Origin: a virus
Direction: 5' to 3' (one strand)
Length of the DNA: 64,000 bases
IMG/VR virus record: IMGVR_UViG_3300034104_003795
Coordinates: 26,370 to 90,369 of that record
Positions 1 through 64,000 of this stretch are shown here, piece after piece (the first letter of the stretch is position 1; every line of letters begins with the position of its first letter). The notes beneath the pieces are model-generated. The model did no database searches and had not been told where the DNA came from. It saw only the letters and a list, made by a program, of their open reading frames with translations. The translations under genes and the position numbers were made by a program.

Positions 1-65
1 GAAAGAAACCCAATATCGTAGTATGTAGTATTTTATTTTACTCATACTAATAAATATTAACTAAA

Positions 66-1445
66 CTAAATACCGATTTCTTTAAGACGGAGTAACTCCT
101 GCTGAATATGTTTATTGAAAGGATTCCATTTAATATTTTCTAACATCCACTTACGATACCAAATTGGAATCTTACGAATTTCAGTATCTTTGTATTTTCC
201 GAATGTCATCTTAACCACCGGTCCTTGTGCAGCTATATCGTGCGGCGATGGTTGATTTTGTTTATGTAAACCAATTTCATGAAGTGGAATACCTGTCAAT
301 AACTTCTGACCTTCTCCATATAATTTCCAAAGGGGTACTTCGTAATCAAAATATAAATCTTCTACCTTCCCGAACTTCGGTACACTTCCCACGAAATCAA
401 TTATAAGCCCATTCTGCTTCTCAGGATGGATACGTGTCACTCTACCAACAAATTGATACCACCAACTCAAAGAAGCCGTAGGTCTCCCCGTAATGATACA
501 ATCCAGTTGTGGATGGTCAAACCCTACTGAAAGGATTGTAACTTGTACGATGATTCTTAATACACCTCTTTTAAATTCATCTATTATCCTATCTCTATCG
601 GCATCCGCCATACCACTATATATCGGTGCACAACTTGGTAGACGGGTTGAAAGTTCTTTTGCTTCTTCAATTGAAGGAACTGCCACCAATATTGATTTTC
701 TATCCGGTAATTGAGCTATTTTACGAATTATCTTACCTGCAATATCCTGGTCTTTGTACGCCCTTCTAATACTTTCTTCGGTATATTCAGCATTTGTTGA
801 ATTATATACTAAATCACCGGTTTCAAAATCGTATGATTCATATTGTAGTGGTGACCAGAATCCTAAATCAACCATTTCCTTAATTTGAGCAACGTGGATG
901 ATTTCTTTGAAGAAATTACCCTTTTTACTCTTTGAAGTAAGCATTACTAACTTTGAAAATGGTTTTCCGAACTCATCCATATTAGTTTGTAACTTTAAAG
1001 GGGTTGCTGTTAATCCTAATATGTGTGTTATTTTAGATGCAGTTAAAAATCTCCTTAACATACCATCTGGTTCTCTAGGAAAACGGTCACATTCATCAAT
1101 AATCACCTTTTTTATCCCTAATTCGTGGAATTTCCAAGCAATATTAACAATTGAACCGATTGTAGCATAAGTTACATCACCAATCTCCTTTTCATTCATA
1201 GATGCGGAGTAAATTGATGCTTTTCCACCTAAATTGATGAATTTATTGTAATTTTGTTCTAATAACTCTTTTGAAGGCTGAATAACTAGGATTTTTTCAC
1301 CCAATTGGTGAGCAATTTCAGCAATAACGATACTTTTACCAAAAGCGGTAGGGGCAACAATGATTGAAGGGTGCGGCTTCTTACTTTTAAAGAATTCCAC
1401 ACCCTTTTTTACAGGTTCTATCTGATTCGGTCTTAATTCCATCAA
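66..1445 (-). CDS. Superfamily-2 DEAD/DEAH-like DNA/RNA helicase
   Basis: 459-aa ORF; Walker A 'APTAFGKS', DExD-like 'IIDECDRF', motif III 'LGLTATP', motif VI 'QFVGRVTR'. Confidence 0.7.
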   Translation of the reverse strand: MMELRPNQIEPVKKGVEFFKSKKPHPSIIVAPTAFGKSIVIAEIAHQLGEKILVIQPSKELLEQNYNKFINLGGKASIYSASMNEKEIGDVTYATIGSIVNIAWKFHELGIKKVIIDECDRFPREPDGMLRRFLTASKITHILGLTATPLKLQTNMDEFGKPFSKLVMLTSKSKKGNFFKEIIHVAQIKEMVDLGFWSPLQYESYDFETGDLVYNSTNAEYTEESIRRAYKDQDIAGKIIRKIAQLPDRKSILVAVPSIEEAKELSTRLPSCAPIYSGMADADRDRIIDEFKRGVLRIIVQVTILSVGFDHPQLDCIITGRPTASLSWWYQFVGRVTRIHPEKQNGLIIDFVGSVPKFGKVEDLYFDYEVPLWKLYGEGQKLLTGIPLHEIGLHKQNQPSPHDIAAQGPVVKMTFGKYKDTEIRKIPIWYRKWMLENIKWNPFNKHIQQELLRLKEIGI

Positions 1446-1446
1446 A

Positions 1447-1797
1447 TTATTTTAAATATTCCGGTCCATACACACCATATTGGGCAGTTCCATCTATAAT
1501 ATTACCTCTAGCGTGCTTTGCTGGAGCTTTCCAAGTGGCTGCTTTCAATAAATCACCTTTTTTTATCGGTGAACCTTTCAAATCACCATCAACTCTACTA
1601 ATAAATCCCCAACAAGATGTACCTTGCCAAATTCTAATGAATTTATTACCAACTTCAATCACTACCGGTTTGTATTGATTGGGCATACTACATTTTTCGT
1701 AATATTCTTTACGTTCTTTATCCAATTTTTCAATAAAATTAGCTACAATAGGGTTACTTTTCAAATAATCCAATGCTTTTTGATTCGGTGTTCTCAT
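1447..1797 (-). CDS. hypothetical protein (116 aa)
   Basis: ORF separated by 1 nt from helicase ORF; no recognisable motif. Confidence 0.45.
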   Translation of the reverse strand: MRTPNQKALDYLKSNPIVANFIEKLDKERKEYYEKCSMPNQYKPVVIEVGNKFIRIWQGTSCWGFISRVDGDLKGSPIKKGDLLKAATWKAPAKHARGNIIDGTAQYGVYGPEYLK

Positions 1798-2044
1798 ATT
1801 TCTTAATTTTTATTTACAATTTTTAAAATCAAAGGTGAATTTCTTACGAGCCCACTCTTTTTTCTCTTTTTTCTTCTTGTCAACTACTGTTTTTTCACGA
1901 AAACGTCCATCGTAAGCTCCCGCTTGTATCATATCGGCTCGTTTTAACGTTAATTCATAATTTTTCATAATCATAATCTTTTTACTATGTAAAAATACGA
2001 AAAAATTTCCAATTTTCCAAATTTTTTTTCATAAAAATACCCTC

Positions 2045-2129
2045 ATAAGTCATTGAAAATCAACAAATTATGAACTTTTTTGAGTTTTTTATAAATATTT
2101 GATTATCAACCACTTATAAGTCATTGACC
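2045..2129. promoter_or_regulatory. intergenic regulatory motifs: ATAAGTCATTGAAAATCAA (2045-2063) and TTGATTATCAACCACTTATAAGTCATTGACC (2098-2129)
   Basis: same palindromic TTGAT..ATCAA / TCATTGA..TCAATGA motif family recurs in >=9 intergenic regions of the window. Confidence 0.5.
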
Positions 2130-2151
2130 TTCAATAATTTATCTCAAAATA

Positions 2152-2183
2152 TTTGGTTTGGTGGAAATTTTTTCGTATATTTG
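2152..2183 (+). promoter_or_regulatory. Bacteroidetes-type sigma-A promoter candidate (-33 TTTG, -7 TATATTTG)
   Basis: TTTG at 2152-2155, TATATTTG at 2176-2183 (spacer 20 nt); upstream of 2380 ORF with ~190-nt leader. Confidence 0.35.
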
Positions 2184-2379
2184 TTAAACTTTTACAAAAA
2201 ATGAATATAGTTATAAGAGTAAAAAATGTTTCAAAGCCTATGAATGTAGAATATACATATACAAATTTATATATAACGAATTTGACTGTAAAAAGTCATA
2301 AACTCTAAAAGGGTATGGGGAGTAATCTCTATACCTTTTTTATTTTTAATGGTTACAATTTAAACAAAAAACAAAACAC

Positions 2380-5300
2380 ATGAAAAAAATCGGAAAATTT
2401 CTCCTTATGGTAGTGATAACACTATTATCATTTGGAGCAAGTGCGCAAGAAACTACCTCTGAAATTCAGGGTTTGGTTTCTGATGGAAAAGCCGGATTAG
2501 CAGGTGTAACAATTGTAGCTACTCACCAGCCAACGGGTACGAAGTATAGTACTTCTTCTCGTACTGATGGTAGATACAACTTGCCAAACTTGAAAATCGG
2601 TGGACCGTATTCAATTCACGTAACATCAATTGGTTTCAAAGCAGAACATCAAGACGATATTACATTGTTATTGGGTCAGTCACACAAGGCAAACTTTATT
2701 TTGAAAGAAGCATCAACAACTTTGAAAGAAGTAGTTGTAACTTCAGGACAAAGTAAGGTATTTAACTCTAGCCGTAATGGTTCTCAAGAGATTATCAACA
2801 GACAATTGATTGAGAGAATACCAAACGTTAATAGAAGCTGGAAAGATTTAGTTAAATTAGTACCTTCACAAAACAACTTATCATTTGGTGGTTTATCTTC
2901 TCAATTGAATAACGTTACTTTGGATGGTGCTAACTTCAATAACTCTTTCGGTTTAGGTGATGGTACATTGGGTGGTCAAACTGGAGCACAACCAATCTCA
3001 TTGGATGCGATTGAGCAAATCCAAGTTAACGTTTCACCGTTTGATGTTAAGTTCGGTGGTTTCGCAGGTGGTTCAATCAACACCGTAACTCGTAGTGGTA
3101 AGAACCAATCATTCGGTTCGGTTTACCAATTCTTTAAGAATAAAGATTTACAGGGTTACAAAGTTGGTGATGTAACTTTACCAAAGCAAGATTTCACTTA
3201 TGATTTAAAAGGATTCACCGCAGGTGGAGCAATTGTTAAAAACAAATTGTTCTTCTTTGTAAATGGTGAACAAGAAAGTAGAATGGAACCTGGTACACAA
3301 TGGGTAGCATCTGATGCCAACAATACACCAAATGGTATCAACGTATCTCAAGCTAAAGCAGCTGATTTGGATGCATTGAGAAAGTTCTTAATTGAAAAAT
3401 ATAATTACGATCCAGGTGCATATCAAGGATACCAATATGGTTCAGTATCAAAAAGATTGACTACTAAATTAGATTGGAATATTAATAGTAAAAATTCATT
3501 CTCATTGAAATATACACTATTACGTTCATCAGCAGATATTCCAGCATCTAACTCACAATCGGTAAATGCATCAAATGGTAGAAGACCAAGTACAACTTCA
3601 ATGCCGTTTTATGGTGGTGGTTATACGATTAATAACAATGCGGATATTATTATTGGTGAGTTAAACACTAGATTCTCAAATAACGCTTCCAACAAATTAC
3701 AAATTGGATACACTAAATTGAGAGATTTTAGAGGAACATTGACTAGTGGTAATTTCCCACAAGTAGATATATTAGATGGTAACGGTCAACCTTTCACAAC
3801 TTTTGGTTATGAAAGATTTACTTATGGTAACGTTTTAAATTCAGATGTAATTCAATTGAATAACATTTTCAACTTATATAAAGGTAAGCATGAATTTACA
3901 TTCGGTACACAAAATTCATTTAAGAAATATTCAAATGGATTCTCACCTAACTATGCCGGAGCATTCCGTTTTAATAGTTTAGCTGATTTCTACGCATCTG
4001 CAGAAGGTACAAAACCGGCAGCTGCGTATGATTTATCGTGGTCATTAACCGGTGATTTTCCGTTGGTTGGTCCAAAGAATACTGAATTAAGTTTATTTGC
4101 TCAGGACAAATTTAGAGTAAAAGATAACTTAACAATCACTTACGGTTTGAGAGCGGATTATGTATCTTTCGCTGATAATTTCCTTTACAATCCAGTAGTT
4201 GATACATTATCTAAATTCTATGATGGTGTAAGATTAAATACAGGTTTAGCACCTAAAAATGCTTTACAACTTTCGCCTAGAATTGGTTTCAACTGGGATG
4301 TGAATAATGACCAAACATTGCAAGTTCGCGGTGGTACTGGTTTATTTCAAGGACCTCCACCATTCGTTTGGATATCTAACCAAGCATCTAATAGTGGTAT
4401 GGCATTATTCGGAAGTATTACAAACGCAACCGGATATATGTTTAATCCAGATATTAATGCATATAGACCAACTCCAACACCTGGTTTATCTAGAGCATAT
4501 TCTCTTAACGTAACTGACCCTAACTACAAATTCCCTCAAGTATGGAAATCAACGTTAGCAGTAGATAAGAAAGTATTAGGATGGACCGTAACTGCGGAAG
4601 GAACTTATATTAAGAACATCAACGCTACTGTATTCCAAAACGTTGCATTACCTTCAACAGGAAATATTACGTTAAGTGATGGTAGAACTCGTTTCATCAA
4701 ACGTTCAGTTTACGATGCAACTGGAACTGCTCAAACATCAGCTAATCCAAACATTGGTAACGCAATTTATATGACTAATGCAAACGTTGGTTATGTATTA
4801 TTCGGAACATTGCAGGTTCAAAGACAATTTAAGAATTTAGCGGTAAACGCTTCTTACACTCGTCAAACTGCAAAAGATGGTACAATCAATGGTTCTACTG
4901 CATTTACAATGTGGGGAGCTAGACCAACATCTACAAACCCTAATAACTTTGAAGAAGGTTTTTCAAACAACTACCTACCTCATAGAATCATAGGTTCATT
5001 TGTTTATGGTAAAGAGTTTATTAAGAATACAAGAACTTCAATTGGTTTATTATATGAAGCTTCTCCAAATTCTCCACAATCTTCTCTATCTTACACATAC
5101 GCGGGTGATTTGAATAATGATGGTTTCAATGGTAATGATTTAATCTTCGTTCCTAAAGATGCATCTCAAATCAAATTAACTAACGCATCTGCAGTAGGTG
5201 GTGTAGCTGATACTCGTACACAAGAAGAATTATGGAATCAATTAGATGCTTTCATTTCAAATAACAAATACCTTTCAACTCGTAGAGGCCAGTTTGCTGA

Positions 5301-5640
5301 AAGACAAGCATTAGTATTACCTTGGGTTCATAGATTAGATTTGAATTTCACACAAGATGTTTATATCAAAGTTAAAGATACAAAACATACTTTAAGATTC
5401 ACAGCCGATATCTATAACTTCACAAACTTCATCAGCAAAGATTGGGGTGTAAACCAAACTCCAACAACTGTAACTCCACTTAACTTCGTAAGATTGGATA
5501 CTGATGGAAAAACTCCGGTATTCTCATTCCCTTATTTAGATGGAAGAAACAAAGTTCCGTTTACTGATTCATTCAGAGATAACGTAGGATTTAGTTCTCG
5601 CTACCAAATTCAATTGGGTGTAAGATATATCTTTAACTAA
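2380..5640 (+). CDS. TonB-dependent receptor-like outer-membrane protein (SusC/RagA-type, N-terminal carboxypeptidase-regulatory-like domain)
   Basis: 1086 aa; signal peptide MKKIGKFLLMVVITLLSFGASAQE; N-terminal 'GLVSDGKAGLAGVTIVATH...GRYNLPNLKIGGPYSIHVTSIGF' CarbopepD_reg-like; Gly/Asn/Thr/Tyr-rich beta-barrel-like body ending ...GVRYIFN. Confidence 0.7.
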   Translation: MKKIGKFLLMVVITLLSFGASAQETTSEIQGLVSDGKAGLAGVTIVATHQPTGTKYSTSSRTDGRYNLPNLKIGGPYSIHVTSIGFKAEHQDDITLLLGQSHKANFILKEASTTLKEVVVTSGQSKVFNSSRNGSQEIINRQLIERIPNVNRSWKDLVKLVPSQNNLSFGGLSSQLNNVTLDGANFNNSFGLGDGTLGGQTGAQPISLDAIEQIQVNVSPFDVKFGGFAGGSINTVTRSGKNQSFGSVYQFFKNKDLQGYKVGDVTLPKQDFTYDLKGFTAGGAIVKNKLFFFVNGEQESRMEPGTQWVASDANNTPNGINVSQAKAADLDALRKFLIEKYNYDPGAYQGYQYGSVSKRLTTKLDWNINSKNSFSLKYTLLRSSADIPASNSQSVNASNGRRPSTTSMPFYGGGYTINNNADIIIGELNTRFSNNASNKLQIGYTKLRDFRGTLTSGNFPQVDILDGNGQPFTTFGYERFTYGNVLNSDVIQLNNIFNLYKGKHEFTFGTQNSFKKYSNGFSPNYAGAFRFNSLADFYASAEGTKPAAAYDLSWSLTGDFPLVGPKNTELSLFAQDKFRVKDNLTITYGLRADYVSFADNFLYNPVVDTLSKFYDGVRLNTGLAPKNALQLSPRIGFNWDVNNDQTLQVRGGTGLFQGPPPFVWISNQASNSGMALFGSITNATGYMFNPDINAYRPTPTPGLSRAYSLNVTDPNYKFPQVWKSTLAVDKKVLGWTVTAEGTYIKNINATVFQNVALPSTGNITLSDGRTRFIKRSVYDATGTAQTSANPNIGNAIYMTNANVGYVLFGTLQVQRQFKNLAVNASYTRQTAKDGTINGSTAFTMWGARPTSTNPNNFEEGFSNNYLPHRIIGSFVYGKEFIKNTRTSIGLLYEASPNSPQSSLSYTYAGDLNNDGFNGNDLIFVPKDASQIKLTNASAVGGVADTRTQEELWNQLDAFISNNKYLSTRRGQFAERQALVLPWVHRLDLNFTQDVYIKVKDTKHTLRFTADIYNFTNFISKDWGVNQTPTTVTPLNFVRLDTDGKTPVFSFPYLDGRNKVPFTDSFRDNVGFSSRYQIQLGVRYIFN

Positions 5641-5648
5641 TAATAAAT

Positions 5649-5676
5649 GGGGAGAAGAAATTCTCCCCTTTATTTT
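5649..5676 (+). terminator. rho-independent terminator
   Basis: GGGGAGAA-gaaa-TTCTCCCC hairpin followed by TTTATTTTG. Confidence 0.7.
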
Positions 5677-5704
5677 GTCCTTTAAATAAATTTTCGTATA
5701 TTTG
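5674..5704 (+). promoter_or_regulatory. Bacteroidetes-type promoter candidate (-33 TTTG, -7 TATATTTG) directly abutting ATG 5709
   Basis: TTTG 5674-5677, N19, TATATTTG 5697-5704; implies near-leaderless transcript. Confidence 0.4.
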
Positions 5705-5708
5705 TACA

Positions 5709-6248
5709 ATGAGTAAAATTATTAATCTATTCGGTGGACCTTCAATTGGTAAATCCACACAAGCGGCCGGTTTGTATTATGAAATGAAAAAGGCAGGATA
5801 CAATGTTGAGATGCCTTATGAGTTTCCAAAGTTACAAGCTTGGGAAAGAAATGTATATGCAGTTAAAGACCAATTTTATATTACCGCTAATCAACATCGT
5901 AACATTTCTCGTCTTTATGGACAGGTAGATTATATTATTGTTGATTCTCCAATTCTATTTGGATTAATTTATAAAAATCACTATAACGAAGAACCGGAAT
6001 ATCCTTCTATGTTTTATGGATATAAGTTTGACGAGTTTATTGTTGACTTGCATGGACATTACGATTCTCTTAATATAGTGTTAGATAGAGACCCTACAAT
6101 GTACCAAGAAGATGGAAGATTTCAAAATTTAGAAGAAAGTATAGAAATTGATAAAGAGATTGTTGGTATGCTTGAAAAATACAATGTAGAGTATTTTAAA
6201 GTACCAATCAATAATGATACAGCCAATATCATTATATCACTATTATAG
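5709..6248 (+). CDS. P-loop NTPase / putative nucleoside(-tide) kinase
   Basis: 179 aa; Walker A 'LFGGPSIGKST' at N-terminus; small kinase-like size. Confidence 0.5.
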   Translation: MSKIINLFGGPSIGKSTQAAGLYYEMKKAGYNVEMPYEFPKLQAWERNVYAVKDQFYITANQHRNISRLYGQVDYIIVDSPILFGLIYKNHYNEEPEYPSMFYGYKFDEFIVDLHGHYDSLNIVLDRDPTMYQEDGRFQNLEESIEIDKEIVGMLEKYNVEYFKVPINNDTANIIISLL

Positions 6249-6552
6249 TATAATACATTTTATTAACTATCACAATTAAAGTTGTTTATCACAATGTGGA
6301 TAGCTAGTATTACCATACCTTTTTATACGATATTTATTAAAACAAATTAGCGCTTGTTTTATTATTATGTTATTTTGATTAACTTAAACAAATAGAAACA
6401 TGCAAACAATTGTAGATTTCGTATTCAATTTTCACTTCCTTGTAGGTGGATTAGTTGGATACTTCGCTGTTCCTTTCTTAGTAAAATTCGCTAAAGGATT
6501 CCTAAAGAAGTAATAGTAAATTAAAAACAAAGTTGATATTAGCTAATCAAAC

Positions 6553-6590
6553 AAACCCTCATAGAAATATGGGGGTTTTTTATTTTTTCA
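6553..6590 (+). terminator. rho-independent terminator
   Basis: ACCCTCATA-gaaa-TATGGGGGT hairpin followed by TTTTTTATTTTTT. Confidence 0.65.
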
Positions 6591-6707
6591 TTATATATAT
6601 TATTGAAACCTTGTGGTTAATCCTTTAGTGTTCTCCGAAACATTTGAGTTGAAAATAAAACCCTCAACGAATAAAGGCTTAAATAAACAAACAAAAACAA
6701 GAAAATT

Positions 6708-7496
6708 ATGTACAACATTACAAACACGTGGTCTGCTACAAAAAGACCAGAAGCCTTCATTACGAAAGGTAAAAAAAGAATCAAACAATTTGATGGACAA
6801 GTATATCTCTCCGATGGAGATGAATACGAAATCGAATTATTCAATCCTACACAAGAAGTAGTATTAGCAAAAATTAAAATTGATGGAGATTATATTGCCG
6901 GTGGTGGTATAGTTCTTCGTAGGGGTGAAAGAGTATTTTTAGAACGATTCTTGGATTCACCAGAGAAGTTTAAATACTCAACCTATGTAGTTAATGGAAA
7001 TAATACAGAGGTTCAGGATGCGATTGCAAATAACGGATATGTAGAGATTGAATTCTATTCAGAATACAAACCAACTTGGAATAGTGGATTCCTAACAACA
7101 GGTACATTCAACCCCCAAACCATTAATGGAAATCCAATAACATATACTACAACGGGTAATAGTGGAAATTTCACTTTAACATCAGGCAATACAACTAGTA
7201 CATTCTATAATGCTAGTTTAACTTCTAATACATTAGCCGGTCCAAATATTAGAAACCTATCCAATAAGATAGAAACCGGTACAACTGAAAAGGGTAGTAG
7301 TTCAGACCAAACATTTCAACATACAAACAAAACATTCAATTCGTTTTCGTTTTGGAATGTAGCTTGGCAAATTCTACCAACATCGCAAAAACAATATACG
7401 GCAGAAGAAGTAGGTGTAAACTATTGTGGAAATTGTGGAGCTAAAAGAAAGAAATCATCTTTTAAATTCTGCCCGCACTGCGGAAATAAATTCTAA
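6708..7496 (+). CDS. hypothetical protein with C-terminal CxxC...CxxC zinc ribbon and Ser/Thr/Asn-rich central region
   Basis: 262 aa; C-terminus 'NYCGNCGAKRKKSSFKFCPHCGNKF'. Confidence 0.5.
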   Translation: MYNITNTWSATKRPEAFITKGKKRIKQFDGQVYLSDGDEYEIELFNPTQEVVLAKIKIDGDYIAGGGIVLRRGERVFLERFLDSPEKFKYSTYVVNGNNTEVQDAIANNGYVEIEFYSEYKPTWNSGFLTTGTFNPQTINGNPITYTTTGNSGNFTLTSGNTTSTFYNASLTSNTLAGPNIRNLSNKIETGTTEKGSSSDQTFQHTNKTFNSFSFWNVAWQILPTSQKQYTAEEVGVNYCGNCGAKRKKSSFKFCPHCGNKF

Positions 7497-7528
7497 TAAG
7501 TTATAATAAATCACAAGGTATTCAAAGA

Positions 7529-7556
7529 AAAAGGGAAGTGTAATTACTTCCCTTTC
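7529..7556. terminator. bidirectional rho-independent terminator between convergent genes
   Basis: AAGGGAAGT-gtaatt-ACTTCCCTT hairpin flanked by A-run upstream and T-run downstream. Confidence 0.7.
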
Positions 7557-7573
7557 TTTTTTATAATAATTTA

Positions 7574-8152
7574 TTAAAATGGTTCACCGGTTGTTAAATC
7601 TCCACCCGTTATTTTTGGTTTAGAAGTCCACCAGTCTTTGGGTAAAGTATTTAAAATAAATACTTGAGCCCTTGCGGTAAAATCCGGACGCATTATCGTA
7701 AATAATAATAGTTTTGCAAAAAACTGCTCATCTTCTTTTGTAAGCTTATGTTTTGTTTTTAGTTTCTTATATGAAGATGTTTTTAATAGTTTTTCTACAA
7801 CTCTTTTTGCAGTTGAATTCGGCTTGAAATCAGGAGCATTAATAGTTTTCCAAATTCTCCAAGTACCATGTAAATCAGATTTATCAGATGTTTTAACTTT
7901 TCTAAAGTCATCGGCTGTTTTTTCAAAGTCACCTTCATCGGAAAGAATCTTTGCAAAATCTTTTACAAATGGTTTATCATCCCACATATCATTTATTGCC
8001 TGAATAACGTTATCATTTGGAAGTGGTTTATCTTTTATTCCCGGTGTACCTTTATCCCAGTTTTTATTAATAAACTTTAATCCATACGATGCAAGATACA
8101 AAGCGGCTAATGTAAGTAAACCAGCACCTAAATCTTCTTTTAAAATTTTCAT
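7574..8152 (-). CDS. hypothetical membrane-anchored protein (192 aa)
   Basis: N-terminal hydrophobic segment 'AGLLTLAALYLASYGL'; Lys-rich body. Confidence 0.45.
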   Translation of the reverse strand: MKILKEDLGAGLLTLAALYLASYGLKFINKNWDKGTPGIKDKPLPNDNVIQAINDMWDDKPFVKDFAKILSDEGDFEKTADDFRKVKTSDKSDLHGTWRIWKTINAPDFKPNSTAKRVVEKLLKTSSYKKLKTKHKLTKEDEQFFAKLLLFTIMRPDFTARAQVFILNTLPKDWWTSKPKITGGDLTTGEPF

Positions 8153-8176
8153 ACATATAAATATAATGGAAACTAA

Positions 8177-8503
8177 TTATCCACTATACGCAGTAATGTG
8201 CTTTATCTTACCATCGTTAGTCCAATCAATTACATCCACTATTTTAAGTGTAGAACCACCAATTTCCAATTGTATGTGACCGTATGTACGATTACCACTA
8301 ATACGAACCTCATCAATCTTTAGATGAAATTCATTGTTAAAAAGGTTCTCATTCATTTCAAGTACAGCTAATCTACCCTTCCATTGTCCATTCCAATCAG
8401 TTAGGGTAATATCTTCACTATACAATTCTTCTAACCCTTTTGGGTTTTTACTCAAAAACAAGTTAAAGTACTTGTGTGTTAATTCAATTAAATTTAATTC
8501 CAT
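8177..8503 (-). CDS. hypothetical protein (108 aa)
   Basis: ORF in minus-strand operon; no motif recognised. Confidence 0.45.
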   Translation of the reverse strand: MELNLIELTHKYFNLFLSKNPKGLEELYSEDITLTDWNGQWKGRLAVLEMNENLFNNEFHLKIDEVRISGNRTYGHIQLEIGGSTLKIVDVIDWTNDGKIKHITAYSG

Positions 8504-8516
8504 AATATTTTATTTT

Positions 8517-10391
8517 TTAAACTACATCTTTTTGTTTACGGTTGATATCTCTATCGGATAACTCTATGTTTGATACGGCACTAGAACCACCTTTTGCTCT
8601 TGCTTTATTATGTGCTCTATCTGTTTCTTCTGTAGACCCTAGCAGATTTACTAACTCGTCAAAATCGGATGAAACCAATTTAGAAACGGTTGGTAGTTCG
8701 GAGCATGATATAAATCCAATTTCGCAAAAAGGATGTTTAGATGTTTTCATATCAATCATAGTAGTTTGAAATGCATGTTCAATGTGTTTGTTAAATACAT
8801 TAATAACACACGAGTGGTCATGTCCCCAAGTTAATAAATCACCAATAAAGTGTCTACCAAAAGACTTTTCAATATCTTTTGTTTCGTTTTTTTCACATTT
8901 CTTTTCAATATCTACCCAATCATTTTGGTATTCTTTAGCCAAGTCTTTTGCAGAAAGAGGATGTGGTTTTGTTGTAAAATCAAAAGCTTTCTTACTTTTC
9001 CAAAATTCAATCTGGTCCTTACCATCTTCGGTTTGCCAATAATTAGTATTTTGTGGATGTGTTATTTTAGATTCTATAAAACATACCATAAGAATACTAT
9101 GAATAAATTCATACATATTTGAATCTTTTATATCCAATTTCCACTTATCTCTTCCGTGAGAATATACATAATTGTTTCTATAATAATTCAAAGCAAACAT
9201 ACAATATATGAAAAAGGAAGCCTTCTCATAAGTTTTTTTGAATACTTTAGCGTTGGGTTGGGCATCAATATCTGATATAGCAGCCATAACTTTTACCATA
9301 TCCGTAAGAAGTTTATCACCCCATTCTATTATAAAAGGCGAATCATCTTTAAATAAGATTTTACAAATGTCTGATTTTGTTTTTACCTCAAATCTATTAA
9401 TGGATTGTGGTTGAGCATAAATTGTAGCCATTAGTACTCCTATAAAGTATTGCCAACCACCATCATTTCTCTTAAAAGTACCTTTAGAGATTGATAATGG
9501 ACTTGTTTTAGTATAGAATAATTTCTCGTATTTATTTAAATCATTTGTTCTCTCTGGCATCAAATTATCTCTAAACCAAGTAGAATATGCGGAAAATGAT
9601 TGAATTGCTTCGAATGCAAAGTCATCCCATCCAGCCGATTGGTTACTTCGTTTAACGTATGTCATTATACTACTAAAATCATTTGAATCAACAATTTCAA
9701 TTATACATAATTGACAAGATTCCAAATAACTTTGAAATATATTTTTTCTTTCATCGTAACTCAAATCTTTTGCAAAATCATATAATAACCACTCACCTGC
9801 GGAACAAAGTTTTGTTTTTAATTCATGCAAACTCGTAACGGTTTCATTATAAACTTCACCATTAATTTCCGCCTTTAAATTAGAGTATTCAACTTGAGTT
9901 GTTTTTTTCTTATTTTTAGGTTCAAGATTTCCCAAATAATCTTGTTTTATAGAATCAAATCTATGTTGTCCATTGATTATGAAATACTGACCAGTTTTTT
10001 CAGTAAAGTAATTCAGATAAATTGTTAAACTAGCAATTACACTTTCGTATCTTTCAATCAAAACATTATTTTGCTTTGATTTTTTTGATTGTTCGTACTT
10101 TATATCTTCTCGTTTTTCATCAATCTGTCTTTTGATTATATTAACAACGGTTTCTGCTTTTATAATATAATACCCTGCGGAAGTACCATACCCAGTTGTT
10201 ACTGATGCGCACATTCCCTTTTGTGTATCAAAATTCAACTCTCTCATTAAGCGATTTAGAGTTGGGTCATTGATGATTACATCAATATTATCAATTAATG
10301 ATTTTAGAGAAGTTCCAAATATTCTAGTGAGAATATCTTTAGATGCTGTTATTTTTATAGCATCGTTTTCAAATAAAGGAGAATATATCAT
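8517..10391 (-). CDS. large nuclease-like protein, possibly GmrSD-like (DUF262 ParB-like + DUF1524 His-Me finger)
   Basis: 624 aa; 'YFIINGQHRF' resembles DUF262 (I/V)DGQQR motif; C-terminal 'GHDHSCVINVFNKHIEHAF' His-rich HNH-like patch; weak, by-eye only. Confidence 0.35.
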   Translation of the reverse strand: MIYSPLFENDAIKITASKDILTRIFGTSLKSLIDNIDVIINDPTLNRLMRELNFDTQKGMCASVTTGYGTSAGYYIIKAETVVNIIKRQIDEKREDIKYEQSKKSKQNNVLIERYESVIASLTIYLNYFTEKTGQYFIINGQHRFDSIKQDYLGNLEPKNKKKTTQVEYSNLKAEINGEVYNETVTSLHELKTKLCSAGEWLLYDFAKDLSYDERKNIFQSYLESCQLCIIEIVDSNDFSSIMTYVKRSNQSAGWDDFAFEAIQSFSAYSTWFRDNLMPERTNDLNKYEKLFYTKTSPLSISKGTFKRNDGGWQYFIGVLMATIYAQPQSINRFEVKTKSDICKILFKDDSPFIIEWGDKLLTDMVKVMAAISDIDAQPNAKVFKKTYEKASFFIYCMFALNYYRNNYVYSHGRDKWKLDIKDSNMYEFIHSILMVCFIESKITHPQNTNYWQTEDGKDQIEFWKSKKAFDFTTKPHPLSAKDLAKEYQNDWVDIEKKCEKNETKDIEKSFGRHFIGDLLTWGHDHSCVINVFNKHIEHAFQTTMIDMKTSKHPFCEIGFISCSELPTVSKLVSSDFDELVNLLGSTEETDRAHNKARAKGGSSAVSNIELSDRDINRKQKDVV

Positions 10392-10466
10392 TTTTTATGT
10401 TTTATGGGTTTAAAATCTTTTAACTATACAAATATACAACTATTTTTTCAGACCACCAAATCTTTT

Positions 10467-10973
10467 TTAATATTTTATTAGGGATACCACATTTTTACCA
10501 CCGATTCGGATATCACCATGTAGGTAGGTTAAATCAATAAGGGTTACTGCTCCAATCACATTATACCCAGCTAACCTCAATAGTTCCTCTGCCGCAAGTA
10601 AAGTTCCGCCAGTAGCAAGAACATCATCTACAATCACTATATCACCTTTACCTTCTTTAACCTCTAATATATCATGTCCATACTCTTTGGATGAATCTAT
10701 TTTTATTGTAGGTGGTGGTAACTTACCTGCCTTACGAATAGGAACGAATCCTTTACTATCTACTCCTGCGATTGCGGAAGCAAATATAAATCCTCTTGCC
10801 TCTATTCCTGCAACTGAATGACAAGGAAAGTTTTCATCTATTAAAACTACCATTTCATCTATCGCAGATTGAAATGCTCTACCATCTGAAAGGAGTGGTG
10901 TTATATCCCTAAAAGTTACTCCGTCAATCGGAAATCCTTCTACATCGTTAATTAATCTTTTTAAATTTTCCAT
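10467..10973 (-). CDS. apt: adenine phosphoribosyltransferase
   Basis: 168 aa; 'GVTFRDITPLL' N-terminal APRT signature and PRPP-binding 'IVIVDDVLATGGTLLAA'. Confidence 0.85.
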   Translation of the reverse strand: MENLKRLINDVEGFPIDGVTFRDITPLLSDGRAFQSAIDEMVVLIDENFPCHSVAGIEARGFIFASAIAGVDSKGFVPIRKAGKLPPPTIKIDSSKEYGHDILEVKEGKGDIVIVDDVLATGGTLLAAEELLRLAGYNVIGAVTLIDLTYLHGDIRIGGKNVVSLIKY

Positions 10974-10974
10974 T

Positions 10975-11280
10975 TTATATTGTGTTTAAATAATGTACCA
11001 ATGATTCGCCAAAAAGTTCCATATCATGTAATGTTGCTTGATATACAACATCTTCTATAATATCTCCAGTAGAATCATTCATAAGTTTTATATCATAGGT
11101 AAGTTCACTCCATTCATCATTTAATAAACCTTGCCTAAATATAACCAATGTTATTGTTCGTTTACCATCTTTATGTCTGGCCTGCAAAGCATAATGTTCT
11201 TTACCCGCATCGGTTCTACCAATCTGCCAATCACCATACCATTGGTTTTGTATCTTCTTAAAATTTTCTATTGTTAGCAT
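10975..11280 (-). CDS. MLTIENI-family small protein (array A, member 1)
   Basis: starts MLTIENFKKIQNQWYGDWQIG; conserved N-terminus and W-x-I...Y-x-F pattern. Confidence 0.6.
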   Translation of the reverse strand: MLTIENFKKIQNQWYGDWQIGRTDAGKEHYALQARHKDGKRTITLVIFRQGLLNDEWSELTYDIKLMNDSTGDIIEDVVYQATLHDMELFGESLVHYLNTI

Positions 11281-11282
11281 AA

Positions 11283-11753
11283 TTAAAAAGGTATTACTGG
11301 ATGGTATTTATCAACTATTTCTTCTACCATTCCCCAAAAGTTTTTATAATTCAAATCATGCCCTCTAAACCAACCTCTATAATCCCATTCACCTTTATCA
11401 TCGTTAATATACACTTGATACATCATTTCTGGATAATATGGTACAGGTGCAACTTGAAGTTCTCTACCCAAAGTAATATATACTCTCAATTTTTTATCTT
11501 CTCTATGTACAAGTTGAAATGTATATACTTCTTCCGATTCATCCGCAGATAGAATATCCCATCCCCAAAAAATCATCGTAGTAAGTTCTTTATCGTAATT
11601 TTGTATATGTAATTTTTTCTTTTTCATATTTGGTTCTTTTGGTGTAACTGTTACTATAACCTTTCCATAGTTTTTAGGATTGATTGGTTTACTATATCCC
11701 TTTCTAATAAGTTGGTTAGGTCTAAATCCACCTTTTAATTTATTTATTCTCAT
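11283..11753 (-). CDS. MLTIENI-family related protein with N-terminal extension (array A)
   Basis: internal 'LHIQNYDKELTTMIFWGWDILSADESEEVYTFQL' matches family pattern; start could alternatively be internal MKKKK. Confidence 0.5.
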   Translation of the reverse strand: MRINKLKGGFRPNQLIRKGYSKPINPKNYGKVIVTVTPKEPNMKKKKLHIQNYDKELTTMIFWGWDILSADESEEVYTFQLVHREDKKLRVYITLGRELQVAPVPYYPEMMYQVYINDDKGEWDYRGWFRGHDLNYKNFWGMVEEIVDKYHPVIPF

Positions 11754-11754
11754 A

Positions 11755-12063
11755 TTACATTGATGCCTTTAAGCAACTACTAAACGTTCTCATCACATTT
11801 GTAAATTTTCCAAACCATTTCGCAGTTATAATATGAATTGGACAATTAGGATAGTTTAATCGGTATTCCCATGCCTTCTCAATATCATTATAATGCCCAA
11901 TCTTACTTACCTCAATCCAAATATAACGGTGTACACCGGAACTATCATCTCTGAATTGAAATCTATAATTTGTATCCGTTTCAATAGCCTCAGTACAAAT
12001 AAATCTTTCTTTATGAAACATCGCTGTTACTATCTTATCGTAATTTTGTATTATTAGTTTCAT
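11755..12063 (-). CDS. MLTIENI-family divergent member (array A)
   Basis: MKLIIQNYDKIV...; family-like pattern. Confidence 0.5.
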   Translation of the reverse strand: MKLIIQNYDKIVTAMFHKERFICTEAIETDTNYRFQFRDDSSGVHRYIWIEVSKIGHYNDIEKAWEYRLNYPNCPIHIITAKWFGKFTNVMRTFSSCLKASM

Positions 12064-12067
12064 TCAT

Positions 12068-12376
12068 CTATTTTTTATGTTCTGATTGAATATAACATTC
12101 CATCATCAACCAAAATTGCTCCTTATCTTTAAATTGAGAAAGTGGTAGTTGCCCTTTCCAAATTATATTCGTATAAGAACGATACATAACACTAACCTCA
12201 ACTTTACCATTTTTAATTTCTCTCCCTAATTGTACCGCAGCATGTGTAGTATTACCATCAATACATTTCAATTTAAATGTATAATACTGATTGGTTTCTT
12301 GTGCAAAATATATTACCCAATTTTGTATTAGATAATTCTTTAAATCTGCGTAATTACTAATATCTAACTTTTTCAT
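12068..12376 (-). CDS. MLTIENI-family divergent member (array A)
   Basis: 'NYLIQNWVIYFAQETNQYYTFKL' family pattern. Confidence 0.5.
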   Translation of the reverse strand: MKKLDISNYADLKNYLIQNWVIYFAQETNQYYTFKLKCIDGNTTHAAVQLGREIKNGKVEVSVMYRSYTNIIWKGQLPLSQFKDKEQFWLMMECYIQSEHKK

Positions 12377-12384
12377 TTATTATA

Positions 12385-12687
12385 TTATCTTTGTAACCCA
12401 CCCATTATTTCGGTGAATTTGTTCACTAAATTATTTATATCTTTTATATAGTCAAGCGTTACCGCATATCCTATTGGTTTATCATCTAATGTAAATTTAT
12501 ATTCTCCACTACTTTCAGCAATTCTATTAAGAGATAATTTCCTTACATCATCTATTTTACCTGTTAAAGGGTTTTTTCTTAACAATACGAAGTGATACCA
12601 ATTGTCAGTTTCACTAATACTATCCACCAACCAATGTTTGTCAAACGCATATTGGTTTAATTTATTTACATTTAATATTGTTAGCAT
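12385..12687 (-). CDS. MLTIENI-family member (array A)
   Basis: MLTILNVNKLNQYAFDKHWLV... Confidence 0.6.
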   Translation of the reverse strand: MLTILNVNKLNQYAFDKHWLVDSISETDNWYHFVLLRKNPLTGKIDDVRKLSLNRIAESSGEYKFTLDDKPIGYAVTLDYIKDINNLVNKFTEIMGGLQR

Positions 12688-12688
12688 G

Positions 12689-12964
12689 TTATATTAATTC
12701 ATCTATTAAAAATCTTACAAACTCATCTCTATCTCCCATACACTCTATTGGTAGATAATGTTCTTTTTGTGTTTCTAAACAATAGACATGATAATCACCA
12801 TGCTTTGTTTTCTTCCTATCAATACAAAGGTTAAACATATCAAAAGGTGAACCATTGTGTATTGTCTTTATATAGTAGATATCATCTCCTATTGACAAGT
12901 TATGTATCTTCCAATGGCCTATATACTTACCAGCCAATGTATTTATGTTTTGTATTGTTAGCAT
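12689..12964 (-). CDS. MLTIENI-family member (array A)
   Basis: MLTIQNINTLAGKYIGHWKIH... Confidence 0.6.
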   Translation of the reverse strand: MLTIQNINTLAGKYIGHWKIHNLSIGDDIYYIKTIHNGSPFDMFNLCIDRKKTKHGDYHVYCLETQKEHYLPIECMGDRDEFVRFLIDELI

Positions 12965-12965
12965 T

Positions 12966-13286
12966 TTATATCTTTTCTTTGTTCATTAAAATATATTCCA
13001 ATTGGTTAATCATATTATCTTTATCGGCTATGAAATCTGCGGTGACACATACATCGGTTCGTTTTGAATCAAATATGAAGAAGTACGATAAGTTAGGTGA
13101 ACCAACACCTCTAATACCAGTTCTCTCCAACATAATCTTATGTCTTGTTGTGAATCCACTCCCATCCCAATCCTTAACCAATTCAAATATGTAAGTATCG
13201 GGTCTACCTTCATATATCAGTTGTATTGTCCAACCATCTGCCAAAGGTCTCCCTTCTAATTTCAATATGTTTTCTATTGTTAGCAT
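12966..13286 (-). CDS. MLTIENI-family member (array A)
   Basis: MLTIENILKLEGRPLADGWTIQ... Confidence 0.6.
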   Translation of the reverse strand: MLTIENILKLEGRPLADGWTIQLIYEGRPDTYIFELVKDWDGSGFTTRHKIMLERTGIRGVGSPNLSYFFIFDSKRTDVCVTADFIADKDNMINQLEYILMNKEKI

Positions 13287-13287
13287 C

Positions 13288-13668
13288 TTAAATTAAATTT
13301 TGGTCTTTAGCCCATCTCATTATCACCTTGGTTGCGTACATTTCTAAATTGTTTTGGAATAGTTTCATATCCTTTATTTGTGATATCTTTAACCAATCAT
13401 CACTATCCATTAAATTATTTTCCATTTGGTATATTCCTTTTTCATCCGGCGTTCTACGAAGATAGATACAAAGTGGTACATCATAATCCGAAACGGCTTT
13501 ATATTCAAATCGGTATGATTCATCCGTCTCACCTGTTACTGCAGTTACATCACCGGGAAACTCAATAACTCGCTCACACTCCCATTCTAATAATTCAGAA
13601 GGGACGTACAAGTTTTGAAGTTTTATTTTAGTACCTACTAATTTTTCTATGTTCTTTATTGTTATCAT
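13288..13668 (-). CDS. MLTIENI-family member (array A)
   Basis: MITIKNIEKLVGTKIKLQNL... Confidence 0.55.
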   Translation of the reverse strand: MITIKNIEKLVGTKIKLQNLYVPSELLEWECERVIEFPGDVTAVTGETDESYRFEYKAVSDYDVPLCIYLRRTPDEKGIYQMENNLMDSDDWLKISQIKDMKLFQNNLEMYATKVIMRWAKDQNLI

Positions 13669-14036
13669 CCGAATACTAAATTTTTAATATCATCATATTG
13701 TTTAATACTAGCACCATTCAAACTATTTTTTACAATATACACACCAAACCTTCTCAACGAGCCCATCATTACTCTTTTAGAATTAAAGGAATTTGACCTA
13801 ACTCTTAAAGGATACGCCATATCTTTGGAATGATTAACTAAATAACAACCCCAACCCAATTCTTTTGGATGGGCTGAACTTCTCATAATGATAAGATAAC
13901 AAATGTGGTTCTCTATACCATCGTTGTACATAAACTCAATAGCATACAAATCTCTTTGAGCAACACAATATATTACCGATATCTTATCATCGGTCCATCC
14001 ACCTAACTTTTCAACACCATCAATAGTTAATCTCAT
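13665..14036 (-). CDS. MLTIENI-family member (array A)
   Basis: MRLTIDGVEKLGGWTDDKISVIYC... Confidence 0.55.
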   Translation of the reverse strand: MRLTIDGVEKLGGWTDDKISVIYCVAQRDLYAIEFMYNDGIENHICYLIIMRSSAHPKELGWGCYLVNHSKDMAYPLRVRSNSFNSKRVMMGSLRRFGVYIVKNSLNGASIKQYDDIKNLVFG

Positions 14037-14127
14037 ATTATACGTTTAGCAGGATATCAATAACATTAATAAGAGTATAAGCAAATACACTCCTAACATT
14101 TTCATTGTAGTCCAATCGTTTTTCTTT

Positions 14128-14487
14128 TTAGTTTTCATCCCAATACTTTTTACCTTTACGAACAACCTCATGCATACAAGCGATGAAGTATCCAAATTTC
14201 TTTATATCATCTACATCCAAATACTCAATCGTTACACCATGCAATCCCATCCAAAACAATTCGTACTTACCAGATACGTTTGGGTTTCGGTAAAGATAAA
14301 TTTTGAAACTATCTTCCCATTGTTTATATGGATTATTGGTTTTGGTGATGAAAGGTATTGCCGGAAAATGGAATACATACGCACTCCCATTAACTATCTC
14401 ACCTTTCTCTACCGTTATCTTTTCAATAGTACGATTGTGGAAATGGTGACCGGTAAGTTTGTTGATACCTTCTATGTTTAAGACCAT
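14128..14487 (-). CDS. MLTIENI-family divergent member (array A)
   Basis: MVLNIEGINKLTGHHF... Confidence 0.5.
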   Translation of the reverse strand: MVLNIEGINKLTGHHFHNRTIEKITVEKGEIVNGSAYVFHFPAIPFITKTNNPYKQWEDSFKIYLYRNPNVSGKYELFWMGLHGVTIEYLDVDDIKKFGYFIACMHEVVRKGKKYWDEN

Positions 14488-14723
14488 ATACCTTTCAGTT
14501 TTAAAAAGTTAAGGAATGAAGATTTCGGAGATACAGTCGAAAAATCATATTGGTCGTTGAGGTAATTTGCTTTGATAGTACTTTCCGGGTCTACATACGA
14601 TTGAGAAACCTTCAACTCCGCCTTCCATTGTTGGTATTGAGGATTTAGCATAGTAGTTGTTCTTTCGTTTTCCAAGACCTCATACGCTTGGACATCATTG
14701 TAGTTGTTATAAGTTGTACTCAT
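14478..14723 (-). CDS. hypothetical protein (81 aa)
   Basis: ORF overlapping upstream neighbour by 10 nt. Confidence 0.4.
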   Translation of the reverse strand: MSTTYNNYNDVQAYEVLENERTTTMLNPQYQQWKAELKVSQSYVDPESTIKANYLNDQYDFSTVSPKSSFLNFLKLKGIWS

Positions 14724-14745
14724 AATAAGGGTTTTATAATATAAA

Positions 14746-14961
14746 TTAATCTAAATAGTTATCAAATAGTAGGTATATCGTCCATACTACACCGAATACC
14801 AATACACCTGCTATAAAGGCAATGGAAACCGGTGGTATTAATAGGAATACCTTAAATGGCCGTTCCTTTAACCATCTCTTATCAGTATCGGAGAATATAA
14901 ATTGAATACCTAATGCTGATAGGAAGTTTAATAGGAATAGGATAAGGAATAGTAATACCAT
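14746..14961 (-). CDS. small membrane protein (2 TM, 71 aa)
   Basis: two hydrophobic helices. Confidence 0.45.
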   Translation of the reverse strand: MVLLFLILFLLNFLSALGIQFIFSDTDKRWLKERPFKVFLLIPPVSIAFIAGVLVFGVVWTIYLLFDNYLD

Positions 14962-15206
14962 TATTTCTTTGATTTAGTACGTTTAGTAGAAGCGGGTTTA
15001 GTTTCTTCTACAATCCCTGTGTTATCTGATGCCGTAGGGATTGTATCATCTATAAACTGACCACCATACGGAAAGAATTGTTTCCCACTAATACTGATGG
15101 AATGGATACGTCCAACTTTTCCTTTGATATGTGATTCGGATGGGTTTTCGGAATAGTACACACCATCTACTAACATCTTACCTTCTCTAACTTTAAAACT
15201 TTTCAT
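14961..15206 (-). CDS. hypothetical protein (81 aa)
   Basis: start/stop overlap with neighbour. Confidence 0.4.
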   Translation of the reverse strand: MKSFKVREGKMLVDGVYYSENPSESHIKGKVGRIHSISISGKQFFPYGGQFIDDTIPTASDNTGIVEETKPASTKRTKSKK

Positions 15207-15241
15207 AATCTTTAATTTTTGTTTTTATAATGAATAATTGT

Positions 15242-15598
15242 TTATACTAAATAATTTTGTTGAACGAACTTTAAGATATTGGTTCTATCCTTACCCGATA
15301 CACCTTTGAATGATTTGAACGAATAGATATCATCCGCCCAATACTTTGTCATAGTGTTGGTATGTGTAGGACGTACCTCAAAGAAACGTACAAAGAAGTA
15401 ATTGGGTTCACCACCGAATTCACTTTTGATACTAATAGGTACATATACTACCTCGCAACTATCCGAAGGAATCTTTGTTACTTCATCTAACCATATATCA
15501 ATAGGTTTAGAGAAATGTGAAAACCTCTCTATCTCATTGTAGAACCTTTTCCAAGTACTCTTACTTAACTTAATTGAATCTACATACTTCATAGCCAT
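15242..15598 (-). CDS. hypothetical protein (118 aa)
   Basis: ORF only. Confidence 0.45.
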   Translation of the reverse strand: MAMKYVDSIKLSKSTWKRFYNEIERFSHFSKPIDIWLDEVTKIPSDSCEVVYVPISIKSEFGGEPNYFFVRFFEVRPTHTNTMTKYWADDIYSFKSFKGVSGKDRTNILKFVQQNYLV

Positions 15599-15617
15599 AA
15601 TCTTAATTTTTATTTTA

Positions 15618-15941
15618 TTACTTTGTGTTTAATGCGGGTTTGTGTTTCTTAACCAATTCCATCTCTCTAATGTGAGCGGCCTCTTTACCTCTTACTACAT
15701 CTAATACCGATACTTCATATACCAATTCTAAATCATCAATGTAGTTGAACATATCCATATACAATTTCCAATCCCAATTTTCCCTTCTCGCTCTACTAAA
15801 ATGTTTTTGTAACCGAACCTTTGCGGAACGAAGGAACGCCCGACCGGTTGAAGCCGTAATACCAATATATTCGTTACCATTGAAGGTATTTGTAATAAGG
15901 TATATAATATGATTCCTATCTGTACGTTTCTTCCTACTCAT
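15618..15941 (-). CDS. GIY-YIG domain endonuclease (free-standing, homing-endonuclease-like)
   Basis: 'HIIYLITNTFNGNEYIGIT' = GIY-x10-YIG motif near N-terminus; start set at internal ATG 15939-15941 (MSRKKRTD...) because the ORF-track start at 16073 is TTG and a promoter-like motif lies at 15963-15994. Confidence 0.6.
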   Translation of the reverse strand: MSRKKRTDRNHIIYLITNTFNGNEYIGITASTGRAFLRSAKVRLQKHFSRARRENWDWKLYMDMFNYIDDLELVYEVSVLDVVRGKEAAHIREMELVKKHKPALNTK

Positions 15942-15962
15942 ATCTAACTTAACTTTTATACC

Positions 15963-15994
15963 TAAAATTACGAAAATTAATTGAGACCACCAAA
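15963..15994 (-). promoter_or_regulatory. Bacteroidetes-type promoter candidate (minus orientation: -33 TTTG ... -7 TAATTTTA)
   Basis: +strand 'taaaattacgaaaattaattgagaccaccaaat'; same architecture as other minus-strand promoters in window. Confidence 0.35.
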
Positions 15995-16079
15995 TTCTAC
16001 CTAAAAGTTCTCGATTGGAAATCAACCCTTTATAGATATATTTTAACCCCATACATAAGTCATTGACCGTCAACCAAGT

Positions 16080-16400
16080 ATATATTAACCCCTTTCCGTT
16101 CCATTTTAACCCTATGAACCCCTAAACCATACCTTTACCCTACCCATCCAAAATAACCCCAAGAAACCCCCTCGAAATGATTCATATATACGGCTATACT
16201 GTACAACCCACTGGTACCCCAATCCTAACCTATTGATTGTCAATGAGTTATAACCAATTGATAATGAAGGGGTTATATATAGGGAATATCCACCATACCA
16301 ATAAGGACGGATACAATAAAGACAGGTACAATAGTAATAAAGACTATATACCATTAGGGGTAATATATAAAAATCTCGTATAGCGAAAAACTTGGGCTCG
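16080..16400. other. strongly strand-asymmetric (C/pyrimidine-rich on + strand; G-tract-rich on - strand) non-coding region
   Basis: runs such as ccctttccg..aacccctaaacc..cccaagaaaccccctcg; only Tyr-rich spurious ORFs; candidate ncRNA / G-quadruplex-forming / origin-like element. Confidence 0.35.
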
Positions 16401-16475
16401 ATACGAGAAGGGGTTAGGGGGCCCTCTAATAAAAAAATATTTTCTACGGTTCCAAGAAATTCAGTCCCCTACAGT

Positions 16476-16554
16476 CCCTATGGCGCCTACGTTCCAGAGG
16501 ATTGGTATGCATGTATATATGTGTGTCCTCTACAATCCTTATGGCGCCTACGTT
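16476..16554. repeat. 18-nt direct repeat CCCT(A/T)TGGCGCCTACGTT x2 (16476-16493, 16537-16554)
   Basis: seen directly; one mismatch; 43-nt spacer. Confidence 0.6.
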
Positions 16555-16729
16555 GCGTGAGATTGTGTTTTTGATTGAAGTAAAATCTTTTTTGTTAAGG
16601 TAGTCCGTCCATGTGGGTAAGTTATAGACACAAGAAAGGGGACCCGATTCCCAGTCAGTCCCCTCAGTCAACTTGCTCATTTAATAAACGTCAAATCACC
16701 AAACACTCCTCATTCAAGAGGATAATATT

Positions 16730-17035
16730 TTATTTATTCATATAGTCCAATCCTATGTAGATATCGAACCATTGATTTATAACTCTATACTTTAGCCCCA
16801 TTCCTTTACTATCATAATCTGTATAATCAGGTCCAGCTACCGCCTTCACTTCATTATATAGTGCTTCCGCATCTTCTTTGTGTATGGCACATAGGGCGTG
16901 TATTTTTGCTTTAATACTAGCTTCGTGTCTCATACCTACTTCCCATACCGAGTGGCTATCTGACATCATATAGGACCAATCATGCTCATTCACTAACTGC
17001 ATTAGGTCACTTCTCATTGTATTACTTATACTCAT
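16730..17035 (-). CDS. hypothetical protein (101 aa)
   Basis: ORF only. Confidence 0.45.
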   Translation of the reverse strand: MSISNTMRSDLMQLVNEHDWSYMMSDSHSVWEVGMRHEASIKAKIHALCAIHKEDAEALYNEVKAVAGPDYTDYDSKGMGLKYRVINQWFDIYIGLDYMNK

Positions 17036-17279
17036 ATACTTAATTTTTTATAATAAATAAAATGTTACTGTCTCAGCTTTCCGCCAGGGTATATCATTTT
17101 GGGTACCGGGTCTATATGCATTACCCAGCACAGCCTTTCGGTTACTATGTCTACCACGTGGACGGACACGGCCACCACCACAGGTTGCAGATAGTAACTT
17201 CTTTATAGATAATATCTGGATTTCGGACTCAAACTTTACAGTCAATAATTTTTCACTCATTGTATAAGGGGTTTATGAA

Positions 17280-17579
17280 TTAATAAGAATAAGCCTTTGT
17301 ACTAGCTTCTTCCATCTCTGCCAAATAGGCTTTACCATTGGCTGTACCCCAATATGATTTAGGGATACTATTATCGTATGGATTTGTACGCACAATACGT
17401 TCAATCACTTCCGCTTCCAACTCATTCGAGCGTAGAAAACCATTCACCAATTTTTCCATAAGGTCAGAACGTGTCTCACGTCTGTCCAACTTATTGTATG
17501 CGGCCAAGGCCATAACTAATGTTTTCAACTCTTTATTTGAGAAAGCCGATACTAACAGGTCACAATTTTGATTATACAT
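17280..17579 (-). CDS. hypothetical protein (99 aa)
   Basis: ORF; AACCCCTT box 12 nt upstream of ATG. Confidence 0.45.
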   Translation of the reverse strand: MYNQNCDLLVSAFSNKELKTLVMALAAYNKLDRRETRSDLMEKLVNGFLRSNELEAEVIERIVRTNPYDNSIPKSYWGTANGKAYLAEMEEASTKAYSY

Positions 17580-17604
17580 ATAGATAATTTAAGGGGTTTA
17601 AAAA

Positions 17605-17913
17605 TTACTTCAAAAGGTATTTAGAACACATACCGAAACCAGCAGACTGTAAGTCCGATTTGATTTCCTTATGGAACTTTTTAGGGAACTTACCCATTGA
17701 AACCGGATACTCTCTCAAGATTGAATTGATCTTGGTTGTTTCAGATTTGAAAAGGGAAAGGAACTCTCTAGCCTCATTGAAGGCTTTACGAGTCTTACAT
17801 TGGATACGGTGGGTATTACCCAAGAAGTCAGTATATTCTACTGATACGTTAAAACGGGGGTTTTCACTCATTTTAGAGGCTGAGAAACTCTTAAAGGGAT
17901 TTTGCGTATTCAT
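17605..17913 (-). CDS. hypothetical protein (102 aa)
   Basis: ORF only. Confidence 0.45.
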   Translation of the reverse strand: MNTQNPFKSFSASKMSENPRFNVSVEYTDFLGNTHRIQCKTRKAFNEAREFLSLFKSETTKINSILREYPVSMGKFPKKFHKEIKSDLQSAGFGMCSKYLLK

Positions 17914-17934
17914 ATCTTATCATTTTTATTACAT

Positions 17935-18340
17935 AATAAAGATAGGGGTATTTTCCGAGCTGGCCAAACTTTTTGGGACTTATTTTAAAAATTCTTGCTT
18001 GAGAATCAATGACTTATGTAAGGGGTTGAATATCAATGACTTATAAAACGTTGGTTTTCAATGAGTTACGATTCAGTATAGATTAGGGGTATTTCACCCA
18101 GCCCCTACACAGATTCCAGAAGACCTGTCCAGAAAATGTGGATAACTTGATAAAAAACGGGTAAAACTACACAGAAAAATGTTCAAAATATAATATGTAG
18201 CATGTTAGTGTGTTAATTAGTATATTAACCCCACCAGTCCATCTGGGCCCAGGTCCCGCGGGACTTGTGGTACTTTGGGAACATCAGCGAGGTACATTGG
18301 GTACATTAGGGACATAAAAAAACCGGTCACATCGGACCGG
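17935..18340. other. long non-coding region: candidate replication origin / regulatory hub
   Basis: three TCAATGA(C/G)TTA(T/C) motifs (18006-18069), perfect DnaA box TGTGGATAA (18137-18145), adjacent GC-rich palindromes CTGGGCCCAG + GTCCCGCGGGAC (18243-18264), direct repeat GGTACATT(G/A)GG (18291-18315). Confidence 0.4.
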
Positions 18341-18341
18341 C
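18313..18341 (-). terminator. rho-independent terminator (minus strand)
   Basis: CCGGTC-acatcg-GACCGG hairpin preceded on + strand by A7 (T-run on minus). Confidence 0.55.
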
Positions 18342-18366
18342 TAATTATTTACTAACCTATCTTAAT

Positions 18367-18540
18367 TACTTAACGATAGTAGTAGTATCAGCTGCTACTG
18401 GAGCTACAGTTGAATCCACAGCTACTGCTGTTGTATCTACTGCTACTGCTGTTGAATCAGTAGTTACTTCTGTTGAAGTTGAACCACCACAAGCTACCAA
18501 TGATGTAGCGATTACGAAAATTGCGATTACTTTTTTCATC
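18367..18540 (-). CDS. small secreted lipoprotein with TTAVAVD repeats (57 aa)
   Basis: MKKVIAIFVIATSLVAC (signal peptide + lipobox LVAC) followed by Thr/Ala/Val-rich repeats; not in ORF track (<60 aa); bracketed by two terminator hairpins. Confidence 0.5.
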
Positions 18541-18605
18541 TTTGTTGTTTTTATATTTGTTTTATTGTTTACCCATTAAAATAACAGGTATAAGTATTGG
18601 TTGTC

Positions 18606-18646
18606 TTAAAAAATTGGGACCGGCTAAATAGGTATCTGCCGGTCCC
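18606..18646 (-). terminator. rho-independent terminator (minus strand)
   Basis: GGGACCGGC...GCCGGTCCC 9-bp stem, A6 on + side (T-run on minus). Confidence 0.65.
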
Positions 18647-18667
18647 TAATAAATTTATCAGTTAAGA

Positions 18668-18862
18668 TTAACCAACCCACTCATTACGAAGAGTCTTCGC
18701 TTTCTTTAATGAAGTCTCATATTGAGAATAAGTGATACCATCTTCGGTAACTCTCACGCGATAAGATACAGTACCAGATGGACGTGTAATCTTTTGAATG
18801 TTGTTAGAAACTGTTTCGTACATGTTTCCACGCTTTGCTGCTTTTTTTGACTTATTAGCCAT
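18668..18862 (-). CDS. small basic protein (64 aa)
   Basis: ORF; Lys/Arg-rich. Confidence 0.45.
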   Translation of the reverse strand: MANKSKKAAKRGNMYETVSNNIQKITRPSGTVSYRVRVTEDGITYSQYETSLKKAKTLRNEWVG

Positions 18863-18948
18863 AGTTTTGAACGGTTGACCTCTTACACCGCTAGGTTTAG
18901 TTTATTTCGGTCCAACTTATTAATAGGGGTGGTCCTTACCCTTTATCT

Positions 18949-19146
18949 TTATAGAATATCAAAGATACGAAATATTTCTGATACTTCCAAATTTATTTTT
19001 TCCTTACGTTCAAGGTCAGCAATAACCCTATCTACCATTGCTTCTGTTATTTGGGGTGATGCCATGCTCATATCTTTCATTAACTCTTGCATCGCTTCCC
19101 ACTTGTCACCTTCAACTTCTATACAAATATACGAATAATTTCCCAT
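18949..19146 (-). CDS. hypothetical protein (65 aa)
   Basis: ORF only. Confidence 0.4.
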   Translation of the reverse strand: MGNYSYICIEVEGDKWEAMQELMKDMSMASPQITEAMVDRVIADLERKEKINLEVSEIFRIFDIL

Positions 19147-19163
19147 ACTACCAAATTTATTTT

Positions 19164-19421
19164 TTAGGATGTAAAATACAACTCACCATTGTTGCTATAT
19201 ACCCTATCCACACTATTTTCTACAATAGTAACCAAGTTACCCTTGCGTAACCCTTCGGAATAGAATTTAGCATACTGGTCAGTAGATTGCTCTAATACTT
19301 CAATAAACGGTCCAGCATCTATTGTACGGCACCCAACAATCGGGGTATGTGTAAATGCAATGCGGACTTGGGGAAAGTCACTTAACAGTTGACGATAATA
19401 ACCTTTTGGCGGTAAATTCAT
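19164..19421 (-). CDS. hypothetical protein (85 aa)
   Basis: ORF only. Confidence 0.45.
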   Translation of the reverse strand: MNLPPKGYYRQLLSDFPQVRIAFTHTPIVGCRTIDAGPFIEVLEQSTDQYAKFYSEGLRKGNLVTIVENSVDRVYSNNGELYFTS

Positions 19422-19432
19422 ATTATTTGTTT

Positions 19433-19900
19433 TTATTTTGTAACTAACAATGCGTTAAATGGATTTCTATCTACAACCTCAACGGCTGCTATACCAAGGT
19501 CTGCTAACTCATCAGCTACTTTGGTTAAACCTTTCGCTACGATGTTAAAACCGTGTACCTCATCAATAGCAATCTTTGCGTACTCTAAATTCACATACCT
19601 ACGTCCGCTAAGGTCATCCATAATCTTTGCCGGTCCCATTGTGATTTGAACCATCTCTGGAAACTTCTCATTACTTACATCCGATATTGCGCAGTTTAAG
19701 TACTTAATGTGCGGTAACGGGTTCTTTTTACTACCAGCTTTAAAACCTTCTCTTAATGCTTGGATGGTCTTAATACTCTTAGCCTTCTTTGTAGCGGGCT
19801 TCTTTGCTGTTTTCTTTACAACCTTTTTAGTGGCTGCTTTCTTAACTACTTTTTTAGCTACCTTTTTAGGTGCTGACTTCTTTGTGACTTTCTTATTCAT
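19433..19900 (-). CDS. Lys/Ala-rich histone H1-like / AlgP-like DNA-binding protein
   Basis: N-terminal 'KKSAPKKVAKKVVKKAATKKVVKKTAKKPATKKAK' repeat tract followed by globular C-terminal domain. Confidence 0.5.
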   Translation of the reverse strand: MNKKVTKKSAPKKVAKKVVKKAATKKVVKKTAKKPATKKAKSIKTIQALREGFKAGSKKNPLPHIKYLNCAISDVSNEKFPEMVQITMGPAKIMDDLSGRRYVNLEYAKIAIDEVHGFNIVAKGLTKVADELADLGIAAVEVVDRNPFNALLVTK

Positions 19901-19928
19901 ATCTTATTAAATTAAAGGGGTTATTAAA

Positions 19929-20228
19929 TTACTTCACCATACCAATACGCTTCCAACTACCATTCCATTCCTCACCATTCAGGTACCAATTCCAATTCTT
20001 TTGTTTGATGTGTACGCCGGGTATACCATTCAGACGTTCTTTTGTAGTGTTTGAGGACCATCCAGCGTTTGTTATACTCAATACTCCTAGCTCGTCAATA
20101 GTTGCAATAGTATTACCATGCAATCTGAGCTTATATATACCATAGGACTCTTCTACACTCATATTAGATTTGCGGAAGGTCTCTTTACTTAAAAACTTGT
20201 CAATAGATTCTTTTGTGATTTTTCTCAT
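19929..20228 (-). CDS. hypothetical protein (99 aa)
   Basis: ORF; AACCCCTT box 4 nt upstream of ATG. Confidence 0.45.
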   Translation of the reverse strand: MRKITKESIDKFLSKETFRKSNMSVEESYGIYKLRLHGNTIATIDELGVLSITNAGWSSNTTKERLNGIPGVHIKQKNWNWYLNGEEWNGSWKRIGMVK

Positions 20229-20246
20229 AATAAGGGGTTTAACGGA

Positions 20247-20525
20247 TTACTTAACAATTTCAACCATACTCAAAGGTACGTTAAATGTACCAATACCAAA
20301 TCGGACTTTACAACGGGTACGATTGATTTCAATTACTGAACCAGTCGAACCTTGTACTCTGGGTGAATTCACTTTAACGTTGTCACCAACTCTTAATTGG
20401 TTTTTAACTTCATACGCCCTATCTAATCGAGATTCTTTTAATAGGGATACTACATAGGAATTCAACAACTTCAAGTCAAGTGAACTCATTTTTTGAATTT
20501 CTGCACGCATTTTTGAACTAATCAT
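20247..20525 (-). CDS. hypothetical protein (92 aa), KOW-like C-terminus
   Basis: 'VGDNVKVNSPRVQGSTGSVIEI'; AACCCCTT box 6 nt upstream. Confidence 0.45.
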   Translation of the reverse strand: MISSKMRAEIQKMSSLDLKLLNSYVVSLLKESRLDRAYEVKNQLRVGDNVKVNSPRVQGSTGSVIEINRTRCKVRFGIGTFNVPLSMVEIVK

Positions 20526-21300
20526 ATAATAAGGGGTTTAAATTTTAATACTTAATGTGAACACCATTCTGGTCATCCACAACTTTTGGATACCCGATGT
20601 TCGGCTCTCTAATAACAAAAGCAACGAAAACGATACCAAACCAAAGGATTGTCTTTAACATAGGGGTTATTTAGAAGTTTTGAAATAGTACTCATAAACG
20701 GTTTTACCTAAAACATATCCAAAAAGTGAAACTCCACTTATAAGGACGAACTCTAAAATTGTAATGTGTGTCATATCTCTTAATCTTATATACCAAAACT
20801 ACACCTATTTTTTAATATATCCAAGCTTTTTATCCACTTTTTTTGGTCCCCAAAGCGTAACTCGTTGATACTCAATCAAGAATTTTTTGGTAAAAAGCTG
20901 GATCTTGGTAAGTCATTGATTATCAACCACTTGCGGCAGCCGGACTTAACATAATATAATTTATAGGCGATTTAGGGGTTTTTCCATCGTAACACATTGA
21001 TTATCAACGAGTTGTGGACTTAACATAATATCCGTTATTGGGGGTCTCACTCAAAGGACGTACCCCGCCCTCCACTCCCTAAAGTTACGAAAAATACCTG
21101 ATATTTCCAACAGGTGTGGATAACTTTTTAATTAGTTGATAATCAATTCGTTATATGCCATCTCTAAACAATCCAACCAGTCTGCCGTGTCACCATCGGT
21201 TTCCAGTTGTCTTTTTATTTGTTTGGCATAACTAACTAACTCTTCGTCCATACCTAATTGGACAGCCCGTTGAATCATTTGAAGTTCTGTAAGCATATAT
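20526..21300. other. 775-nt non-coding region: candidate origin/regulatory region
   Basis: ~45-nt imperfect direct repeat (20909-20960 / 20996-21040: CATTGATTATCAAC..TTG.GGACTTAACATAATAT), TTGATACTCAATCAAGAATTTTTT (20865-20890), TTGATAATCAA (21136-21146), perfect DnaA box TGTGGATAA (21115-21123), near-DnaA box TTATCCACT (20830-20838); only tiny hydrophobic ORFs. Confidence 0.4.
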
Positions 21301-21304
21301 AACA

Positions 21305-21580
21305 TTATAGGTCAGTATCGGACCACTCATTTATTTTATCTAAACACCTTTGTAGTTTTAGAAGTTCCCTTTCGGCATCCTCTATTTGTTTACGTTTGTC
21401 CGCCATAATCGTTTGGACCAATGTAGTGGCGGCGTATTTCCTACCCCAGACTTTCGGATAATGGAAATTTGAACCAATAGGGATGTATTCACCTCTTATC
21501 AATGCATACCTGTCACCTCTTATGACAACCGCATCGTATTCACCCTCACCATTTTCCATTAACCTCATATCGTTATGCAT
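21305..21580 (-). CDS. hypothetical protein
   Basis: ORF-track frame 21305-21775 overlaps neighbour by 130 nt; start probably internal Met (MHNDMRLMENGEGEY...). Confidence 0.4.
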   Translation of the reverse strand: MHNDMRLMENGEGEYDAVVIRGDRYALIRGEYIPIGSNFHYPKVWGRKYAATTLVQTIMADKRKQIEDAERELLKLQRCLDKINEWSDTDL

Positions 21581-21644
21581 GGCACGATTTGATGCCACTT
21601 GCTCACCTGGTTTGACATGAGTATTTTTATGAGTCTTTTTTTCT

Positions 21645-22001
21645 TTACTTTCCTTTCTTTCTGTATGCACGTTTGACAAGTTTTTCGTTTTCCCTTGCTT
21701 GTATTTCGTATGGGTTATTTTTGTACCCGTATTTAATTTGATAATGATTGTACCAGCGGTATGACTGTTGTGCATGTGTCCATTCGTGTAGAATTGTTTT
21801 CTGAACCGCCACCATTCGTTTACATTGTGCTAAATTAATCCAAATTGTTTTTTCCCAATCGTAGTAACCACATTCGGCATCCTCTTTGGTATCCCAGTAA
21901 AAAGCAATTGCTCCACATCTGCTTTCACCCAGTTTTTCATGAGCCCAATTCCATAAACGGTTACAATCAAACTTCATTCCTATTTTATTACTTACACGCA
22001 T
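21645..22001 (-). CDS. putative zinc metallopeptidase-like protein (HExxH)
   Basis: 'ILHEWTHAQQSYRWYNHY'; paralog of 49120-49488 ('IVHEYTHYLQDPRWMTRYY'). Confidence 0.5.
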   Translation of the reverse strand: MRVSNKIGMKFDCNRLWNWAHEKLGESRCGAIAFYWDTKEDAECGYYDWEKTIWINLAQCKRMVAVQKTILHEWTHAQQSYRWYNHYQIKYGYKNNPYEIQARENEKLVKRAYRKKGK

Positions 22002-22039
22002 AAATATCTTTTAGATTTTAAATAGATTAATTAGATATA

Positions 22040-22071
22040 CAAATATACGAAAAAAAATCCATTCCACCAAA
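22040..22071 (-). promoter_or_regulatory. Bacteroidetes-type promoter candidate (minus orientation)
   Basis: +strand 'CAAATATAcgaaaaaaaatccattccacCAAA' = rc of TTTG-N20-TATATTTG. Confidence 0.45.
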
Positions 22072-22447
22072 TCTAATGCCAGTAAGGGTTACAGTAGTAT
22101 AGTGTATTAAATTCATATAAAAAAATTTTTTTGCGTGGAAAAGAATTCGTATATACCTCACATTATGACTGACATATACTAATTTTGACATCGTTTTTAT
22201 TGTGAAGTGGTAAAAAGTGGGATTTTGTGTTAAAGTGTGTTTTCATTGACACCCATCGGTTTTCAATTACTTTGTACTATCAAATTACATTTCATTAAAA
22301 ATTGTGACACTTACCCCTTAAAACGTAATTAAATTTTAGTAGTATCAAAATAGGGTTTTATCAAGTTTCAACGCAAGTCCCAACACCCTTTTGCTCACCA
22401 TCGTACTATCAATATTCGGACACAAAAAAGGGACCATTTAAGTATCC

Positions 22448-22642
22448 CTATTCTATTTCGTTTGTTGTACTATTGGTAGCGAGTAACTCGTATTTTTTAT
22501 TGATTAGGTTTCGTATTTGGGTACAAAGCTCGTATTCCTCAATCCCAATACATTCTTTTAATAACCATTGGAGACGTTGTATTTTATGTTGAAGTTCAAG
22601 GCGTTCCCTTTGTGTTAAACCGTGTGTGTGATTAGTATCCAT
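22448..22642 (-). CDS. hypothetical coiled-coil protein (64 aa)
   Basis: ORF only. Confidence 0.4.
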   Translation of the reverse strand: MDTNHTHGLTQRERLELQHKIQRLQWLLKECIGIEEYELCTQIRNLINKKYELLATNSTTNEIE

Positions 22643-22702
22643 AACATTGTAATTAATGCGGTTATCAATAGGAGCTCGGACCCATTACCTTTAATACGCC
22701 CC

Positions 22703-22894
22703 TTATTTATTCTTTTTGTTTTCATTTGGTTTATGTTCGTAATCCCATTCAGTTCCCCTACGGATTACGATATCTTTTTTGTTTTCTTTTGTACCGTATT
22801 CCTTACTATATACCAATATCTTTAAGGTTATGTAGAACCCTATAAAACCTATTAGAGCAAGGATATCAAAGAGGTTTATTTCATTACTCGGCAT
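22703..22894 (-). CDS. small membrane protein (63 aa)
   Basis: single TM helix; followed by further tiny hydrophobic ORFs 22895-23200. Confidence 0.4.
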   Translation of the reverse strand: MPSNEINLFDILALIGFIGFYITLKILVYSKEYGTKENKKDIVIRRGTEWDYEHKPNENKKNK

Positions 22895-23198
22895 CTTCTA
22901 TTCTATTGATTTGTTTTATTAGGTCTATTACACACCATACAGTCATTATACCTATTAACCCTATTACTATTCCCATAACTTATTTGTTTTTATTTTGTCT
23001 CCTTATTTCCCTATATATCAGTATTACTACTATTAACGTTATTAATCCCATTATCTATTAGTCTTTGTTTATATCCTTATGATTTTCGTTTATGTATCTG
23101 TCTACTATATACTGACCTATTCCATACCCTACTAACATTCCTATTACTATTACTACTATTAACATCTGTACTATAATTATTTTTATCTACGTCCGCTC

Positions 23199-23471
23199 TT
23201 ATTCCCAAACAAACTCCCAACTCCTATCAGCTCTTTGAACACTTAAACGAAATGGACCAACTCTTGGATGTGTCCCTCTTATAACCCATTCGGTTGGAGT
23301 AGTTATCAATTCCCTATCTACAAAATCCGCTGGTATACACGCCTTGTAATGTTTCTCTATTGCTTCAAACCCCATACCAGCAGTAACTCCAAAACCCCCA
23401 CCACCAGTGATATACCTTTCAAATGATTCTTGCCACCATGTATCCGTGTTTGTACTAAAATCTATTGCCAT
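23199..23471 (-). CDS. hypothetical protein (90 aa)
   Basis: ORF only. Confidence 0.45.
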   Translation of the reverse strand: MAIDFSTNTDTWWQESFERYITGGGGFGVTAGMGFEAIEKHYKACIPADFVDRELITTPTEWVIRGTHPRVGPFRLSVQRADRSWEFVWE

Positions 23472-23829
23472 ACTATTTGTTTTTAATTGTTTGTTATAAA
23501 TATATATTCAAATCTTATTTTTATTTCCTATTAATCCATTCTCTATTAATCAAGGCAGACACTATCAAAAATTTTCCCTATCGACCCGAACACCGATTCA
23601 CCGATACGATATATACTACAAGTACTGAATATACTATATGTATTATACTATGTATTACTATTGTCCGATTTTATTTTCTTATAGTTCGGAAATTACTTGC
23701 ACCCTTTGTTAGTTCCCTCAATTCCTTTACTTCATATAACAGGCAAAACATACCTATTGTAGCTACTATCATTAATATAAAGGTTATCCCCTCTAATATA
23801 TCTTTTGTTTTTAGTTCGTTATTCATATT

Positions 23830-24156
23830 TTATTGATTTACTATATTTTTTATATGAGTGTCCAAGCAAAAAGTAAAACTACTTATGGTCCTCATATACT
23901 CTATATCCCATGCCGAACGTCCATGAAAGCTTTGTTTTACTAGTCCGGTCTCCATTACATACCCACCTATTGTTTTTACTCTATTCAATTTTATAGTCAA
24001 CTCATCACGCCTAAAACCCCCGATTGTCCAATAACCTACCCGTTTATGGATTACAAATATATAGTTTTGTTCACCTATAAACATTTCACCTATCCGCCAT
24101 TCGGGTGTACCGGCAAACTTACTATTGAGTATGTTTATGTTTTCTATTGTTAGCAT
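23830..24156 (-). CDS. MLTIENI-family member (array B)
   Basis: MLTIENINILNSKFAGTPEWRIG... Confidence 0.6.
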   Translation of the reverse strand: MLTIENINILNSKFAGTPEWRIGEMFIGEQNYIFVIHKRVGYWTIGGFRRDELTIKLNRVKTIGGYVMETGLVKQSFHGRSAWDIEYMRTISSFTFCLDTHIKNIVNQ

Positions 24157-24157
24157 A

Positions 24158-24466
24158 CTATTCTTTTAACATTTTATCAATTAAGTTTCCTATAAAATAC
24201 GGCGTTATTTGATGCATACTCAACCATCTATTTACTTTACTTTGGTCAAAATCTTTATATAACCTATAAACGGGTTCGTTTCTGCCACTTACATATTGGC
24301 TCTCTCTATTCAAATAAAATACATTTTGTACCTTACCGTTTACAGAAACAGCAAATGCATATACATCCTTATAAACATCGGTTGTTTCTATCGCTTCACT
24401 TATATACCATATGTTAATAGATGAACCCACATTTATTATTTTATCTATGTTTTGTATTGTTAGCAT
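24158..24466 (-). CDS. MLTIENI-family member (array B)
   Basis: MLTIQNIDKIINVGSSINIWYIS... Confidence 0.6.
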   Translation of the reverse strand: MLTIQNIDKIINVGSSINIWYISEAIETTDVYKDVYAFAVSVNGKVQNVFYLNRESQYVSGRNEPVYRLYKDFDQSKVNRWLSMHQITPYFIGNLIDKMLKE

Positions 24467-24783
24467 AGTATATATTTGTTTACTAAAAATTCTATTGAGC
24501 TTACAAACTGTCTCATGTCCGATATATCCTTTGTTCTTAAATATATTCTACTCGTAGGATTACTATTATCATACATCGCGTAGGTTGTTTCCATATTAGG
24601 ACCAAATACGTCCGAAGTTCTAAGTAAAACTAATAACTCGTCAGATTTTGATTTACGCGGACATCTTAAATGTATTTGATATGCTCTTTCATATTGAGTA
24701 GTATTTCTTATATAATATTCTACAACACGATTCTTAACTATTGGTACATCTAATATCTTATATGTATTTTCTATTGTTAGCAT
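24460..24783 (-). CDS. MLTIENI-family member (array B)
   Basis: start set at internal MLTIENTYKILD (ORF track started 54 nt upstream at alternative codon). Confidence 0.55.
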   Translation of the reverse strand: MLTIENTYKILDVPIVKNRVVEYYIRNTTQYERAYQIHLRCPRKSKSDELLVLLRTSDVFGPNMETTYAMYDNSNPTSRIYLRTKDISDMRQFVSSIEFLVNKYILC

Positions 24784-24793
24784 ATTATTTGTT

Positions 24794-25117
24794 TTAATTA
24801 CTGAAACTATGCAATTGACCACCCAATATACCAACAAACATTTTCAATTGTAAGTAACCTTTTGTTAGTATTGTATAACCATTATCTTGGTCATTATACA
24901 TTTTCCACTCACCTAACGTACTACTAAATTCATTATATCTTAATAGTTTAAAGTTTACATACTTTGGATGCTTTACGCCAAATGTAGTACCATACTCAAA
25001 TCTTACTTTAATAATATAATCATGCTTTTGTTCCTCTATACTCATTACTACCCAATGTGCATGTGGTGTATGTATTTTTTTTCCTACTATCTTTTGTATG
25101 TTTTTTATTTTTAGCAT
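24794..25117 (-). CDS. MLTIENI-family member (array B)
   Basis: MLKIKNIQKIVGKKIHTPHAHWVV... Confidence 0.55.
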   Translation of the reverse strand: MLKIKNIQKIVGKKIHTPHAHWVVMSIEEQKHDYIIKVRFEYGTTFGVKHPKYVNFKLLRYNEFSSTLGEWKMYNDQDNGYTILTKGYLQLKMFVGILGGQLHSFSN

Positions 25118-25127
25118 ATATTATTTT

Positions 25128-25451
25128 TTATATATCGTATGAGGTATCAATCATTTCAGTCATTCGTTTTATCAATAACCTCTTATCACTTATAGTTTCA
25201 ATTGGTATGTATGTTTTAATCTTATACATTCTTTGCATACCCGGCCCACCTGCTGATATTCCAAATTCATATCCAATTCCATGTAGGTTTTGTTTATTCA
25301 AAGCAAATATTTCTTTTGGGCCTTTTCTATTTTCAATTAAGATTAGGTATTCATCGGTGTCATCTATAATTTTGTCCACTACCCAATACATACCCATCTT
25401 ATCATAAAACGAATCACTTATTAACCGTCCTCTATTTTCTATTGTGAGCAT
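25128..25451 (-). CDS. MLTIENI-family member (array B)
   Basis: MLTIENRGRLISDSFYDKMGMYWVV... Confidence 0.6.
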   Translation of the reverse strand: MLTIENRGRLISDSFYDKMGMYWVVDKIIDDTDEYLILIENRKGPKEIFALNKQNLHGIGYEFGISAGGPGMQRMYKIKTYIPIETISDKRLLIKRMTEMIDTSYDI

Positions 25452-25758
25452 ATATCATTCCAGTTTGTATGTGTAACTCTAATATGAAGTTTTTCATTGT
25501 AAGGTTTTCCGGCGTTACATAAACATTTTGTTTTAGTTTTGCCGATGTCATTTCATATCCCCTACTATTCCTTATAGTTCGCATCAATTTATATACAATA
25601 CCATCGTTTATACTTGCCACATTGTTTTCCATCAAAGGAAATACCCCAAAACTATAATGGTCATAATATGCTCTTGCGATACCAATTATAAACTTCCGTC
25701 CGCTACTCAATTGGAATTCCTTACCGTCTATATTTTGTATGTTTTCTATTGTCAACAT
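25432..25758 (-). CDS. MLTIENI-family member (array B)
   Basis: MLTIENIQNIDGKEFQLSSGRKFII... Confidence 0.6.
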   Translation of the reverse strand: MLTIENIQNIDGKEFQLSSGRKFIIGIARAYYDHYSFGVFPLMENNVASINDGIVYKLMRTIRNSRGYEMTSAKLKQNVYVTPENLTMKNFILELHIQTGMIYAHNRK

Positions 25759-25918
25759 TCATTCCGTTTATTAGGTCTTTTAAAATAACATTCCAATTAT
25801 CCGCATTGTCCATTACTACTCTTTGATATTGCTTTAATATCGTATCCCTTTGCTCCTTTGTTAATTCTACGTCTAATTCTTGCTCTATTCCTTTGATATC
25901 GTCTATTGTAACATTCAT
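25721..25918 (-). CDS. hypothetical protein (65 aa)
   Basis: ORF only. Confidence 0.4.
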   Translation of the reverse strand: MNVTIDDIKGIEQELDVELTKEQRDTILKQYQRVVMDNADNWNVILKDLINGMNVDNRKHTKYRR

Positions 25919-25927
25919 ACGATTTAT

Positions 25928-26236
25928 TTATTTAGATATTGCTTTACTAATTATGTCCACAATCCTATTCAACCGCCATTCACTCTTTTTTTCTCTTATT
26001 GTTTTCGGTTCGTCATCCTTTGTATTGTTATATACATTGACGGATGTATTGTATTGACTTATTAAGGATTGATAATAGATTTGATGTAAGTGATGCGGGA
26101 TGTTTGTAAAATCAGCTTCAACAGTTACAGGCATTTTAGTACCTGTTCCGTATATTTGTATTGAAGTTTTGATTTGTACTTTACCATTACCCTTCATTGT
26201 AAGGTGTCTACTATCCGTTGAAATGTTTATACTCAT
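25928..26236 (-). CDS. hypothetical protein, paralog of 38114-38419
   Basis: shared 'V..EADF.NIP....Q' core (VTVEADFTNIPHHLHQ vs VKIEADFDNIPEKYQ). Confidence 0.5.
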   Translation of the reverse strand: MSINISTDSRHLTMKGNGKVQIKTSIQIYGTGTKMPVTVEADFTNIPHHLHQIYYQSLISQYNTSVNVYNNTKDDEPKTIREKKSEWRLNRIVDIISKAISK

Positions 26237-26366
26237 CCGAAACTATTTAATACTTTTTTAATTACTCTTTTTACCATTCGTTGTGCCACAAATAATGCAA
26301 TTAGTGCACCAACTCCGGCTCCTATTAAGAAGCCCCAAATAAATTGAAATTCTATACTCATATTTT

Positions 26367-26675
26367 TTATTTTAAAGATTCTAACATATCTTTTATCAAA
26401 TCAGTCACATATACAGTGCCTAACTTCAAATCCGGTTTATTTAATATCCTTCTAATTGGTATTCCACTTCCCGATTGATTAGACCAAAACCATAATTCAT
26501 AAAGTGCCGAATCACTCTTACCTATTGCGGTTCGTTCTAAATTAACTTGCAATCGTAGGCCATTGGATTTTCTTAATTCAATTAGGTATGCACTATCCAA
26601 TGTTACTACTTTACCTATTCTCCATTCACCTACATCCTGTTTGTAAAGTTTTTCTATGTTTACTATTGTTAGCAT
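26367..26675 (-). CDS. MLTIENI-family member (array B)
   Basis: MLTIVNIEKLYKQDVGEWRIGKV... Confidence 0.6.
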   Translation of the reverse strand: MLTIVNIEKLYKQDVGEWRIGKVVTLDSAYLIELRKSNGLRLQVNLERTAIGKSDSALYELWFWSNQSGSGIPIRRILNKPDLKLGTVYVTDLIKDMLESLK

Positions 26676-26676
26676 A

Positions 26677-26973
26677 CTAAATAAATGATTCTAAATGATT
26701 ACTGAATATATCAATATTTTTCATATCGTCTCTGTGTATATACTTTTTTTCATTTCCACATTCTAATTTGTATTGGTGTCCAAGTTTAAACGGTGAAAAA
26801 CTTCTGTCCAAAACTATTTTCTTGTCCCAACCATTTTCAGTTTGCTCAATAAAAATTACATAGTGATTCAAATGTGGTCTTATTGAAGTTACAACCCATT
26901 CCATTGGACCGGCACTTCCGCTACCATGCAATATAGTACCTAATAACTTTTTTTCGTTTTCTATTGTTAGCAT
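26677..26973 (-). CDS. MLTIENI-family member (array B)
   Basis: MLTIENEKKLLGTILHGSGSAGPMEWVV... Confidence 0.6.
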   Translation of the reverse strand: MLTIENEKKLLGTILHGSGSAGPMEWVVTSIRPHLNHYVIFIEQTENGWDKKIVLDRSFSPFKLGHQYKLECGNEKKYIHRDDMKNIDIFSNHLESFI

Positions 26974-26974
26974 C

Positions 26975-27337
26975 TTAATAAGTGTTTGGTAGCATATATC
27001 TTAATACATCAATAAATTTATCCATTGTGTCTATATCGGTACAATATCCACGTTGTACTTGTCCATAACAAAACAATTCATATGTATTTTCATGTTGAAC
27101 TCTATAAAAACTTAACTTAGCTTCCTCAATTCTTGCACGAGTCATAGAATAGTATTGCTGATTAGGTGAACTTATAACAGGCACTTGCGTTTGGAATTGA
27201 AATACATATGTAATTTCGTCATCCATCGTTACATTGACGTTTGTTACACACCAAATCAAATTACCGGTTGCACTTGGTATAATTGTTTTTAATAACTTTT
27301 CAGGATTTTTTAATATCATTTTATTTGTTATTATCAT
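26975..27337 (-). CDS. MLTIENI-family divergent member (array B)
   Basis: MIITNKMILKNPEKLL...GNLIWCV. Confidence 0.5.
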   Translation of the reverse strand: MIITNKMILKNPEKLLKTIIPSATGNLIWCVTNVNVTMDDEITYVFQFQTQVPVISSPNQQYYSMTRARIEEAKLSFYRVQHENTYELFCYGQVQRGYCTDIDTMDKFIDVLRYMLPNTY

Positions 27338-27548
27338 CTAAACATTTGTTACAACTTCCGTCCTCATTCAATAATGTACTATGTATTGGACAGATATCGT
27401 TTCGTTTATCTTCGTCCAAAACTATATAACGATACCCATCTTTTGTTTGAGTAAACTCGCCCAACTTCGCTATTTGTTTTACTACATTCATTTTTCCGGT
27501 ATTCGCCATCAAAGCAATTGTGTCCTCTAAATAAATTATTTTTGCCAT
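27321..27548 (-). CDS. hypothetical Cys-containing protein (75 aa)
   Basis: 'CPIHSTLLNEDGSCNKC'. Confidence 0.4.
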   Translation of the reverse strand: MAKIIYLEDTIALMANTGKMNVVKQIAKLGEFTQTKDGYRYIVLDEDKRNDICPIHSTLLNEDGSCNKCLDDNNK

Positions 27549-27757
27549 TCTTTACGATGTTTTATAAACCAATAAATGTGAATCATTAATACACAAGCAT
27601 TAACTACAATTGTAGGTCCCGCCATAATACCCAATCCGTAAACTATCCAAAACATAGAACCGATTGAATTTATTAAACGCAATCGGTAAATGTTTTCTAT
27701 TGTGAACGAATAAAGGACCACTACAGTTCCTATGTATCCGAATATATCCCAATTCAT
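27536..27757 (-). CDS. small membrane protein (73 aa, 2-3 TM)
   Basis: hydrophobic helices. Confidence 0.45.
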   Translation of the reverse strand: MNWDIFGYIGTVVVLYSFTIENIYRLRLINSIGSMFWIVYGLGIMAGPTIVVNACVLMIHIYWFIKHRKEWQK

Positions 27758-27759
27758 AA

Positions 27760-28011
27760 CTAATCAAATAAATCTTTAAATAATCCGGCTTCAACTCTTT
27801 TACCAAATGCTTCACCTAATAATTCAATTGTAAGTTCATTAGCTTTATCTTGCCTTTCAACTTCCTTACTGAATCTTTCAGGTGTTAATTCGTCCAACTC
27901 TTTGATATTGAAATGCTGTGTTGGTATTGTGAATACTACATACCCCTCGTTTGTTTTACGAATATCAATCCCGTCTTTAATCCATTCTTTTAACTCAATC
28001 ATTTTCTTCAA
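27760..28011 (-). CDS. hypothetical protein (83 aa)
   Basis: ORF only. Confidence 0.4.
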   Translation of the reverse strand: MKKMIELKEWIKDGIDIRKTNEGYVVFTIPTQHFNIKELDELTPERFSKEVERQDKANELTIELLGEAFGKRVEAGLFKDLFD

Positions 28012-28198
28012 TGTTAAATTCTATATTGTCAATAATTGTTCTACTAACTGGATAATATGCAATTCCAATTGCTTTACCCTGCTCATTTCGTTTCCAAAAT
28101 TCGTAAAGACCGGAGTCTGACCAAGATATTCCATCTGCTTCAACTTTACGATTCATATAAGATTCGCCTGTTATAACTAAAATGTGGTATGCATTCAT
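27995..28198 (-). CDS. hypothetical protein (67 aa)
   Basis: ORF only. Confidence 0.4.
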   Translation of the reverse strand: MNAYHILVITGESYMNRKVEADGISWSDSGLYEFWKRNEQGKAIGIAYYPVSRTIIDNIEFNIEEND

Positions 28199-28201
28199 AA
28201 A

Positions 28202-28648
28202 TTAAATGTTTGTTTCATTAATCACTTCAATTGAAATAATAGAATCACCTTGTCTGATAAAATCAACCACTTCAACCCCTTCAATTACTTTACCGAAGCA
28301 AGTGTGATTGCCGTCCAAATGTGCAACTCCTGCTCTATTGTGACAAATAAAGAATTGTGAACCACCAGTATTTCGACCGGCGTGTGCCATACTTAATACA
28401 CCCCTATCATGAAATTGCTTTGGTGCATTCACCTCACACGGAATTGTATAACCAGGTCCGCCATCACCTCTACCGTTCGGACATCCACCTTGAACCATAA
28501 AGTTTGGAATAACTCTATGAAAGTTTAATCCATTGTAAAATCCTTTTTCAACTAATTTTTTAAAGTTACCAGATGCAATTGGTGTCTCGTCATATAGTTC
28601 GACTACCATGTTACCTTTTGCTGTTTTAAATAATACTTTTGTTGCCAT
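28202..28648 (-). CDS. peptidyl-prolyl cis-trans isomerase, cyclophilin type
   Basis: 'FHRVIPNFMVQGGCPNG...GPGY', 'GVLSMAHAGRNTGGSQFFICH' cyclophilin signatures. Confidence 0.85.
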   Translation of the reverse strand: MATKVLFKTAKGNMVVELYDETPIASGNFKKLVEKGFYNGLNFHRVIPNFMVQGGCPNGRGDGGPGYTIPCEVNAPKQFHDRGVLSMAHAGRNTGGSQFFICHNRAGVAHLDGNHTCFGKVIEGVEVVDFIRQGDSIISIEVINETNI

Positions 28649-28653
28649 AATTT

Positions 28654-28965
28654 TTATTTTATAATCATTAATAATTCTTGTTCTCTGAATAAATAATATT
28701 CTTTGTTTTCTAGTTTCACAATTTGTGCAGTCCCGATTTGTGGCATCATAACCTTATCGCCTACTTTCACACTCATTGGAATTTTAACCCCATCGTTTGT
28801 GTATATACCTTCACCAACTGAAACTACAACTCCAATCTTTGTATCTTCTGCTCTAGCGGTTTCTGGAATGATAATACCACCTGTTGTTTTTGTTTGTACT
28901 TCTTCTTTCTCAATAAGTACTCTGTCCGCTAACGGCTTTGCTAATTGAAATGTTTCTTTGCTCAT
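28654..28965 (-). CDS. groES: co-chaperonin GroES (Cpn10)
   Basis: 103 aa; 'KPLADRVLIEKEE..TKTTGGIIIPETA....IGVVVSVGEG' and C-terminal 'YYLFREQELLMII' GroES pattern. Confidence 0.8.
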   Translation of the reverse strand: MSKETFQLAKPLADRVLIEKEEVQTKTTGGIIIPETARAEDTKIGVVVSVGEGIYTNDGVKIPMSVKVGDKVMMPQIGTAQIVKLENKEYYLFREQELLMIIK

Positions 28966-28976
28966 TATTGTTTTTG

Positions 28977-29570
28977 TTAAATTTTTACATTAAAGTTTAT
29001 AATACATCGAGTATCCTTTGAAGGTCCAGAGCTTGAATGGTATCTATTTCCATTGAATAACACTACTCTACCTTTTTTTGGACTTACTCTTTTTAGTATT
29101 TCAGGCTTTGCATCTTTTGAAATCGGTCCATCATTTTTTGTTCTATTGAATATAAACGTATCCCCATCGGTATCGTTTACATAATATAAACAAACAAGAT
29201 GTTCGTAACCAATATCAATATGCGGATTGTCATATTCCTTTCGTAATTCACTTGCCAATGGAAAATGCATAAAACTTCTTGCGTTATAAATTTCTTTACA
29301 TTCTTTTCCAATTTTTTTACAAGCTTCATTTGGTATAATTTTCACTTCATTTAATAATGAATCATTTACAAAACGCGGATTATCCTGTTTGATGTAACAT
29401 GCTATACCAGGTGTTAATTGTTTAATACCCAATCTTTTTATTTCAGATAAAGGTAAAGCGATATCTTTAAAAAATATCCATGACAATCTTGTAGAACTAA
29501 AAAGTTCTTCTAATTTGTCTTGGGTAGATTTTGGTAAAAAATCGTCAATCACAATTATATCGTCAATCAT
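28977..29570 (-). CDS. 2OG-Fe(II) oxygenase superfamily protein (prolyl-4-hydroxylase-like)
   Basis: HxD...H triad 'PHIDIG...YYVND' and 'GNRYHSSSG'; 'GRVVLFNG'. Confidence 0.65.
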   Translation of the reverse strand: MIDDIIVIDDFLPKSTQDKLEELFSSTRLSWIFFKDIALPLSEIKRLGIKQLTPGIACYIKQDNPRFVNDSLLNEVKIIPNEACKKIGKECKEIYNARSFMHFPLASELRKEYDNPHIDIGYEHLVCLYYVNDTDGDTFIFNRTKNDGPISKDAKPEILKRVSPKKGRVVLFNGNRYHSSSGPSKDTRCIINFNVKI

Positions 29571-30184
29571 TATGCTTTTGGTTTTGTTGTTTTCTTTTTT
29601 GTTTTTACAAATGGTGCATCGGTTTTAATTCCGTCCATTTGTTTAGGGTTTTTCTTTTTAGGTTGGATTTTATTAACAATTGAAACTCTGTCCTTATCAG
29701 CCGATTCTACTAATACATCTTTTGCTAATTGGTCAATAACAGGACCTAATTCTGATTCAATCATTTGTTTAGTTTGTGCATCCAATCTATCGGAAATATC
29801 TTGCTTAGCAATTTCAGCCATTTTCTTTTTACCTTCGTCCGATACTCTACTCATTGGAACCTGTGCCAATGGGTCACTATCCCCATAACTGCCACCAATT
29901 GTAGTTAGTTTTGCCGTAGTTACCGGTATTGATGGGTCTGGTGCTGGAAATTCTCCCTTCCTTAATTCCTCTTTAAGTTTTTCCTCGTCAATAATATTGT
30001 TATTAACTAAAAATTGGCGAACTTCATCATTAGGATTCGTTGGTATAATACCTGCTAACTTTTGAAGTGCATCCTTATCAAATCCATCTTCGTTTTTTGT
30101 TGGTTTGTTTTTCTTTTGTTGTACATCGTAAACTAGCTTACCAACGAATGCTAATACTACGAATAGGAAAATCCATGCTAACAT
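29570..30184 (-). CDS. membrane-anchored protein (N-terminal TM, 204 aa)
   Basis: 'MLAWIFLFVVLAFVGKLVY'; Lys-rich C-terminus; a 41-aa TM mini-ORF lies just upstream (30194-30319). Confidence 0.45.
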   Translation of the reverse strand: MLAWIFLFVVLAFVGKLVYDVQQKKNKPTKNEDGFDKDALQKLAGIIPTNPNDEVRQFLVNNNIIDEEKLKEELRKGEFPAPDPSIPVTTAKLTTIGGSYGDSDPLAQVPMSRVSDEGKKKMAEIAKQDISDRLDAQTKQMIESELGPVIDQLAKDVLVESADKDRVSIVNKIQPKKKNPKQMDGIKTDAPFVKTKKKTTKPKA

Positions 30185-30330
30185 ATTGTTTTATTTTAAA
30201 ATTGATTGTAAAAGTATCCAGAACATTCTAAATCCAAAATATAGAATATAAAATCCTAACCCTATTACAGCTAGGTATCCGAATGTTTCTAATGCTTTTG
30301 TTAATTTTTCTTTCATAATTTATTATTTTA

Positions 30331-30594
30331 TTATCCATTCACTCTTTTAATAGTACAATCCTCATATCTACAGTCATAGTACTCTTCTTGATTATCAGGA
30401 TTAATAACCAATAATCTTGCTCCAATCATTTTGATAATTGCCGGCTGATATGTAACCGGTGATAAAACTCTTTCACCTACATATTCTCTAATATGAATCT
30501 TAGCATTATCATATCGTACTATTTCAATGTGTTTATTACTCATTTGTGTTTCTTTTAATCCTTTGTCCCAAACTTCTCTTTGAGCTAAACTCAT
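30331..30594 (-). CDS. hypothetical protein (87 aa)
   Basis: ORF only. Confidence 0.4.
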   Translation of the reverse strand: MSLAQREVWDKGLKETQMSNKHIEIVRYDNAKIHIREYVGERVLSPVTYQPAIIKMIGARLLVINPDNQEEYYDCRYEDCTIKRVNG

Positions 30595-31175
30595 TATTTT
30601 CTTTTTTTCTTTGGTGTTTCAATAGTTGCAGATGCTTCGCGTGGTTTCCAATATTCATCAAAACTTTTTTTAGCTTCACCCCTATCAACCATGTCATAAT
30701 ACATTTTTAAAGCGTAATTACGGCAAATAGTTCGAACCCATCCGTTATTCCAAATTCCAACTTCAACTTCTGAACCGCTTTCCTCACATACTCCATATGA
30801 TTTTTGTTCGGCGTTTCTAATCAATGCCCAATTTTTATCGGATGTACCTGTCACATAGAAACGTAACCCACCGAATTTTTCTTTGCATTGTGTAACCTTT
30901 GTAATCCAGTCACCTTTTTTTAAGTCATTAACTTTGATACCATCCACTAATTCGTAAATAATTTTAAACCAACCATTACCAACTTCAAACTCATATCTAT
31001 ACGGATTTGTTTGTTGGATGTAATCAATTTTACGAGTCCACTTTATATTTTTATGGATATACGCTAACGCTTTATTGTATGTTTTTTCAAACATATTGTG
31101 CTCATATCCTCTAACTGTGAATGTAAACATTTCTGGATACAATTCAACAATCTTCATACTATTTTCCTTTGTCAT
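30594..31175 (-). CDS. hypothetical protein (193 aa)
   Basis: ORF only. Confidence 0.45.
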   Translation of the reverse strand: MTKENSMKIVELYPEMFTFTVRGYEHNMFEKTYNKALAYIHKNIKWTRKIDYIQQTNPYRYEFEVGNGWFKIIYELVDGIKVNDLKKGDWITKVTQCKEKFGGLRFYVTGTSDKNWALIRNAEQKSYGVCEESGSEVEVGIWNNGWVRTICRNYALKMYYDMVDRGEAKKSFDEYWKPREASATIETPKKKRK

Positions 31176-31419
31176 CTTTTACTTTTTTCTTTTTACCTTT
31201 CAATTGTTTTTCGGCAATAGTTAATTCATCGGTTTCATCCGGTGATACAATCGTATCATTCTTTACTATTGCGGTTTTCAATGTTCCCTTCCATTCTTGT
31301 TTAGGAATAAATTTCCAAACGCCACTCCTTACTTTTTCTTCTGCGTCCTGGTCATCGGTTCTACGAATTTCATCCAAATCGTAGCTCTTTGTTTGTTTAA
31401 TACATTTAATACACTTCAT
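31159..31419 (-). CDS. hypothetical protein (86 aa)
   Basis: ORF only. Confidence 0.4.
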   Translation of the reverse strand: MKCIKCIKQTKSYDLDEIRRTDDQDAEEKVRSGVWKFIPKQEWKGTLKTAIVKNDTIVSPDETDELTIAEKQLKGKKKKVKDDKGK

Positions 31420-31511
31420 TGGTTTAAGCCTCCATGCTTATTTTTGTTTGTTAATTTATACAAATATACAAAAAAGTCTTGGAATTACCAAGACTTTATG
31501 TAATTATTTTA

Positions 31512-32486
31512 TTATTGAATGCTTTTAAACAACTGCGGTACAGTACCATATACTGGCAATTTACCATCCCACTTTTGTACATATTCTAATTGAATAAGTA
31601 ATGGTGTCAATGTTTGTTGCTTCATTCTATTTGCTTCAGCTTCAGCTTTTGCCGATGTAAGTAATGCTTGTGCGTTACCTTCCGCAGTTGCTACTTTAAT
31701 CTTTGCTTCAGCTTCGGCAGTTTTTACTTTATTTTCAGCCATCAATGCCGCCTGAACTGCGTTATTCTTAGCCTCAATTGCCGTTTTGAATGTTTCAGGA
31801 TATACTAAATTTGATGTAAACTGATTAACAATAAATCCTTCTGCTAATAGTTGCCCTTCTAATATCTTACGAACCTCAACTTCATATGCTTGTCTATTAC
31901 CAATTAATTCATCAGCTGTATATTTGTTGGTTGCCAATCTGAATGCGTCAAATACGGATGTTTTCAAAAACCCTTCTTCTATTTGGTCCAAACTTCTACG
32001 ATATTTAGCGAAGATTGATGGAACTTTCTCTCTCTTTACTGAATAGTTAATGATTGGTGAAACGTGAAACTCACTACCATCTTTACTATTTACTACAAAT
32101 GAATTTTCACCTGTATATTCTTTGTGTTGAATGAATGTAGGGAACTCATAGATTGAATGTGTAATTGGATTATAGAATACCATACCAGTTACTTCAGTCA
32201 CATCACTTACACCTTTGTTATCACCATAAAGGTTTACTTTAACACCCACGTGTCCTGCATCAATTCTTTCGCAAGACTTAAATAAAAATACCATTAGAAA
32301 TAATCCAACGATACTACCACCGATAATCTTTGTCATCTTTTTAATTTTTAATTGTTGTTCTAATTTATATTGTTGTAATTGTTCTTCACGCTCTTTTTGT
32401 TGGCGAGCATACCTTTCTTCAAACGATTCGAATGCCATATTACTTTGTTTTTTTAGTGTACTTACGTTTTGGTTTACTTTGCTCAT
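31512..32486 (-). CDS. SPFH/band-7 (prohibitin/HflK-like) membrane protein
   Basis: N-terminal TM 'IIGGSIVGLFLMVFLF', SPFH core, C-terminal Ala/Glu-rich 'AEAEAKIKVATAEGNAQALLTSAKAEAEA' coiled coil. Confidence 0.65.
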   Translation of the reverse strand: MSKVNQNVSTLKKQSNMAFESFEERYARQQKEREEQLQQYKLEQQLKIKKMTKIIGGSIVGLFLMVFLFKSCERIDAGHVGVKVNLYGDNKGVSDVTEVTGMVFYNPITHSIYEFPTFIQHKEYTGENSFVVNSKDGSEFHVSPIINYSVKREKVPSIFAKYRRSLDQIEEGFLKTSVFDAFRLATNKYTADELIGNRQAYEVEVRKILEGQLLAEGFIVNQFTSNLVYPETFKTAIEAKNNAVQAALMAENKVKTAEAEAKIKVATAEGNAQALLTSAKAEAEANRMKQQTLTPLLIQLEYVQKWDGKLPVYGTVPQLFKSIQ

Positions 32487-32727
32487 CTAATATTTTTTGA
32501 GCTTCCTTCAATTCCTCTTTATCAACTATACCACCTTTATCCGATGTTATATAGCTGTAAAGTGCTAATCCACCCCATACAATCAATAACAAAAATCCAA
32601 TACCTGCTAATATGTTTGATACGGTATCGGCCTTTGTAAGACCAGGATAAATTACGAATTCTAAAATCAAAAATATCGTAATGATATTAAAGATTTGCGT
32701 TTTGTACTTTTTTAAAAAATCTATCAT
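32440..32727 (-). CDS. small membrane protein (95 aa, 2 TM; NfeD-like partner position)
   Basis: two TM helices; immediately upstream of SPFH gene. Confidence 0.4.
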   Translation of the reverse strand: MIDFLKKYKTQIFNIITIFLILEFVIYPGLTKADTVSNILAGIGFLLLIVWGGLALYSYITSDKGGIVDKEELKEAQKILDEQSKPKRKYTKKTK

Positions 32728-32748
32728 TTTATTTTATGTTTTATTTTA

Positions 32749-32780
32749 CAAATATACGAAATTATTTTGAATATACCAAA
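32749..32780 (-). promoter_or_regulatory. Bacteroidetes-type promoter candidate (minus orientation)
   Basis: +strand 'CAAATATAcgaaattattttgaatataCCAAAT' = rc of TTTG-N20-TATATTTG. Confidence 0.45.
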
Positions 32781-32781
32781 T

Positions 32782-33066
32782 TTATTTAAGAATCTTATTA
32801 ACTAACTTATTCCACTCTTGCACTTCAATCTTATCGGCGTTATACATTTCAAACTCAAATTCATCAACGTTGGCCGGTACTACTAATATGTGATAATCAT
32901 CTTTAATATCGTCTTTAAACATACTATCCCTAACTTGTCTAATTTCGGTACTGCTCATAGCTTGTGGTACTCTAATTACAAATATAGGTTTTGCTTTTGT
33001 AGAAAACATCATTGGTTGCTGATTTAATTGAGCTACCATTTGTTGTGCTATTTGTGTTGGATTCAT
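32782..33066 (-). CDS. hypothetical protein (94 aa)
   Basis: ORF only. Confidence 0.4.
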   Translation of the reverse strand: MNPTQIAQQMVAQLNQQPMMFSTKAKPIFVIRVPQAMSSTEIRQVRDSMFKDDIKDDYHILVVPANVDEFEFEMYNADKIEVQEWNKLVNKILK

Positions 33067-33067
33067 A

Positions 33068-33403
33068 TTAAGGTATTAAATGTCTTACTAATATTGTTAA
33101 TGAAATCACTATCCATATCGTATTGAATGCAATCAATGTAGGTAAATCCTTTCTCATTGATGCCCAAATTAACAAAGAGGATGTAATCAATGTTAAGAAA
33201 TGAAATTGCCAAATCTCAATGCCAAATATTAAACCTGGAATGATAATGATTGCTTTGGCAAACCATGCAAAGAATTCAATCACATTATAATCTGTCCAAT
33301 AATTTTTGTCCAAGAACATTTTATAACGTTTGAATATTTTTTTAATTCCAATTCCTAAATACAAAGCGAATAGGAATACAATATATGTGATTATGTATTT
33401 CAT
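33068..33403 (-). CDS. polytopic membrane protein (111 aa)
   Basis: 3-4 hydrophobic helices. Confidence 0.45.
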   Translation of the reverse strand: MKYIITYIVFLFALYLGIGIKKIFKRYKMFLDKNYWTDYNVIEFFAWFAKAIIIIPGLIFGIEIWQFHFLTLITSSLLIWASMRKDLPTLIAFNTIWIVISLTILVRHLIP

Positions 33404-33981
33404 TACTTTAAATCTTTTTTAACATCTTCTTTTACTTTTTCCAAATAAACTAATCTGTCATTGTGAGAAACAAATGGCACACTCCAAAATTGTCTTGTCT
33501 TTGTTTTGAACCAACCGAACACAAATGAATATACACCCATCACCAATCTTAATTTTACCGAATTCAAATAAAGTGTCATAACAGGTAAAGCAGGTGCACC
33601 ATGTGTTAAATAAGTTCTTACTTTTTTGTCACTTAACAAAGGAGTTGGATATCCATACACCTTTGTAACAGGCGTAAACTTATATGCAAATCCAGGTGTA
33701 AAGATTTGGTCAAAGAATGATTCCATAGCCGGCGAACATCTAAACCAATATACCGGTGATACGAAGTAAATCTTATCAGCCCAAGTAATTAATTGTTTGT
33801 ATTCACTAACTTTATCTTTATGGAATTCAAACGTTTTGTTTTCTGCATACAAATCAATTACAAATACTTCTTGCTTATTTTTCTCAAGAGTTTCTTTGAT
33901 TGTCTTTGCAATACCATTGGTGCAAAAACTTTCTTTGTTTGGATGCCCAATTACTATTAAATTTTTCATAACTTTATCCAT
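33403..33981 (-). CDS. flavodoxin-like NAD(P)H:quinone oxidoreductase / FMN reductase family protein
   Basis: 'MKNLIVIGHPNKESF' and 'IYFVSPVYWF' flavodoxin_2-like signatures. Confidence 0.6.
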   Translation of the reverse strand: MDKVMKNLIVIGHPNKESFCTNGIAKTIKETLEKNKQEVFVIDLYAENKTFEFHKDKVSEYKQLITWADKIYFVSPVYWFRCSPAMESFFDQIFTPGFAYKFTPVTKVYGYPTPLLSDKKVRTYLTHGAPALPVMTLYLNSVKLRLVMGVYSFVFGWFKTKTRQFWSVPFVSHNDRLVYLEKVKEDVKKDLK

Positions 33982-34376
33982 TTGTTATTGGATTCTAATC
34001 TTGTTGCACCTATAAATTTCATATTCCATTCATCAGGTGCTATTAATGAAAGGAATGGACTACCATCATTTTTTTCGTATAGATAATATGTTTCACCTAT
34101 TACAGGTATAAAGTTGTAAGTTACTGAATATACAAATTCATTCCAACTAACTTCATCCACTAATTTTTTGAATTCATCTTTTATTTCCTCATACTTTTTA
34201 GTGAATATCTTATTAGCGTTTTGAGCTTGTATTTGTTTCCAACCACCAACATCTTCTAATTTAATAGCAGGTGCTCCATTGTTACTACCATAGACTAATT
34301 CTCTTGGATAGTAACCGCGTTCCTCATCCCATACAACTAAATCGGGTTTCTTTTTACTCATAACTTGCTCTATCAA
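33966..34376 (-). CDS. hypothetical protein (136 aa)
   Basis: ORF only. Confidence 0.45.
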   Translation of the reverse strand: MIEQVMSKKKPDLVVWDEERGYYPRELVYGSNNGAPAIKLEDVGGWKQIQAQNANKIFTKKYEEIKDEFKKLVDEVSWNEFVYSVTYNFIPVIGETYYLYEKNDGSPFLSLIAPDEWNMKFIGATRLESNNKWIKL

Positions 34377-35466
34377 TATTAATTACAAAAGGAAAACGAG
34401 GAATACCATCCGGTGTTAAATTGAAATACTTAATCGTTGCTTGTTTACCTATTAGTTTCTTTTTACTCTTTAACATTTCAGCAGTTTCTTCCCATGTCCC
34501 CTTTACATTTGATTTGAAAGGTTTACCATCTGCGGTTTCAAATACCATATAACCGGCAGTTCCAGTTCTATTACCCTCACCCTCACAAATATCTTTAATG
34601 ATATATTCTTCGTCCACAAATGATTTATGTTTCAATAAAGATTTGCTTCTCTTATTCTCATACTTACTATCCAATCGTAACATCTGGCCTTCGAATCCTT
34701 TATCTACATACTCACCATACAATTCCATAACTTCATCTTCGCTATTACACGTATCGGTTTCAACTAATACACAATGTTTTTCAAACGAATCAAGTTCAAC
34801 ATCAAATAACTGGTCCAATGCATAACAACGTTCACCAAAGTTTGAACTATTACTTGGTATATCATAAATCCAATACTGAATATTCTTTTTACTTTCAAGC
34901 AAATCAGCATCGGTTGGTTTTGTTTTCTTAACCAACGATACAATTGCATTGAAATCGTTAGCGAACTTATCAGCATATAACTCACCATCCAATATCAATG
35001 TAGGGTGCGTTTCAAATACACTATTCAAACTCTCTCTAATGTGTGGTGCTGAAATGATTGGTTTACCATTTCTACTAAACATACCATCCTTTGTAACTAT
35101 ACAACGAATACCATCTAGCTTTGGCTGTGAGAATATTGGATATGTAACCTTATCTTTATAATCATCCCACTTAGCCGCTAACATTGGTTCAAAGTATTGA
35201 GTCTTATTGATGTGTTTGATATTCTCAAAGTAACCACTCTCTAATTTCTTTGTACGTTTAGCTTCAGCTTCTTTAAGAGCTTGTTCATTATCGGTAGTAC
35301 CATTTGCTTTACCTACATTCTTACCATACACTACTGTCCATTCGTTTGTAGTGATTGCCCCACCAACTTGTCCACTATGGGTTCGGTATTTGTTACTCAC
35401 TACTTCAATTGTCCACTCTTGAGTAGCGCCTGTCTTTGTTTTTTTGTAAATTGTTTCTAACTTCAT
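34354..35466 (-). CDS. ATP-dependent DNA ligase
   Basis: motif I 'PKLDGIRC' (KxDGxR), motif III 'ILDGELY', motif IV 'EGQMLR', motif V 'LLKHK'. Confidence 0.8.
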   Translation of the reverse strand: MKLETIYKKTKTGATQEWTIEVVSNKYRTHSGQVGGAITTNEWTVVYGKNVGKANGTTDNEQALKEAEAKRTKKLESGYFENIKHINKTQYFEPMLAAKWDDYKDKVTYPIFSQPKLDGIRCIVTKDGMFSRNGKPIISAPHIRESLNSVFETHPTLILDGELYADKFANDFNAIVSLVKKTKPTDADLLESKKNIQYWIYDIPSNSSNFGERCYALDQLFDVELDSFEKHCVLVETDTCNSEDEVMELYGEYVDKGFEGQMLRLDSKYENKRSKSLLKHKSFVDEEYIIKDICEGEGNRTGTAGYMVFETADGKPFKSNVKGTWEETAEMLKSKKKLIGKQATIKYFNLTPDGIPRFPFVINIDRASYE

Positions 35467-35477
35467 ATCTTATTTTT

Positions 35478-35840
35478 TTACATTTTTTGATTAATAATTT
35501 CAGCCAAACTTTTTAATACTTTAAAAAATAATTCAGGTGTTTTGAGTGCACCATTATTAACTTCTACCTTACCATTATGCCCTTCATTGGTCATAGCCGT
35601 TATTTTATATGTTGGTACTATTTCAGTATCATATTCAATGCTAAATACAACATGCGGCGGAACAAGATAGTTTGTACCTTTGTTTTCAAATTTAGCTAAT
35701 ACAACTGCTCCCCAATTACCGTTTGATGAACCTACTTTATCCAAAGTATTTACACTCTCAACTTTATATACAGCTTCATTTGCATGGGCTATTGGAAAAT
35801 TAAACTCACTTCCTTTTATTTTTTCTATACCTACTATCAT
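35478..35840 (-). CDS. hypothetical protein (120 aa)
   Basis: ORF only. Confidence 0.45.
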   Translation of the reverse strand: MIVGIEKIKGSEFNFPIAHANEAVYKVESVNTLDKVGSSNGNWGAVVLAKFENKGTNYLVPPHVVFSIEYDTEIVPTYKITAMTNEGHNGKVEVNNGALKTPELFFKVLKSLAEIINQKM

Positions 35841-36178
35841 AATAATTTATTTATTAGGGTTACTACATAAGTTTTAAAGTAATCCTTTTTTCTAAAATGA
35901 ACTTTACTAACATAATCTTCTATTAATGCCGGCGTAGATTCACCTTTTTTATAAACACAAACCTTATTCATTTTGTTTATATTATCCGCGAATATACCTA
36001 CTGAATATTTCACATTTGAAACAGGAGCAACTACTCTTTTTATATCAAAGTATTCAATCAGTTCCGGCTCACTACTTGTACGAATAATATTATTAGGGGC
36101 TATCACAAACACATCACCATTCTTAGCAAAGAGTTCGGAACGATATAATTTTTCAAAATTTTCTATTTTCTTAACCAT
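35837..36178 (-). CDS. hypothetical protein (113 aa)
   Basis: ORF only. Confidence 0.45.
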   Translation of the reverse strand: MVKKIENFEKLYRSELFAKNGDVFVIAPNNIIRTSSEPELIEYFDIKRVVAPVSNVKYSVGIFADNINKMNKVCVYKKGESTPALIEDYVSKVHFRKKDYFKTYVVTLINKLL

Positions 36179-36179
36179 G

Positions 36180-36443
36180 CTAATTATGTTTCATACCTTT
36201 ACAAACACCATATCCCTGCCTTTGTGATAACTTATACAATCTATTTGCATCTTCCATCGGCATTATCTGAATTTCATTACCAGTTTTGTGGTTAGCTATT
36301 GCTACCCCACCAACTCTTTGTGTTGTACTACAATTCACACAACTTCTATAACCATACTTTGTGAATCGTAAAAGTGGCATATCATTACCACATTTAACAC
36401 AACTAGTCATTTCTAATTTGTTTACATTTACTTTCATATTCAT
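36180..36443 (-). CDS. C4 zinc-finger protein (TraR/DksA-like)
   Basis: 'CVKCGNDM...YGYRSCVNCS' CxxC-x17-CxxC. Confidence 0.4.
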   Translation of the reverse strand: MNMKVNVNKLEMTSCVKCGNDMPLLRFTKYGYRSCVNCSTTQRVGGVAIANHKTGNEIQIMPMEDANRLYKLSQRQGYGVCKGMKHN

Positions 36444-36455
36444 ATCTTATAATTT

Positions 36456-36926
36456 TTATACCATTGGAAAACCAGCAGCTGAATTTGTTGTTGAGTTTTT
36501 CCAAGATGGATTAGCTGCAAGAGCATCAATTGATGAACCCATAGGGGCTTTTATTGTTGGGGCCCAACCTTTTGAATGGGTACTAAAATGTTTACTGAAT
36601 TGTGATGCTAAACCTCTACCTCTAATTTGTTGTGTAGGTTGTCCGATACTATCCCAAGCACTTTCCCACTTAACAGGTAAGATACCATCCCTAACAGTAA
36701 TTTCACAAATCGCTGTAGGTTTGAAATTAACAATATCTTTTCTATCTACTTTACGGAAAATGTTTTGGCGATTTTCTCTATCAACTTCTATAAAAGTAAT
36801 TGAACGAGCTTTTACACTACATACTTTTAATTCTTTTGTTCCGGTTTTACCATTAAGGGAAACGTGAACTTTACATACCAATCCCTTAATAAAGGAATCC
36901 GGCAACTGAATAGGTAATTGTTTCAT
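36456..36926 (-). CDS. hypothetical protein (156 aa)
   Basis: ORF; promoter-like motif 36949-36980 upstream. Confidence 0.45.
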   Translation of the reverse strand: MKQLPIQLPDSFIKGLVCKVHVSLNGKTGTKELKVCSVKARSITFIEVDRENRQNIFRKVDRKDIVNFKPTAICEITVRDGILPVKWESAWDSIGQPTQQIRGRGLASQFSKHFSTHSKGWAPTIKAPMGSSIDALAANPSWKNSTTNSAAGFPMV

Positions 36927-37138
36927 ATCTTTAAATTTTTAATACAACGTAAAGATACGAAAAAAGCCTGAAACGGCCAAATTTATTTTGAAGTTTTTTT
37001 GGGGAATTAGGGTAATTTAAGGTGATAAAACGTACAGAAACACCCCAAATTTCCCCTAAAATACACAAGTAAGGTGAATATACCACCCACCATATTAGGC
37101 CAGTTTATATGTATAACTCATTGAGAACCAATAAGTTA

Positions 37139-37164
37139 TAAGTCATTGATTATCAATCAGTTAT
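37139..37164. promoter_or_regulatory. TAAGTCATTGATTATCAATCAGTTAT palindromic motif
   Basis: member of recurrent TTGATNATCAA motif family; overlaps 3' end of 37153-38112 gene. Confidence 0.45.
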
Positions 37165-38112
37165 GATGGCATGTATTTTTTGATTCAGGTCTATAAATTT
37201 ATTAGTTATATCCTGACAAATACCATTGTTATAATTTTCGGAATTTTGAATAGGAATTATTTTTGATAAAAATCCAGAAGGTCTCAAATAATCAACTTTA
37301 TCACGTATTCTAAAATTTTCCTGATACATAGTTTGTCCGTTTACTTCTTTATTATAATCGGAAACTCTACCTTGATTATGCGTTCTTACAAAACACAAAA
37401 TCTTTTTTATTGAATTATGTCCCAATCCTAAATAATCTAAACTTCCCAAAAATTCAAGATCATCAACAAAAAAAGATGTTAGATTTATTTTATCTTTAAC
37501 TCTTTTTACCGAAGAAGTTCTCATTGAATATGAATGATAAATTGATAATTGATTTGCTTTTGCCGCATGAATTATTGAAGTATAATGTTGCGGGGTTTCA
37601 AAGTAATTATCTATAAATTGCCACGGATTTGTCCACGGACTATTGTTTGGAATAGTATAACCTGCCCACATAGCTCTTGTTTTTTCGTGCTCAAATGGAT
37701 TTTTGGTTTCAACTAATGATGTTAGTTTATTATCATTAAAAAATATAGATGAACCATATGTAAAATCTAATTCACTATTAGTAGTATAAACATCTACTAA
37801 AAATTTCAAAGAATCATTTAATAGAATATCATCATCATCTAATCTAATCATTATTTCTCCCAATGAAAGTTCTGGTGATAGAATCCAGCTATTTTGAAAT
37901 AAATCATAACTAGATTTAGTACTCATATACAAAACTCTCTTATCAGAATTTCTTTGCTTAAACCATTTATAAATTGAAAAATTAATATCAGATGCAGAAT
38001 CATCAAACATTAATACTTCCCAATCAGTATGTGATTGTAATTCAATTGACGCCAATGCCTCTTTTAAAAACTCTGGTCTATTGCATGTTCGTACTACTAC
38101 GGTTACTTTCAT
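37153..38112 (-). CDS. family-2 glycosyltransferase
   Basis: 'MKVTVVVRTCNRPEFLKEALASIELQSHTDWEVLMFDDSASD' GT2 N-terminal Rossmann signature with DDS (DxD-like). Confidence 0.6.
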   Translation of the reverse strand: MKVTVVVRTCNRPEFLKEALASIELQSHTDWEVLMFDDSASDINFSIYKWFKQRNSDKRVLYMSTKSSYDLFQNSWILSPELSLGEIMIRLDDDDILLNDSLKFLVDVYTTNSELDFTYGSSIFFNDNKLTSLVETKNPFEHEKTRAMWAGYTIPNNSPWTNPWQFIDNYFETPQHYTSIIHAAKANQLSIYHSYSMRTSSVKRVKDKINLTSFFVDDLEFLGSLDYLGLGHNSIKKILCFVRTHNQGRVSDYNKEVNGQTMYQENFRIRDKVDYLRPSGFLSKIIPIQNSENYNNGICQDITNKFIDLNQKIHAIITD

Positions 38113-38113
38113 A

Positions 38114-38419
38114 TTAAATATTTACATTAGCTTTCCAAAACTGCCACCATTTTTTCTTTGGCGGTGGTACACATTGTGAGAACGGATTATCTCCAAATGA
38201 AACCGTATCCAAGTATTTAGCACTCATCATATTCAAGAATACCTCTTGATATTTTTCAGGAATATTATCAAAGTCAGCTTCAATTTTTACATCTAAACTA
38301 ATAGCACCATCACCAATTGTAGTTAATTTTAAGTTATTGTGAATAGTTACTACTTTGGCGGCTTTTACATTTATATTAGCACCACCACCTAAATATAATT
38401 CACGTTCTTTCTTTGTCAT
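38114..38419 (-). CDS. hypothetical protein, paralog of 25928-26236
   Basis: shared EADFxNIP core. Confidence 0.5.
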   Translation of the reverse strand: MTKKERELYLGGGANINVKAAKVVTIHNNLKLTTIGDGAISLDVKIEADFDNIPEKYQEVFLNMMSAKYLDTVSFGDNPFSQCVPPPKKKWWQFWKANVNI

Positions 38420-38420
38420 A

Positions 38421-38825
38421 TTAATCTATTTTTATAACTCTAGTAACACGTCCGGTTACCATTTTCATTTTCTTTTGTGAAGCCGGTGGTTCACCTATGC
38501 CGTTAGCCATCCAGCTTTTTATTTCCATCTCACCCAAATAATCGGATACGTTTGGAATATATTTTTTACCAAAATCTTCTAATATATGCCACTCACATAT
38601 ATCTTTTACCGAAACTAATTTACCATCTGAATTATGGATATACTCGCCAAAAATTGGTATCATAACTTCGAAGATAAAAAACATATTATGTGTCAATGCA
38701 CGATGTCTATTATCGGAAAAGTATTTTTTACTACTATCCATTTTGTTATGAAGTGGTAAGTAATCTTCTACCTTGCCACCCCATAACTTAACGGATGATT
38801 GAGAATGTTTTAAGGGATTTGCCAC
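38421..38825 (-). CDS. hypothetical protein (134 aa)
   Basis: ORF only. Confidence 0.45.
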   Translation of the reverse strand: MANPLKHSQSSVKLWGGKVEDYLPLHNKMDSSKKYFSDNRHRALTHNMFFIFEVMIPIFGEYIHNSDGKLVSVKDICEWHILEDFGKKYIPNVSDYLGEMEIKSWMANGIGEPPASQKKMKMVTGRVTRVIKID

Positions 38826-38831
38826 TTTAAA

Positions 38832-39212
38832 TTAGTTTTGAGTTTCTACAATATCGTCATCTTCATCTTCTTCCAACTCACCATAGTAATCATCGGATAC
38901 AGTTGTTTCACAAGTCAACTCACCATCTTCATAACGAATACGGCCTGTTGTACCGGCATTATTGAAATTATACACCACACCGGTTGCATCAATAATTTCA
39001 AATAAGAAATCAATATCATCGCCTTCACTCATATCCCAATCACCTTTTACCTCTGACCACTTTCCGTCTTTATAATCGGATACGTGAATTGAATGAAATG
39101 AATCAAAGTTATCACCACCACCACAAAACTCAATTTCAACTTCCGAAGTTTCTGAATTGAAATCAGGATAATACTCTTTAATTTTAGCTAAAAATTGTTT
39201 TTTAAGTCCCAT
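38832..39212 (-). CDS. acidic hypothetical protein (126 aa)
   Basis: Asp/Glu-rich C-terminus. Confidence 0.45.
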   Translation of the reverse strand: MGLKKQFLAKIKEYYPDFNSETSEVEIEFCGGGDNFDSFHSIHVSDYKDGKWSEVKGDWDMSEGDDIDFLFEIIDATGVVYNFNNAGTTGRIRYEDGELTCETTVSDDYYGELEEDEDDDIVETQN

Positions 39213-39229
39213 AACATTTGTTTTTGTTT

Positions 39230-39667
39230 TTATAAATTGTTTTCTTCTATTTTATTTTCTACTCTTATTCTTATACAGGTTTGAGGTAACTTACAACTCA
39301 TTAAATAATTGTTTACATACCCCATTATATTAGCTGAACCAATTGGGTTAGCCGAATGTACATAGATTTGTGGTAAAGGTATATTTTTAGTCATACTTTC
39401 AGCCACCAACCATTTAGCACAATCATATCCAGTTTTTTCATTTACTATATTATCGTAATTCAATTTGTAATTTGGAAGTGCATTGTTATAAAATTCATCT
39501 GTAGCTTGTTCACCTAAATCGTGGTCTAATGAAATCACTTCATAATTTTCTAAACCATTCAATCTAATATGTGCTACAAAGTCATCATAACTTCTGACAA
39601 TTGTCCAATCTTCTGCAATTGGAGTTCTAATATCATCCAAATACAATCTTATTTTTTGTTTTTTCAT
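39230..39667 (-). CDS. hypothetical protein (145 aa)
   Basis: ORF only. Confidence 0.45.
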   Translation of the reverse strand: MKKQKIRLYLDDIRTPIAEDWTIVRSYDDFVAHIRLNGLENYEVISLDHDLGEQATDEFYNNALPNYKLNYDNIVNEKTGYDCAKWLVAESMTKNIPLPQIYVHSANPIGSANIMGYVNNYLMSCKLPQTCIRIRVENKIEENNL

Positions 39668-39671
39668 AACT

Positions 39672-40433
39672 CTACATTAAAAATTCAATCTCACCAGTTT
39701 CAAAATTATAATTGAAGCTAATCGGATTATTTTCAGCCTCATATCTTAAATTGCAACTACATCCATTAAAAGTATGCAAATCATGCCACTTAGTCAATCC
39801 CATAGTTTTCCAACCATATGCCTCATGTATATGTCCCGCAAAATGTAAGTGTGGTTGCACTTCTCTTAATCGGTGATATAAATCTGAACATCCTACATTT
39901 TGATTCGTATTAGATGCCCTATCATTGTATCCGTATATTGGAGTATGTGTAATAACAATATCGGTATCCATTGGTATTTCATTCCAACATTGTGTTATAT
40001 CATGCCCCCTATCTTTATTAAATGCCCACCCATATCCAAAAGACGGTGAATGTGGTGAACCCCAAATGTTAATACCTTCTAACTTAATAGAACTATTCTC
40101 TAAATAATAAACGTTATCGGGTAAATTATCTAATAACTCAATTAACCAATCGGGTTTACCTTCACTACCCGGCGTATCAAATACCCTTCTCTCAAAGTAT
40201 GCAGATTTTTCTTCGTACATTCGTTCACTTTGAAATGTAAGGTCGTGGTTACCAGCTATAAACACTTTGTGTGTATAATCCTGCTTATCAAACCATTCAA
40301 TAAACTTTTCCACTTCGTGCTTTCTACCAATAGACGTGAAATCGCCTGAATGGATTAATAGTTGTCCACCAGGCAATTTACCATTAAGTTGATTATGCTT
40401 ATTGTGTGTATCCGAAATGTGCGTAATTCTCAT
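39672..40433 (-). CDS. calcineurin-like metallophosphoesterase
   Basis: motifs 'ISDTH', 'GDFT', 'GNHD', 'GHIH'. Confidence 0.75.
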   Translation of the reverse strand: MRITHISDTHNKHNQLNGKLPGGQLLIHSGDFTSIGRKHEVEKFIEWFDKQDYTHKVFIAGNHDLTFQSERMYEEKSAYFERRVFDTPGSEGKPDWLIELLDNLPDNVYYLENSSIKLEGINIWGSPHSPSFGYGWAFNKDRGHDITQCWNEIPMDTDIVITHTPIYGYNDRASNTNQNVGCSDLYHRLREVQPHLHFAGHIHEAYGWKTMGLTKWHDLHTFNGCSCNLRYEAENNPISFNYNFETGEIEFLM

Positions 40434-40609
40434 AACATATTAGTTGTAACAAAGATACGAAATTAATTTTAATTTTCAAAATCTTTTATTTTATCGGGCC
40501 ATTTATCCCTCATATATTGTACATATCGGTCTTGTTGCATTCCGTTATAGAACATCCAAGCAAAGTAGTAATCAAACCACCATTCTAATTTTCGTAACAT
40601 TTTTTCTAA

Positions 40610-40873
40610 TTAAAAGTAAATAGTTGCTTCATTGTTTTCATTAATAGAAACTTCAACCGTATGCTTTAACACATTAAGTATGTACAAAATTTCAGGTTGG
40701 TCTAAAACTGCATCAACTAATGAAACTTGTCTTATATTAGCTCCTTCATTTTCGCTTACATACTTAATTTCAGAAAATTGAACACACTTTAAGTTTTCAG
40801 TAATTTGAAGAACTGCGTGTTCTGGTTGTCCTGCCAAGCCGATATTTACTATTCTTGCTGTTTGTTTTTCCAT
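40610..40873 (-). CDS. hypothetical protein (87 aa)
   Basis: ORF only. Confidence 0.4.
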   Translation of the reverse strand: MEKQTARIVNIGLAGQPEHAVLQITENLKCVQFSEIKYVSENEGANIRQVSLVDAVLDQPEILYILNVLKHTVEVSINENNEATIYF

Positions 40874-40895
40874 AGTTTTTATTTTTATATAAGTA

Positions 40896-41309
40896 TTAAT
40901 TTAAACAAATATTTTTAAGGATATCTTCACCATCCTTAATTCTTTTTACTTTCTCATTTAGTTTATCAACCAATACTCTAGCTTCTTTTACACTTTCCAT
41001 TAATTGTGCACGATAGTTTTCAACACCCTTCTTTTCCTCAATTTCTAAACAAAATCTATCAATAGAATTGTTGATAAGATTTGCAAGTGGTTCATCATCA
41101 CCATCTATAAAACTAACTTCCATCATATTGAGTAAAGATGCACACATAGCAGATTTGATACTTCCACTAACACCTTTTTCACTATCCAATACATTACATA
41201 ATAGAATAATCAAAGCAAATCTTTGCTCGTTTATTCTCATATTTTTTTCACCTGCGGTTAATTTCTTTTTTCTCATTTTAAAAGTTTTGTGAGCTGAATT
41301 AAATACCAT
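40896..41309 (-). CDS. hypothetical protein (137 aa)
   Basis: ORF only. Confidence 0.45.
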   Translation of the reverse strand: MVFNSAHKTFKMRKKKLTAGEKNMRINEQRFALIILLCNVLDSEKGVSGSIKSAMCASLLNMMEVSFIDGDDEPLANLINNSIDRFCLEIEEKKGVENYRAQLMESVKEARVLVDKLNEKVKRIKDGEDILKNICLN

Positions 41310-41466
41310 TTTGGTACTTCAAATTGAGCTCTAATAAATAGTACTAATTGAAATGATGTCTTATATCTAAGCTCATCATCCGTTTCTTCCATTTTCCTAT
41401 TAACATGTCTAACAATAGGAAAGCTTAGAAGAATCCATACTAATAAAATTGTTAATCCATCCATAC

Positions 41467-42186
41467 CTATAAATATCTACTGAATACCTTTCGGTACTCT
41501 TTATTCAATTGTTTACAAAGTTTTTTACTCACACCCTTACTAAATTTAGCGTAGTCCCATCCCCAACTTAAATATGCTTGAATCTCATCATCAATCACAC
41601 TTTCAGTATATCCCATATCCAATAAATTTTGACGGAATTTCGTATAATCTTTCAAAGGAATTGTTTGAGTAATTTCATTCATTAACTCCTTATACTCTTT
41701 GTTAGTGTAATACAAACCATGTGCAACTTCGTGCTGAAATGTATCACCTTCCATATCCTTAGCTCCGATAATATAAGCGTTCCAGTTACGAGTATTCTTT
41801 TTATTGAACATCTTTAATTCAATAGTACCTACAATATCGCTCATCGTTTCATCCCATTTACTTTTCCAAGTATCAGGCATTGAACGAACACCATTGTAAC
41901 TATTTTTTGGGTTTCGGTTTTCTTTACCTTCATAACATTCCCATGCAGTTTTCAATGGAATATTAAACCCACCCCAATCAAACGCGTAAGTAAAAGCACC
42001 TTTCTTTGTACGGCTATACCATTCAATATAATCCCAAATGTTAAAGTGCTTACCTCTAAAATCAGGGTTAGGTGATTCATAAAACTCTTGAACTCTACAA
42101 AAGGTCATAGCTCTATCATAGGCATCTTCAATAGTTACAGCGAATACTCTATCTCTAACTTCGGTTATTTTATAATCTATTTTCAT
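41467..42186 (-). CDS. putative zinc metallopeptidase-like protein (HExxH)
   Basis: 'FQHEVAHGLYY'. Confidence 0.45.
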   Translation of the reverse strand: MKIDYKITEVRDRVFAVTIEDAYDRAMTFCRVQEFYESPNPDFRGKHFNIWDYIEWYSRTKKGAFTYAFDWGGFNIPLKTAWECYEGKENRNPKNSYNGVRSMPDTWKSKWDETMSDIVGTIELKMFNKKNTRNWNAYIIGAKDMEGDTFQHEVAHGLYYTNKEYKELMNEITQTIPLKDYTKFRQNLLDMGYTESVIDDEIQAYLSWGWDYAKFSKGVSKKLCKQLNKEYRKVFSRYL

Positions 42187-42187
42187 A

Positions 42188-42382
42188 CTATCTATTTTTT
42201 GTTGGTGTCCTAATACTCGTCACCTGAGCTTTACTTACCGTCAATAAATTATCACTATTAAGTACCTTTCCACATTCAATACATTTAAACTTCGCGGTAG
42301 GTAGTTCTTTATCCCAAACCAATTCTTTTGTTAGTGCTCCACATTTACATTGATAAGTGTGATTCTTTAATGTACTTTTCAT
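42188..42382 (-). CDS. zinc-ribbon protein (64 aa)
   Basis: 'CKCGA...CIECGK'. Confidence 0.4.
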   Translation of the reverse strand: MKSTLKNHTYQCKCGALTKELVWDKELPTAKFKCIECGKVLNSDNLLTVSKAQVTSIRTPTKNR

Positions 42383-42568
42383 TTTCTAAAAGTTTACAAT
42401 TCTTCAATGATTCCTAATATCTCAGCCAATCCAAATGTGATTGCTGAATTACCAAATTGTTGATTGAATAGGAAATAACATGCTCCTAATCTTAATACAC
42501 TTTTAAACAGTGAAATGTAAAAGTGACTTTTTGCATTACTTGCTTTTGGCTGTGCCATAATTTTATTT

Positions 42569-42805
42569 TTAACTAATTACAAAATCGTATAAATCTCTTA
42601 CTGAATAAATTCCATCTCTACTACTCATTGTATCAATGTCCGAAAGTCTTTCAACATTACAACCTTCGTTAATCTCATCATAGGTACAATTGATATTACA
42701 ACTACCTTCTACACAATACCAACGTTTGCCGCTGTTTGTTTCATATACAAAAATAGTACCTCTATTTCGGGTACCATAAAATCCATTTACTTCATATAAA
42801 TTCAT
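42569..42805 (-). CDS. hypothetical protein (78 aa)
   Basis: ORF only. Confidence 0.4.
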   Translation of the reverse strand: MNLYEVNGFYGTRNRGTIFVYETNSGKRWYCVEGSCNINCTYDEINEGCNVERLSDIDTMSSRDGIYSVRDLYDFVIS

Positions 42806-42967
42806 AACTTTATTTTTTATTTTACAAATATTTCACATTGACCGTTAAGAGCTAAATTCTTACGAACATACTCTAAATTAGCTTTGGTAGGTTTAAGGTC
42901 AGATTTAGTCCATTTACCTTCCCAATTTTTATACCATATACTTTTCATATCTTATATTTTATTTTAA

Positions 42968-43327
42968 TTAAATTCCTTGCTCTCTACGAAGGTCATATTC
43001 TTCCTTCTCAATTTCGTTATACTCAACTACTTTTAAGTAAGGTTTGAAATCGGTCATATAGTAACCATTAAGGTTAGCCAAACTAATCATCGTATCAATA
43101 AATGATTTACGAACATAGGTCATATCAGATGAACCAAATCCCTGGTCACTCGGCCAATCTTGGTAATCTTCGGCTACATCATTAAGTGCTTCATACACCG
43201 CATCGGCGTAAGTTATAATTCTTTTAGAATATCTTCCCTCAACCGGGAAAGTGTTTCTAACTACATCGAACCCTTCTACCAAAGAAGCGGTTGCTAATAC
43301 TGAATTCAAATTGAAAGGTAAACTCAT
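42968..43327 (-). CDS. hypothetical protein (119 aa)
   Basis: ORF; AACCCCTT box 4 nt upstream. Confidence 0.45.
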   Translation of the reverse strand: MSLPFNLNSVLATASLVEGFDVVRNTFPVEGRYSKRIITYADAVYEALNDVAEDYQDWPSDQGFGSSDMTYVRKSFIDTMISLANLNGYYMTDFKPYLKVVEYNEIEKEEYDLRREQGI

Positions 43328-43342
43328 AATAAGGGGTTTTAA

Positions 43343-43570
43343 TTATTTGTTATTGAATAAATTAGAAATTTGTGTTGGGGTATATCCACATTTGAACACA
43401 TCATTCAAAGTACATACTGTATCGTACTTCAAATTTAACCAACTATCCGAATCACACAAATCATCAATACAATTTTGAATAGCGATTGGATACTTTTGAA
43501 GTTCGGCAAGAAGAACATTAATGTTATCAACATTCATTCGGTTGATAATTGGATTTTGAGAATTCATCAT
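43343..43570 (-). CDS. hypothetical protein (75 aa)
   Basis: ORF only. Confidence 0.4.
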   Translation of the reverse strand: MMNSQNPIINRMNVDNINVLLAELQKYPIAIQNCIDDLCDSDSWLNLKYDTVCTLNDVFKCGYTPTQISNLFNNK

Positions 43571-43653
43571 AATTTTAAATTTTATTACATAGTAAAACTA
43601 CAAAATTACATTGAGACCACCAAATTTTTAGGGTAAAATCTTTAAAAAAAGTT

Positions 43654-43721
43654 CATTGAAAATCAATGACTTATGGGTAATAAAATCAAATATTCGTAAC
43701 TCATTGATAATCAACGGATTA
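43654..43721. promoter_or_regulatory. perfect inverted repeat TCATTGAAAATCAATGA (43654-43670) plus CTCATTGATAATCAACGGATT (43701-43721)
   Basis: recurrent intergenic palindromic motif family. Confidence 0.5.
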
Positions 43722-43822
43722 CATATTAAAGGGTTTCTAGGTAATTTTAGGGGTTATTTTCCAATAAAGGATGTCTAACCCTACCAACACCAAGAAACCC
43801 TTCAGGATTCGTTAAAAATAGG

Positions 43823-44200
43823 TTATTCTACACCATTTTTGGTATTCCAAACATCGTTCAATTTACCCATTATCATACTGGTTAAAACAGGCCCTGCTAA
43901 CCCATCCAACACATATAAAATATCGTTATCTGTGTACTTTAACTTTATACTATCGTTTATGTCATCAATTTCAGATTGAGCATAAAATTCGTTTTCCAAT
44001 TCAGTTTGTTCCTGAATTAATTGTCCAACCACCTCATCGGGTAATTGTTCACTTTGTTGTTTATAATTTTCCATATATTCTACATATTCAAATGCCGAAA
44101 TTTCAAATCGTTCATCCATTTCTTCCGGCGTTAAGTTATTGAGTAACGTTTCTTTTAGTTTTCCCATATTAAATATTTTCTTCCCTATAAATTCTTTCAA
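43823..44200 (-). CDS. acidic hypothetical protein (125 aa)
   Basis: ORF only. Confidence 0.45.
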   Translation of the reverse strand: MKEFIGKKIFNMGKLKETLLNNLTPEEMDERFEISAFEYVEYMENYKQQSEQLPDEVVGQLIQEQTELENEFYAQSEIDDINDSIKLKYTDNDILYVLDGLAGPVLTSMIMGKLNDVWNTKNGVE

Positions 44201-44789
44201 ACTTTTTGGGTAACTTACTATAATCCATTTTAAAGTTAGCCGGCATTGCTGCCACTAAACGTTTGTTGTTATATGGCTGGTTACCTGGTTTACTCCATTT
44301 TCTAGATTGTTTTAACCAATTGTAGAACATCAAATATGCATTAGCTCTCTTAATGTACTTATCGGTATCAATACTCAATCCCCATTCGTTAATCATTCGT
44401 ACACTTCTCATCTCATTATCCCTTTCCAAACCAATAGCAATTTCAAATGCTTTGTTCAATGTTTGAGGTCTTTTGTACTTACCTTCCAACCACTCATCAA
44501 TAACAGGTAATGCTCTACCTGCTTTTTTCCACAAATGAAATCCATCTTGCCATTGTGTAAGGTGACAATATTCGTGAACCAATATTTCCAATCCATCCGG
44601 CTTACCCATTGAAGCTGCCAGTATAGCACCTTTTTCAGGATCCGCCTCATCAAAGTATCCACTACATCTAATTGTAGGTGATAACTTTACATAAGCCACA
44701 TCTTTAATGTGGTTCTTTACACCCAAGCGTTTACACTCATCCTTTACGAACTGAATGAATGCTTTATCATTTTTTGTATAACGTTTCAT
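44169..44789 (-). CDS. putative zinc metallopeptidase-like protein (HExxH)
   Basis: 'LVHEYCHLTQWQDGFHLW'. Confidence 0.45.
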   Translation of the reverse strand: MKRYTKNDKAFIQFVKDECKRLGVKNHIKDVAYVKLSPTIRCSGYFDEADPEKGAILAASMGKPDGLEILVHEYCHLTQWQDGFHLWKKAGRALPVIDEWLEGKYKRPQTLNKAFEIAIGLERDNEMRSVRMINEWGLSIDTDKYIKRANAYLMFYNWLKQSRKWSKPGNQPYNNKRLVAAMPANFKMDYSKLPKKFERIYREENI

Positions 44790-44804
44790 ATTAAGGGGTT
44801 TTTA

Positions 44805-44836
44805 CAAATATACGAAATTATTTTGAATCTACCAAA
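44805..44836 (-). promoter_or_regulatory. Bacteroidetes-type promoter candidate (minus orientation)
   Basis: +strand 'CAAATATAcgaaattattttgaatctaCCAAAT'; TATATTTG box ends 13 nt before ATG 44789. Confidence 0.45.
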
Positions 44837-44837
44837 T

Positions 44838-45257
44838 CTATACTATTTGATTCACAAAAATCGTACTCAATACTTTTATTTTGTTTCTTTTGTTTTGAGC
44901 ATGATTATATGAATAACCATGTCTTTTTCTGAATTCAATAATCAACTTATCAGCTTCTACCGAATATCCATACTTTCTTAAAGTTAGAATTGCCCAACTA
45001 TCAGCTTCAGCTTCATCATTTGGACCTTTAATACCCGTATGATTGAATACTATATGCCCAACTTCATGTGCCTCTACTATCTTTTGTGTTGAAGCAGATT
45101 GGTCACCATCAATGAATATCAACTTTTGGTCAGGTGCTACAAACCCATAACCATACTCATTGAATAGTGGTGCGAGTTGTTGATATTGATAATCACCCTT
45201 ATCAACAACCGCTACAATCACTCCTTTATGAAATTCACTTTCAAATACTTTTCCCAT
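44838..45257 (-). CDS. ImmA/IrrE-like (peptidase M78-type) HExxH metallopeptidase domain protein
   Basis: 'VEAHEVGHIVFNH'. Confidence 0.5.
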   Translation of the reverse strand: MGKVFESEFHKGVIVAVVDKGDYQYQQLAPLFNEYGYGFVAPDQKLIFIDGDQSASTQKIVEAHEVGHIVFNHTGIKGPNDEAEADSWAILTLRKYGYSVEADKLIIEFRKRHGYSYNHAQNKRNKIKVLSTIFVNQIV

Positions 45258-45260
45258 AAC

Positions 45261-45752
45261 TTACCAAATTTCAAATCCACCACATCCTCTCAAGAACGTA
45301 ACGAACTCTTTTATTCTACCTAATGATGTACTATGTGCCGATTCTACTACCATACCATCTTTAGTTACAACCGAACTAAAAAGGATACTACCATACTCAT
45401 ACTGCTGATTTAATTCGGTTTCCTTTTCAGAACCAATAAATTTACCAGTACCGGCTTCGCACCAAGCACCCAATACTATTTGAATACGGTCATCATTATC
45501 AACCATATATTCATTGTAAGTGGCACTATTAGATATAAGTAGTTCAATAGCATCTGCCAACTTATCACATTGCTTTTGTGTTCTCAATCCTTTACCATCG
45601 TTTGAACCCCAATAAGAGAAATCAATCTTTAACTTTGATTGTTCAGCTGCTAATTGGCAAATGTAATTGATAGGTCTCCAACCCCACCAATTAGCCCTAA
45701 AATAATCACCTTCGTTTGTTGTAGGCTTTCTGCCTGAAATATCAACTCCCAT
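45261..45752 (-). CDS. hypothetical protein (163 aa)
   Basis: ORF only. Confidence 0.45.
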   Translation of the reverse strand: MGVDISGRKPTTNEGDYFRANWWGWRPINYICQLAAEQSKLKIDFSYWGSNDGKGLRTQKQCDKLADAIELLISNSATYNEYMVDNDDRIQIVLGAWCEAGTGKFIGSEKETELNQQYEYGSILFSSVVTKDGMVVESAHSTSLGRIKEFVTFLRGCGGFEIW

Positions 45753-45771
45753 AACTTATAATTTAATTTGT

Positions 45772-46230
45772 TTACCAACTTGCCCTATATGCGAAATCGT
45801 CAGCCGATTCATCACTAAGCGCTTCTTCTAAAATTTCAATTGTGTTATCAATATCTTGGTAGTAATACTCATCGTATCCAGTACTACCAAAAAAGAAACC
45901 GCTTTGTGTAGGTAACAATTGTTCAGCTTTTCTTTTATCAATCTTTACAATCCTACATATCCCAAGCAATTCTTCTAACTTCTCTCTACTCACATAAGAT
46001 TCTTGACACTCATCTTTACCATCCTGCACATTGTCAACAAACCAATTGTGAATTTGATTAGCTTTTCTCCAATAACCAACTTCCTCAACTACATACTTAA
46101 CCCTATTAGGTTTAATTGTGGTATCTACATCACCACCTTTCTTTACAAGAACTTCTTGCTTAATTTCCGGCTTTACCCATTCACCTTGCCAAATGTAATT
46201 CTTTTTGTACAAATACATGTCTAATCCCAT
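45772..46230 (-). CDS. hypothetical protein (152 aa)
   Basis: ORF only. Confidence 0.45.
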   Translation of the reverse strand: MGLDMYLYKKNYIWQGEWVKPEIKQEVLVKKGGDVDTTIKPNRVKYVVEEVGYWRKANQIHNWFVDNVQDGKDECQESYVSREKLEELLGICRIVKIDKRKAEQLLPTQSGFFFGSTGYDEYYYQDIDNTIEILEEALSDESADDFAYRASW

Positions 46231-46268
46231 AACTTTAATTTTTATTTTTGTTTATTAATAATTTATTT

Positions 46269-46715
46269 TTATGATTCATAATCTTCTTCATCATCCCACA
46301 TATCATTATTCTCATCTTCATCATCATCACCATAAAAGAATCCCTGCTCATCACAACTATCAGGTCCACTCATTTGATAAACCCAACCATCAGCTTGCTC
46401 CACTAAATTAGGATAGTACACACCATCCGTTCCAACTCCACTGCCATTGTTTTTACCAAATGCTAAACTAATACCCTCTTGTCTCATATCAAAGGTATAT
46501 TTTTCACCACCCTCATAAACCGATGTTACTCCATTCATTTCAGCAAGTAATTCATAATAATCCTTACCACCAAATACACCATAACCATCGTAATCATCTT
46601 CGGTCCATACATTACCTTTGTTATCCATCATTTGTACTCTAAACGTTCTACGAATAGAATATTTGTTAGCGATACTCTTATCGGTATCTTGCGTTTTCCA
46701 ACTAAAAAATCCCAT
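46269..46715 (-). CDS. hypothetical protein with poly-acidic C-terminus (148 aa)
   Basis: 'DDDEDENNDMWDDEEDYES'. Confidence 0.45.
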   Translation of the reverse strand: MGFFSWKTQDTDKSIANKYSIRRTFRVQMMDNKGNVWTEDDYDGYGVFGGKDYYELLAEMNGVTSVYEGGEKYTFDMRQEGISLAFGKNNGSGVGTDGVYYPNLVEQADGWVYQMSGPDSCDEQGFFYGDDDEDENNDMWDDEEDYES

Positions 46716-46718
46716 AAC

Positions 46719-47060
46719 TTACTTTTTATTTTTTATTAATATAATATGTTTACAATCTTTACCACGTCCGAAACTATGCGCAGGACAACTACAATTCCAA
46801 ACACCTTCATCATTTATCACTTTGTAGGTATTACCTTTACTACCTGCTACTTCGTATTCCTTACGTTCTTTCTTAACAGGTTTTACTTTATCTTTAACAC
46901 CATACTCAATTTTATCCCAAAGTTTTTCCAACTCATCCCATCTATAACTTCTATCTACTTTTACCCAACCATCACCAGCGGAACTACATATGATATACCA
47001 TTGTTTACTGAATATACCTTGAAAGGATACCGGTGGAAAGTGTGAACGAAATCTTCTCAT
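46719..47060 (-). CDS. SWIM zinc-finger protein
   Basis: 'CSCPAHSFGRGKDCKHI' CxC...CxH. Confidence 0.45.
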   Translation of the reverse strand: MRRFRSHFPPVSFQGIFSKQWYIICSSAGDGWVKVDRSYRWDELEKLWDKIEYGVKDKVKPVKKERKEYEVAGSKGNTYKVINDEGVWNCSCPAHSFGRGKDCKHIILIKNKK

Positions 47061-47064
47061 TGTA

Positions 47065-47280
47065 TTATCTATATAGGGTTACAAAATGTCCGAAGTGTTT
47101 ATCAAAGGTTGCTACTAAATGTTCATAGTCACCTTTCATCATTTCGGCTTGGATAGCTTTACTATCTAATCCCAATTGTTTAGCCAAATTACTAGCTCTA
47201 CCAATTAACATAAACGCGTTACCATCAGGTCCCGTCAAATCAATTTCAATTCCTAAACTTTGTTTTTTACTTTTTATCAT
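47065..47280 (-). CDS. hypothetical protein (71 aa)
   Basis: ORF only. Confidence 0.4.
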   Translation of the reverse strand: MIKSKKQSLGIEIDLTGPDGNAFMLIGRASNLAKQLGLDSKAIQAEMMKGDYEHLVATFDKHFGHFVTLYR

Positions 47281-47297
47281 AACTTAATTTTTAACGA

Positions 47298-47510
47298 TTA
47301 ATAAAAGAAACTATTCCAAGCAATCCAATTCGGTACTTTGTACTTAACACCAACAAACTCCGGTTTAGGAAACTTATTGTAAGGTGATGGAACTGATTCA
47401 AATGTTGAATTCACTTTGTTTACTTTAACCAATCTTGCTCTACAAGTTGGTGATTGATTTTGAGAAGTATCTTTCCCAATAACCGATTTTAATTCTTCTA
47501 TCTTATTCAT
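47298..47510 (-). CDS. hypothetical protein (70 aa)
   Basis: ORF only. Confidence 0.4.
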   Translation of the reverse strand: MNKIEELKSVIGKDTSQNQSPTCRARLVKVNKVNSTFESVPSPYNKFPKPEFVGVKYKVPNWIAWNSFFY

Positions 47511-47513
47511 AAC

Positions 47514-47714
47514 TTAATATTTACTAATTTTCTTTTCGTATTGTTTTGTAATTGTGATTGATTTTAATTCAGGATTACTATTTGCTATTATCATAATAGT
47601 CGAATAACTCAATCCTTTAATTATAATCTTATCACCTGACTGTGATACTATTTCAATATCATGTGTTGTTTTGTAATTCATATTAGGCAACTTTATGATA
47701 AATTGTTTCACCAT
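47514..47714 (-). CDS. hypothetical protein (66 aa)
   Basis: ORF only. Confidence 0.4.
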   Translation of the reverse strand: MVKQFIIKLPNMNYKTTHDIEIVSQSGDKIIIKGLSYSTIMIIANSNPELKSITITKQYEKKISKY

Positions 47715-48213
47715 TAGAGAATCTAGCGGTAACTCCTAACTTCATAGAATAATCTTTGAATATATTTTCAGTTACTTCAACTAATTCATTCCTTAACTTC
47801 TCAGCTTTTTTCTCAGCCAATAAAGCGTAAGCTTTGATTTTAGAATTTGATAAAGCTGTATTGTATCCAATACCATTTTCTAATTCACCAATCTCATATT
47901 CATCACCATTGATAAAATAATGAGCGTTCCAATCCAAATTCACACCTTCATAGTAACCACTACGAATAACAGGTGAAACCCAAACTTCTAAACTGAAATC
48001 GTTGTATGAAAACTCTTTTGTTAATGAACCCAAAACACGTGAAGGAAAACTTCTACATTCGTGCGGGTCACTTTTGTTACCATCGTACCAATCGGCGTGG
48101 TTTTTAAATTCATAAGTAAGATTATCTACTAAATCTTCATAATCCCATTCGTTCTCTAATGAACACGCGAAAATGTGGGTAGCGTTTACATTGTGGAAAT
48201 TGCTTGTAGCCAT
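47683..48213 (-). CDS. hypothetical protein (176 aa)
   Basis: first gene after large regulatory intergenic region 48214-48571. Confidence 0.45.
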   Translation of the reverse strand: MATSNFHNVNATHIFACSLENEWDYEDLVDNLTYEFKNHADWYDGNKSDPHECRSFPSRVLGSLTKEFSYNDFSLEVWVSPVIRSGYYEGVNLDWNAHYFINGDEYEIGELENGIGYNTALSNSKIKAYALLAEKKAEKLRNELVEVTENIFKDYSMKLGVTARFSNGETIYHKVA

Positions 48214-48307
48214 AATTTTTAAGTTTTATTACATCGTAAAACTACAAAAAAGGCATGAAACTACCAAATATTTTAGGGGTTATTTTTAGGGGTAAAGACG
48301 TAACTAA

Positions 48308-48391
48308 TTGATTCTCAATCAAGAATTTTTTAGGGGGCGTAACTGATTGATTTTCAATGATTTATAACTCATTGATTATCAACGAGTTAGA
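48308..48391. promoter_or_regulatory. cluster of three palindromic motifs: ATTGATTCTCAATCAAGAATTTTTT, TGATTGATTTTCAATGATTTAT, CTCATTGATTATCAACGAGTT
   Basis: same three-part arrangement as 52375-52463; upstream of minus-strand operon. Confidence 0.5.
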
Positions 48392-48571
48392 ATCTCTCCT
48401 TTTTAACGTCCTTTATTATCTGATGAACTGATAATTCCGGGTGCTCCTTTGCATAAGCTATTACTCTTAAAATGAATATAGCAACTTCATCTTTTTTTTC
48501 TAATTTCTTAACCAAATTTATTAGGTCATCTAAATTCTCATAAAACTTACCCATAGGTTATAATTTATTAA

Positions 48572-48898
48572 TTAATCTATCCACTGTGAACGATGTGTTT
48601 TATGTCCCCTCACATTTAATTCAGGAACTTTTGCGGTAATATGTTTAGCCGCTTCTTTTAACTTATCATTACGAACCATCTCACCTTCTCTACCAATTTC
48701 TTTTGCTCTTTTTAATTGCTTTGTTGACAGATTCCCACCCATAGTTACTGATGCGAACTTCTTAACGTGATACTGGTCCAAAGGTACTGATTGTTCTTTT
48801 AGGTATGCCGATTTACTATCCAAATATTCAAAGAAAGCATCTTCGGATAATTCCTTCATTTGCTCATCGGTTAATTCTTGTTCAGGATTATATTTCAT
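48572..48898 (-). CDS. hypothetical protein (108 aa)
   Basis: ORF only. Confidence 0.45.
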   Translation of the reverse strand: MKYNPEQELTDEQMKELSEDAFFEYLDSKSAYLKEQSVPLDQYHVKKFASVTMGGNLSTKQLKRAKEIGREGEMVRNDKLKEAAKHITAKVPELNVRGHKTHRSQWID

Positions 48899-48916
48899 AA
48901 GTGTATAAATATTAAG

Positions 48917-49129
48917 TTAATCATTTACTATTTCAGCTTCGGATACTTCGTTTACTAAATAGTGGGTATCATCCGGTCCTCTCAATAGTTTTTCTACACA
49001 ATAGTATTCACATACTTCTTGTGCATTGAATTTGTTTGAGAATAAACCTTGCACAAACCAACTATCTGCTTTGAACTTTCTTTTCACTATCCACAAAGAG
49101 TTGTTAGCGTTTAAAAATTCTATTTGCAT
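48917..49129 (-). CDS. hypothetical protein (70 aa)
   Basis: ORF only. Confidence 0.4.
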   Translation of the reverse strand: MQIEFLNANNSLWIVKRKFKADSWFVQGLFSNKFNAQEVCEYYCVEKLLRGPDDTHYLVNEVSEAEIVND

Positions 49130-49488
49130 ACTTTATACCAATTTAAATCTTCCATTATAAATGCCTGTTTTTCGTATGGGTGATTATTGTATTTGTATCC
49201 CATATTATAATAGCGTGTCATCCATCTAGGATCCTGTAAATAATGTGTGTATTCGTGCACTATTGTTTTTGCCAAATCACTTTTTGATGTTATATTTTTT
49301 GAATAGATTATAATTTCGTTTTCTTCTGGGTCATACTCACCATGCCATTCGTTATCTATACCTTCCGATTCCGGAGTTTTTTCTATAACTAAATACGGCG
49401 TATGTGTATGGTATTTACTTTCACCCAAAAGTTCAACAGTCCTATCAAAATATAATTCAGCCAATCTCTCCACTTCTTTTTTATTCAT
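49120..49488 (-). CDS. putative zinc metallopeptidase-like protein (HExxH), paralog of 21645-22001
   Basis: 'TIVHEYTHYLQDPRWMTRYY'. Confidence 0.5.
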   Translation of the reverse strand: MNKKEVERLAELYFDRTVELLGESKYHTHTPYLVIEKTPESEGIDNEWHGEYDPEENEIIIYSKNITSKSDLAKTIVHEYTHYLQDPRWMTRYYNMGYKYNNHPYEKQAFIMEDLNWYKVCK

Positions 49489-49795
49489 AATTTTGTATTT
49501 TAGCTGATAACAGCTTTTTAAATGTATCCATTCTTTTTAGGTCTAATTTAGACATATCAAATATCTCAATTGGATTCCATTGGTTATCTATATAGACACC
49601 GCATGCAATACGTTTATCCAACATCGTAATAACAATAGTAAATGCTTTATTATCCTGATTACCACCACTAACAGGATTCAGTCTTAATGTATGTGATTGT
49701 GGTGCAACTGTCATAGTATCTTTACAAACTTCATACATTACATTGTTAGTATAAAGATGTTCACCATAAATTTTATTCCAATTTTCTATTAACAT
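49481..49795 (-). CDS. hypothetical protein (104 aa)
   Basis: ORF only. Confidence 0.45.
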   Translation of the reverse strand: MLIENWNKIYGEHLYTNNVMYEVCKDTMTVAPQSHTLRLNPVSGGNQDNKAFTIVITMLDKRIACGVYIDNQWNPIEIFDMSKLDLKRMDTFKKLLSAKIQNYE

Positions 49796-49961
49796 AATTT
49801 ATTATTTAATCCATTCATAATATGCATGTTGGTATGCCTCTACGGGTGTAAAACCTTCACTAATATATCTTTGTGCGTATTCCTCAACTTCTACTCTCAA
49901 TCCATATGCAGATGCTTCTTCTAATATCAATTCAATATCCATTTGTTCATCTATTGTAATA

Positions 49962-50177
49962 CTATTTGTCATTGTTTTCTCTTTTAATAGTTACATTTGA
50001 TTTGAAAAGAATATTTGCCAAAAAGTTTATACCCATAGCTTGATATAATGTAATTTGCGTTACACCAAATATATTAGGCATCAACCAATTCCATAACCAC
50101 ATTGTTGGAAATGCCAAAATGATTGCTGATAATAACAGCAATCCTACTACAATTAAAAATGCTTCTAATGCTTTCAT
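49962..50177 (-). CDS. small membrane protein (71 aa)
   Basis: hydrophobic helices. Confidence 0.4.
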   Translation of the reverse strand: MKALEAFLIVVGLLLLSAIILAFPTMWLWNWLMPNIFGVTQITLYQAMGINFLANILFKSNVTIKRENNDK

Positions 50178-50178
50178 T

Positions 50179-50448
50179 TTATGATATGTTTGTTGTTAAT
50201 AATTCATCGGTATCACTATAAAATAATTCAGCAGTTGATTCGCCACCATTATCACCGGGTTCCATATCGGTTTCAGTACCATATAAACTTTCACTATCTT
50301 CATAGGTATTATCAAAATTATCATTTTTGAAACACTCAATCATTTTAGTTTTAGCTTCATCCAATGTCTCACATTCAATTGTGTGATGTTCCCTTACCCA
50401 CATTGTTATTTTCTTATCAATGTAGAAATTAAATTTTTCGTTACTCAT
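50179..50448 (-). CDS. acidic hypothetical protein (89 aa)
   Basis: ORF only. Confidence 0.4.
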   Translation of the reverse strand: MSNEKFNFYIDKKITMWVREHHTIECETLDEAKTKMIECFKNDNFDNTYEDSESLYGTETDMEPGDNGGESTAELFYSDTDELLTTNIS

Positions 50449-50466
50449 AATTTTTATTTTTAATTT

Positions 50467-50730
50467 TTAAAACCCACCAACAAAGCAATTAGCTTTACAC
50501 ATTGTTAATAAATAAATGTTGTTTCTACAATCGACATCTGCTCTACTCATAGCAAGGTACAAGTTGTTATCAACTACGGCCTGTACAAACCCGCCACCGG
50601 CGTAGGAACTCTTATCACGTGTACACATAATAGAAACCATAACATCCAAAATATGTTCACTTACATTTGTGAACCCATAATCAATAGCGAATTGAGTAGC
50701 TCGCTCTCTACATTGTTCTCTAATATCCAT
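50467..50730 (-). CDS. hypothetical protein (87 aa)
   Basis: ORF only. Confidence 0.4.
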   Translation of the reverse strand: MDIREQCRERATQFAIDYGFTNVSEHILDVMVSIMCTRDKSSYAGGGFVQAVVDNNLYLAMSRADVDCRNNIYLLTMCKANCFVGGF

Positions 50731-50752
50731 AACTTTATTTTTATTGTTTTAA

Positions 50753-50965
50753 TTAATCAATTTCTCCAAACATTCTAATCCATTCCTCGTGTGTAATTCC
50801 CGTCATAAGAAACTCTCTATCTTCCATAGATAAGTTGGGAACAATATTCTGAATTAATTCAGAAGTATTCCGTCTACTTTCAATTCTAAGCAATTGCTCC
50901 GGCGTAACATCAATGTTTAATGTATTTTCTTTACCGGTCAAACTACTTATTTTTGTAACATTCAT
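50753..50965 (-). CDS. hypothetical protein (70 aa)
   Basis: ORF only. Confidence 0.4.
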   Translation of the reverse strand: MNVTKISSLTGKENTLNIDVTPEQLLRIESRRNTSELIQNIVPNLSMEDREFLMTGITHEEWIRMFGEID

Positions 50966-51006
50966 ATCTTTATCGTTTTTATTTATTACTATTTTTATTG
51001 TTTTAA

Positions 51007-51738
51007 TTAATCAATTTCAACTACTACCCAATTTGATGGATTCGCTACCTTAATGATATATTTAGCATCGGTATATCTTTTACCTTCTTTAGCTATATAT
51101 CTTTGTGTTTTACGATTCTTATAAGGAGTTCTCAATGATTGTAAAATGTGTGAGAAACTATTAGAACCGGTAAGTTGTTTGTAGTATGTTTCCAATTCAC
51201 CATGCGATACTGCACCTTTCCTATCCACATAATCTAAAAGAGCTTGTGTAATATATCCACGTTCTCTTATATTTTTTAAGTGGTTATCGTAATCTTTACT
51301 AACCGATGATTCATATCTATCTGAATCTTGTTGCAACGTTGAACGATAATCTTCATCGGCTTCTTCGTTACTTACAAAATGTGAATTCGTATTATCAAAC
51401 ACATTCACATCTAAAAGGTCCTGATAGGTATATTTTTCAATACCACCATTACAGTTGTATATAGTTAAGGTCTTTCCATCCCAATCCCAATCTTCATAAT
51501 CATCACCATTTTTAAGCCATCTTTGAATAGCATCCAATTGTGATTGAGTTGGTTCATCAAACCAATCTGATTCACTAACTTCTTCATCAATAGCTTCTTC
51601 GGCTATTTTAGAATTCAATTCACCATATAATTTTTCTAACAAAGATTCATTAACTTCTTTATTAACAAAGTTACCATTATGGTAGGTAATACCCAACGAA
51701 TAAATGAGTTCGTTAATCTCTTTAATACTTAAATTCAT
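51007..51738 (-). CDS. hypothetical protein
   Basis: ORF-track frame extends to 51828 and overlaps the next gene; internal Met (MNLSIKEINELIY) gives non-overlapping start. Confidence 0.45.
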   Translation of the reverse strand: MNLSIKEINELIYSLGITYHNGNFVNKEVNESLLEKLYGELNSKIAEEAIDEEVSESDWFDEPTQSQLDAIQRWLKNGDDYEDWDWDGKTLTIYNCNGGIEKYTYQDLLDVNVFDNTNSHFVSNEEADEDYRSTLQQDSDRYESSVSKDYDNHLKNIRERGYITQALLDYVDRKGAVSHGELETYYKQLTGSNSFSHILQSLRTPYKNRKTQRYIAKEGKRYTDAKYIIKVANPSNWVVVEID

Positions 51739-51742
51739 ATTC

Positions 51743-52021
51743 TTATTTTTTACTTTTATAATATTGAAATAATTCAGCCCAACCACTACAAGCATCCCAA
51801 TCGTACTTATAGAATGTTTTTGTACCAAATGATACTGAACCGATACATTCAGGTCTACCGCCTAACTTTGATTCGTTCATATCCTTTAACTTTAAGAACT
51901 TCTTATAACCGGACATCAAATCTTTACCATCCGAATTTTCCATAAGGTTACATACCAAAGGATACTTTTTAAGGAAAGCTACACAAGCCTTCTCATTAAC
52001 TTTAAAAACTAGCTTATTCAT
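51743..52021 (-). CDS. hypothetical protein (92 aa)
   Basis: ORF only. Confidence 0.45.
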   Translation of the reverse strand: MNKLVFKVNEKACVAFLKKYPLVCNLMENSDGKDLMSGYKKFLKLKDMNESKLGGRPECIGSVSFGTKTFYKYDWDACSGWAELFQYYKSKK

Positions 52022-52027
52022 ATTTTA

Positions 52028-52282
52028 TTATTTATTATCAATTAAGTAAATTGTACCTTTAACATAAGGACCACCCCATCTTTGATATTCAAATAATTCA
52101 TTCCATAACCAATCACAATAGTCATCGGTTACACCTTTAGTCAAATCTTCATTAAAGAATGTTATTGCTTTAACAAACTTCAATCTTCGTTTAGCTAATT
52201 GCGGGTTAATACTTACTTCAATCATAGCATCGTTCAAATGTGAACCCACTATAATACCTAAATTTGTTTCAAAACTACTCAT
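52028..52282 (-). CDS. hypothetical protein (84 aa)
   Basis: first gene after regulatory intergenic region. Confidence 0.4.
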   Translation of the reverse strand: MSSFETNLGIIVGSHLNDAMIEVSINPQLAKRRLKFVKAITFFNEDLTKGVTDDYCDWLWNELFEYQRWGGPYVKGTIYLIDNK

Positions 52283-52374
52283 ATTTTCAATCTTTATTAT
52301 ACCTAAAACTACAAAATAGTTACCAATCTACCAAATATTTAAGGGACTATTTTTACCCCTAAAAGCGTAACTAA

Positions 52375-52463
52375 TTGATTCTCAATCAAGAATTTTTGGG
52401 CAAAAAATAACCCATTGAAAATCAATGAGTTATGAATGTGTTGAAAATCAATGAGTTATGAAT
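52375..52463. promoter_or_regulatory. cluster of three palindromic motifs: ATTGATTCTCAATCAAGAATTTTT, CATTGAAAATCAATGAGTTATGAAT x2
   Basis: same motif family and same arrangement as 48308-48391. Confidence 0.5.
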
Positions 52464-52789
52464 TATCCATAATTTTCCCAATAATATTGCCTTACAGCTC
52501 CACCCAATTCCATATCATTAGGATATTGTTCAACTAGGTATTTAGGTATTGAAATAAGTTCTCTACCCGCTGAACTTCCTTTGGTATAACAAATACCACA
52601 AAGTTGTCCAACTCCTTCTACATATCCAGTTCTTATATCAATATGTGTGCTTGTTTTATATTGTGTTTTCTTTCCACAAATTACACAATTATCATATTGA
52701 ACGTCATCTTTAATTGTAGTAAATGCAGGATTAATTCCTGTTACTAAATTATCTTCTCCAATTTGTAATGTTACGTGATGTTCTCCCAT
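52463..52789 (-). CDS. hypothetical Cys-rich protein (108 aa)
   Basis: 'CVICGKK...CGICYTKGS'. Confidence 0.45.
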   Translation of the reverse strand: MGEHHVTLQIGEDNLVTGINPAFTTIKDDVQYDNCVICGKKTQYKTSTHIDIRTGYVEGVGQLCGICYTKGSSAGRELISIPKYLVEQYPNDMELGGAVRQYYWENYG

Positions 52790-52825
52790 AGTATTAATAT
52801 TTATTGTTTATATAAATATATAGTT

Positions 52826-53257
52826 CTATTTTGAATTTTCCAAATCTAAATTGGCAGTGTACCATTCTAATATTTCTTCACCTGCTATTATATCCCTAGT
52901 TGCAACTCCATCTGTTGTTATATTAATATTTTCTTCATTTGGATATGCCGAATTACAATACGATACCGAATGACAAATGAAATTTATCCCTTTAAACAAT
53001 CTAAATAATTTATAACCACAATCTTCGTTTATAAAATACATATCCAAAAGGTCTTGTACCCCTTCTGGTAAATTTTTTAATTTATCTTTGGGAAGCATAT
53101 ACACACCCGTTTCTCCATCCCATTGTGGAAATACTTGCTCTCCTTTTTTTATATCTTTAATTGCAAATACACCTATCCCGTGAATTGGTGATGGTGCAAT
53201 TTTGCTTTTCACATTCATTTCTAAATGGTCTATAACCTTTTGTATATTTGTATTCAT
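52826..53257 (-). CDS. SET-domain protein (putative lysine methyltransferase)
   Basis: 'HGIGVFAIKDIKKGEQVF', 'FICHSVSYCNSAYPNE' (NHSCxPN-like), C-terminal 'EILEWY' (ELxxDY-like). Confidence 0.5.
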   Translation of the reverse strand: MNTNIQKVIDHLEMNVKSKIAPSPIHGIGVFAIKDIKKGEQVFPQWDGETGVYMLPKDKLKNLPEGVQDLLDMYFINEDCGYKLFRLFKGINFICHSVSYCNSAYPNEENINITTDGVATRDIIAGEEILEWYTANLDLENSK

Positions 53258-54792
53258 TAACTATAAAATTTTCCTGACATTAAATTCTTTATAAATTGTT
53301 CCTGTGTTTGTAATAACTTAGCTCCTTCATCCGCACGTCTTATAATTTTAGTGTGTAGTTGTTTTGTATAATGTATAAGAGAATATTTTTTTAATGTATT
53401 AAATACTGCGGGTTTAGATAGAGTTTCCAATCCGTACAATGTCCAACACCAAACACCCCAACCAGATGAACCATTGTAACTGGAAAAATCAAATGTAGAA
53501 GGACTTCTATATTTACAAATTTCTATGATATTTTTTACAAAATCACTCATTGGTAATTCGTTATTACAAAACTTCCAAAATTCTGAATCATTTCGTTTAT
53601 TATAGTAATGGATTCGTATTAGGTCTTTATACTCATCTACCAGAGTTCCCATAACCTCATTGTATCGTTTTAAATTTTGTTCTAAAAAAAATTCTTTTTT
53701 ATTTAAAGAAAAGAAATTACTGAATAACGTATCAACTTGTAATAACGTTGTATGAATTGACGTAGCTTGAAGTGGTTCTAAAAATGAAGATGATAATCCT
53801 ATCGCTACAACATTTTTAATCCAAAATTTATCTAATCTACCTGGATCAAAACTTAATTTTCTTATCGGTTGTATTTTCCTACCAGTTGTTTTTTCCAATT
53901 CTTCAAGCGCCTTATCATCACTTACAAATTTATCGCAATATACATAACCACATCCATATCTTTCTTGCGTTGGTATTTGCCACATCCAACCATTCGGCAT
54001 TGACCAAGCCAAAGTTTCTAATTTAGCTTCTTCCGGTCCTTTTTCGTATTGATGTATATAAGGTAATGCGGAATTTACGGGAAGTTCATTTGAATAACTT
54101 ATCCATTTTGCACCCATTTTATTAATTAACTTCTTATGAAATCCAGTACAATCTATCCAAAAGTCTGCCTCTAACGGAATTAAGTTACCTTCCAATTTTA
54201 CGCTATCACATTCACCTGTTATTGGATTTATATTAACATCATCAACTTTAGCATCTATGTGTTTTACACCGTTTTCTATACAAACACTTTTAAAATATTC
54301 ACCAACTTTATGGGCATCAAAGTGATAACCATGTATACCCATATTTTCTTTACCGTTAATGTGATAATCCGATATTCCTCTGGACATAAAATGTCCCGCT
54401 ATGGATGAATCATAAAAATTACCCTGCATACAGGAAGCAAGAAATTCACTATCTACGTTATATCCCGCGGTTTCAGACGGTTGTATGGGACTTAAAAATT
54501 CAGTACCAACCCCATTCCAATCTTTAAAACGTATTCCGTATTTTGGCACTGCACGTGACCCTTTAAAAAAGTTAAATTCAGTTTTTTTCAAAGCAGAAAA
54601 ACGAGTAGCTACCATTTGTTGCATTAACGCAGTAGTTCCTTCTCCGGCCCCGATAATTGGTATATCGGAACTTTCAATTACAGTAATATCTATTTGCTCT
54701 AATCTATCCTGTTTGTATAATTGGTTTTGATTTGCAAAGAATGCCGCAGTCAACCAACCCGCTGTTCCCCCACCTACTATAACAATTTTCAT
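53257..54792 (-). CDS. flavin-dependent halogenase (tryptophan-halogenase family)
   Basis: N-terminal FAD fold 'MKIVIVGGGTAGWLTAAFFA'; 'IIGAGEGTT'; diagnostic 'GWMWQIP' (WxWxIP); 'SFLEPLQATSI' (= F(I/L)EPLxSTGI motif). Confidence 0.75.
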   Translation of the reverse strand: MKIVIVGGGTAGWLTAAFFANQNQLYKQDRLEQIDITVIESSDIPIIGAGEGTTALMQQMVATRFSALKKTEFNFFKGSRAVPKYGIRFKDWNGVGTEFLSPIQPSETAGYNVDSEFLASCMQGNFYDSSIAGHFMSRGISDYHINGKENMGIHGYHFDAHKVGEYFKSVCIENGVKHIDAKVDDVNINPITGECDSVKLEGNLIPLEADFWIDCTGFHKKLINKMGAKWISYSNELPVNSALPYIHQYEKGPEEAKLETLAWSMPNGWMWQIPTQERYGCGYVYCDKFVSDDKALEELEKTTGRKIQPIRKLSFDPGRLDKFWIKNVVAIGLSSSFLEPLQATSIHTTLLQVDTLFSNFFSLNKKEFFLEQNLKRYNEVMGTLVDEYKDLIRIHYYNKRNDSEFWKFCNNELPMSDFVKNIIEICKYRSPSTFDFSSYNGSSGWGVWCWTLYGLETLSKPAVFNTLKKYSLIHYTKQLHTKIIRRADEGAKLLQTQEQFIKNLMSGKFYS

Positions 54793-54797
54793 ATATT

Positions 54798-55007
54798 TTA
54801 TTTTTTAGTTTCTTCCATATTACCAACATATTGATATACATCCCATAATCTTCCTAATGCGTATTCCAATTGAAATTTAAGTTCACTATCAGTTTCCGTT
54901 AATGGATGTTCTACACAATGGTCATTTAGGGTACACATTATAACATGCAATCTGTCCATCAATTCTAAATAGTGTCCATCATTAATTTTTGTTTCATTTT
55001 CTGGCAT
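54798..55007 (-). CDS. hypothetical protein (69 aa)
   Basis: ORF only. Confidence 0.4.
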   Translation of the reverse strand: MPENETKINDGHYLELMDRLHVIMCTLNDHCVEHPLTETDSELKFQLEYALGRLWDVYQYVGNMEETKK

Positions 55008-55018
55008 ATATCATTTGT

Positions 55019-55735
55019 TTAAAATTCAGTTATACATCCTGTATTTTTGAAATTACTTCTATAATGAACCCGAATACCTCTGTCTTTTTGAGTTGCTATG
55101 TATGGTTTAAGTTCATTAATATCAAATATGTCAAACCATTTTTTCATATAACTATCCCAAGATATAGTGTTACATATATCAAACATTTTTTCAATTGAAT
55201 AGTTTTCTTTTTGTTGAACATATGCCATACCAAGACTTGATTCAGGTGTATTATTATTCCTTAAATTGTTAATTAGATTGTCTTTTGTTTTATTAAACAT
55301 GATTTTCATATTCTCAACAGTACCACATATTATATGGTCTCCTATGTGAAATGGATATGGACAATTCAATGGTCTAAAAAACATAGAACTACATAATAGT
55401 TTTTCATCTGACTTTAATGAATGGAACATCTTATCAATATCGGTCCAGTATTCATCACCTCTAACTTTAATAGCATATTTTGTTTCAGTTAAATTCAATC
55501 CATTTAAAGTTGATACCAATTGATATTCTAAGTTTTGCATATGTCCCTGTCCGGCGAATTCAAAATCAACTCCATCTGCTTTTACCACTTTCCAATTTGA
55601 TGGTATTTCAAATGGTATAGTATAATCATTCCAAGTTGATATGATAACTTTATGATTTGAATAATTTTCAATCCACATTTTCAATGGCTCATCTTCACAT
55701 CTTCCTTGTATTATAATTGTTAAATCATTTATCAT
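55019..55735 (-). CDS. hypothetical protein (238 aa), possibly glycosyltransferase-like
   Basis: in-operon ORF; no firm motif. Confidence 0.4.
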   Translation of the reverse strand: MINDLTIIIQGRCEDEPLKMWIENYSNHKVIISTWNDYTIPFEIPSNWKVVKADGVDFEFAGQGHMQNLEYQLVSTLNGLNLTETKYAIKVRGDEYWTDIDKMFHSLKSDEKLLCSSMFFRPLNCPYPFHIGDHIICGTVENMKIMFNKTKDNLINNLRNNNTPESSLGMAYVQQKENYSIEKMFDICNTISWDSYMKKWFDIFDINELKPYIATQKDRGIRVHYRSNFKNTGCITEF

Positions 55736-55738
55736 ATT

Positions 55739-56464
55739 TTATTTTTTAACCTTTTCATATAAAATTTCCCAATCAATAAAAGATTGCACTTTGTCACCAT
55801 ACTCTTTCATATACCACTCATGCATTTGTTCTGCATGTGTAATATCTATATTATAATCAACATACATATTTTCTATTGAATCAAACATATGAAAATATTT
55901 GTACATCGCATCGGGTTCACCATACGCAAAATAATCGCTCCAATGTGTTTCTATTTTATAGAATTCAATGTTACTTTTTGGAACTACGAATTTAGCTTTT
56001 TTGAGTTCAATCTGATGGAATAACATGTCAAATCTTACTCTCATTATAACATCGTACTGATGTGGATTTTCTATTAAATCCCAAGCACGCTTAACCATCC
56101 ACCATTGGTCTCTTATTCTTTCAACATAATAAGTTCCATGATATATTGCTCTTGGATTTACTTTAAACACATCATCATCTCTATCTAAAAATGAAATATT
56201 AGGGAATCTATTTTTTTCATAATTTTCCCAAGATTCAAAGTTATAATTTTTAAGATATGGTTTTAATTTTGATATTAAACTATCTTTATCAACTGGATGA
56301 TATGCTAAATTAAACTTACCAACACTATTGATAGAATGTTGATTGACATCCCAAGTATTAAAATAAACATCTGCATTATATTTTTTAAATAAATGTTCTT
56401 CTAAATTAGCAAATACTAATTCAAAATCTCTACAATGTCCTGTTAATACAATTGCTACTTTCAT
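55739..56464 (-). CDS. hypothetical protein (241 aa), possibly glycosyltransferase-like
   Basis: 'MKVAIVLTGHCRDFE' Rossmann-like start; no firm motif. Confidence 0.4.
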   Translation of the reverse strand: MKVAIVLTGHCRDFELVFANLEEHLFKKYNADVYFNTWDVNQHSINSVGKFNLAYHPVDKDSLISKLKPYLKNYNFESWENYEKNRFPNISFLDRDDDVFKVNPRAIYHGTYYVERIRDQWWMVKRAWDLIENPHQYDVIMRVRFDMLFHQIELKKAKFVVPKSNIEFYKIETHWSDYFAYGEPDAMYKYFHMFDSIENMYVDYNIDITHAEQMHEWYMKEYGDKVQSFIDWEILYEKVKK

Positions 56465-56465
56465 A

Positions 56466-56921
56466 TTATATTTTAACTAAATGGTCAGCCGCATAAGTTG
56501 CAATTGGACCTAATGTTTTATATCTAACTTCATATCCCATACCTTCTACTAAACCAACCGCTTGTCTAAACACTTCATTTGATTTAAAGCGTGGGTCTGG
56601 ATTTAAATCAATATCAATCCATTTTGGTTTTGGAATACCAGCTTCTTTTAAAAATTCCGCAGTTTCAATTGCATACCAAACTTCATTCAATAATCTAACT
56701 GAACGAGTAAACTCTCTATCTGCTTTCCATCTTCTATAAAGTACATGCGCACCTTTTCCGGTAGTGTACAAAGCCACAACAACCGCATATATTGTTTTAT
56801 CTGCAAAGTTTTGGGAATCGCATCCAATAAGAATTTCAATTCCATCATTGTTTTCCAAATAATTTTTAACATAAGGGATAAGTTCAAATTCTTCTTTACC
56901 ATACAATTTTTTGTACTTCAT
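56466..56921 (-). CDS. hypothetical protein (151 aa), possibly RNase-H-like fold
   Basis: weak resemblance to YkuK/DUF458 family; by-eye only. Confidence 0.3.
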   Translation of the reverse strand: MKYKKLYGKEEFELIPYVKNYLENNDGIEILIGCDSQNFADKTIYAVVVALYTTGKGAHVLYRRWKADREFTRSVRLLNEVWYAIETAEFLKEAGIPKPKWIDIDLNPDPRFKSNEVFRQAVGLVEGMGYEVRYKTLGPIATYAADHLVKI

Positions 56922-56926
56922 ATATT

Positions 56927-57739
56927 TTATTTTTTACCAAAGTGAGATACTATGTGTTTTACTATTAAACTCATTTTATCTGCACTTTCATTTGCTACTC
57001 TTTGCACTTCTTCGTGCGTTATTTCTACTATCTTACCTGCAACTCCTAAATCAGTAATCAAAGACATTGAGAATACTTTAACCCCCATATGTCTAGCAAC
57101 TAATACTTCAGGTATAGTTGACATCCCAACTGCATCTCCACCTATTATACTCATATATCTATACTCTGCTGGCGTTTCATAGTTTGGACCGGATACTGCT
57201 ATCAATACTCCTTCATGCGTTCTAATATCAACTTCACATTGTTTCGCTACTTCAATCATTTCCTTATCATATGCCGCACTAACATCTAAAAAACGAGGTC
57301 CCATTGAATCATCATTTGGACCTAACAATGGATTATCACCCATTAGATTAATATGGTCATTTACAAACATCACATCACCAATTTCAAAGTTAGGATTCAT
57401 ACCACCCGTTGCGTTGGATGTTATCAATCTTTCGATACCTAACATTTTCAGTATTCGTATTGGGTATGTAATTTCTTGCATTGTATATCCTTCGTAATAA
57501 TGATTTCTACCCTGAAGTGCTACTACCGGTACTCCATCAAGTGTACCAAATATTAAATTACCACTATGCCCTTCAATCGTTGGTGTGATAAAACCCGGAA
57601 TATCTTTATATGGTATTGTAGCTGTAATATCTATATCGTTAGCCACATCACCTAATCCTGAACCCAATACCAATCCTATCTTTGGTCTAGTATATGTAAA
57701 CTTATTAATGTAATTTAATGTTTCGTTATATTGTGCCAT
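56927..57739 (-). CDS. purine nucleoside phosphorylase (PunA-type, PNP/MTAP family)
   Basis: 'IGLVLGSGLG', 'HSGNLIFGTLDGVPVVALQGRNHYYEG', 'SNATGG'. Confidence 0.8.
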   Translation of the reverse strand: MAQYNETLNYINKFTYTRPKIGLVLGSGLGDVANDIDITATIPYKDIPGFITPTIEGHSGNLIFGTLDGVPVVALQGRNHYYEGYTMQEITYPIRILKMLGIERLITSNATGGMNPNFEIGDVMFVNDHINLMGDNPLLGPNDDSMGPRFLDVSAAYDKEMIEVAKQCEVDIRTHEGVLIAVSGPNYETPAEYRYMSIIGGDAVGMSTIPEVLVARHMGVKVFSMSLITDLGVAGKIVEITHEEVQRVANESADKMSLIVKHIVSHFGKK

Positions 57740-58157
57740 TTGTTATTCTTTTTTTAATTTCGGTTGTACTGATTCCTCTGGTGTATGATAGGTAAACTAA
57801 TACAATATCATTTTCATCCAGCCAATCCTGTGTGAATTGCATTTGTGTATAATAATCTTTCTTTGCCCAATCATCACCAATTGCTATGATATCAGGTTTA
57901 ACTTGTAATATTGATGGTTTACTATCTGCACCCCCGATGTTAGGAATAACCTCATCAACAAACTTACAAAACTCCAAAGACTTCTTTCGTTCTTCGTAAG
58001 TCATAATTGGTGGTTTACCTTTATAGTATTCAATAAACTCATCTGTGTTTAGTGATACTATTACTTTATCAGCTATTTTAGAACATTGTTTAAGAAAGTT
58101 CATGTGGCCATAATGTAATATGTCAAATGTTCCACCGGTGTATAATATTTTACTCAT
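57726..58157 (-). CDS. cytidylyltransferase-like nucleotidyltransferase (TagD/RfaE-domain-II type)
   Basis: 'LYTGGTFDILHYGHMNFL' (HxGH motif). Confidence 0.7.
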   Translation of the reverse strand: MSKILYTGGTFDILHYGHMNFLKQCSKIADKVIVSLNTDEFIEYYKGKPPIMTYEERKKSLEFCKFVDEVIPNIGGADSKPSILQVKPDIIAIGDDWAKKDYYTQMQFTQDWLDENDIVLVYLSYTRGISTTEIKKRITNGTI

Positions 58158-58845
58158 ATATTCGTTTAAAAGGTATATTTACTCTGTTTAATTCTGCTTC
58201 AATTTCTATTACATTATTTGTATGTAATCCATCCCCACAATAATCCGTATATTTTCTAGTAGGAAGTTCTAATATAATTGAATTTTCTATTTGTTTTGTT
58301 TTATCATATAATTCATGTCCTAATAATATTTCAATAGATTCATTTCTTTCGAGAATTGGAAATAGATGATTTAATTTTTTAGGATTTATTGCAAGTGTAC
58401 AAGCATTAACTTCATACGATGGTCTAGTTGCATATGCAATTGGAGGCCACGGTGGTGCGGGCCAATCTCCACATGCTAAATCAAATGTATTATCTAAAAG
58501 AAATCTAATTGTTTCACCGCTTGTAAAAAATGAATCTTCATCTAATATTAGAACTTTATCATATTCTCTAGTTAGAGCCTGTATTTTATTTATACCTTCA
58601 GTAAAGTAAAATCCATTTAATGTAGAACCTGCTGCAGATGTATTTCCAAAATTCCATTTCTTCTTATCAAAATAAATTGATACTCCTAATTCTAAAAACT
58701 TTGGTATGTATTGAATGTATTCGCTTATATCATTATCATATAAAAAAAGACATCTTATATCAATATTAGGAAAAAGATGTCTCACCGATTGAACCGATAA
58801 ATAAGTTCTATCAGTTCGTTTATAATCTTTAAAAAATACTATCAT
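58150..58845 (-). CDS. hypothetical protein, possibly glycosyltransferase-like
   Basis: ORF-track start 58869 is a TTG inside tRNA-Leu; internal ATG (MIVFFKDYK) used; 'VLILDEDSFF' DxD-like. Confidence 0.4.
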   Translation of the reverse strand: MIVFFKDYKRTDRTYLSVQSVRHLFPNIDIRCLFLYDNDISEYIQYIPKFLELGVSIYFDKKKWNFGNTSAAGSTLNGFYFTEGINKIQALTREYDKVLILDEDSFFTSGETIRFLLDNTFDLACGDWPAPPWPPIAYATRPSYEVNACTLAINPKKLNHLFPILERNESIEILLGHELYDKTKQIENSIILELPTRKYTDYCGDGLHTNNVIEIEAELNRVNIPFKRIYE

Positions 58846-58861
58846 ATTATTAAGTTGTTTG

Positions 58862-58942
58862 TGCCCCAAGAGAGATTCGAACTCTCACACCTCTCGATAT
58901 CAGTTCCTAAAACTGATGTGTCTACCGTTCCACCATCAGGGC
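58862..58942 (-). tRNA. tRNA-Leu (anticodon TAG)
   Basis: type-II cloverleaf; acceptor GCCCTGA/TTGGGGC, anticodon loop TTTAGGA, 13-nt variable arm, T-arm GAGAG-TTCGAAT-CTCTC. Confidence 0.8.
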
Positions 58943-59470
58943 ATATTTTTGTAATGATTTTAAAAATAATTCAATTCCTTTGTTGTGATTAGCTTCCCAA
59001 TCATCCGGATTACCGCTATCACTTACATATTTGTATGCAGTAAAATCAAATCCATAAATCTTACATACCTTTGCAATTGAGTATGCTTCCATATCACATA
59101 TTACAGATGGTGTGGTTTGAAAATGGTCTTGTGTATAACATATATTATATCCCAATCCATTGAAATCAATATTACCCATCAATATTTCATTATCAAATGG
59201 TGTTTTTGTTTTATCTGCAAATGGTCTAGCGTCCATATCGTTTTGGACAAATGTTTTACACTTAAATAAACTACCAACCATAACGGCATGCCCACCCGCA
59301 CTTCCGTAGTTTATAACTACTACATCTTTGGGGTCTAAATCTTTAAGAGTTTCAGTTGCTTTTATAGCCGCATTTACTTTTCCAACACCAGTATAAACAA
59401 CTTTAACACCTTCCGGTGCTTTTTCCTTTGGAAACTCATTTTCTAATGCAACAAATAATATAACGTTCAT
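58922..59470 (-). CDS. mtnN: 5'-methylthioadenosine/S-adenosylhomocysteine nucleosidase
   Basis: 'MNVILFVALENEF', 'VVYTGVGKVNAAIKATETL', 'VINYGSAGG', 'DMEAYSIAKVC'; start set at internal ATG 59470; 3' end overlaps tRNA-Leu by ~21 nt. Confidence 0.7.
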   Translation of the reverse strand: MNVILFVALENEFPKEKAPEGVKVVYTGVGKVNAAIKATETLKDLDPKDVVVINYGSAGGHAVMVGSLFKCKTFVQNDMDARPFADKTKTPFDNEILMGNIDFNGLGYNICYTQDHFQTTPSVICDMEAYSIAKVCKIYGFDFTAYKYVSDSGNPDDWEANHNKGIELFLKSLQKYALMVER

Positions 59471-59477
59471 AACAATA

Positions 59478-59565
59478 AGTATGCTGTTAGAGTAGGATTC
59501 GAACCATACAGGAGGAGATTCAAAAAGTAACATTTAGTGCTTGCAAGCTGGTGGTCAACCCCATA
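59478..59565 (-). other. tRNA-like fragment with degenerate T-arm (possible pseudo-tRNA)
   Basis: contains GGTTCGAATCC T-loop but T-stem pairs only 2 bp and no acceptor pairing found. Confidence 0.25.
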
Positions 59566-59661
59566 TTACTTTTCTATTTCTTTATCCTCGCCCACGAGAC
59601 GAGTGGGTGTGTTTGCCAGGTTATAACATAGATAACCAATTTCACCATCTAACAATTTTTG

Positions 59662-59746
59662 CGGAGAAACAGGGATTCGAACCCCAGAACCTGTTACAGT
59701 TGCCGGTTTTCAAGACCGGTGCATTCAACCACTCTGCCATTTCTCC
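59662..59746 (-). tRNA. tRNA-Ser (anticodon TGA)
   Basis: acceptor GGAGAAA/TTTCTCC, anticodon stem-loop CCGGT-CTTGAAA-ACCGG, long variable arm. Confidence 0.85.
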
Positions 59747-59763
59747 GTTAAGTACTCTAATAA

Positions 59764-60027
59764 TTAGAATACTTTTTCTTCGCTTTTACCGTCTAAACTA
59801 TTTTCGGTATCGGCATGCTTTCTTCTAGCTTCTTCTGCTTCTTTATATATTCTAACCCAAGTTAAGAATATATCTACTGGCGCTAATATCCAACACATAA
59901 TCAATAGAGCCATAGAATCTAATCCAGGTGAAATACCTAATCCACCAGCCATTACATCTCTATTCCATTTTCGTATTGACATTATAACACAATAGATGAA
60001 ACACATTACATAATAAGTAATAAACAT
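59764..60027 (-). CDS. small membrane protein (87 aa) within tRNA island
   Basis: ORF with 2-3 hydrophobic helices; uncertain. Confidence 0.3.
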   Translation of the reverse strand: MFITYYVMCFIYCVIMSIRKWNRDVMAGGLGISPGLDSMALLIMCWILAPVDIFLTWVRIYKEAEEARRKHADTENSLDGKSEEKVF

Positions 60028-60046
60028 AACATTTGTTTTTAATGAG

Positions 60047-60118
60047 TTACCCGAACTGGACTCGAACCAATACGAACAGAATCAAAATCTGTGATGCTAA
60101 CCATTACATCATCGGGCA
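60047..60118 (-). tRNA. tRNA-Gln (anticodon TTG)
   Basis: U1-A72 acceptor TGCCCGA/TCGGGTA, anticodon stem-loop ACAGA-TTTTGAT-TCTGT. Confidence 0.8.
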
Positions 60119-60254
60119 ATAATCTCAAGCATTCTACTTCCCGCAGTGCGAAATTGTATCTTACTTAGCCCATCGCTAGCGGTATGGGTACTTGAGTTTT
60201 AGTAATTGAAAAACATCTATTCTTCTTGCGGCCTAATACTAACAGGCCCACTTG

Positions 60255-60327
60255 AGCGAGAGACCAGGCTCGAACTGGCCACCTGAAGCTTGGAAGGCTA
60301 CCGCTCTACCAAATGAGCTACTCTCGC
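60255..60327 (-). tRNA. tRNA-Gly (anticodon TCC)
   Basis: acceptor GCGAGAG/CTCTCGC, D-arm GCTC-ATTTGGTA-GAGC, anticodon loop CTTCCAA. Confidence 0.85.
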
Positions 60328-60385
60328 TAAAGAGTGTAGTGGAAGATATCATTCCTGCAGTTACTACACGTTTTATCTGCTTTGG

Positions 60386-60458
60386 AGCGGAAGACCAGGC
60401 TCGAACTGGCCACCCTGACCTTGGCAAGGTCATGCTCTACCAAATGAGCTACTTCCGC
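60386..60458 (-). tRNA. tRNA-Gly (anticodon GCC)
   Basis: acceptor GCGGAAG/CTTCCGC, anticodon stem-loop TGACC-TTGCCAA-GGTCA. Confidence 0.85.
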
Positions 60459-60515
60459 AATTAATAGGTGAGGCTATTACCATCATTAAGTCTTTAATGC
60501 TTTAGACACCTATTG

Positions 60516-60589
60516 TGGACCCACTTGGAATCGAACCAAGCACCTAATGATTATGAGTCATTTGCTCTAACCGAATGAGCTATAGGTCC
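60516..60589 (-). tRNA. tRNA-Met (anticodon CAT; elongator/initiator/Ile2 not distinguishable)
   Basis: acceptor GGACCTA/TGGGTCC, anticodon stem-loop AATGA-CTCATAA-TCATT. Confidence 0.8.
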
Positions 60590-60593
60590 GATG

Positions 60594-60667
60594 TGGAGAA
60601 GAAGGGATTCGAACCCATGACCCCCTGCGTGCAAGGCAGGTGCTCTAGCCAACTGAGCTACTTCCCC
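60594..60667 (-). tRNA. tRNA-Ala (anticodon TGC)
   Basis: acceptor GGGGAAG/CTTCTCC with G3:U70 identity pair, anticodon stem-loop CCTGC-CTTGCAC-GCAGG. Confidence 0.85.
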
Positions 60668-60678
60668 ATAAGTGAACG

Positions 60679-60763
60679 TACCGGGGATGGGATTCGAACC
60701 CACACGAGCGATTTCTGCTCAAAAGATTTTAAGTCTTTCATGTCTACCATTCCATCACCCCGG
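60679..60763 (-). tRNA. tRNA-Leu (anticodon TAA)
   Basis: acceptor GCCGGGG/CCCCGGT, anticodon loop CTTAAAA, long variable arm GAGC-AGAAATC-GCTC. Confidence 0.85.
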
Positions 60764-60789
60764 CGGCGATACTATTTTTAATAACTATA

Positions 60790-60831
60790 CAAAGATACGA
60801 ATAATAATTTAATTATCCAAATCCTTTTTTA
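60790..60831 (-). promoter_or_regulatory. Bacteroidetes-type promoter candidate driving minus-strand tRNA cluster
   Basis: +strand 'CAAAGATAcgaataataatttaattatCCAAAT'. Confidence 0.4.
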
Positions 60832-61258
60832 TATTATATATTTTAACCCTTCTGATTTTAGTTCCACTCTCATCAGGATTAATTAATATATCAATTTTTT
60901 TTCTCCACCTCTTTGCCATCAAATCTCTGACAGTATAAACACCATCTAATTTTCCAGCACCCTTCACTCTTACTTTTTGTCCAAACTTATACTTTCGTTT
61001 CAGGTCTCTACTAATCGCTATTACCTTTTGTTTCTTTGGATTAAGACTATCCAACTTATAACCACTTGCGGTAATTAAGGGAGTTGAATCGGTTTGGCCG
61101 GCGGATACCGTATATGTTGTAACCGTAACTACATCATAAGGTATGTGTTTCTTTTCTATCATTATATCCGCAACTTCTTCCTCACTCATTTCGGAGTCAA
61201 TCATATTATGTGGAATAAACATAATAACAGTTAAGAATAAAAGAATAACTTTTCTCAT
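60809..61258 (-). CDS. 3D-domain (MltA/YuiC-like) putative peptidoglycan hydrolase, secreted
   Basis: signal peptide MRKVILLFLTVIMFIP; 'VTVTTYTVSAGQTDSTPLITASGYKL' and 'GVYTVRDLMAKRWRKKIDIL' match 3D-domain pattern. Confidence 0.6.
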   Translation of the reverse strand: MRKVILLFLTVIMFIPHNMIDSEMSEEEVADIMIEKKHIPYDVVTVTTYTVSAGQTDSTPLITASGYKLDSLNPKKQKVIAISRDLKRKYKFGQKVRVKGAGKLDGVYTVRDLMAKRWRKKIDILINPDESGTKIRRVKIYNIKKDLDN

Positions 61259-61276
61259 AACTTATTTTTTATTTAG

Positions 61277-61350
61277 TGATTCGGAAAGGATTCGAACCTT
61301 TGACCCCAAACTTAGAAGGTTTGTGCTCTATCCAGCTGAGCTACCGAACC
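61277..61350 (-). tRNA. tRNA-Arg (anticodon TCT)
   Basis: acceptor GGTTCGG/CCGAATC, anticodon stem-loop CAAAC-CTTCTAA-GTTTG. Confidence 0.85.
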
Positions 61351-61456
61351 ATATAGTAAGAGAGATACTACGTCTAATATCTCAATGTTTCTACCGGCCG
61401 TCTATGGAATATGCGCACTGACCATAAACTAAACTTTCGTCTGCTCTTACTACTTG

Positions 61457-61527
61457 CGGAAAGTACGGGAATCGAACCCGTCACATTGCCGTGACAAGGC
61501 AACATTATACCGATTAACTAACTCTCC
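61457..61527 (-). tRNA. tRNA-Asp (anticodon GTC)
   Basis: acceptor GGAGAGT/ACTTTCC, anticodon stem-loop TTGCC-TTGTCAC-GGCAA, 4-nt variable loop. Confidence 0.8.
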
Positions 61528-61556
61528 AAATTACATTATCGTTCTTTAACTAATTT

Positions 61557-61814
61557 TTATTTTTTATTGTTAGTTAATTTTTGTTCTAATTTATCCAATC
61601 TCGAATCTAATTGAGAAAAGATGTGATTTTCTAATTCATCTGCTCTACGATTAAAGTCAGTTTGATTTCTATCAACTTGACGATACAAATCTTCGCCGAT
61701 GCTTTCTAATTCTTTTTCTATTTTTCTTGCCTTAACAAGCCCAATAACAGCAACTATCGACACTGCGATAACCACCACTACAGACATTCCTAAAACGAAT
61801 GATAATATTTCCAT
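61557..61814 (-). CDS. small membrane-anchored coiled-coil protein (85 aa)
   Basis: N-terminal TM 'FVLGMSVVVVIAVSIVAVIGLV' + charged helical region. Confidence 0.4.
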   Translation of the reverse strand: MEILSFVLGMSVVVVIAVSIVAVIGLVKARKIEKELESIGEDLYRQVDRNQTDFNRRADELENHIFSQLDSRLDKLEQKLTNNKK

Positions 61815-61851
61815 AATTTATTTCTCCTATATGTCAAAGAACGATAATGTG

Positions 61852-61924
61852 AGCCCAAGACAAGAATCGAACTTGCGACCTACTGATTACAAATCAGTTG
61901 CTCTACCTGCTGAGCTACTCGGGC
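61852..61924 (-). tRNA. tRNA-Thr (anticodon TGT)
   Basis: acceptor GCCCGAG/CTTGGGC, anticodon stem-loop ACTGA-TTTGTAA-TCAGT. Confidence 0.85.
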
Positions 61925-62024
61925 GTTTAGGAAAGTAGAAGATGGGTGCGTGGACATCTACTTTTATGATTGGCATTTCTAACCGATTTATGCATACTAA
62001 TATGCTTATCCCAATCAACCTTTG

Positions 62025-62096
62025 TACTCTGTACGGGATTCGAACCCGTATTACATCCGTGAAAGGGATGTGACCTAACCCTTAGTCGAACAGAGC
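62025..62096 (-). tRNA. tRNA-Glu (anticodon TTC)
   Basis: acceptor GCTCTGT/ACAGAGT, 3-bp D-stem with 10-nt loop, anticodon stem-loop CATCC-CTTTCAC-GGATG. Confidence 0.8.
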
Positions 62097-62114
62097 GTTA
62101 ATGTTAATGTTATA

Positions 62115-62146
62115 CAAATATACGAATAATATCTGATATAACCAAA
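62115..62146 (-). promoter_or_regulatory. Bacteroidetes-type promoter candidate driving minus-strand tRNA cluster
   Basis: +strand 'CAAATATAcgaataatatctgatataaCCAAAT'. Confidence 0.4.
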
Positions 62147-62309
62147 TCTATTTTAACAATAGGTTTTATATTTTTTTATACCACCTTTCAAACGTCTTAT
62201 ACATATCATACAAGCTCCGTTTTCTCTTATTATTTTTCTTATTCGGTATAACTTATTACTTCGTCTATTAATTTCAAACTTATCATTTTTCATAATGTCC
62301 AATTTAATG

Positions 62310-62398
62310 CGGAGAATGTTGGATTCGAACCAACGGTACAACTTTCATCGTACAACGGTTTAGCAAACCGGCCCCATCGTCCACTCGGGCAATTCTCC
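62310..62398 (-). tRNA. tRNA-Ser (anticodon GCT)
   Basis: acceptor GGAGAAT/ATTCTCC, anticodon loop TTGCTAA, long variable arm, T-arm GTTGG-TTCGAAT-CCAAC. Confidence 0.8.
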
Positions 62399-62400
62399 GT

Positions 62401-62475
62401 TGGGGTGTAAGGACGGTATCGAACCGTCTTATCTAGCTCCACAAACTAGCGCATCACCTTAATGCTTCAAACACC
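62401..62475 (-). tRNA. tRNA-His (anticodon GTG) with G-1 and genomically encoded CCA
   Basis: extra 5' G pairing with C73; anticodon stem-loop CTAGT-TTGTGGA-GCTAG; 3' ...CTTACAC-C-CCA. Confidence 0.8.
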
Positions 62476-62481
62476 ATTTGG

Positions 62482-62550
62482 TTGCGGGGCCAGGAATCGA
62501 ACCTGAATATCTGGCTTATGAGACCAAACGGATTACCTAATCTCCCCACA
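62482..62550 (-). tRNA. second CAT-anticodon tRNA (Met/fMet/Ile2) with shortened D-arm
   Basis: acceptor TGTGGGG/CCCCGCA, anticodon loop CTCATAA, T-arm TCAGG-TTCGATT-CCTGG; D-arm only ~13 nt. Confidence 0.55.
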
Positions 62551-62558
62551 ATATCAAG

Positions 62559-62629
62559 AGGCGAGTACAAGATTCGAACTTGTGTAAAAGCTTTTGCAGA
62601 GCTCCATATAACCACTCTAACAACTCGCC
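62559..62629 (-). tRNA. tRNA-Cys (anticodon GCA)
   Basis: acceptor GGCGAGT/ACTCGCC, anticodon stem-loop GAGCT-CTGCAAA-AGCTT, T-arm ACAAG-TTCGAAT-CTTGT. Confidence 0.75.
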
Positions 62630-62635
62630 ATTTTG

Positions 62636-62708
62636 TAGCCCCTAAAGGATTCGAACCCATACTCCGAAGTCCGTAGCTTCGTGTGCTAATCCATTACACC
62701 AAAGAGCC
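62636..62708 (-). tRNA. tRNA-Arg (anticodon ACG)
   Basis: acceptor GGCTCTT/AGGGGCT (three G:U pairs), anticodon stem-loop CGAAG-CTACGGA-CTTCG. Confidence 0.7.
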
Positions 62709-62712
62709 ATAG

Positions 62713-62783
62713 CACCGGTGGAAGGACTCGAACCCTCACAAACAGTTTTGGAGACTGGTATGCTACCATTACACTACACCGAT
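62713..62783 (-). tRNA. tRNA-Trp (anticodon CCA)
   Basis: A1-U72 acceptor ATCGGTG/CACCGGT (as in E. coli tRNA-Trp), anticodon loop CTCCAAA. Confidence 0.8.
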
Positions 62784-62789
62784 ATATTG

Positions 62790-62863
62790 TTGGAATAAAA
62801 AGAATCGAACTTTTAACCTTCCGCGTATCAGACGGATGCTCTAACCAATTGAGCTATATTCCA
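62790..62863 (-). tRNA. tRNA-Ile (anticodon GAT)
   Basis: acceptor TGGAATA/TATTCCA, D-arm GCTC-AATTGGTTA-GAGC, anticodon loop CTGATAC. Confidence 0.8.
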
Positions 62864-62911
62864 ATTTTGCACTTCCTATTTCCCAATGCTGTGTAGTGCG
62901 AACCATATCGG

Positions 62912-62985
62912 TTGGGAATGCAGGATTCGAACCTACGGCCTCTAGCTCCCAAAGCTAGCGCGATACCTGACTACGCTAATTCCCA
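62912..62985 (-). tRNA. tRNA-Pro (anticodon TGG)
   Basis: acceptor TGGGAAT/ATTCCCA, anticodon stem-loop CTAGC-TTTGGGA-GCTAG. Confidence 0.8.
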
Positions 62986-63060
62986 ATGTGATAAGTTTCC
63001 ATCCTATCGTATAATGTGTACATCATTATTTTAACTCAATATTAAGTTCGGAACTTTTTG

Positions 63061-63134
63061 TGACCCCTAATGGATTCGAACCATTGACTCCTATATTAAA
63101 AGTATAGTGCTCTAACCAACTGAGCTAAGAGGTC
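63061..63134 (-). tRNA. tRNA-Lys (anticodon TTT)
   Basis: acceptor GACCTCT/AGGGGTC, anticodon stem-loop CTATA-CTTTTAA-TATAG. Confidence 0.85.
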
Positions 63135-63174
63135 TGACTTTTGTCATACTTGTCACTTTCCATAGTATTTGTTT

Positions 63175-63384
63175 TTAATTGTTATCTTCTAATTCTATTT
63201 TACAATATTCGTCCAATGATATTTTATCAAATGTTATCCATTGTCCATTTCCAAAATCTACTGCGAACTTACCATCTTCTGGTAGATACGCAGTTACTAT
63301 TCCTTTACTACCCATTTCAATTTTTCCTTTTGGTGTCACCAACTCTTTTATTAATGTACCAACTCCATGATTAAAATCTGCCAT
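63175..63384 (-). CDS. hypothetical protein (69 aa) inside tRNA island
   Basis: ORF not overlapping tRNAs. Confidence 0.4.
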   Translation of the reverse strand: MADFNHGVGTLIKELVTPKGKIEMGSKGIVTAYLPEDGKFAVDFGNGQWITFDKISLDEYCKIELEDNN

Positions 63385-63406
63385 AATTGTTTTTTTAATT
63401 GTTAAG

Positions 63407-63479
63407 TGGTAATGAGTGGTATCGAACCACTTCCTAAAGATTTTCAGTCTTTCGCTTCTACCTAGTTAGCTTCATCACC
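63407..63479 (-). tRNA. tRNA-Phe (anticodon GAA)
   Basis: acceptor GGTGATG/CATTACC, anticodon stem-loop AAAGA-CTGAAAA-TCTTT. Confidence 0.8.
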
Positions 63480-63483
63480 GGTG

Positions 63484-63565
63484 TTGGGGTAGACGGACTC
63501 GAACCGCCGAACTCAAATGAGAGCTGATTTACAGTCAGCCGCAATTGCCACTATGCGATACCCCA
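63484..63565 (-). tRNA. tRNA-Tyr (anticodon GTA)
   Basis: acceptor TGGGGTA/TACCCCA, anticodon stem-loop GCTGA-CTGTAAA-TCAGC, 14-nt variable arm. Confidence 0.8.
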
Positions 63566-63670
63566 ATGGCGTTCCATATAACTCACATTTGATAGCCCTA
63601 TCGTGCTACTCACTCAATCCTACAACAGCTTTCAACTGAGAGATTGTAGGAATGTGTATGGAACATGTTG

Positions 63671-63745
63671 TGGAAGTTACAGGATTCGAACCTATGACCC
63701 TCACGGTGTAAACGTGATGCTCTAAACCAACTGAGCTAAACTTCC
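63671..63745 (-). tRNA. tRNA-Val (anticodon TAC)
   Basis: acceptor GGAAGTT/AACTTCC, anticodon stem-loop TCACG-TTTACAC-CGTGA. Confidence 0.85.
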
Positions 63746-63778
63746 TACTTATCCAATATGTCAAAGAACTTAATCTTG

Positions 63779-63850
63779 CGCTCCCTCTTGGATTCGAACC
63801 AAGGACCAACAGATTAACAGTCTGCTGCGCTACCGCTGCGCCAAAGGAGC
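63779..63850 (-). tRNA. tRNA-Asn (anticodon GTT)
   Basis: acceptor GCTCCTT/AGGGAGC, anticodon stem-loop GCAGA-CTGTTAA-TCTGT. Confidence 0.85.
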
Positions 63851-63851
63851 T

Positions 63852-63892
63852 TAAAACGAAAAAACCTCTAACCGATTTTATTCAGTTAGAGG
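63852..63892 (-). terminator. rho-independent terminator (minus strand), upstream boundary of tRNA island
   Basis: CCTCTAAC...GTTAGAGG 8-bp stem; + side A-run (T-run on minus strand). Confidence 0.6.
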
Positions 63893-64000
63893 TCTTTCTA
63901 TTTAAGTTAAGTTATGTAATTACCCAACATCAGTGTCCTCTAACTGCTTCGTACTAATATAATCCACCTTGCCTAAATTTAAGTTTGCCGGATTACTTAA

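What the first reader, a model, noticed from the sequence alone, without database searches (positions are those of the whole stretch)
2380..5640. Full-length TonB-dependent-receptor/SusC-like outer-membrane protein encoded in a phage moron-like cassette
The 1086-aa ORF has a Bacteroidetes-type signal peptide and an N-terminal carboxypeptidase-regulatory-like domain. A long beta-barrel-like Gly/Asn/Tyr-rich body ends in an aromatic C-terminus. It sits in the only plus-strand block of the window (2380-7496) and has its own terminator. It is preceded by the same palindromic regulatory motifs found elsewhere in the phage, and looks somewhat GC-richer than its surroundings. A phage-carried TonB-dependent receptor could act in superinfection exclusion by remodelling or blocking a receptor, in nutrient uptake during infection, or be a recent host capture.
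Basis: partly seen in the sequence, partly recalled or inferred. Interest (0 to 1): 0.7.

Follow-up and report, generated by a model that had tools for sequence, protein, structure and literature searches.

The report
Jumbo-phage TonB-dependent transporter cassette
A lineage of very large freshwater-type phages of Bacteroidota carries, at a fixed spot in the genome, an intact and strongly conserved bacterial-style outer-membrane import channel, so the virus probably re-equips the surface of the cell it infects.

Summary
The ORF is real: 2380-5640 (+), 1086 aa. It is a complete TonB-dependent transporter (TBDT) of the Oar class: signal peptide, CarboxypepD_reg N-terminal extension, TonB box, plug and large barrel. 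It is not SusC-like. The window is phage on both sides, not a host flank. The gene is not a recent capture: GC3 matches the phage, and the closest cellular homolog is only 58-61% identical. The copies form a monophyletic phage clade (83-100% identical) under strong purifying selection (dN/dS about 0.1; plug 0.05), with an invariant TonB box. All relatives with helicase identity of 76% or more and enough flank, except L130 (76%), carry a TBDT here. The cassette exists in three types (A, A' about 69%, B about 37% identical) exchanged between conserved flanks. More distant relatives lack it. Other phage-like contigs (L097-L099) acquired the same ortholog independently (81-90% identical to cellular copies). 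The cassette has a Bacteroidota-type promoter shared with other phage genes. It also has a phage-specific leader: a small ORF whose stop codon lies in a terminator hairpin. The most likely role is a functional, host-TonB-powered importer used during infection, substrate unknown. Surface remodelling or superinfection exclusion remains a serious rival. Annotation-level precedent exists (Mar_Mega_1 megaphage).

The parts
2045..2142 (.). Cluster of ATAAGTCATTGA boxes in the divergent intergenic region. It includes an imperfect 22-bp palindrome at 2106-2127. These look like operator sites and are shared with other intergenic regions of the phage.
   Evidence: positions 2045, 2106, 2116, 2131; other clusters near 18006-18069, 37113-37164, 43663-43707, 48354-48375, 52407-52459; sequence.
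2152..2183 (+). Bacteroidota-type sigma-A promoter: -33 TTTG (2152-2155), a 20-nt spacer, and -7 TATATTTG (2176-2183). It is embedded in the phage-wide 12-mer TTCGTATATTTG.
   Evidence: Sequence. The 12-mer is exact 8 times in the window. It is conserved upstream of type A, A' and some type B cassettes. The consensus TTTG-N19-21-TAnnTTTG is from established knowledge of Bacteroides and Flavobacterium promoters.
2201..2308 (+). Leader small ORF of 35 codons (MNIVIRVKNVSKPMNVEYTYTNLYITNLTVKSHKL). Its stop codon abuts the leader hairpin.
   Evidence: In 20 of 24 unique phage upstream regions an sORF of 25 codons or more ends in the hairpin, against about 1.0 expected. Among upstream regions of bacterial orthologs and L097-L099 this is seen in 1 of 78.
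2307..2346 (+). Terminator-like leader hairpin plus T-run, about 40 nt before the TBDT start codon. Inferred to be an attenuator that must be read through for the TBDT to be transcribed.
   Evidence: 15 pairs; dG -14.2 kcal/mol; present at -74 to -31 in 24 of 24 unique upstream regions, with 17 different stem sequences. (leader fold z-score -2.6). There is no room for a promoter between the hairpin and the ATG.
2380..5640 (+). TonB-dependent transporter CDS, 1086 aa, Oar class, cassette type A.
2380..2445 (+). Sec signal peptide (residues 1-22), with signal peptidase I site ASA|Q.
   Evidence: Sequence. The mature N-terminus QETTSEIQ is conserved in phage and bacterial orthologs.
2464..2703 (+). 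CarboxypepD_reg N-terminal extension (residues 29-108).
   Evidence: Beta-sandwich strands in the model.
2728..2745 (+). TonB box EVVVTS (residues 117-122) in a flexible linker.
   Evidence: EVVVT followed by S, A or T in all eight most frequent variants among 127 unique phage-clade sequences, and matched in bacterial orthologs. Low pLDDT at residues 113-123. The Oar TonB box lies at the equivalent place (PMC6434023).
2809..3072 (+). Plug domain (Pfam match at residues 144-231). It is the most constrained part of the protein.
   Evidence: dN/dS 0.05; entropy about 0.1 bit.
3085..5637 (+). Beta-barrel (OMP_b-brl_4), ending in the conserved C-terminal motif RY[IL]FN.
   Evidence: C-terminus.
5649..5678 (+). 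Intrinsic-terminator-like hairpin plus T-run, 9 nt after the TBDT stop codon. It lies next to the right-hand boundary of the swapped cassette (about 5700).
5693..5704 (+). Second copy of the promoter 12-mer TTCGTATATTTG, which serves the AAA_28 gene.
5709..6248 (+). P-loop kinase-like gene (AAA_28). It is a frequent but not obligatory neighbour of the TBDT, and it is widespread in large phages independently of it.
6708..7496 (+). 262-aa protein with a C-terminal zinc ribbon; the last gene of the plus-strand block. It also occurs in relatives that have no TBDT, so it is not part of the cassette proper.
   Evidence: homologs in L130, L134-L136, L143, L152-L154, L157.

Best explanation
The gene encodes a functional TonB-dependent outer-membrane transporter of the Oar class. 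It was captured long ago from a Chitinophagaceae-like Bacteroidota host and has since been kept as a near-core, swappable cassette next to the replicative helicase in a sub-lineage of jumbo phages of about 270-300 kb.

Proposed mechanism.
- Host RNA polymerase starts at a Bacteroidota-type promoter of the same class as several other phage promoters in the window (motif shown; its use is inferred).
- Transcription has to pass a leader in which a small ORF ends inside a terminator hairpin. Translation of that leader probably decides whether the hairpin forms, giving conditional read-through (anatomy shown; mechanism inferred).
- The 1086-aa precursor is exported by host Sec and cut at ASA|Q. Host BAM then inserts it into the outer membrane (inferred from intact sorting signals).
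- Its invariant TonB box couples it to the host TonB-ExbBD motor (inferred).
- It then imports a scarce, probably bulky, nutrient that limits production of a very large virion burst. The substrate is unknown. Organophosphate or nucleic-acid-derived compounds are a speculative candidate.

Different cassette types (A, A', B) would give different substrate specificity or host compatibility.
For: Identity.
- Pfam architecture is CarboxypepD_reg + Plug + OMP_b-brl_4.
- The AlphaFold model has pLDDT 88.1 and pTM 0.84.
- All top PDB fold matches are TonB-dependent transporters: FusA 4zgv (E 6e-31), YddB 6ofr, then siderophore receptors.

It is a maintained, working protein.
- dN/dS is 0.09-0.14 at dS up to 0.88. 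By domain: plug 0.05, strands 0.09, loops 0.14.
- The TonB box EVVVT[SAT] holds across the frequent variants, and the plug is nearly invariant, in 127 unique sequences.
- The phage-to-bacterial variability ratio is the same for loops (0.206) and strands (0.207).
- 237 of 270 columns that are at least 90% conserved in bacteria are retained; bacterial controls retain 79-97%.
- The phage branch (0.17-0.19) is not longer than that of its cellular sister P0121 (0.20-0.22).

It belongs to the phage.
- Identical synteny on 274-kb and 299-kb contigs and on IMG/VR contigs.
- TBDT identity across relatives (85-97%) equals that of the helicase (80-99%) and far exceeds that of the small neighbouring genes (30-70%).
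- GC3 is 0.236, typical of the phage.
- The promoter 12-mer is shared with other phage genes.

Selective value.
- 25 helicase-anchored relatives carry a TBDT at this locus, in three types.
- L097-L099 carry independently acquired orthologs.

Context consistent with nutrient or nucleotide economy.
- PhoH and NT5C lie just outside the window.
- The window encodes a nucleoside phosphorylase, a phosphoribosyltransferase and a P-loop kinase.
- The nearest cellular relative of type B is followed by Fasciclin and PhoD genes.
Against: - No substrate can be named. Neighbours of the bacterial orthologs are housekeeping genes (a tandem TBDT paralog; NadA confirmed by Pfam; RibBA-like and TamB-like called by eye only) and say nothing about the substrate.
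- No expression or localisation data exist.
- A 1086-aa barrel needs host Sec, BAM and TonB to keep working during infection. That is untested for this phage.
- Wholesale exchange of cassette types between otherwise similar, co-occurring phages is also what receptor-related or exclusion modules do.
- Repeated capture of one ortholog family would be expected too if that protein were a common phage receptor.
- Some plug positions conserved in bacteria are changed and fixed in the phage clade: Q143L, T149N, G166N, Q225Y, G232S.
- The only characterised Oar-class member exports a protein rather than importing a nutrient (PMC6434023).
Confidence: 0.5

Rival explanations
1. Surface remodelling or superinfection exclusion. 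The host's own ortholog is the receptor for this phage or for its competitors. The phage supplies a diverged copy that keeps the essential transport function but is not recognised. It would replace or dilute the host receptor, so infected cells and their debris adsorb fewer phages. The cassette types A, A' and B would then track receptor specificity.
For: - TBDTs are classic phage receptors (established for FhuA, BtuB and FepA). They are implicated for Bacteroides phages, by docking only (PMC10028833).
- Three divergent types are exchanged at one locus between closely related phages found in the same metagenomes.
- Other phage-like contigs captured the same ortholog family independently.
- The gene sits in the early region behind a host-type promoter.
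- A known analogue, from memory, is the lambdoid phage PA-2 Lc porin, which replaces OmpC, the phage's own receptor.
Against: - Within type A the surface loops are not hypervariable: dN/dS is 0.14, and the phage-to-bacterial entropy ratio equals that of the strands.
- The TonB box and plug are the most conserved parts, which simple masking would not require.
- Adding a new barrel does not remove receptors that are already in the membrane.
- No gene for shutting off or blocking the host receptor is seen in the cassette.
Confidence: 0.24
2. Export rather than import. [quoted passage not shown]
For: - The domain architecture is the same as the Oar subclass, including the position of the TonB box (PMC6434023).
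- The best structural matches, FusA and YddB, handle protein-sized cargo.
- In L097 the TBDT cassette is followed by AAA_28 and a non-specific endonuclease, Endonuclease_NS.
Against: - Only one Oar-class protein has been shown to export anything.
- No conserved candidate cargo gene travels with the cassette in the window lineage; the neighbours vary.
- The window protein is a distant relative of Oar. It shares the architecture, and orthology was not shown.
Confidence: 0.08
3. The gene is passive cargo or an artefact: a recently captured and decaying host gene, host chromosome flanking a prophage end, or a chimeric assembly.
For: - It lies on the opposite strand to the rest of the window.
- Its homologs are overwhelmingly bacterial.
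Against: - The same gene in the same place is assembled independently in dozens of metagenomes.
- Phage genes lie on both sides.
- GC3 is typical of the phage.
- Purifying selection is strong over dS about 0.9.
- No cellular homolog exceeds 61% identity among 1.84 billion representatives.
Confidence: 0.02

Closest known systems
Putative 'TonB-dependent receptor (SusC)' of the marine megaphage Mar_Mega_1 and of LR745206 (Michniewski et al. 2021, PMC9723777; UniProt A0A8D9FQQ5)
   Same: A full TBDT fold encoded by a very large phage for which a Bacteroidota host is predicted. It is the only whole-fold match among BFVD viral structures (E 5.6e-26). Its authors interpreted it as an uptake AMG.
   Different: - It is only 11% identical, 805 aa long, and labelled SusC-type.
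- It was reported as one annotation line. Selection, locus conservation, cassette exchange and regulatory leader were not analysed.
- The protein here is Oar-class, with a CarboxypepD_reg extension and an OMP_b-brl_4 barrel.
[quoted passage not shown]
   Same: Signal peptide, CarboxypepD_reg N-terminal extension, TonB box after the extension, plug and large 22-strand-type barrel, with a length of about 1,000-1,100 aa.
   Different: Oar is chromosomal, comes from a different phylum, and is needed for protein secretion. Sequence relatedness to the phage protein is remote. Whether the phage protein imports or exports is unknown.
Chromosomal orthologs in Chitinophagaceae and other Bacteroidota (Ferruginibacter, Sediminibacterium, Segetibacter and others; metagenomic P0121)
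   Same: They share the length, the mature N-terminus QETTSEI, the TonB box, the C-terminal RY[IL]FN motif and 88% of the near-invariant columns. The phage clade nests among them in the tree.
   Different: - They are at most 58-61% identical to the phage protein.
- They sit among housekeeping genes, often beside a tandem paralog.
- They lack the phage promoter 12-mer and the sORF-plus-hairpin leader.
FusA (4zgv) and YddB (6ofr), TBDTs that import small proteins
   Same: They are the best structural matches to the model.
   Different: They are 11-13% identical, about 760-810 aa long, lack the CarboxypepD_reg extension and are proteobacterial. TM-score normalised to the query is only about 0.51.
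Phage-encoded outer-membrane proteins and uptake components (from memory): PA-2 Lc porin, lambda Lom and Bor, T5 Llp, phi80 Cor, and the cyanophage PstS phosphate-binding AMG
   Same: These are phage genes of host origin that change the infected cell's envelope or its nutrient uptake. They are typically self-contained cassettes with their own promoter and terminator.
   Different: None of them is a TonB-dependent transporter. Most are small proteins of temperate phages. The Lc, Llp and Cor mechanisms concern exclusion, whereas PstS is a periplasmic binding protein.
Translation-coupled leader attenuators (from memory): the pyrBI leader of E. coli, where a leader ORF runs into the attenuator hairpin
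   Same: A small ORF whose translation reaches a terminator hairpin just upstream of the regulated gene.
   Different: No sequence relationship, and no Rfam match. The signal that is sensed is unknown. The mechanism here is inferred from anatomy alone.

Membership tests
TonB-dependent transporter (TBDT) superfamily | Cleavable N-terminal signal peptide for Sec export | tested here: met
   MKKIGKFLLMVVITLLSFGASA|QETT. The same layout is seen in all phage and bacterial orthologs. No dedicated predictor was run.
TonB-dependent transporter (TBDT) superfamily | TonB box (a short beta-strand motif such as xTxVVTA) N-terminal to the plug | tested here: met
   EVVVTS at residues 117-122, held as EVVVT[SAT] across the frequent variants of 127 unique phage sequences. 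It lies in a low-pLDDT flexible linker.
TonB-dependent transporter (TBDT) superfamily | Plug domain (PF07715) inside the barrel | tested here: met
   PF07715 scores 25.5 bits against a cut-off of 23.9, a marginal pass. Support comes from the whole-chain fold matches and from the strongest constraint in the protein, dN/dS 0.05.
TonB-dependent transporter (TBDT) superfamily | 22-stranded C-terminal beta-barrel | tested here: inconclusive
   The barrel fold is confirmed: OMP_b-brl_4 E 1.7e-40, and 225 PDB matches at E<=0.001, the top-ranked ones all TBDTs. DSSP gives 26 long beta segments, which include loop hairpins.
TonB-dependent transporter (TBDT) superfamily | Transport that depends on TonB-ExbBD and the proton-motive force | not testable with these tools
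   Needs genetics or biochemistry.
Oar subclass of TBDTs (PMC6434023) | N-terminal extension with a CarboxypepD_reg domain (PF13620/PF13715) in front of the TonB box and plug | tested here: met
   PF13620 E 3.5e-15 and PF13715 E 4.7e-08 at residues 29-120. Type B has the same.
Oar subclass of TBDTs (PMC6434023) | Role in protein secretion (PopC-type cargo) | not testable with these tools
   No candidate cargo gene is conserved in the cassette.
   The NCBIfam scan returned only a sub-threshold hit to a ligand-gated channel model: 18.8 bits against a cut-off of 927.
   The downstream genes are AAA_28 and a zinc-ribbon protein. No SusD-type gene flanks the cassette in relatives, and none was detected next to the bacterial orthologs by neighbour clustering.
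   SusC-type chains (8aa4, 8ypu) rank 35th and 37th, behind FusA, YddB and the siderophore receptors.
Phage moron / auxiliary metabolic gene cassette | Self-contained transcription unit with its own promoter and terminator, inserted between phage genes | tested here: met
   Promoter motif at 2152-2183, terminator at 5649-5678. The swap boundaries at about 2031 and 5700 coincide with the ends of the unit.
Phage moron / auxiliary metabolic gene cassette | Cellular origin | tested here: met
   The family is overwhelmingly bacterial: 21,756 representatives at E<=0.001. The phage clade nests within Chitinophagaceae-type orthologs.
Phage moron / auxiliary metabolic gene cassette | Dispensable for the basic phage cycle, shown by presence or absence among relatives | tested here: met
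   It is absent from about 39 relatives with helicase identity of 71% or less and at least 4.5 kb of flank, and from L130 (76%). It is present in 25 closer relatives.
Phage moron / auxiliary metabolic gene cassette | Expressed during infection or lysogeny, with benefit to the phage or host | not testable with these tools
   There is only indirect support from purifying selection.
Phage superinfection-exclusion outer-membrane proteins | Blocks or replaces the receptor used by the same or competing phages | not testable with these tools
   The host and the receptor are unknown. The absence of loop hypervariability is only indirect evidence against.

The most novel reading that the evidence does not exclude
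This jumbo-phage lineage carries a dedicated, exchangeable 'outer-membrane transporter slot'. It is a fixed locus next to the helicase into which different Oar-class TBDTs (types A, A', B) are swapped by recombination. Each type is placed under the same phage-invented control unit: a host-type promoter plus a leader peptide that ends in a terminator hairpin. Together with independent captures of the same ortholog by unrelated phages, this would mean that re-equipping the host's TonB-powered uptake or surface machinery is a general, regulated infection strategy of Bacteroidota phages. It would also mean that the leader is a new translation-coupled attenuator that senses the state of the infected cell.
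Probability: 0.3. Interest if true: 0.8.

Novelty: new variant of a known kind. Interest (0 to 1): 0.6.

Why it matters
Phage auxiliary genes are usually soluble enzymes or small envelope proteins. A 1086-aa TonB-powered barrel needs the host Sec, BAM and TonB systems, so it is an expensive and unusual investment.

Three results point to a strong, specific benefit rather than accidental cargo:
- the gene is conserved as tightly as a replication gene;
- it is exchanged between types at one locus;
- unrelated phages captured the same ortholog again.

If it imports a limiting nutrient, viruses directly change what infected Bacteroidota take up in lakes and similar habitats. That affects how carbon, phosphorus or iron fluxes are attributed.

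If it acts in exclusion, it identifies a receptor class for a large group of uncultured phages.

In either case the uncharacterised bacterial ortholog family gains a testable handle, and the leader offers a candidate new attenuator in a phylum whose gene regulation is poorly known.

Tried and rejected
1. Near-identity DNA search of window 1-12000 against 50,697 phage records found no match. A protein search of the same collection found only two short metagenomic 'Bacteriophage sp.' contigs, at 31% and 39% identity.
2. A PDB sequence search with the TBDT found no hit at E<=0.01. Only fold comparison worked.
3. A riboswitch in the leader: the Rfam scan of 1800-7700 at E<=1 gave only two chance-level hits elsewhere.
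4. Idea: type B is the tandem paralog seen next to the bacterial orthologs. Rejected, because identity is 31-38%, no closer than type A is.
5. Idea: AAA_28 is a dedicated functional partner that would reveal the substrate. Not supported. It is a widespread large-phage P-loop kinase, variously annotated by sources as adenylate kinase family or deoxynucleoside kinase. It has no PDB relative by sequence, and it is missing from some cassettes (L088, L094).
6. Codon-usage anomaly as a sign of recent transfer (distance 0.131 against a null of 0.057). Withdrawn. The null averaged over many genes. Single long phage genes span 0.07-0.16, the other plus-strand genes score 0.112, and they share the same third-position C>G shift.
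7. RNAalifold covariation on 17 hairpin variants was uninformative, because MAFFT misaligned stems of different lengths. The evidence rests on per-sequence folds and the bacterial control.
8. The preprint on lid lipoproteins for non-SusC TBDTs does not mention fasciclin or Oar-type proteins.
It was repeated with 64 sequences.
10. Neighbours of the bacterial orthologs gave no clue to the substrate.

Full report
**What is there.**
The ORF at 2380..5640 (+) is real and encodes 1086 aa. Pfam finds three domains: a CarboxypepD_reg domain (residues 29-108, E 3.5e-15), a Plug domain (144-231, just above its cut-off) and the large OMP_b-brl_4 barrel (236-1017, E 1.7e-40). No SusC/RagA model of NCBIfam matches, and no PHROG family matches. 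The N-terminus is a Sec signal peptide cut at ASA|Q. Residues 117-122, EVVVTS, form a canonical TonB box.

An AlphaFold model built on 64 diverse sequences is confident (mean pLDDT 88.1, pTM 0.84). It has low confidence only at the end of the signal peptide and in the TonB-box linker. All the best matches among solved structures are TonB-dependent transporters. FusA (4zgv, E 6e-31) and YddB (6ofr) lead, siderophore receptors follow, and SusC-type barrels appear only from rank 35. The protein is therefore a complete TBDT of the Oar subclass as defined in PMC6434023. It is not a SusC and not a tail or fibre protein.

**The sub-claims of the observation.**
- The three genes at 2380-7496 are the only credible plus-strand genes among about 133 ORFs.
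- A hairpin plus T-run follows the stop codon at 5649-5668.
- ATAAGTCATTGA boxes, partly arranged as 22-bp palindromes, lie upstream (2045-2142) and in several other intergenic regions.
- GC is only marginally raised (0.352, 77th percentile), and GC3 (0.236) is typical of the phage.
- An apparent codon-usage deviation disappears when single long genes and the other plus-strand genes are used as the yardstick.
- Gly and Asn are enriched; Tyr is not.

**The window is phage, on both sides.**
The window holds about 130 tightly packed small minus-strand genes and 25 tRNA genes. It also has a PHROG-16 helicase next to the TBDT, a DNA ligase and nucleotide-salvage enzymes. The exact protein occurs on a 273,997-bp contig. 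Upstream of the window that genome continues with DUF3310, PhoH, NT5C and HSP20 genes. An 87%-identical copy sits at the same place on a 298,741-bp contig, and IMG/VR holds many relatives. This rules out a host flank or a chimeric assembly.

**Origin and age.**
Among species representatives of GTDB the best homologs are Chitinophagaceae (Ferruginibacter, Sediminibacterium, Segetibacter), at no more than 54% identity. An exhaustive HMMER scan of 1.84 billion representatives found one closer protein, P0121 (61% by HMMER, 58% by BLASTP). P0121 lies on a bacterial contig with SusC/SusD, peptidases and ApbE.

In a neighbour-joining tree the phage copies form one clade. It is sister to P0121 and nested among Chitinophagaceae-type orthologs. 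The phage branch is not longer than that of P0121. So the capture is old, or the donor is unsampled, and evolution did not accelerate afterwards.

**The gene is kept working.**
- Pairwise dN/dS within the clade is 0.09-0.14 at dS up to 0.88.
- The plug is the most constrained part (0.05), and the signal peptide the least.
- In 127 unique sequences the TonB box is preserved as EVVVT[SAT] in the frequent variants, and the plug core is almost invariant.
- With secondary structure from the model, long loops have dN/dS 0.14 and strands 0.09.
- The ratio of phage to bacterial column entropy is the same for loops and strands (0.206 and 0.207).
- The phage clade retains 237 of the 270 columns that are at least 90% conserved in bacterial orthologs. 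That lies within the range of divergent bacterial controls (79-97%).

This is the pattern of an orthologous transporter doing the ancestral job. It is not the pattern of a decaying gene or of a surface protein in an arms race.

**A fixed, exchangeable slot.**
I anchored on the adjacent helicase and fetched 80 IMG/VR loci. Every relative with helicase identity above about 76% and enough flank has a TBDT in this position, 25 loci in all. One relative at 76% (L130) and about 39 relatives at 71% or less have none.

The TBDT is not always the same one:
- 16 loci have type A, the window type, 83-100% identical to the window;
- 4 have type A', about 69% identical;
- 5 have type B, about 37% identical and 80-91% identical among themselves. 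Type B has a different mature N-terminus (QITTSTISG) and C-terminus (IRYTFGK).

Type B has the same Oar-class architecture. Its nearest cellular relative, P0155 (58%), sits in a GH10-GH10-TBDT-Fasciclin-PhoD locus. The types do not follow helicase similarity. Types A and B occur in the same metagenomes: 3300042448 (L142 and L111) and 3300043395 (L106 and L113).

DNA alignment of the window against type-B phages shows homology of 82-88% up to about 2031 and again from about 5700. The control region, the TBDT and its terminator were therefore exchanged as one unit. Across type-A relatives the TBDT is as conserved (85-97%) as the helicase (80-99%), while the surrounding small genes are only 30-70% identical.

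**Independent captures.**
Three other IMG/VR contigs carry orthologs that group with different cellular clades.
- L097 is 81% identical to copies on cellular contigs L016 and L018.
- L098 is 90% identical to L011.
- L099 is 86-87% identical to L013, L014 and L021.

The comparators are cellular: they carry NadA, histidyl-tRNA synthetase, SusD-like and sugar-metabolism genes. The three contigs look like phage. L097 has a PG_binding+GH19 endolysin-like gene, AAA_28 and 262-aa homologs of the window genes, and an Endonuclease_NS. L098 and L099 share an unknown-GT4-TBDT layout. They match PHROG glycosyltransferase families and carry a homing endonuclease. Most of their ORFs have no Pfam hit, and GC is 0.24-0.27 against 0.37-0.42 for the cellular contigs. 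No structural hallmark gene was seen in the 20-kb flanks, so 'phage' is likely but not proven for them.

**Regulation.**
About 200 nt upstream of the start codon lies TTTG(2152-2155)-N20-TATATTTG(2176-2183). This matches the Bacteroidota sigma-A promoter consensus (established knowledge). It is embedded in the 12-mer TTCGTATATTTG, which is exact 8 times in the window, including directly upstream of AAA_28.

Between the promoter and the gene is a leader that ends in a strong hairpin plus T-run (2307-2346). There is no room for a further promoter before the ATG. A 35-codon ORF (2201-2308) stops exactly at the foot of the hairpin.

Across 24 unique upstream regions of types A, A' and B:
- the hairpin is always present at -74 to -31, with 17 different stem sequences;
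- in 20 of 24 an ORF of 25 codons or more has its stop codon in or at the hairpin, against about 1.0 expected from shuffles.

The regions are related, so that probability is overstated. However, at least five unrelated leader peptides are involved. One of them (…NNIL[AS]TYNVFTSILGN…) is shared between a type-A phage (L004) and type-B phages.

The device is absent from bacterial orthologs and from L097-L099. Of 78 such upstream regions, 10 have some hairpin, mostly further upstream, and 1 has a matching sORF. No Rfam family matches. I infer a translation-coupled attenuator invented by this phage lineage. The mechanism and the signal are not shown.

**What it most likely does.**
Shown:
- an intact, exported-type, TonB-box-bearing transporter;
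- a near-core gene of a phage sub-lineage under strong purifying selection;
- the constraint profile of its cellular orthologs;
- expression signals that belong to the phage.

Inferred: it is inserted into the outer membrane of the infected cell, is powered by host TonB, and imports something that limits phage production. The substrate is unknown.

The phage's many nucleotide-salvage and phosphate-related genes (PhoH, NT5C, nucleoside phosphorylase, phosphoribosyltransferase, kinase) are weak hints. So is the PhoD next to the cellular relative of type B. Both point towards phosphorus or nucleic-acid-derived compounds.

The main rival is surface remodelling or superinfection exclusion. Type swapping and repeated capture fit it well. 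It is less easy to reconcile with the very strong conservation of the TonB box and plug and with the lack of loop diversification. Oar-like export is a minor rival.

**Precedent and novelty.**
The paper library holds no study of phage-encoded TBDTs under several phrasings. [quoted passage not shown] That protein is the only whole-fold viral match in BFVD. The INPHARED collection has essentially none.

The general kind is therefore known at annotation level. New here are:
- the Oar-class type;
- lineage-wide conservation under purifying selection;
- the exchangeable slot with three types;
- convergent captures by other phages;
- the phage-specific leader.

Noticed in passing
window 2152-2346 (+); the same position in L004, L086-L096, L108-L128: A leader unit precedes the TBDT: a host-type promoter, an sORF of 25-72 codons, and a terminator hairpin that contains the sORF stop codon. 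It is conserved in position across cassette types, but with at least five unrelated peptides and 17 stem sequences. It is absent from bacterial orthologs. It is a candidate new translation-coupled attenuator.
   Followed up: partly
window 53257-54792 (-): A 511-aa Trp_halogenase-family (flavin-dependent halogenase-like) protein, E 7e-89. This is unusual for a phage. From memory, such genes often sit next to TonB-dependent receptors in Xanthomonas, Alteromonas and Caulobacter loci.
   Followed up: no
window 58861-63850 (-): An array of 25 tRNA genes covering most amino acids, interspersed with small ORFs. A copy of the promoter 12-mer lies at 62115.
   Followed up: no
window 2106-2127, 48354-48375, 37138-37164, 52407-52433, 18006-18069, 43663-43707: A recurrent operator-like palindrome, TCAAnnACTTATAAGTnnTTGA, or spaced inverted pairs of ATAAGTCATTGA, in intergenic regions. 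This suggests a phage-encoded DNA-binding regulator with several targets, one of which is the divergent region between the helicase operon and the TBDT.
   Followed up: partly
window 56927-57739 (-), 10467-10973 (-), 5709-6248 (+), 39672-40433 (-); L001 2981-4436: A dense set of nucleotide-salvage and phosphate-related genes: PNP_UDP_1 nucleoside phosphorylase, phosphoribosyltransferase, P-loop kinase and metallophosphoesterase. NT5C and PhoH lie just outside the window.
   Followed up: no
window 10975-14036 and 23830-26973 (-): Long runs of consecutive ORFs of about 100-108 aa. Some cross-match one another at 30-35% identity in relatives, which suggests expanded paralogous families of small early proteins.
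   Followed up: no
window 6708-7496 (+); L097 30-404; L130, L134-L136, L143, L152-L154, L157: A 262-aa protein with a conserved N-terminal domain, a Thr/Ser/Asn-rich middle and a C-terminal zinc ribbon. It is conserved more widely than the TBDT (44-91% identity), including in phages that lack the cassette.
   Followed up: partly
L098 4242-9652; L099 7160-13276: A second phage-like lineage with very low GC (0.24-0.27) has a conserved layout of an unknown 275-aa gene, a GT4 glycosyltransferase and then the TBDT. Its TBDT is 85-90% identical to cellular Bacteroidia copies. L099 has a homing endonuclease directly downstream.
   Followed up: partly
L097 8345-9552: In this phage-like contig the TBDT is followed by AAA_28 and a non-specific DNA/RNA endonuclease (Endonuclease_NS, E 5e-37). 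This combination would suit scavenging of extracellular nucleic acids. Whether the nuclease has a signal peptide was not checked.
   Followed up: no
L184 8001-13780 (cellular context of P0155): The nearest cellular relative of the type-B cassette overlaps a Fasciclin-domain gene and is followed by a PhoD phosphatase. This may be a phosphorus-scavenging TBDT locus with a fasciclin-type partner.
   Followed up: no
L007 (JADCRZ010000021.1, labelled 'MAG: Williamsia sp.'): A 116-kb contig binned as an actinobacterium carries a Bacteroidota-type Oar-class TBDT with a Q-rule signal peptide. The contig is probably mis-binned.
   Followed up: no
window 31512-32486 (-), 8177-8503 (-): The phage encodes an SPFH/Band_7 membrane-scaffold protein and a SnoaL-like (NTF2-fold) protein. 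The SnoaL gene is conserved near the cassette in relatives at 50-100% identity.
   Followed up: no

What the first reader, a model, noticed from the sequence alone, without database searches (positions are those of the whole stretch)
10975..14487. Tandem array A: about eleven copies of a ~100-aa paralogous gene family with an invariant MLTIENI N-terminus
Ten to eleven adjacent minus-strand ORFs of 91-156 aa share the start MLTI(E/Q/L)N(I/V)xKL. Downstream they share a W-x-(I/V)-x(5-9)-Y-x-(F/L) pattern but are otherwise highly diverged. The first 15-18 nt are nearly identical at the DNA level (ATGCTAACAATAGAAAAY). Copies are separated by 0-8 nt or overlap slightly. I do not recognise the family. 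Such hyper-expanded, fast-diverging small-protein families in phages are typical of arms-race functions such as anti-defence, host take-over, or decoys for variable host targets.
Basis: seen in the sequence. Interest (0 to 1): 0.8.

Follow-up and report, generated by a model that had tools for sequence, protein, structure and literature searches.

The report
Recombining phage array of small paralogous proteins
A large uncultured phage, probably of Bacteroidota, carries 19 copies in two tandem arrays of an unannotated ~100-residue protein family, and copies are gained and lost by recombination inside a short conserved sequence at the start of each gene; what the proteins do is unknown, most likely each binds a different host or phage protein.

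Summary

"Fast-diverging" holds only in part. Orthologues in related phages have dN/dS 0-0.47, and five anchor members keep their order across lineages, while interior cassettes come and go.

The new result is that the 5' motif ATGCTAACAATAGAAAAC is conserved at codon level (CTA at Leu2 in 10 of 12 genes against 9% background). Two independent indels of whole cassettes have their crossover inside it.

Function is inferred, not shown: a birth-and-death array of specific protein binders for host take-over or counter-defence. A role as T4-type capsid-targeted internal proteins failed its sequence test. It is a new family and a new variant of a known kind.

The parts
14128..14487 (-). m10, 119 aa, family member (MVLNIEGINKL); first gene of array A; anchor member
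   Evidence: An orthologue is present in all four related lineages. It is cut short to 53 codons in L005.
13665..14036 (-). m9, 123 aa, the most divergent member (MRLTIDGVEKL)
   Evidence: E 6e-22, self-trained profile; E 1.4e-5, metagenomic profile. Orthologue dN/dS 0.27-0.43.
13288..13668 (-). m8, 126 aa (MITIKNIEKL); its start overlaps the end of m9 by 4 nt
   Evidence: dN/dS 0.03-0.15.
12966..13286 (-). m7, 106 aa (MLTIENILKL)
   Evidence: The allele in L001 is a diverged mosaic (76% aa identity, dS 0.35).
13266..13286 (-). 21-nt repeat ATGCTAACAATAGAAAACATA at the start of m7; crossover site of a two-cassette indel
   Evidence: The window sequence equals the upstream flank of L001 cassette x1, then the shared 21-mer, then the body of the L001 m7 orthologue. 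L001 carries two extra members (L001 8626-9321) between the two copies of the repeat.
12689..12964 (-). m6, 91 aa (MLTIQNINTL)
   Evidence: 99-100% aa identity in L001 and L005, dN/dS 0-0.04.
12385..12687 (-). m5, 100 aa (MLTILNVNKL); anchor member
12068..12376 (-). m4, 102 aa (MKKLDISNYADL); flanked in relatives by extra genes that the window lacks
   Evidence: (70% aa identity to L001/L005, dS 0.39-0.47).
11755..12063 (-). m3, 102 aa (MKLIIQNYDK); anchor member
   Evidence: (100% aa identity, dN 0).
11283..11753 (-). m2, 156 aa; the family domain (encoded by 11283-11627) follows a 42-residue basic N-terminal extension; anchor member
   Evidence: full length conserved, dN/dS 0.12-0.18. AlphaFold2: residues 1-39 have pLDDT below 50, then the same helix, five strands and helix. 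The motif is internal in this member.
10975..11280 (-). m1, 101 aa (MLTIENFKKI); last gene of array A; the member modelled; anchor member
   Evidence: AlphaFold2 pLDDT 92.1, pTM 0.81. Among 74 orthologues, variability is concentrated in residues 52-85.
10467..10973 (-). Phosphoribosyltransferase gene 1 nt downstream of m1, co-oriented (context; conserved neighbour in relatives)
   Evidence: Pfam PF00156, E 1e-11. Synteny in L001, L005, L007.
26975..27337 (-). B9, family member (MILKNPEKLL from 27319); first gene of array B
   Evidence: E 9e-8.
26677..26973 (-). B8, 98 aa (MLTIENEKKL)
   Evidence: (E 5e-9 with the array-A-only profile). The exact protein is on at least 21 public contigs.
26367..26675 (-). 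B7, 102 aa (MLTIVNIEKL)
   Evidence: (E 3e-9).
25432..25758 (-). B6, 108 aa (MLTIENIQNI)
   Evidence: (E 1e-6).
25128..25451 (-). B5, 107 aa (MLTIENRGRL); its 5' motif ATGCTCACAATAGAAAA is the crossover site of a four-cassette deletion in relative L014
24794..25117 (-). B4, 107 aa (MLKIKNIQKI)
   Evidence: (E 3e-9).
24460..24783 (-). B3, 107 aa from the ATG at 24783 (MLTIENTYKIL); the mechanical ORF runs on to a TTG at 24837
24158..24466 (-). B2, 102 aa (MLTIQNIDKI)
   Evidence: (E 1e-9).
23830..24156 (-). B1, 108 aa (MLTIENINIL); last gene of array B
   Evidence: Its body is fused to the B5 start in L014.

Best explanation
Array A is half of a lineage-specific multigene family. The window holds 19 genes in two arrays, and public metagenomes hold hundreds of clusters.

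Shown:
- Each gene encodes a small soluble single-domain protein with the same scaffold: a short N-terminal helix, a five-stranded antiparallel sheet and a C-terminal helix.
- The conserved residues alternate along the strands (every second position).
- The remaining positions are highly variable, and pI ranges from 4.7 to 9.6.
- The genes are packed 1-10 nt apart, or overlap, inside long same-strand gene runs with no Shine-Dalgarno sequence. The phage uses Bacteroidota-type promoters.
- The arrays change by birth and death of whole cassettes. The first ~18-21 nt of each gene (ATG CTA ACA ATA GAA AAC) are kept nearly identical among paralogues at codon level.
- This repeat is where unequal crossovers happen. 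Two independent indels of whole cassettes between close relatives have their junction inside it.
- Individual cassettes are also present as diverged alleles with raised dS (mosaicism).

Inferred:
- The alternating conserved residues face the helices and form the core, so the variable positions are on the exposed face of the sheet and its hairpins.
- Each paralogue uses that variable face to bind a different partner.
- The family acts as a set of specific inhibitors or adaptors for host take-over or counter-defence, for example against host toxins, nucleases or sensors.
- The five anchor members meet constant needs, and the variable interior cassettes meet strain-specific ones.

My confidence by step: real family with a shared fold 0.95; recombination at the 5' motif drives copy-number change 0.8; binder, take-over or counter-defence function 0.4.
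For: Family and fold:
- Full-length alignment.
- A profile from array A alone detects array B.
- 444 clusters at E<=1e-3, all stand-alone and about 67-156 aa.
- AlphaFold2 pLDDT 92 for m1, and the same fold in m2.

Scaffold against surface:
- Over 150 representatives, conservation sits at L2, I4, N6, K9, W20, V22, Y32, F34, L50, R52, Y63 and helix positions. It alternates i, i+2 in the strands.
- pI 4.7-9.6.
- Variability among 74 m1 orthologues is concentrated in the beta3-beta5 hairpins. That region has dN/dS 0.33-0.86, against 0.03-0.28 elsewhere.

Members are functional:
- Orthologue dN/dS is 0-0.47.
- Anchor members keep their order in four lineages.

The arrays are accessory and dynamic:
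- Cassette-level indels occur in both arrays.
- One relative has a premature stop in m10.
- Diverged alleles have dS 0.30-0.47, next to neighbours at 0.06-0.12.

The motif:
- 13 sites against 0.23 expected.
- CTA at Leu2 in 10 of 12 genes, against 8.9% background (binomial 1.7e-9). ACA in 11 of 11 and ATA in 13 of 13.
- The codons differ in more distant lineages. That points to homogenisation within a lineage.
- Junction 1 lies inside a 21-nt identical repeat.
- Junction 2 is a hybrid gene: the B5-specific ATGCTC, then the shared ACAATAGAAAA, then the B1 body.

Fold neighbours are protein-interaction or dimerisation modules: capping protein, type III secretion chaperones, a YbjN-like protein, RWD domains, the FP domain, an immunity protein and part of an anti-CRISPR protein. 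All are weak.

Host type: TTTG...TAnnTTTG promoters, 18 against 4.7 expected. The nearest helicases are in Bacteroidota phages.
Against: - No partner, target or phenotype is known.
- No member or relative carries a fused domain that hints at function.
- No site reaches dN/dS above 1 at the resolution available, so diversifying selection is not demonstrated.
- Time of expression is not established. The nearest host-type promoters lie about 4.5 kb upstream of each array.
- The crossover evidence rests on two junctions. Two other indels in array A show no motif repeat at their junctions (junctions 2 and 3).
- The codon-level conservation could partly reflect selection on translation initiation.
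Confidence: 0.5

Rival explanations
1. T4-type internal (ejected) proteins. On this view the conserved N-terminus is a capsid-targeting tag that loads a diverse set of small proteins into the prohead. They would then be injected with the DNA to disarm host defences, as T4 IPI* does.
For: - The layout is the same as at the T-even IP loci: a short conserved N-terminus, unrelated or highly diverged bodies, and a polymorphic tandem locus in a large myovirus-like genome. T-even internal proteins are described as a diverse set of defence proteins that share only the capsid-targeting sequence (PMC3012670; PMC9026906).
- The window has T4-like accessory content: a Kyano_Gp96 homologue, a Seg-like GIY-YIG endonuclease and a tRNA block.
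Against: - The T4 tag ends in a prohead-protease site L/I-x-E. No such site is conserved here. It is found in 0 of 19 window members within the first 20 residues. Among representatives it is found in 19 of 150, at scattered positions, the same rate as in a control region.
- The motif is internal in m2 and its orthologues, after a conserved 42-residue extension.
- The N-terminal segment belongs to the homologous domain and is modelled with it (pLDDT 79 over residues 1-10, then 95).
Confidence: 0.1
2. Dedicated chaperones or adaptors for the phage's own proteins, for example assembly or folding helpers, each serving one phage client. This is by analogy with type III secretion chaperones and YbjN-like proteins.
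For: - The phage invests in folding helpers: GroES and cyclophilin genes at 28202-28965.
- Anchor members are conserved across lineages.
Against: - The matches are weak and share only a generic alpha/beta layout.
- Members lie among small accessory genes, far from any structural module in the window.
- Interior cassettes are gained, lost and truncated between near-identical phages. That is unexpected for essential assembly factors.
Confidence: 0.12
3. The codon-level conservation of the 5' motif is selected for translation, and recombination there is only a by-product. Possible reasons are an unstructured A-rich start for termination-reinitiation in a host without Shine-Dalgarno pairing, or a CUA codon read by the phage's own tRNA-Leu(UAG). 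This rivals only the role proposed for the motif.
For: - No Shine-Dalgarno sequence precedes the genes, and stop and start are 1-2 nt apart at six of the nine junctions inside array A.
- The motif is A-rich (10 A in 18 nt) and its only G residues are those of the ATG and GAA codons.
- The phage encodes tRNA-Leu(tag) at 58861-58942.
- The host type is Bacteroidota.
Against: - Related lineages use TTA or TTG at Leu2, and ACG or ATT at the next codons, in orthologous genes. So no fixed nucleotide sequence is required.
- Anchor members m2, m3, m4, m9 and m10 lack the motif, yet they are conserved and presumably translated.
Confidence: 0.3
4. Decaying or selfish duplicates with no function of their own.
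For: One relative has a truncated m10. Cassettes are dispensable between relatives.
Against: - All 19 reading frames are intact.
- Orthologue dN/dS is 0-0.47.
- The fold is conserved at 11-33% identity.
- The family persists in several phage lineages.
Confidence: 0.03

Closest known systems
T-even phage internal-protein (IP) loci with the capsid-targeting sequence
   Same: Tandem, polymorphic small genes in a large phage. They share a short conserved N-terminal coding segment, and the rest is diverse. The known example, IPI*, is an anti-restriction binder (PMC3012670, PMC9026906).
   Different: Here the whole protein is homologous, with one fold. There is no conserved L/I-x-E processing site. 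The motif can be internal (m2). Virion packaging is untested.
PeSL-mediated modular shuffling in hyperplastic regions of T4-type phages (Arbiol et al. 2010, PMC2839356; Comeau et al. 2014, PMC4122927)
   Same: Short conserved repeats scattered through an accessory region act as recombination joints. They create insertions, deletions and replacements of small genes of unknown function between close relatives.
   Different: PeSLs are intergenic units of a promoter plus a terminator stem-loop. Here the gaps between genes are 1-10 nt, and the repeat is the first 6-7 codons of the gene itself. Crossovers are therefore in frame and yield intact or hybrid genes.
Multigene families and gene 'accordions' of large eukaryotic DNA viruses, such as ASFV MGF360/505 and poxvirus K3L amplification (own knowledge)
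   Same: Tandem paralogue arrays in variable genome regions, with copy-number change by unequal recombination. They are linked to host range and immune evasion.
   Different: A bacterial virus, an unrelated fold, much smaller proteins, and no phenotype known.
Tandem arrays of diverged immunity genes in bacteria, such as orphan immunity or acquired interbacterial defence clusters of Bacteroidales (own knowledge)
   Different: No toxin or effector gene lies nearby. The arrays are phage-encoded, and there is no sequence relation to any immunity family in Pfam.
Type III secretion chaperone / YbjN-like and capping-protein-like alpha/beta sandwiches

Membership tests
T4-type internal proteins with capsid-targeting sequence | An N-terminal propeptide of ~10 residues ending in a prohead-protease site L/I-x-E (PMC9026906) | tested here: not met
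   0 of 19 window members have [LI]xE in the first 20 residues. 19 of 150 representatives do, at scattered positions, equal to the control region.
T4-type internal proteins with capsid-targeting sequence | The tag sits at the extreme N-terminus and is separable from the mature protein | tested here: not met
   The motif is internal in m2 and its orthologues. It also lies within the homologous, modelled domain.
T4-type internal proteins with capsid-targeting sequence | The protein is present inside the mature head and is ejected into the host | not testable with these tools
   Needs virion proteomics.
PeSL regulatory cassettes of T4-type hyperplastic regions | An intergenic unit of a strong early promoter plus a terminator stem-loop flanking the shuffled genes | tested here: not met
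   Gaps between genes are -38 to 10 nt, apart from one of 91 nt and one of 130 nt. No enrichment of promoter-like or terminator-like sites in 10000-16000.
PeSL regulatory cassettes of T4-type hyperplastic regions | Indel and replacement junctions between close relatives fall in the repeated element | tested here: met
   Met for the coding 5' motif rather than for a PeSL: junctions. This is an analogy in mechanism, not membership.
Any curated protein family (Pfam-A, PHROGs v4, NCBIfam, PDB sequences) | A score above the family threshold | tested here: not met
   The best hits have E>=0.005 and are mutually inconsistent.
Type III secretion chaperone / YbjN-like fold | Significant structural superposition with the same topology | tested here: inconclusive
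Anti-CRISPR / anti-defence loci | An adjacent HTH regulator (aca-like), or homology to a known anti-defence protein | tested here: not met
Polymorphic-toxin immunity arrays | Linkage to a toxin or effector gene, or membership of an immunity family | tested here: not met
   The neighbours are a phosphoribosyltransferase, small unknown ORFs and a GIY-YIG endonuclease. No Pfam immunity family matches.

The most novel reading that the evidence does not exclude
The family is a built-in diversity generator. The in-frame 18-21-nt sequence at the start of every gene would be maintained by concerted evolution as a recombination joint. Co-infecting phages could then swap, delete, duplicate and hybridise cassettes without breaking reading frames. 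The result would be a population-level library of small binders, on one previously undescribed scaffold, that neutralise different Bacteroidota defence or toxin proteins. It would be a functional parallel to integron cassettes or T4 PeSLs, but encoded inside the genes themselves.
Probability: 0.3. Interest if true: 0.75.

Novelty: new variant of a known kind. Interest (0 to 1): 0.55.

Why it matters
Large phages of Bacteroidota are abundant in waters and guts, yet almost none of their accessory genes have a known role. This one unannotated scaffold supplies 19 genes in a 64-kb window and hundreds of clusters in metagenomes. Its model is confident, some members are conserved and others strain-variable, and there is a visible mechanism for gain and loss of cassettes.

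That makes it a tractable candidate set for finding counter-defence or take-over proteins. The anchor and variable members can be tested against host panels. It is also a clean natural example of how a coding repeat can organise modular evolution in a phage genome.

Tried and rejected
- Megablast of the array against 50,697 phage records: no match.
- tblastn of B3, of m6 and of a family consensus against the same records: no match, even at E<=1 (B3) or E<=10. The consensus is K/E-rich and may have been masked.
- Pfam, PHROGs and NCBIfam on members, on extra cassettes and on the 216-aa and 208-aa extended members of relatives: nothing.
- PDB profile search: one hit at E 0.71.
- BFVD and PDB Foldseek: nothing at E<=0.001.
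- The afdb50 library was not available.
- The search for related loci with the family alignment failed, because no stretch was conserved enough. With m1 it found two IMG/VR contigs and nothing in bacterial or archaeal genomes, so there is no evidence of a prophage or a cellular origin.
- Rfam on the window: only the 25 tRNAs.
- Sigma-70 promoter and terminator scan of 10000-16000: not above shuffles.
- DNA mimicry as a common function is unlikely, because pI spans 4.7-9.6.
- Positive selection was not demonstrated.
- Literature searches for sample accessions and for phage paralogue arrays gave nothing specific.
- A paper on aquatic Bacteroidota jumbo phages ('moraphages', PMC12619734) does not mention such arrays. 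Whether the window belongs to that lineage was not tested.
- Homo- or heterodimer prediction could not be run with the tools.

Full report
**Observation**

Between 14487 and 10975 the minus strand carries ten consecutive ORFs of 91-156 aa. I call them m10 to m1 in transcription order. Gaps between them are -4 to 8 nt, except for 91 nt between m10 and m9. m1 is followed after 1 nt by a phosphoribosyltransferase gene.

Pairwise identity is only 11-33%. Even so, the MAFFT alignment is colinear over the whole length. The shared positions are M-L-T-I-x-N-x-x-K-L, W-x-[IV], Y-x-F, I-x-L-x-R, Y-x-L and an amphipathic C-terminal segment.

The N-terminus is less uniform than reported. Four of the ten genes start with MLTI, and m8 starts MITI. 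m9, m10, m3 and m4 carry variants. In m2 the motif is internal, after a 42-residue extension.

**A second array of the same family**

A profile built from array A alone finds eight ORFs at 23830-26973 with E 1e-9 to 1e-4, and a ninth (26975-27337) at 0.073. Nothing else in the window scores below 0.19. A profile built from 150 metagenomic representatives recovers all 19 genes (E 2e-21 to 1e-5), and the next ORF scores 0.08. That profile may include orthologues of the window's own genes, so it is not fully independent.

Array B is split by two unrelated ORFs (25721-26236). Similarity between the arrays is as high as within them, for example m6-B1 at 36% and m1-B7 at 37%. The two arrays are therefore not separate recent expansions.

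**Distribution**

An exhaustive HMMER search of 1.84 billion representatives gives 444 clusters (50% identity) at E<=1e-3. The 150 best listed are stand-alone proteins of 67-156 aa matched end to end, and none carries a second domain. The word-indexed search gives 414 hits, none with a Pfam domain, and all named ones are called hypothetical.

No curated library recognises the family: Pfam, PHROGs, NCBIfam and PDB sequences all give nothing. No cultured phage record matches, and no bacterial or archaeal genome does either.

Related metagenomic contigs are syntenic with the window (L001/L003, L002, L005, L006, L007-L009). A different lineage, on a 191.7-kb contig with GC 34.5% (L011), has at least 11 members within 20 kb.

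**The phage**

The window has about 31% GC. Nearly all its genes are on one strand, and it carries 25 tRNA genes. It also encodes a DNA ligase, a GIY-YIG endonuclease, GroES, a cyclophilin and a Kyano_Gp96 homologue.

The nearest helicases are in Bacteroidota phages, at 37% identity. The Bacteroidota promoter pattern TTTG-N17-23-TAnnTTTG occurs 18 times against 4.7 expected, with an extended consensus TTCGTATATTTG. The family genes have no Shine-Dalgarno sequence. A Bacteroidota host is therefore likely.

An exact copy of B8 lies on contigs in the 0.2-1 Mb class. The genome is therefore probably over 200 kb. None of those long contigs was fetched or inspected.

**Structure**

AlphaFold2 with the 19-sequence alignment gives pLDDT 92.1 and pTM 0.81 for m1. 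The elements are helix 7-10, strands 18-25, 29-36, 42-54, 59-68 and 74-80, and helices 81-85 and 87-100. m2 gives the same domain after a disordered N-terminal 39 residues.

The fold is thus a generic two-layer alpha/beta module of the kind used for protein-protein contacts. It has no identifiable family.

Across 150 representatives the conserved positions alternate in the strands and recur at helical spacing in the C-terminal helix. I read this as one sheet face packed by the helices and the other exposed and variable. The model coordinates could not be inspected to confirm it. pI ranges from 4.7 to 9.6.

**Evolution of orthologues**

Against L001 and L005, dN/dS is 0 to 0.47 for every member. 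The m3 protein is identical in both relatives and the m6 protein in one (99% in the other). m1, m4, m7 and m9 are the fastest.

The fast members also have raised dS (0.30-0.47, against 0.06-0.12 in neighbours). Their divergence forms patches confined to single gene bodies, flanked by 97-100% identical DNA. I read these as diverged alleles brought in by recombination, not as faster substitution in place.

In 74 m1 orthologues, variability is concentrated in residues 52-85, the beta3-beta5 hairpins. That region has dN/dS 0.33-0.86, against 0.03-0.28 elsewhere. This is relaxed or diversifying, but not demonstrably positive selection.

Clustering members at 40% identity gives this order map for array A:
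- Window: 0 5 6 7 8 1 9 2 3 4
- L001: 0 5 6 23 24 7 8 1 9 10 2 3 4
- L005: 0 5 6 7 8 1 9 10 2 3 4
- L006: 0 11 25 12 1 13 2 3 4
- L007: 0 11 12 1 26 10 13 2 3 4

Five anchors (m10, m5, m3, m2, m1) therefore keep their identity and order, while the interior turns over. In L005 the m10 orthologue stops after 53 codons.

**The 5' motif**

ATGCTAACAATAGAAAAC occurs 13 times with at most 3 mismatches, against 0.23 expected. Every occurrence is at a family start codon. The conservation goes beyond the protein level:
- Leu2 is CTA in 10 of 12 genes, though CTA is 8.9% of Leu codons in the window (binomial 1.7e-9).
- Thr3 is ACA in 11 of 11 genes (background 42%).
- Ile4 is ATA in 13 of 13 genes (background 40%).

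In the more distant L006 and L007, the orthologous genes use TTA, TTG or CTA, and also ACG and ATT. The nucleotide identity is therefore a within-lineage homogenisation, not a universal requirement.

**Cassette junctions**

1. L001 has two extra members (x1 and x2, L001 8626-9321) between m8 and m7. The window sequence equals the upstream flank of x1, then the 21-mer ATGCTAACAATAGAAAACATA, then the body of m7. The 21-mer is present at both ends of the extra segment in L001.
2. In array B, L014 lacks B5 to B2. Its remaining gene starts with the B5-specific ATGCTC, continues through the shared ACAATAGAAAA, and then follows the body of B1 (90% aa identity). The sequence upstream is that of B5.
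3. L015 has two further extra members in array B.
4. Two other differences in array A lack a motif repeat at their junctions. One is an 89-aa membrane-protein ORF and the other a 216-aa extended member, both present in L001 and L005 and absent from the window.

Two independent unequal crossovers inside the motif are direct evidence that it acts as a recombination joint. Repeated exchange of this kind would also explain its homogenisation.

**Comparison with known systems**

The nearest analogy in layout is the T-even internal-protein locus, where diverse small proteins share only a capsid-targeting sequence (PMC3012670). That tag is defined as the first ~10 residues ending in the prohead-protease site L/I-x-E (PMC9026906). 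No such site is conserved here. The motif can also be internal (m2), and it belongs to the folded domain. Membership is therefore rejected on sequence grounds, though packaging itself is untested.

The nearest analogy in mechanism is PeSL-mediated modular shuffling in T4-type hyperplastic regions (PMC2839356; PMC4122927). Here there is no room between the genes for a promoter-terminator unit, and the joint is coding and in frame.

Multigene families of large eukaryotic DNA viruses and bacterial immunity-gene arrays are looser parallels (own knowledge).

**Verdict**

The family is unannotated and has a confident, generic binding-type fold.

Three lines of evidence favour a birth-and-death set of specific binders used for take-over or counter-defence: a conserved scaffold with variable surfaces, purifying selection on each member, and cassette-level turnover between near-identical phages. 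This function is inferred, with confidence about 0.4.

The recombination role of the 5' motif is the best-supported new point, at about 0.8. I rate the finding a new variant of a known kind, with interest 0.55.

Noticed in passing
window 2380-5640 (+): The phage encodes a 1086-aa SusC/TonB-dependent-receptor-like outer-membrane protein (CarboxypepD_reg, Plug and OMP beta-barrel domains). It lies on the opposite strand, behind a perfect Bacteroidota-type promoter (2152-2183). It is conserved in all related contigs (L001, L005, L006, L007).
   Followed up: partly
window 2172, 5693 (+); 19124, 22040, 32749, 44805, 62115 (-) and near matches: A repeated extended promoter consensus, TTTGG...TTCGTATATTTG (Bacteroidota -33/-7 type), occurs 18 times against 4.7 expected by chance. 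It probably marks the host-RNA-polymerase (early) transcription units of this phage.
   Followed up: partly
window 58861-58942 (-) and family start codons: The phage carries tRNA-Leu(UAG), which reads CUA. CUA is a rare Leu codon in the window (9%), yet it is codon 2 in 10 of 12 ML-type family genes. A link between the two is untested.
   Followed up: no
window 58861-63850 (-): A block of 25 tRNA genes, found by both ARAGORN and Rfam.
   Followed up: yes
window 28202-28965 (-): Adjacent phage genes for a cyclophilin-type peptidyl-prolyl isomerase (148 aa) and a GroES/Cpn10 co-chaperonin (103 aa), lying upstream of array B in the direction of transcription.
   Followed up: partly
window 53257-54792 (-): A 511-aa tryptophan-halogenase-family protein (PF04820, E 7e-89). 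This is an unusual auxiliary gene for a phage.
   Followed up: no
window 11628-11753 (-), N-terminus of m2: A conserved 42-residue basic extension (MRINKLKGGFRPNQLIRKGYSKPINPKNYGKV...) precedes the family domain and is predicted to be disordered. Extended forms of 145-156 aa are kept in four lineages, and several metagenomic members have ~34-residue extensions.
   Followed up: partly
L001 10874-11524 and L007 8297-8923: Extended family members (216 and 208 aa) have a C-terminal half with no match in Pfam. They are absent from the window.
   Followed up: partly
L001 10310-10579; L005 8002-8271: An 89-aa hydrophobic (membrane-type) ORF sits inside array A of relatives, between m5 and m4. It is absent from the window.
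   Followed up: partly
L014 11850-12245: A PDDEXK_11 nuclease-family gene directly follows the B5/B1 hybrid gene in this relative, at a place where the window has a different sequence.
   Followed up: no
window 21645-22001 and 49120-49488 (-); 25928-26236 and 38114-38419 (-): Two further pairs of distant paralogues in the window: 35% identity (E 4e-8) and 23% identity (E 6e-5).
   Followed up: no
window 8517-10391 (-): A 624-aa ORF with no Pfam match and no BLAST hit in L001 or L005. Those contigs carry different ORFs of 545 and 606 aa at the same place, so this is a replaceable locus next to array A.
   Followed up: partly
window 15618-16073 (-): A GIY-YIG (SegE-like) homing-endonuclease-type gene lies about 1.1 kb upstream of array A.
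   Followed up: no
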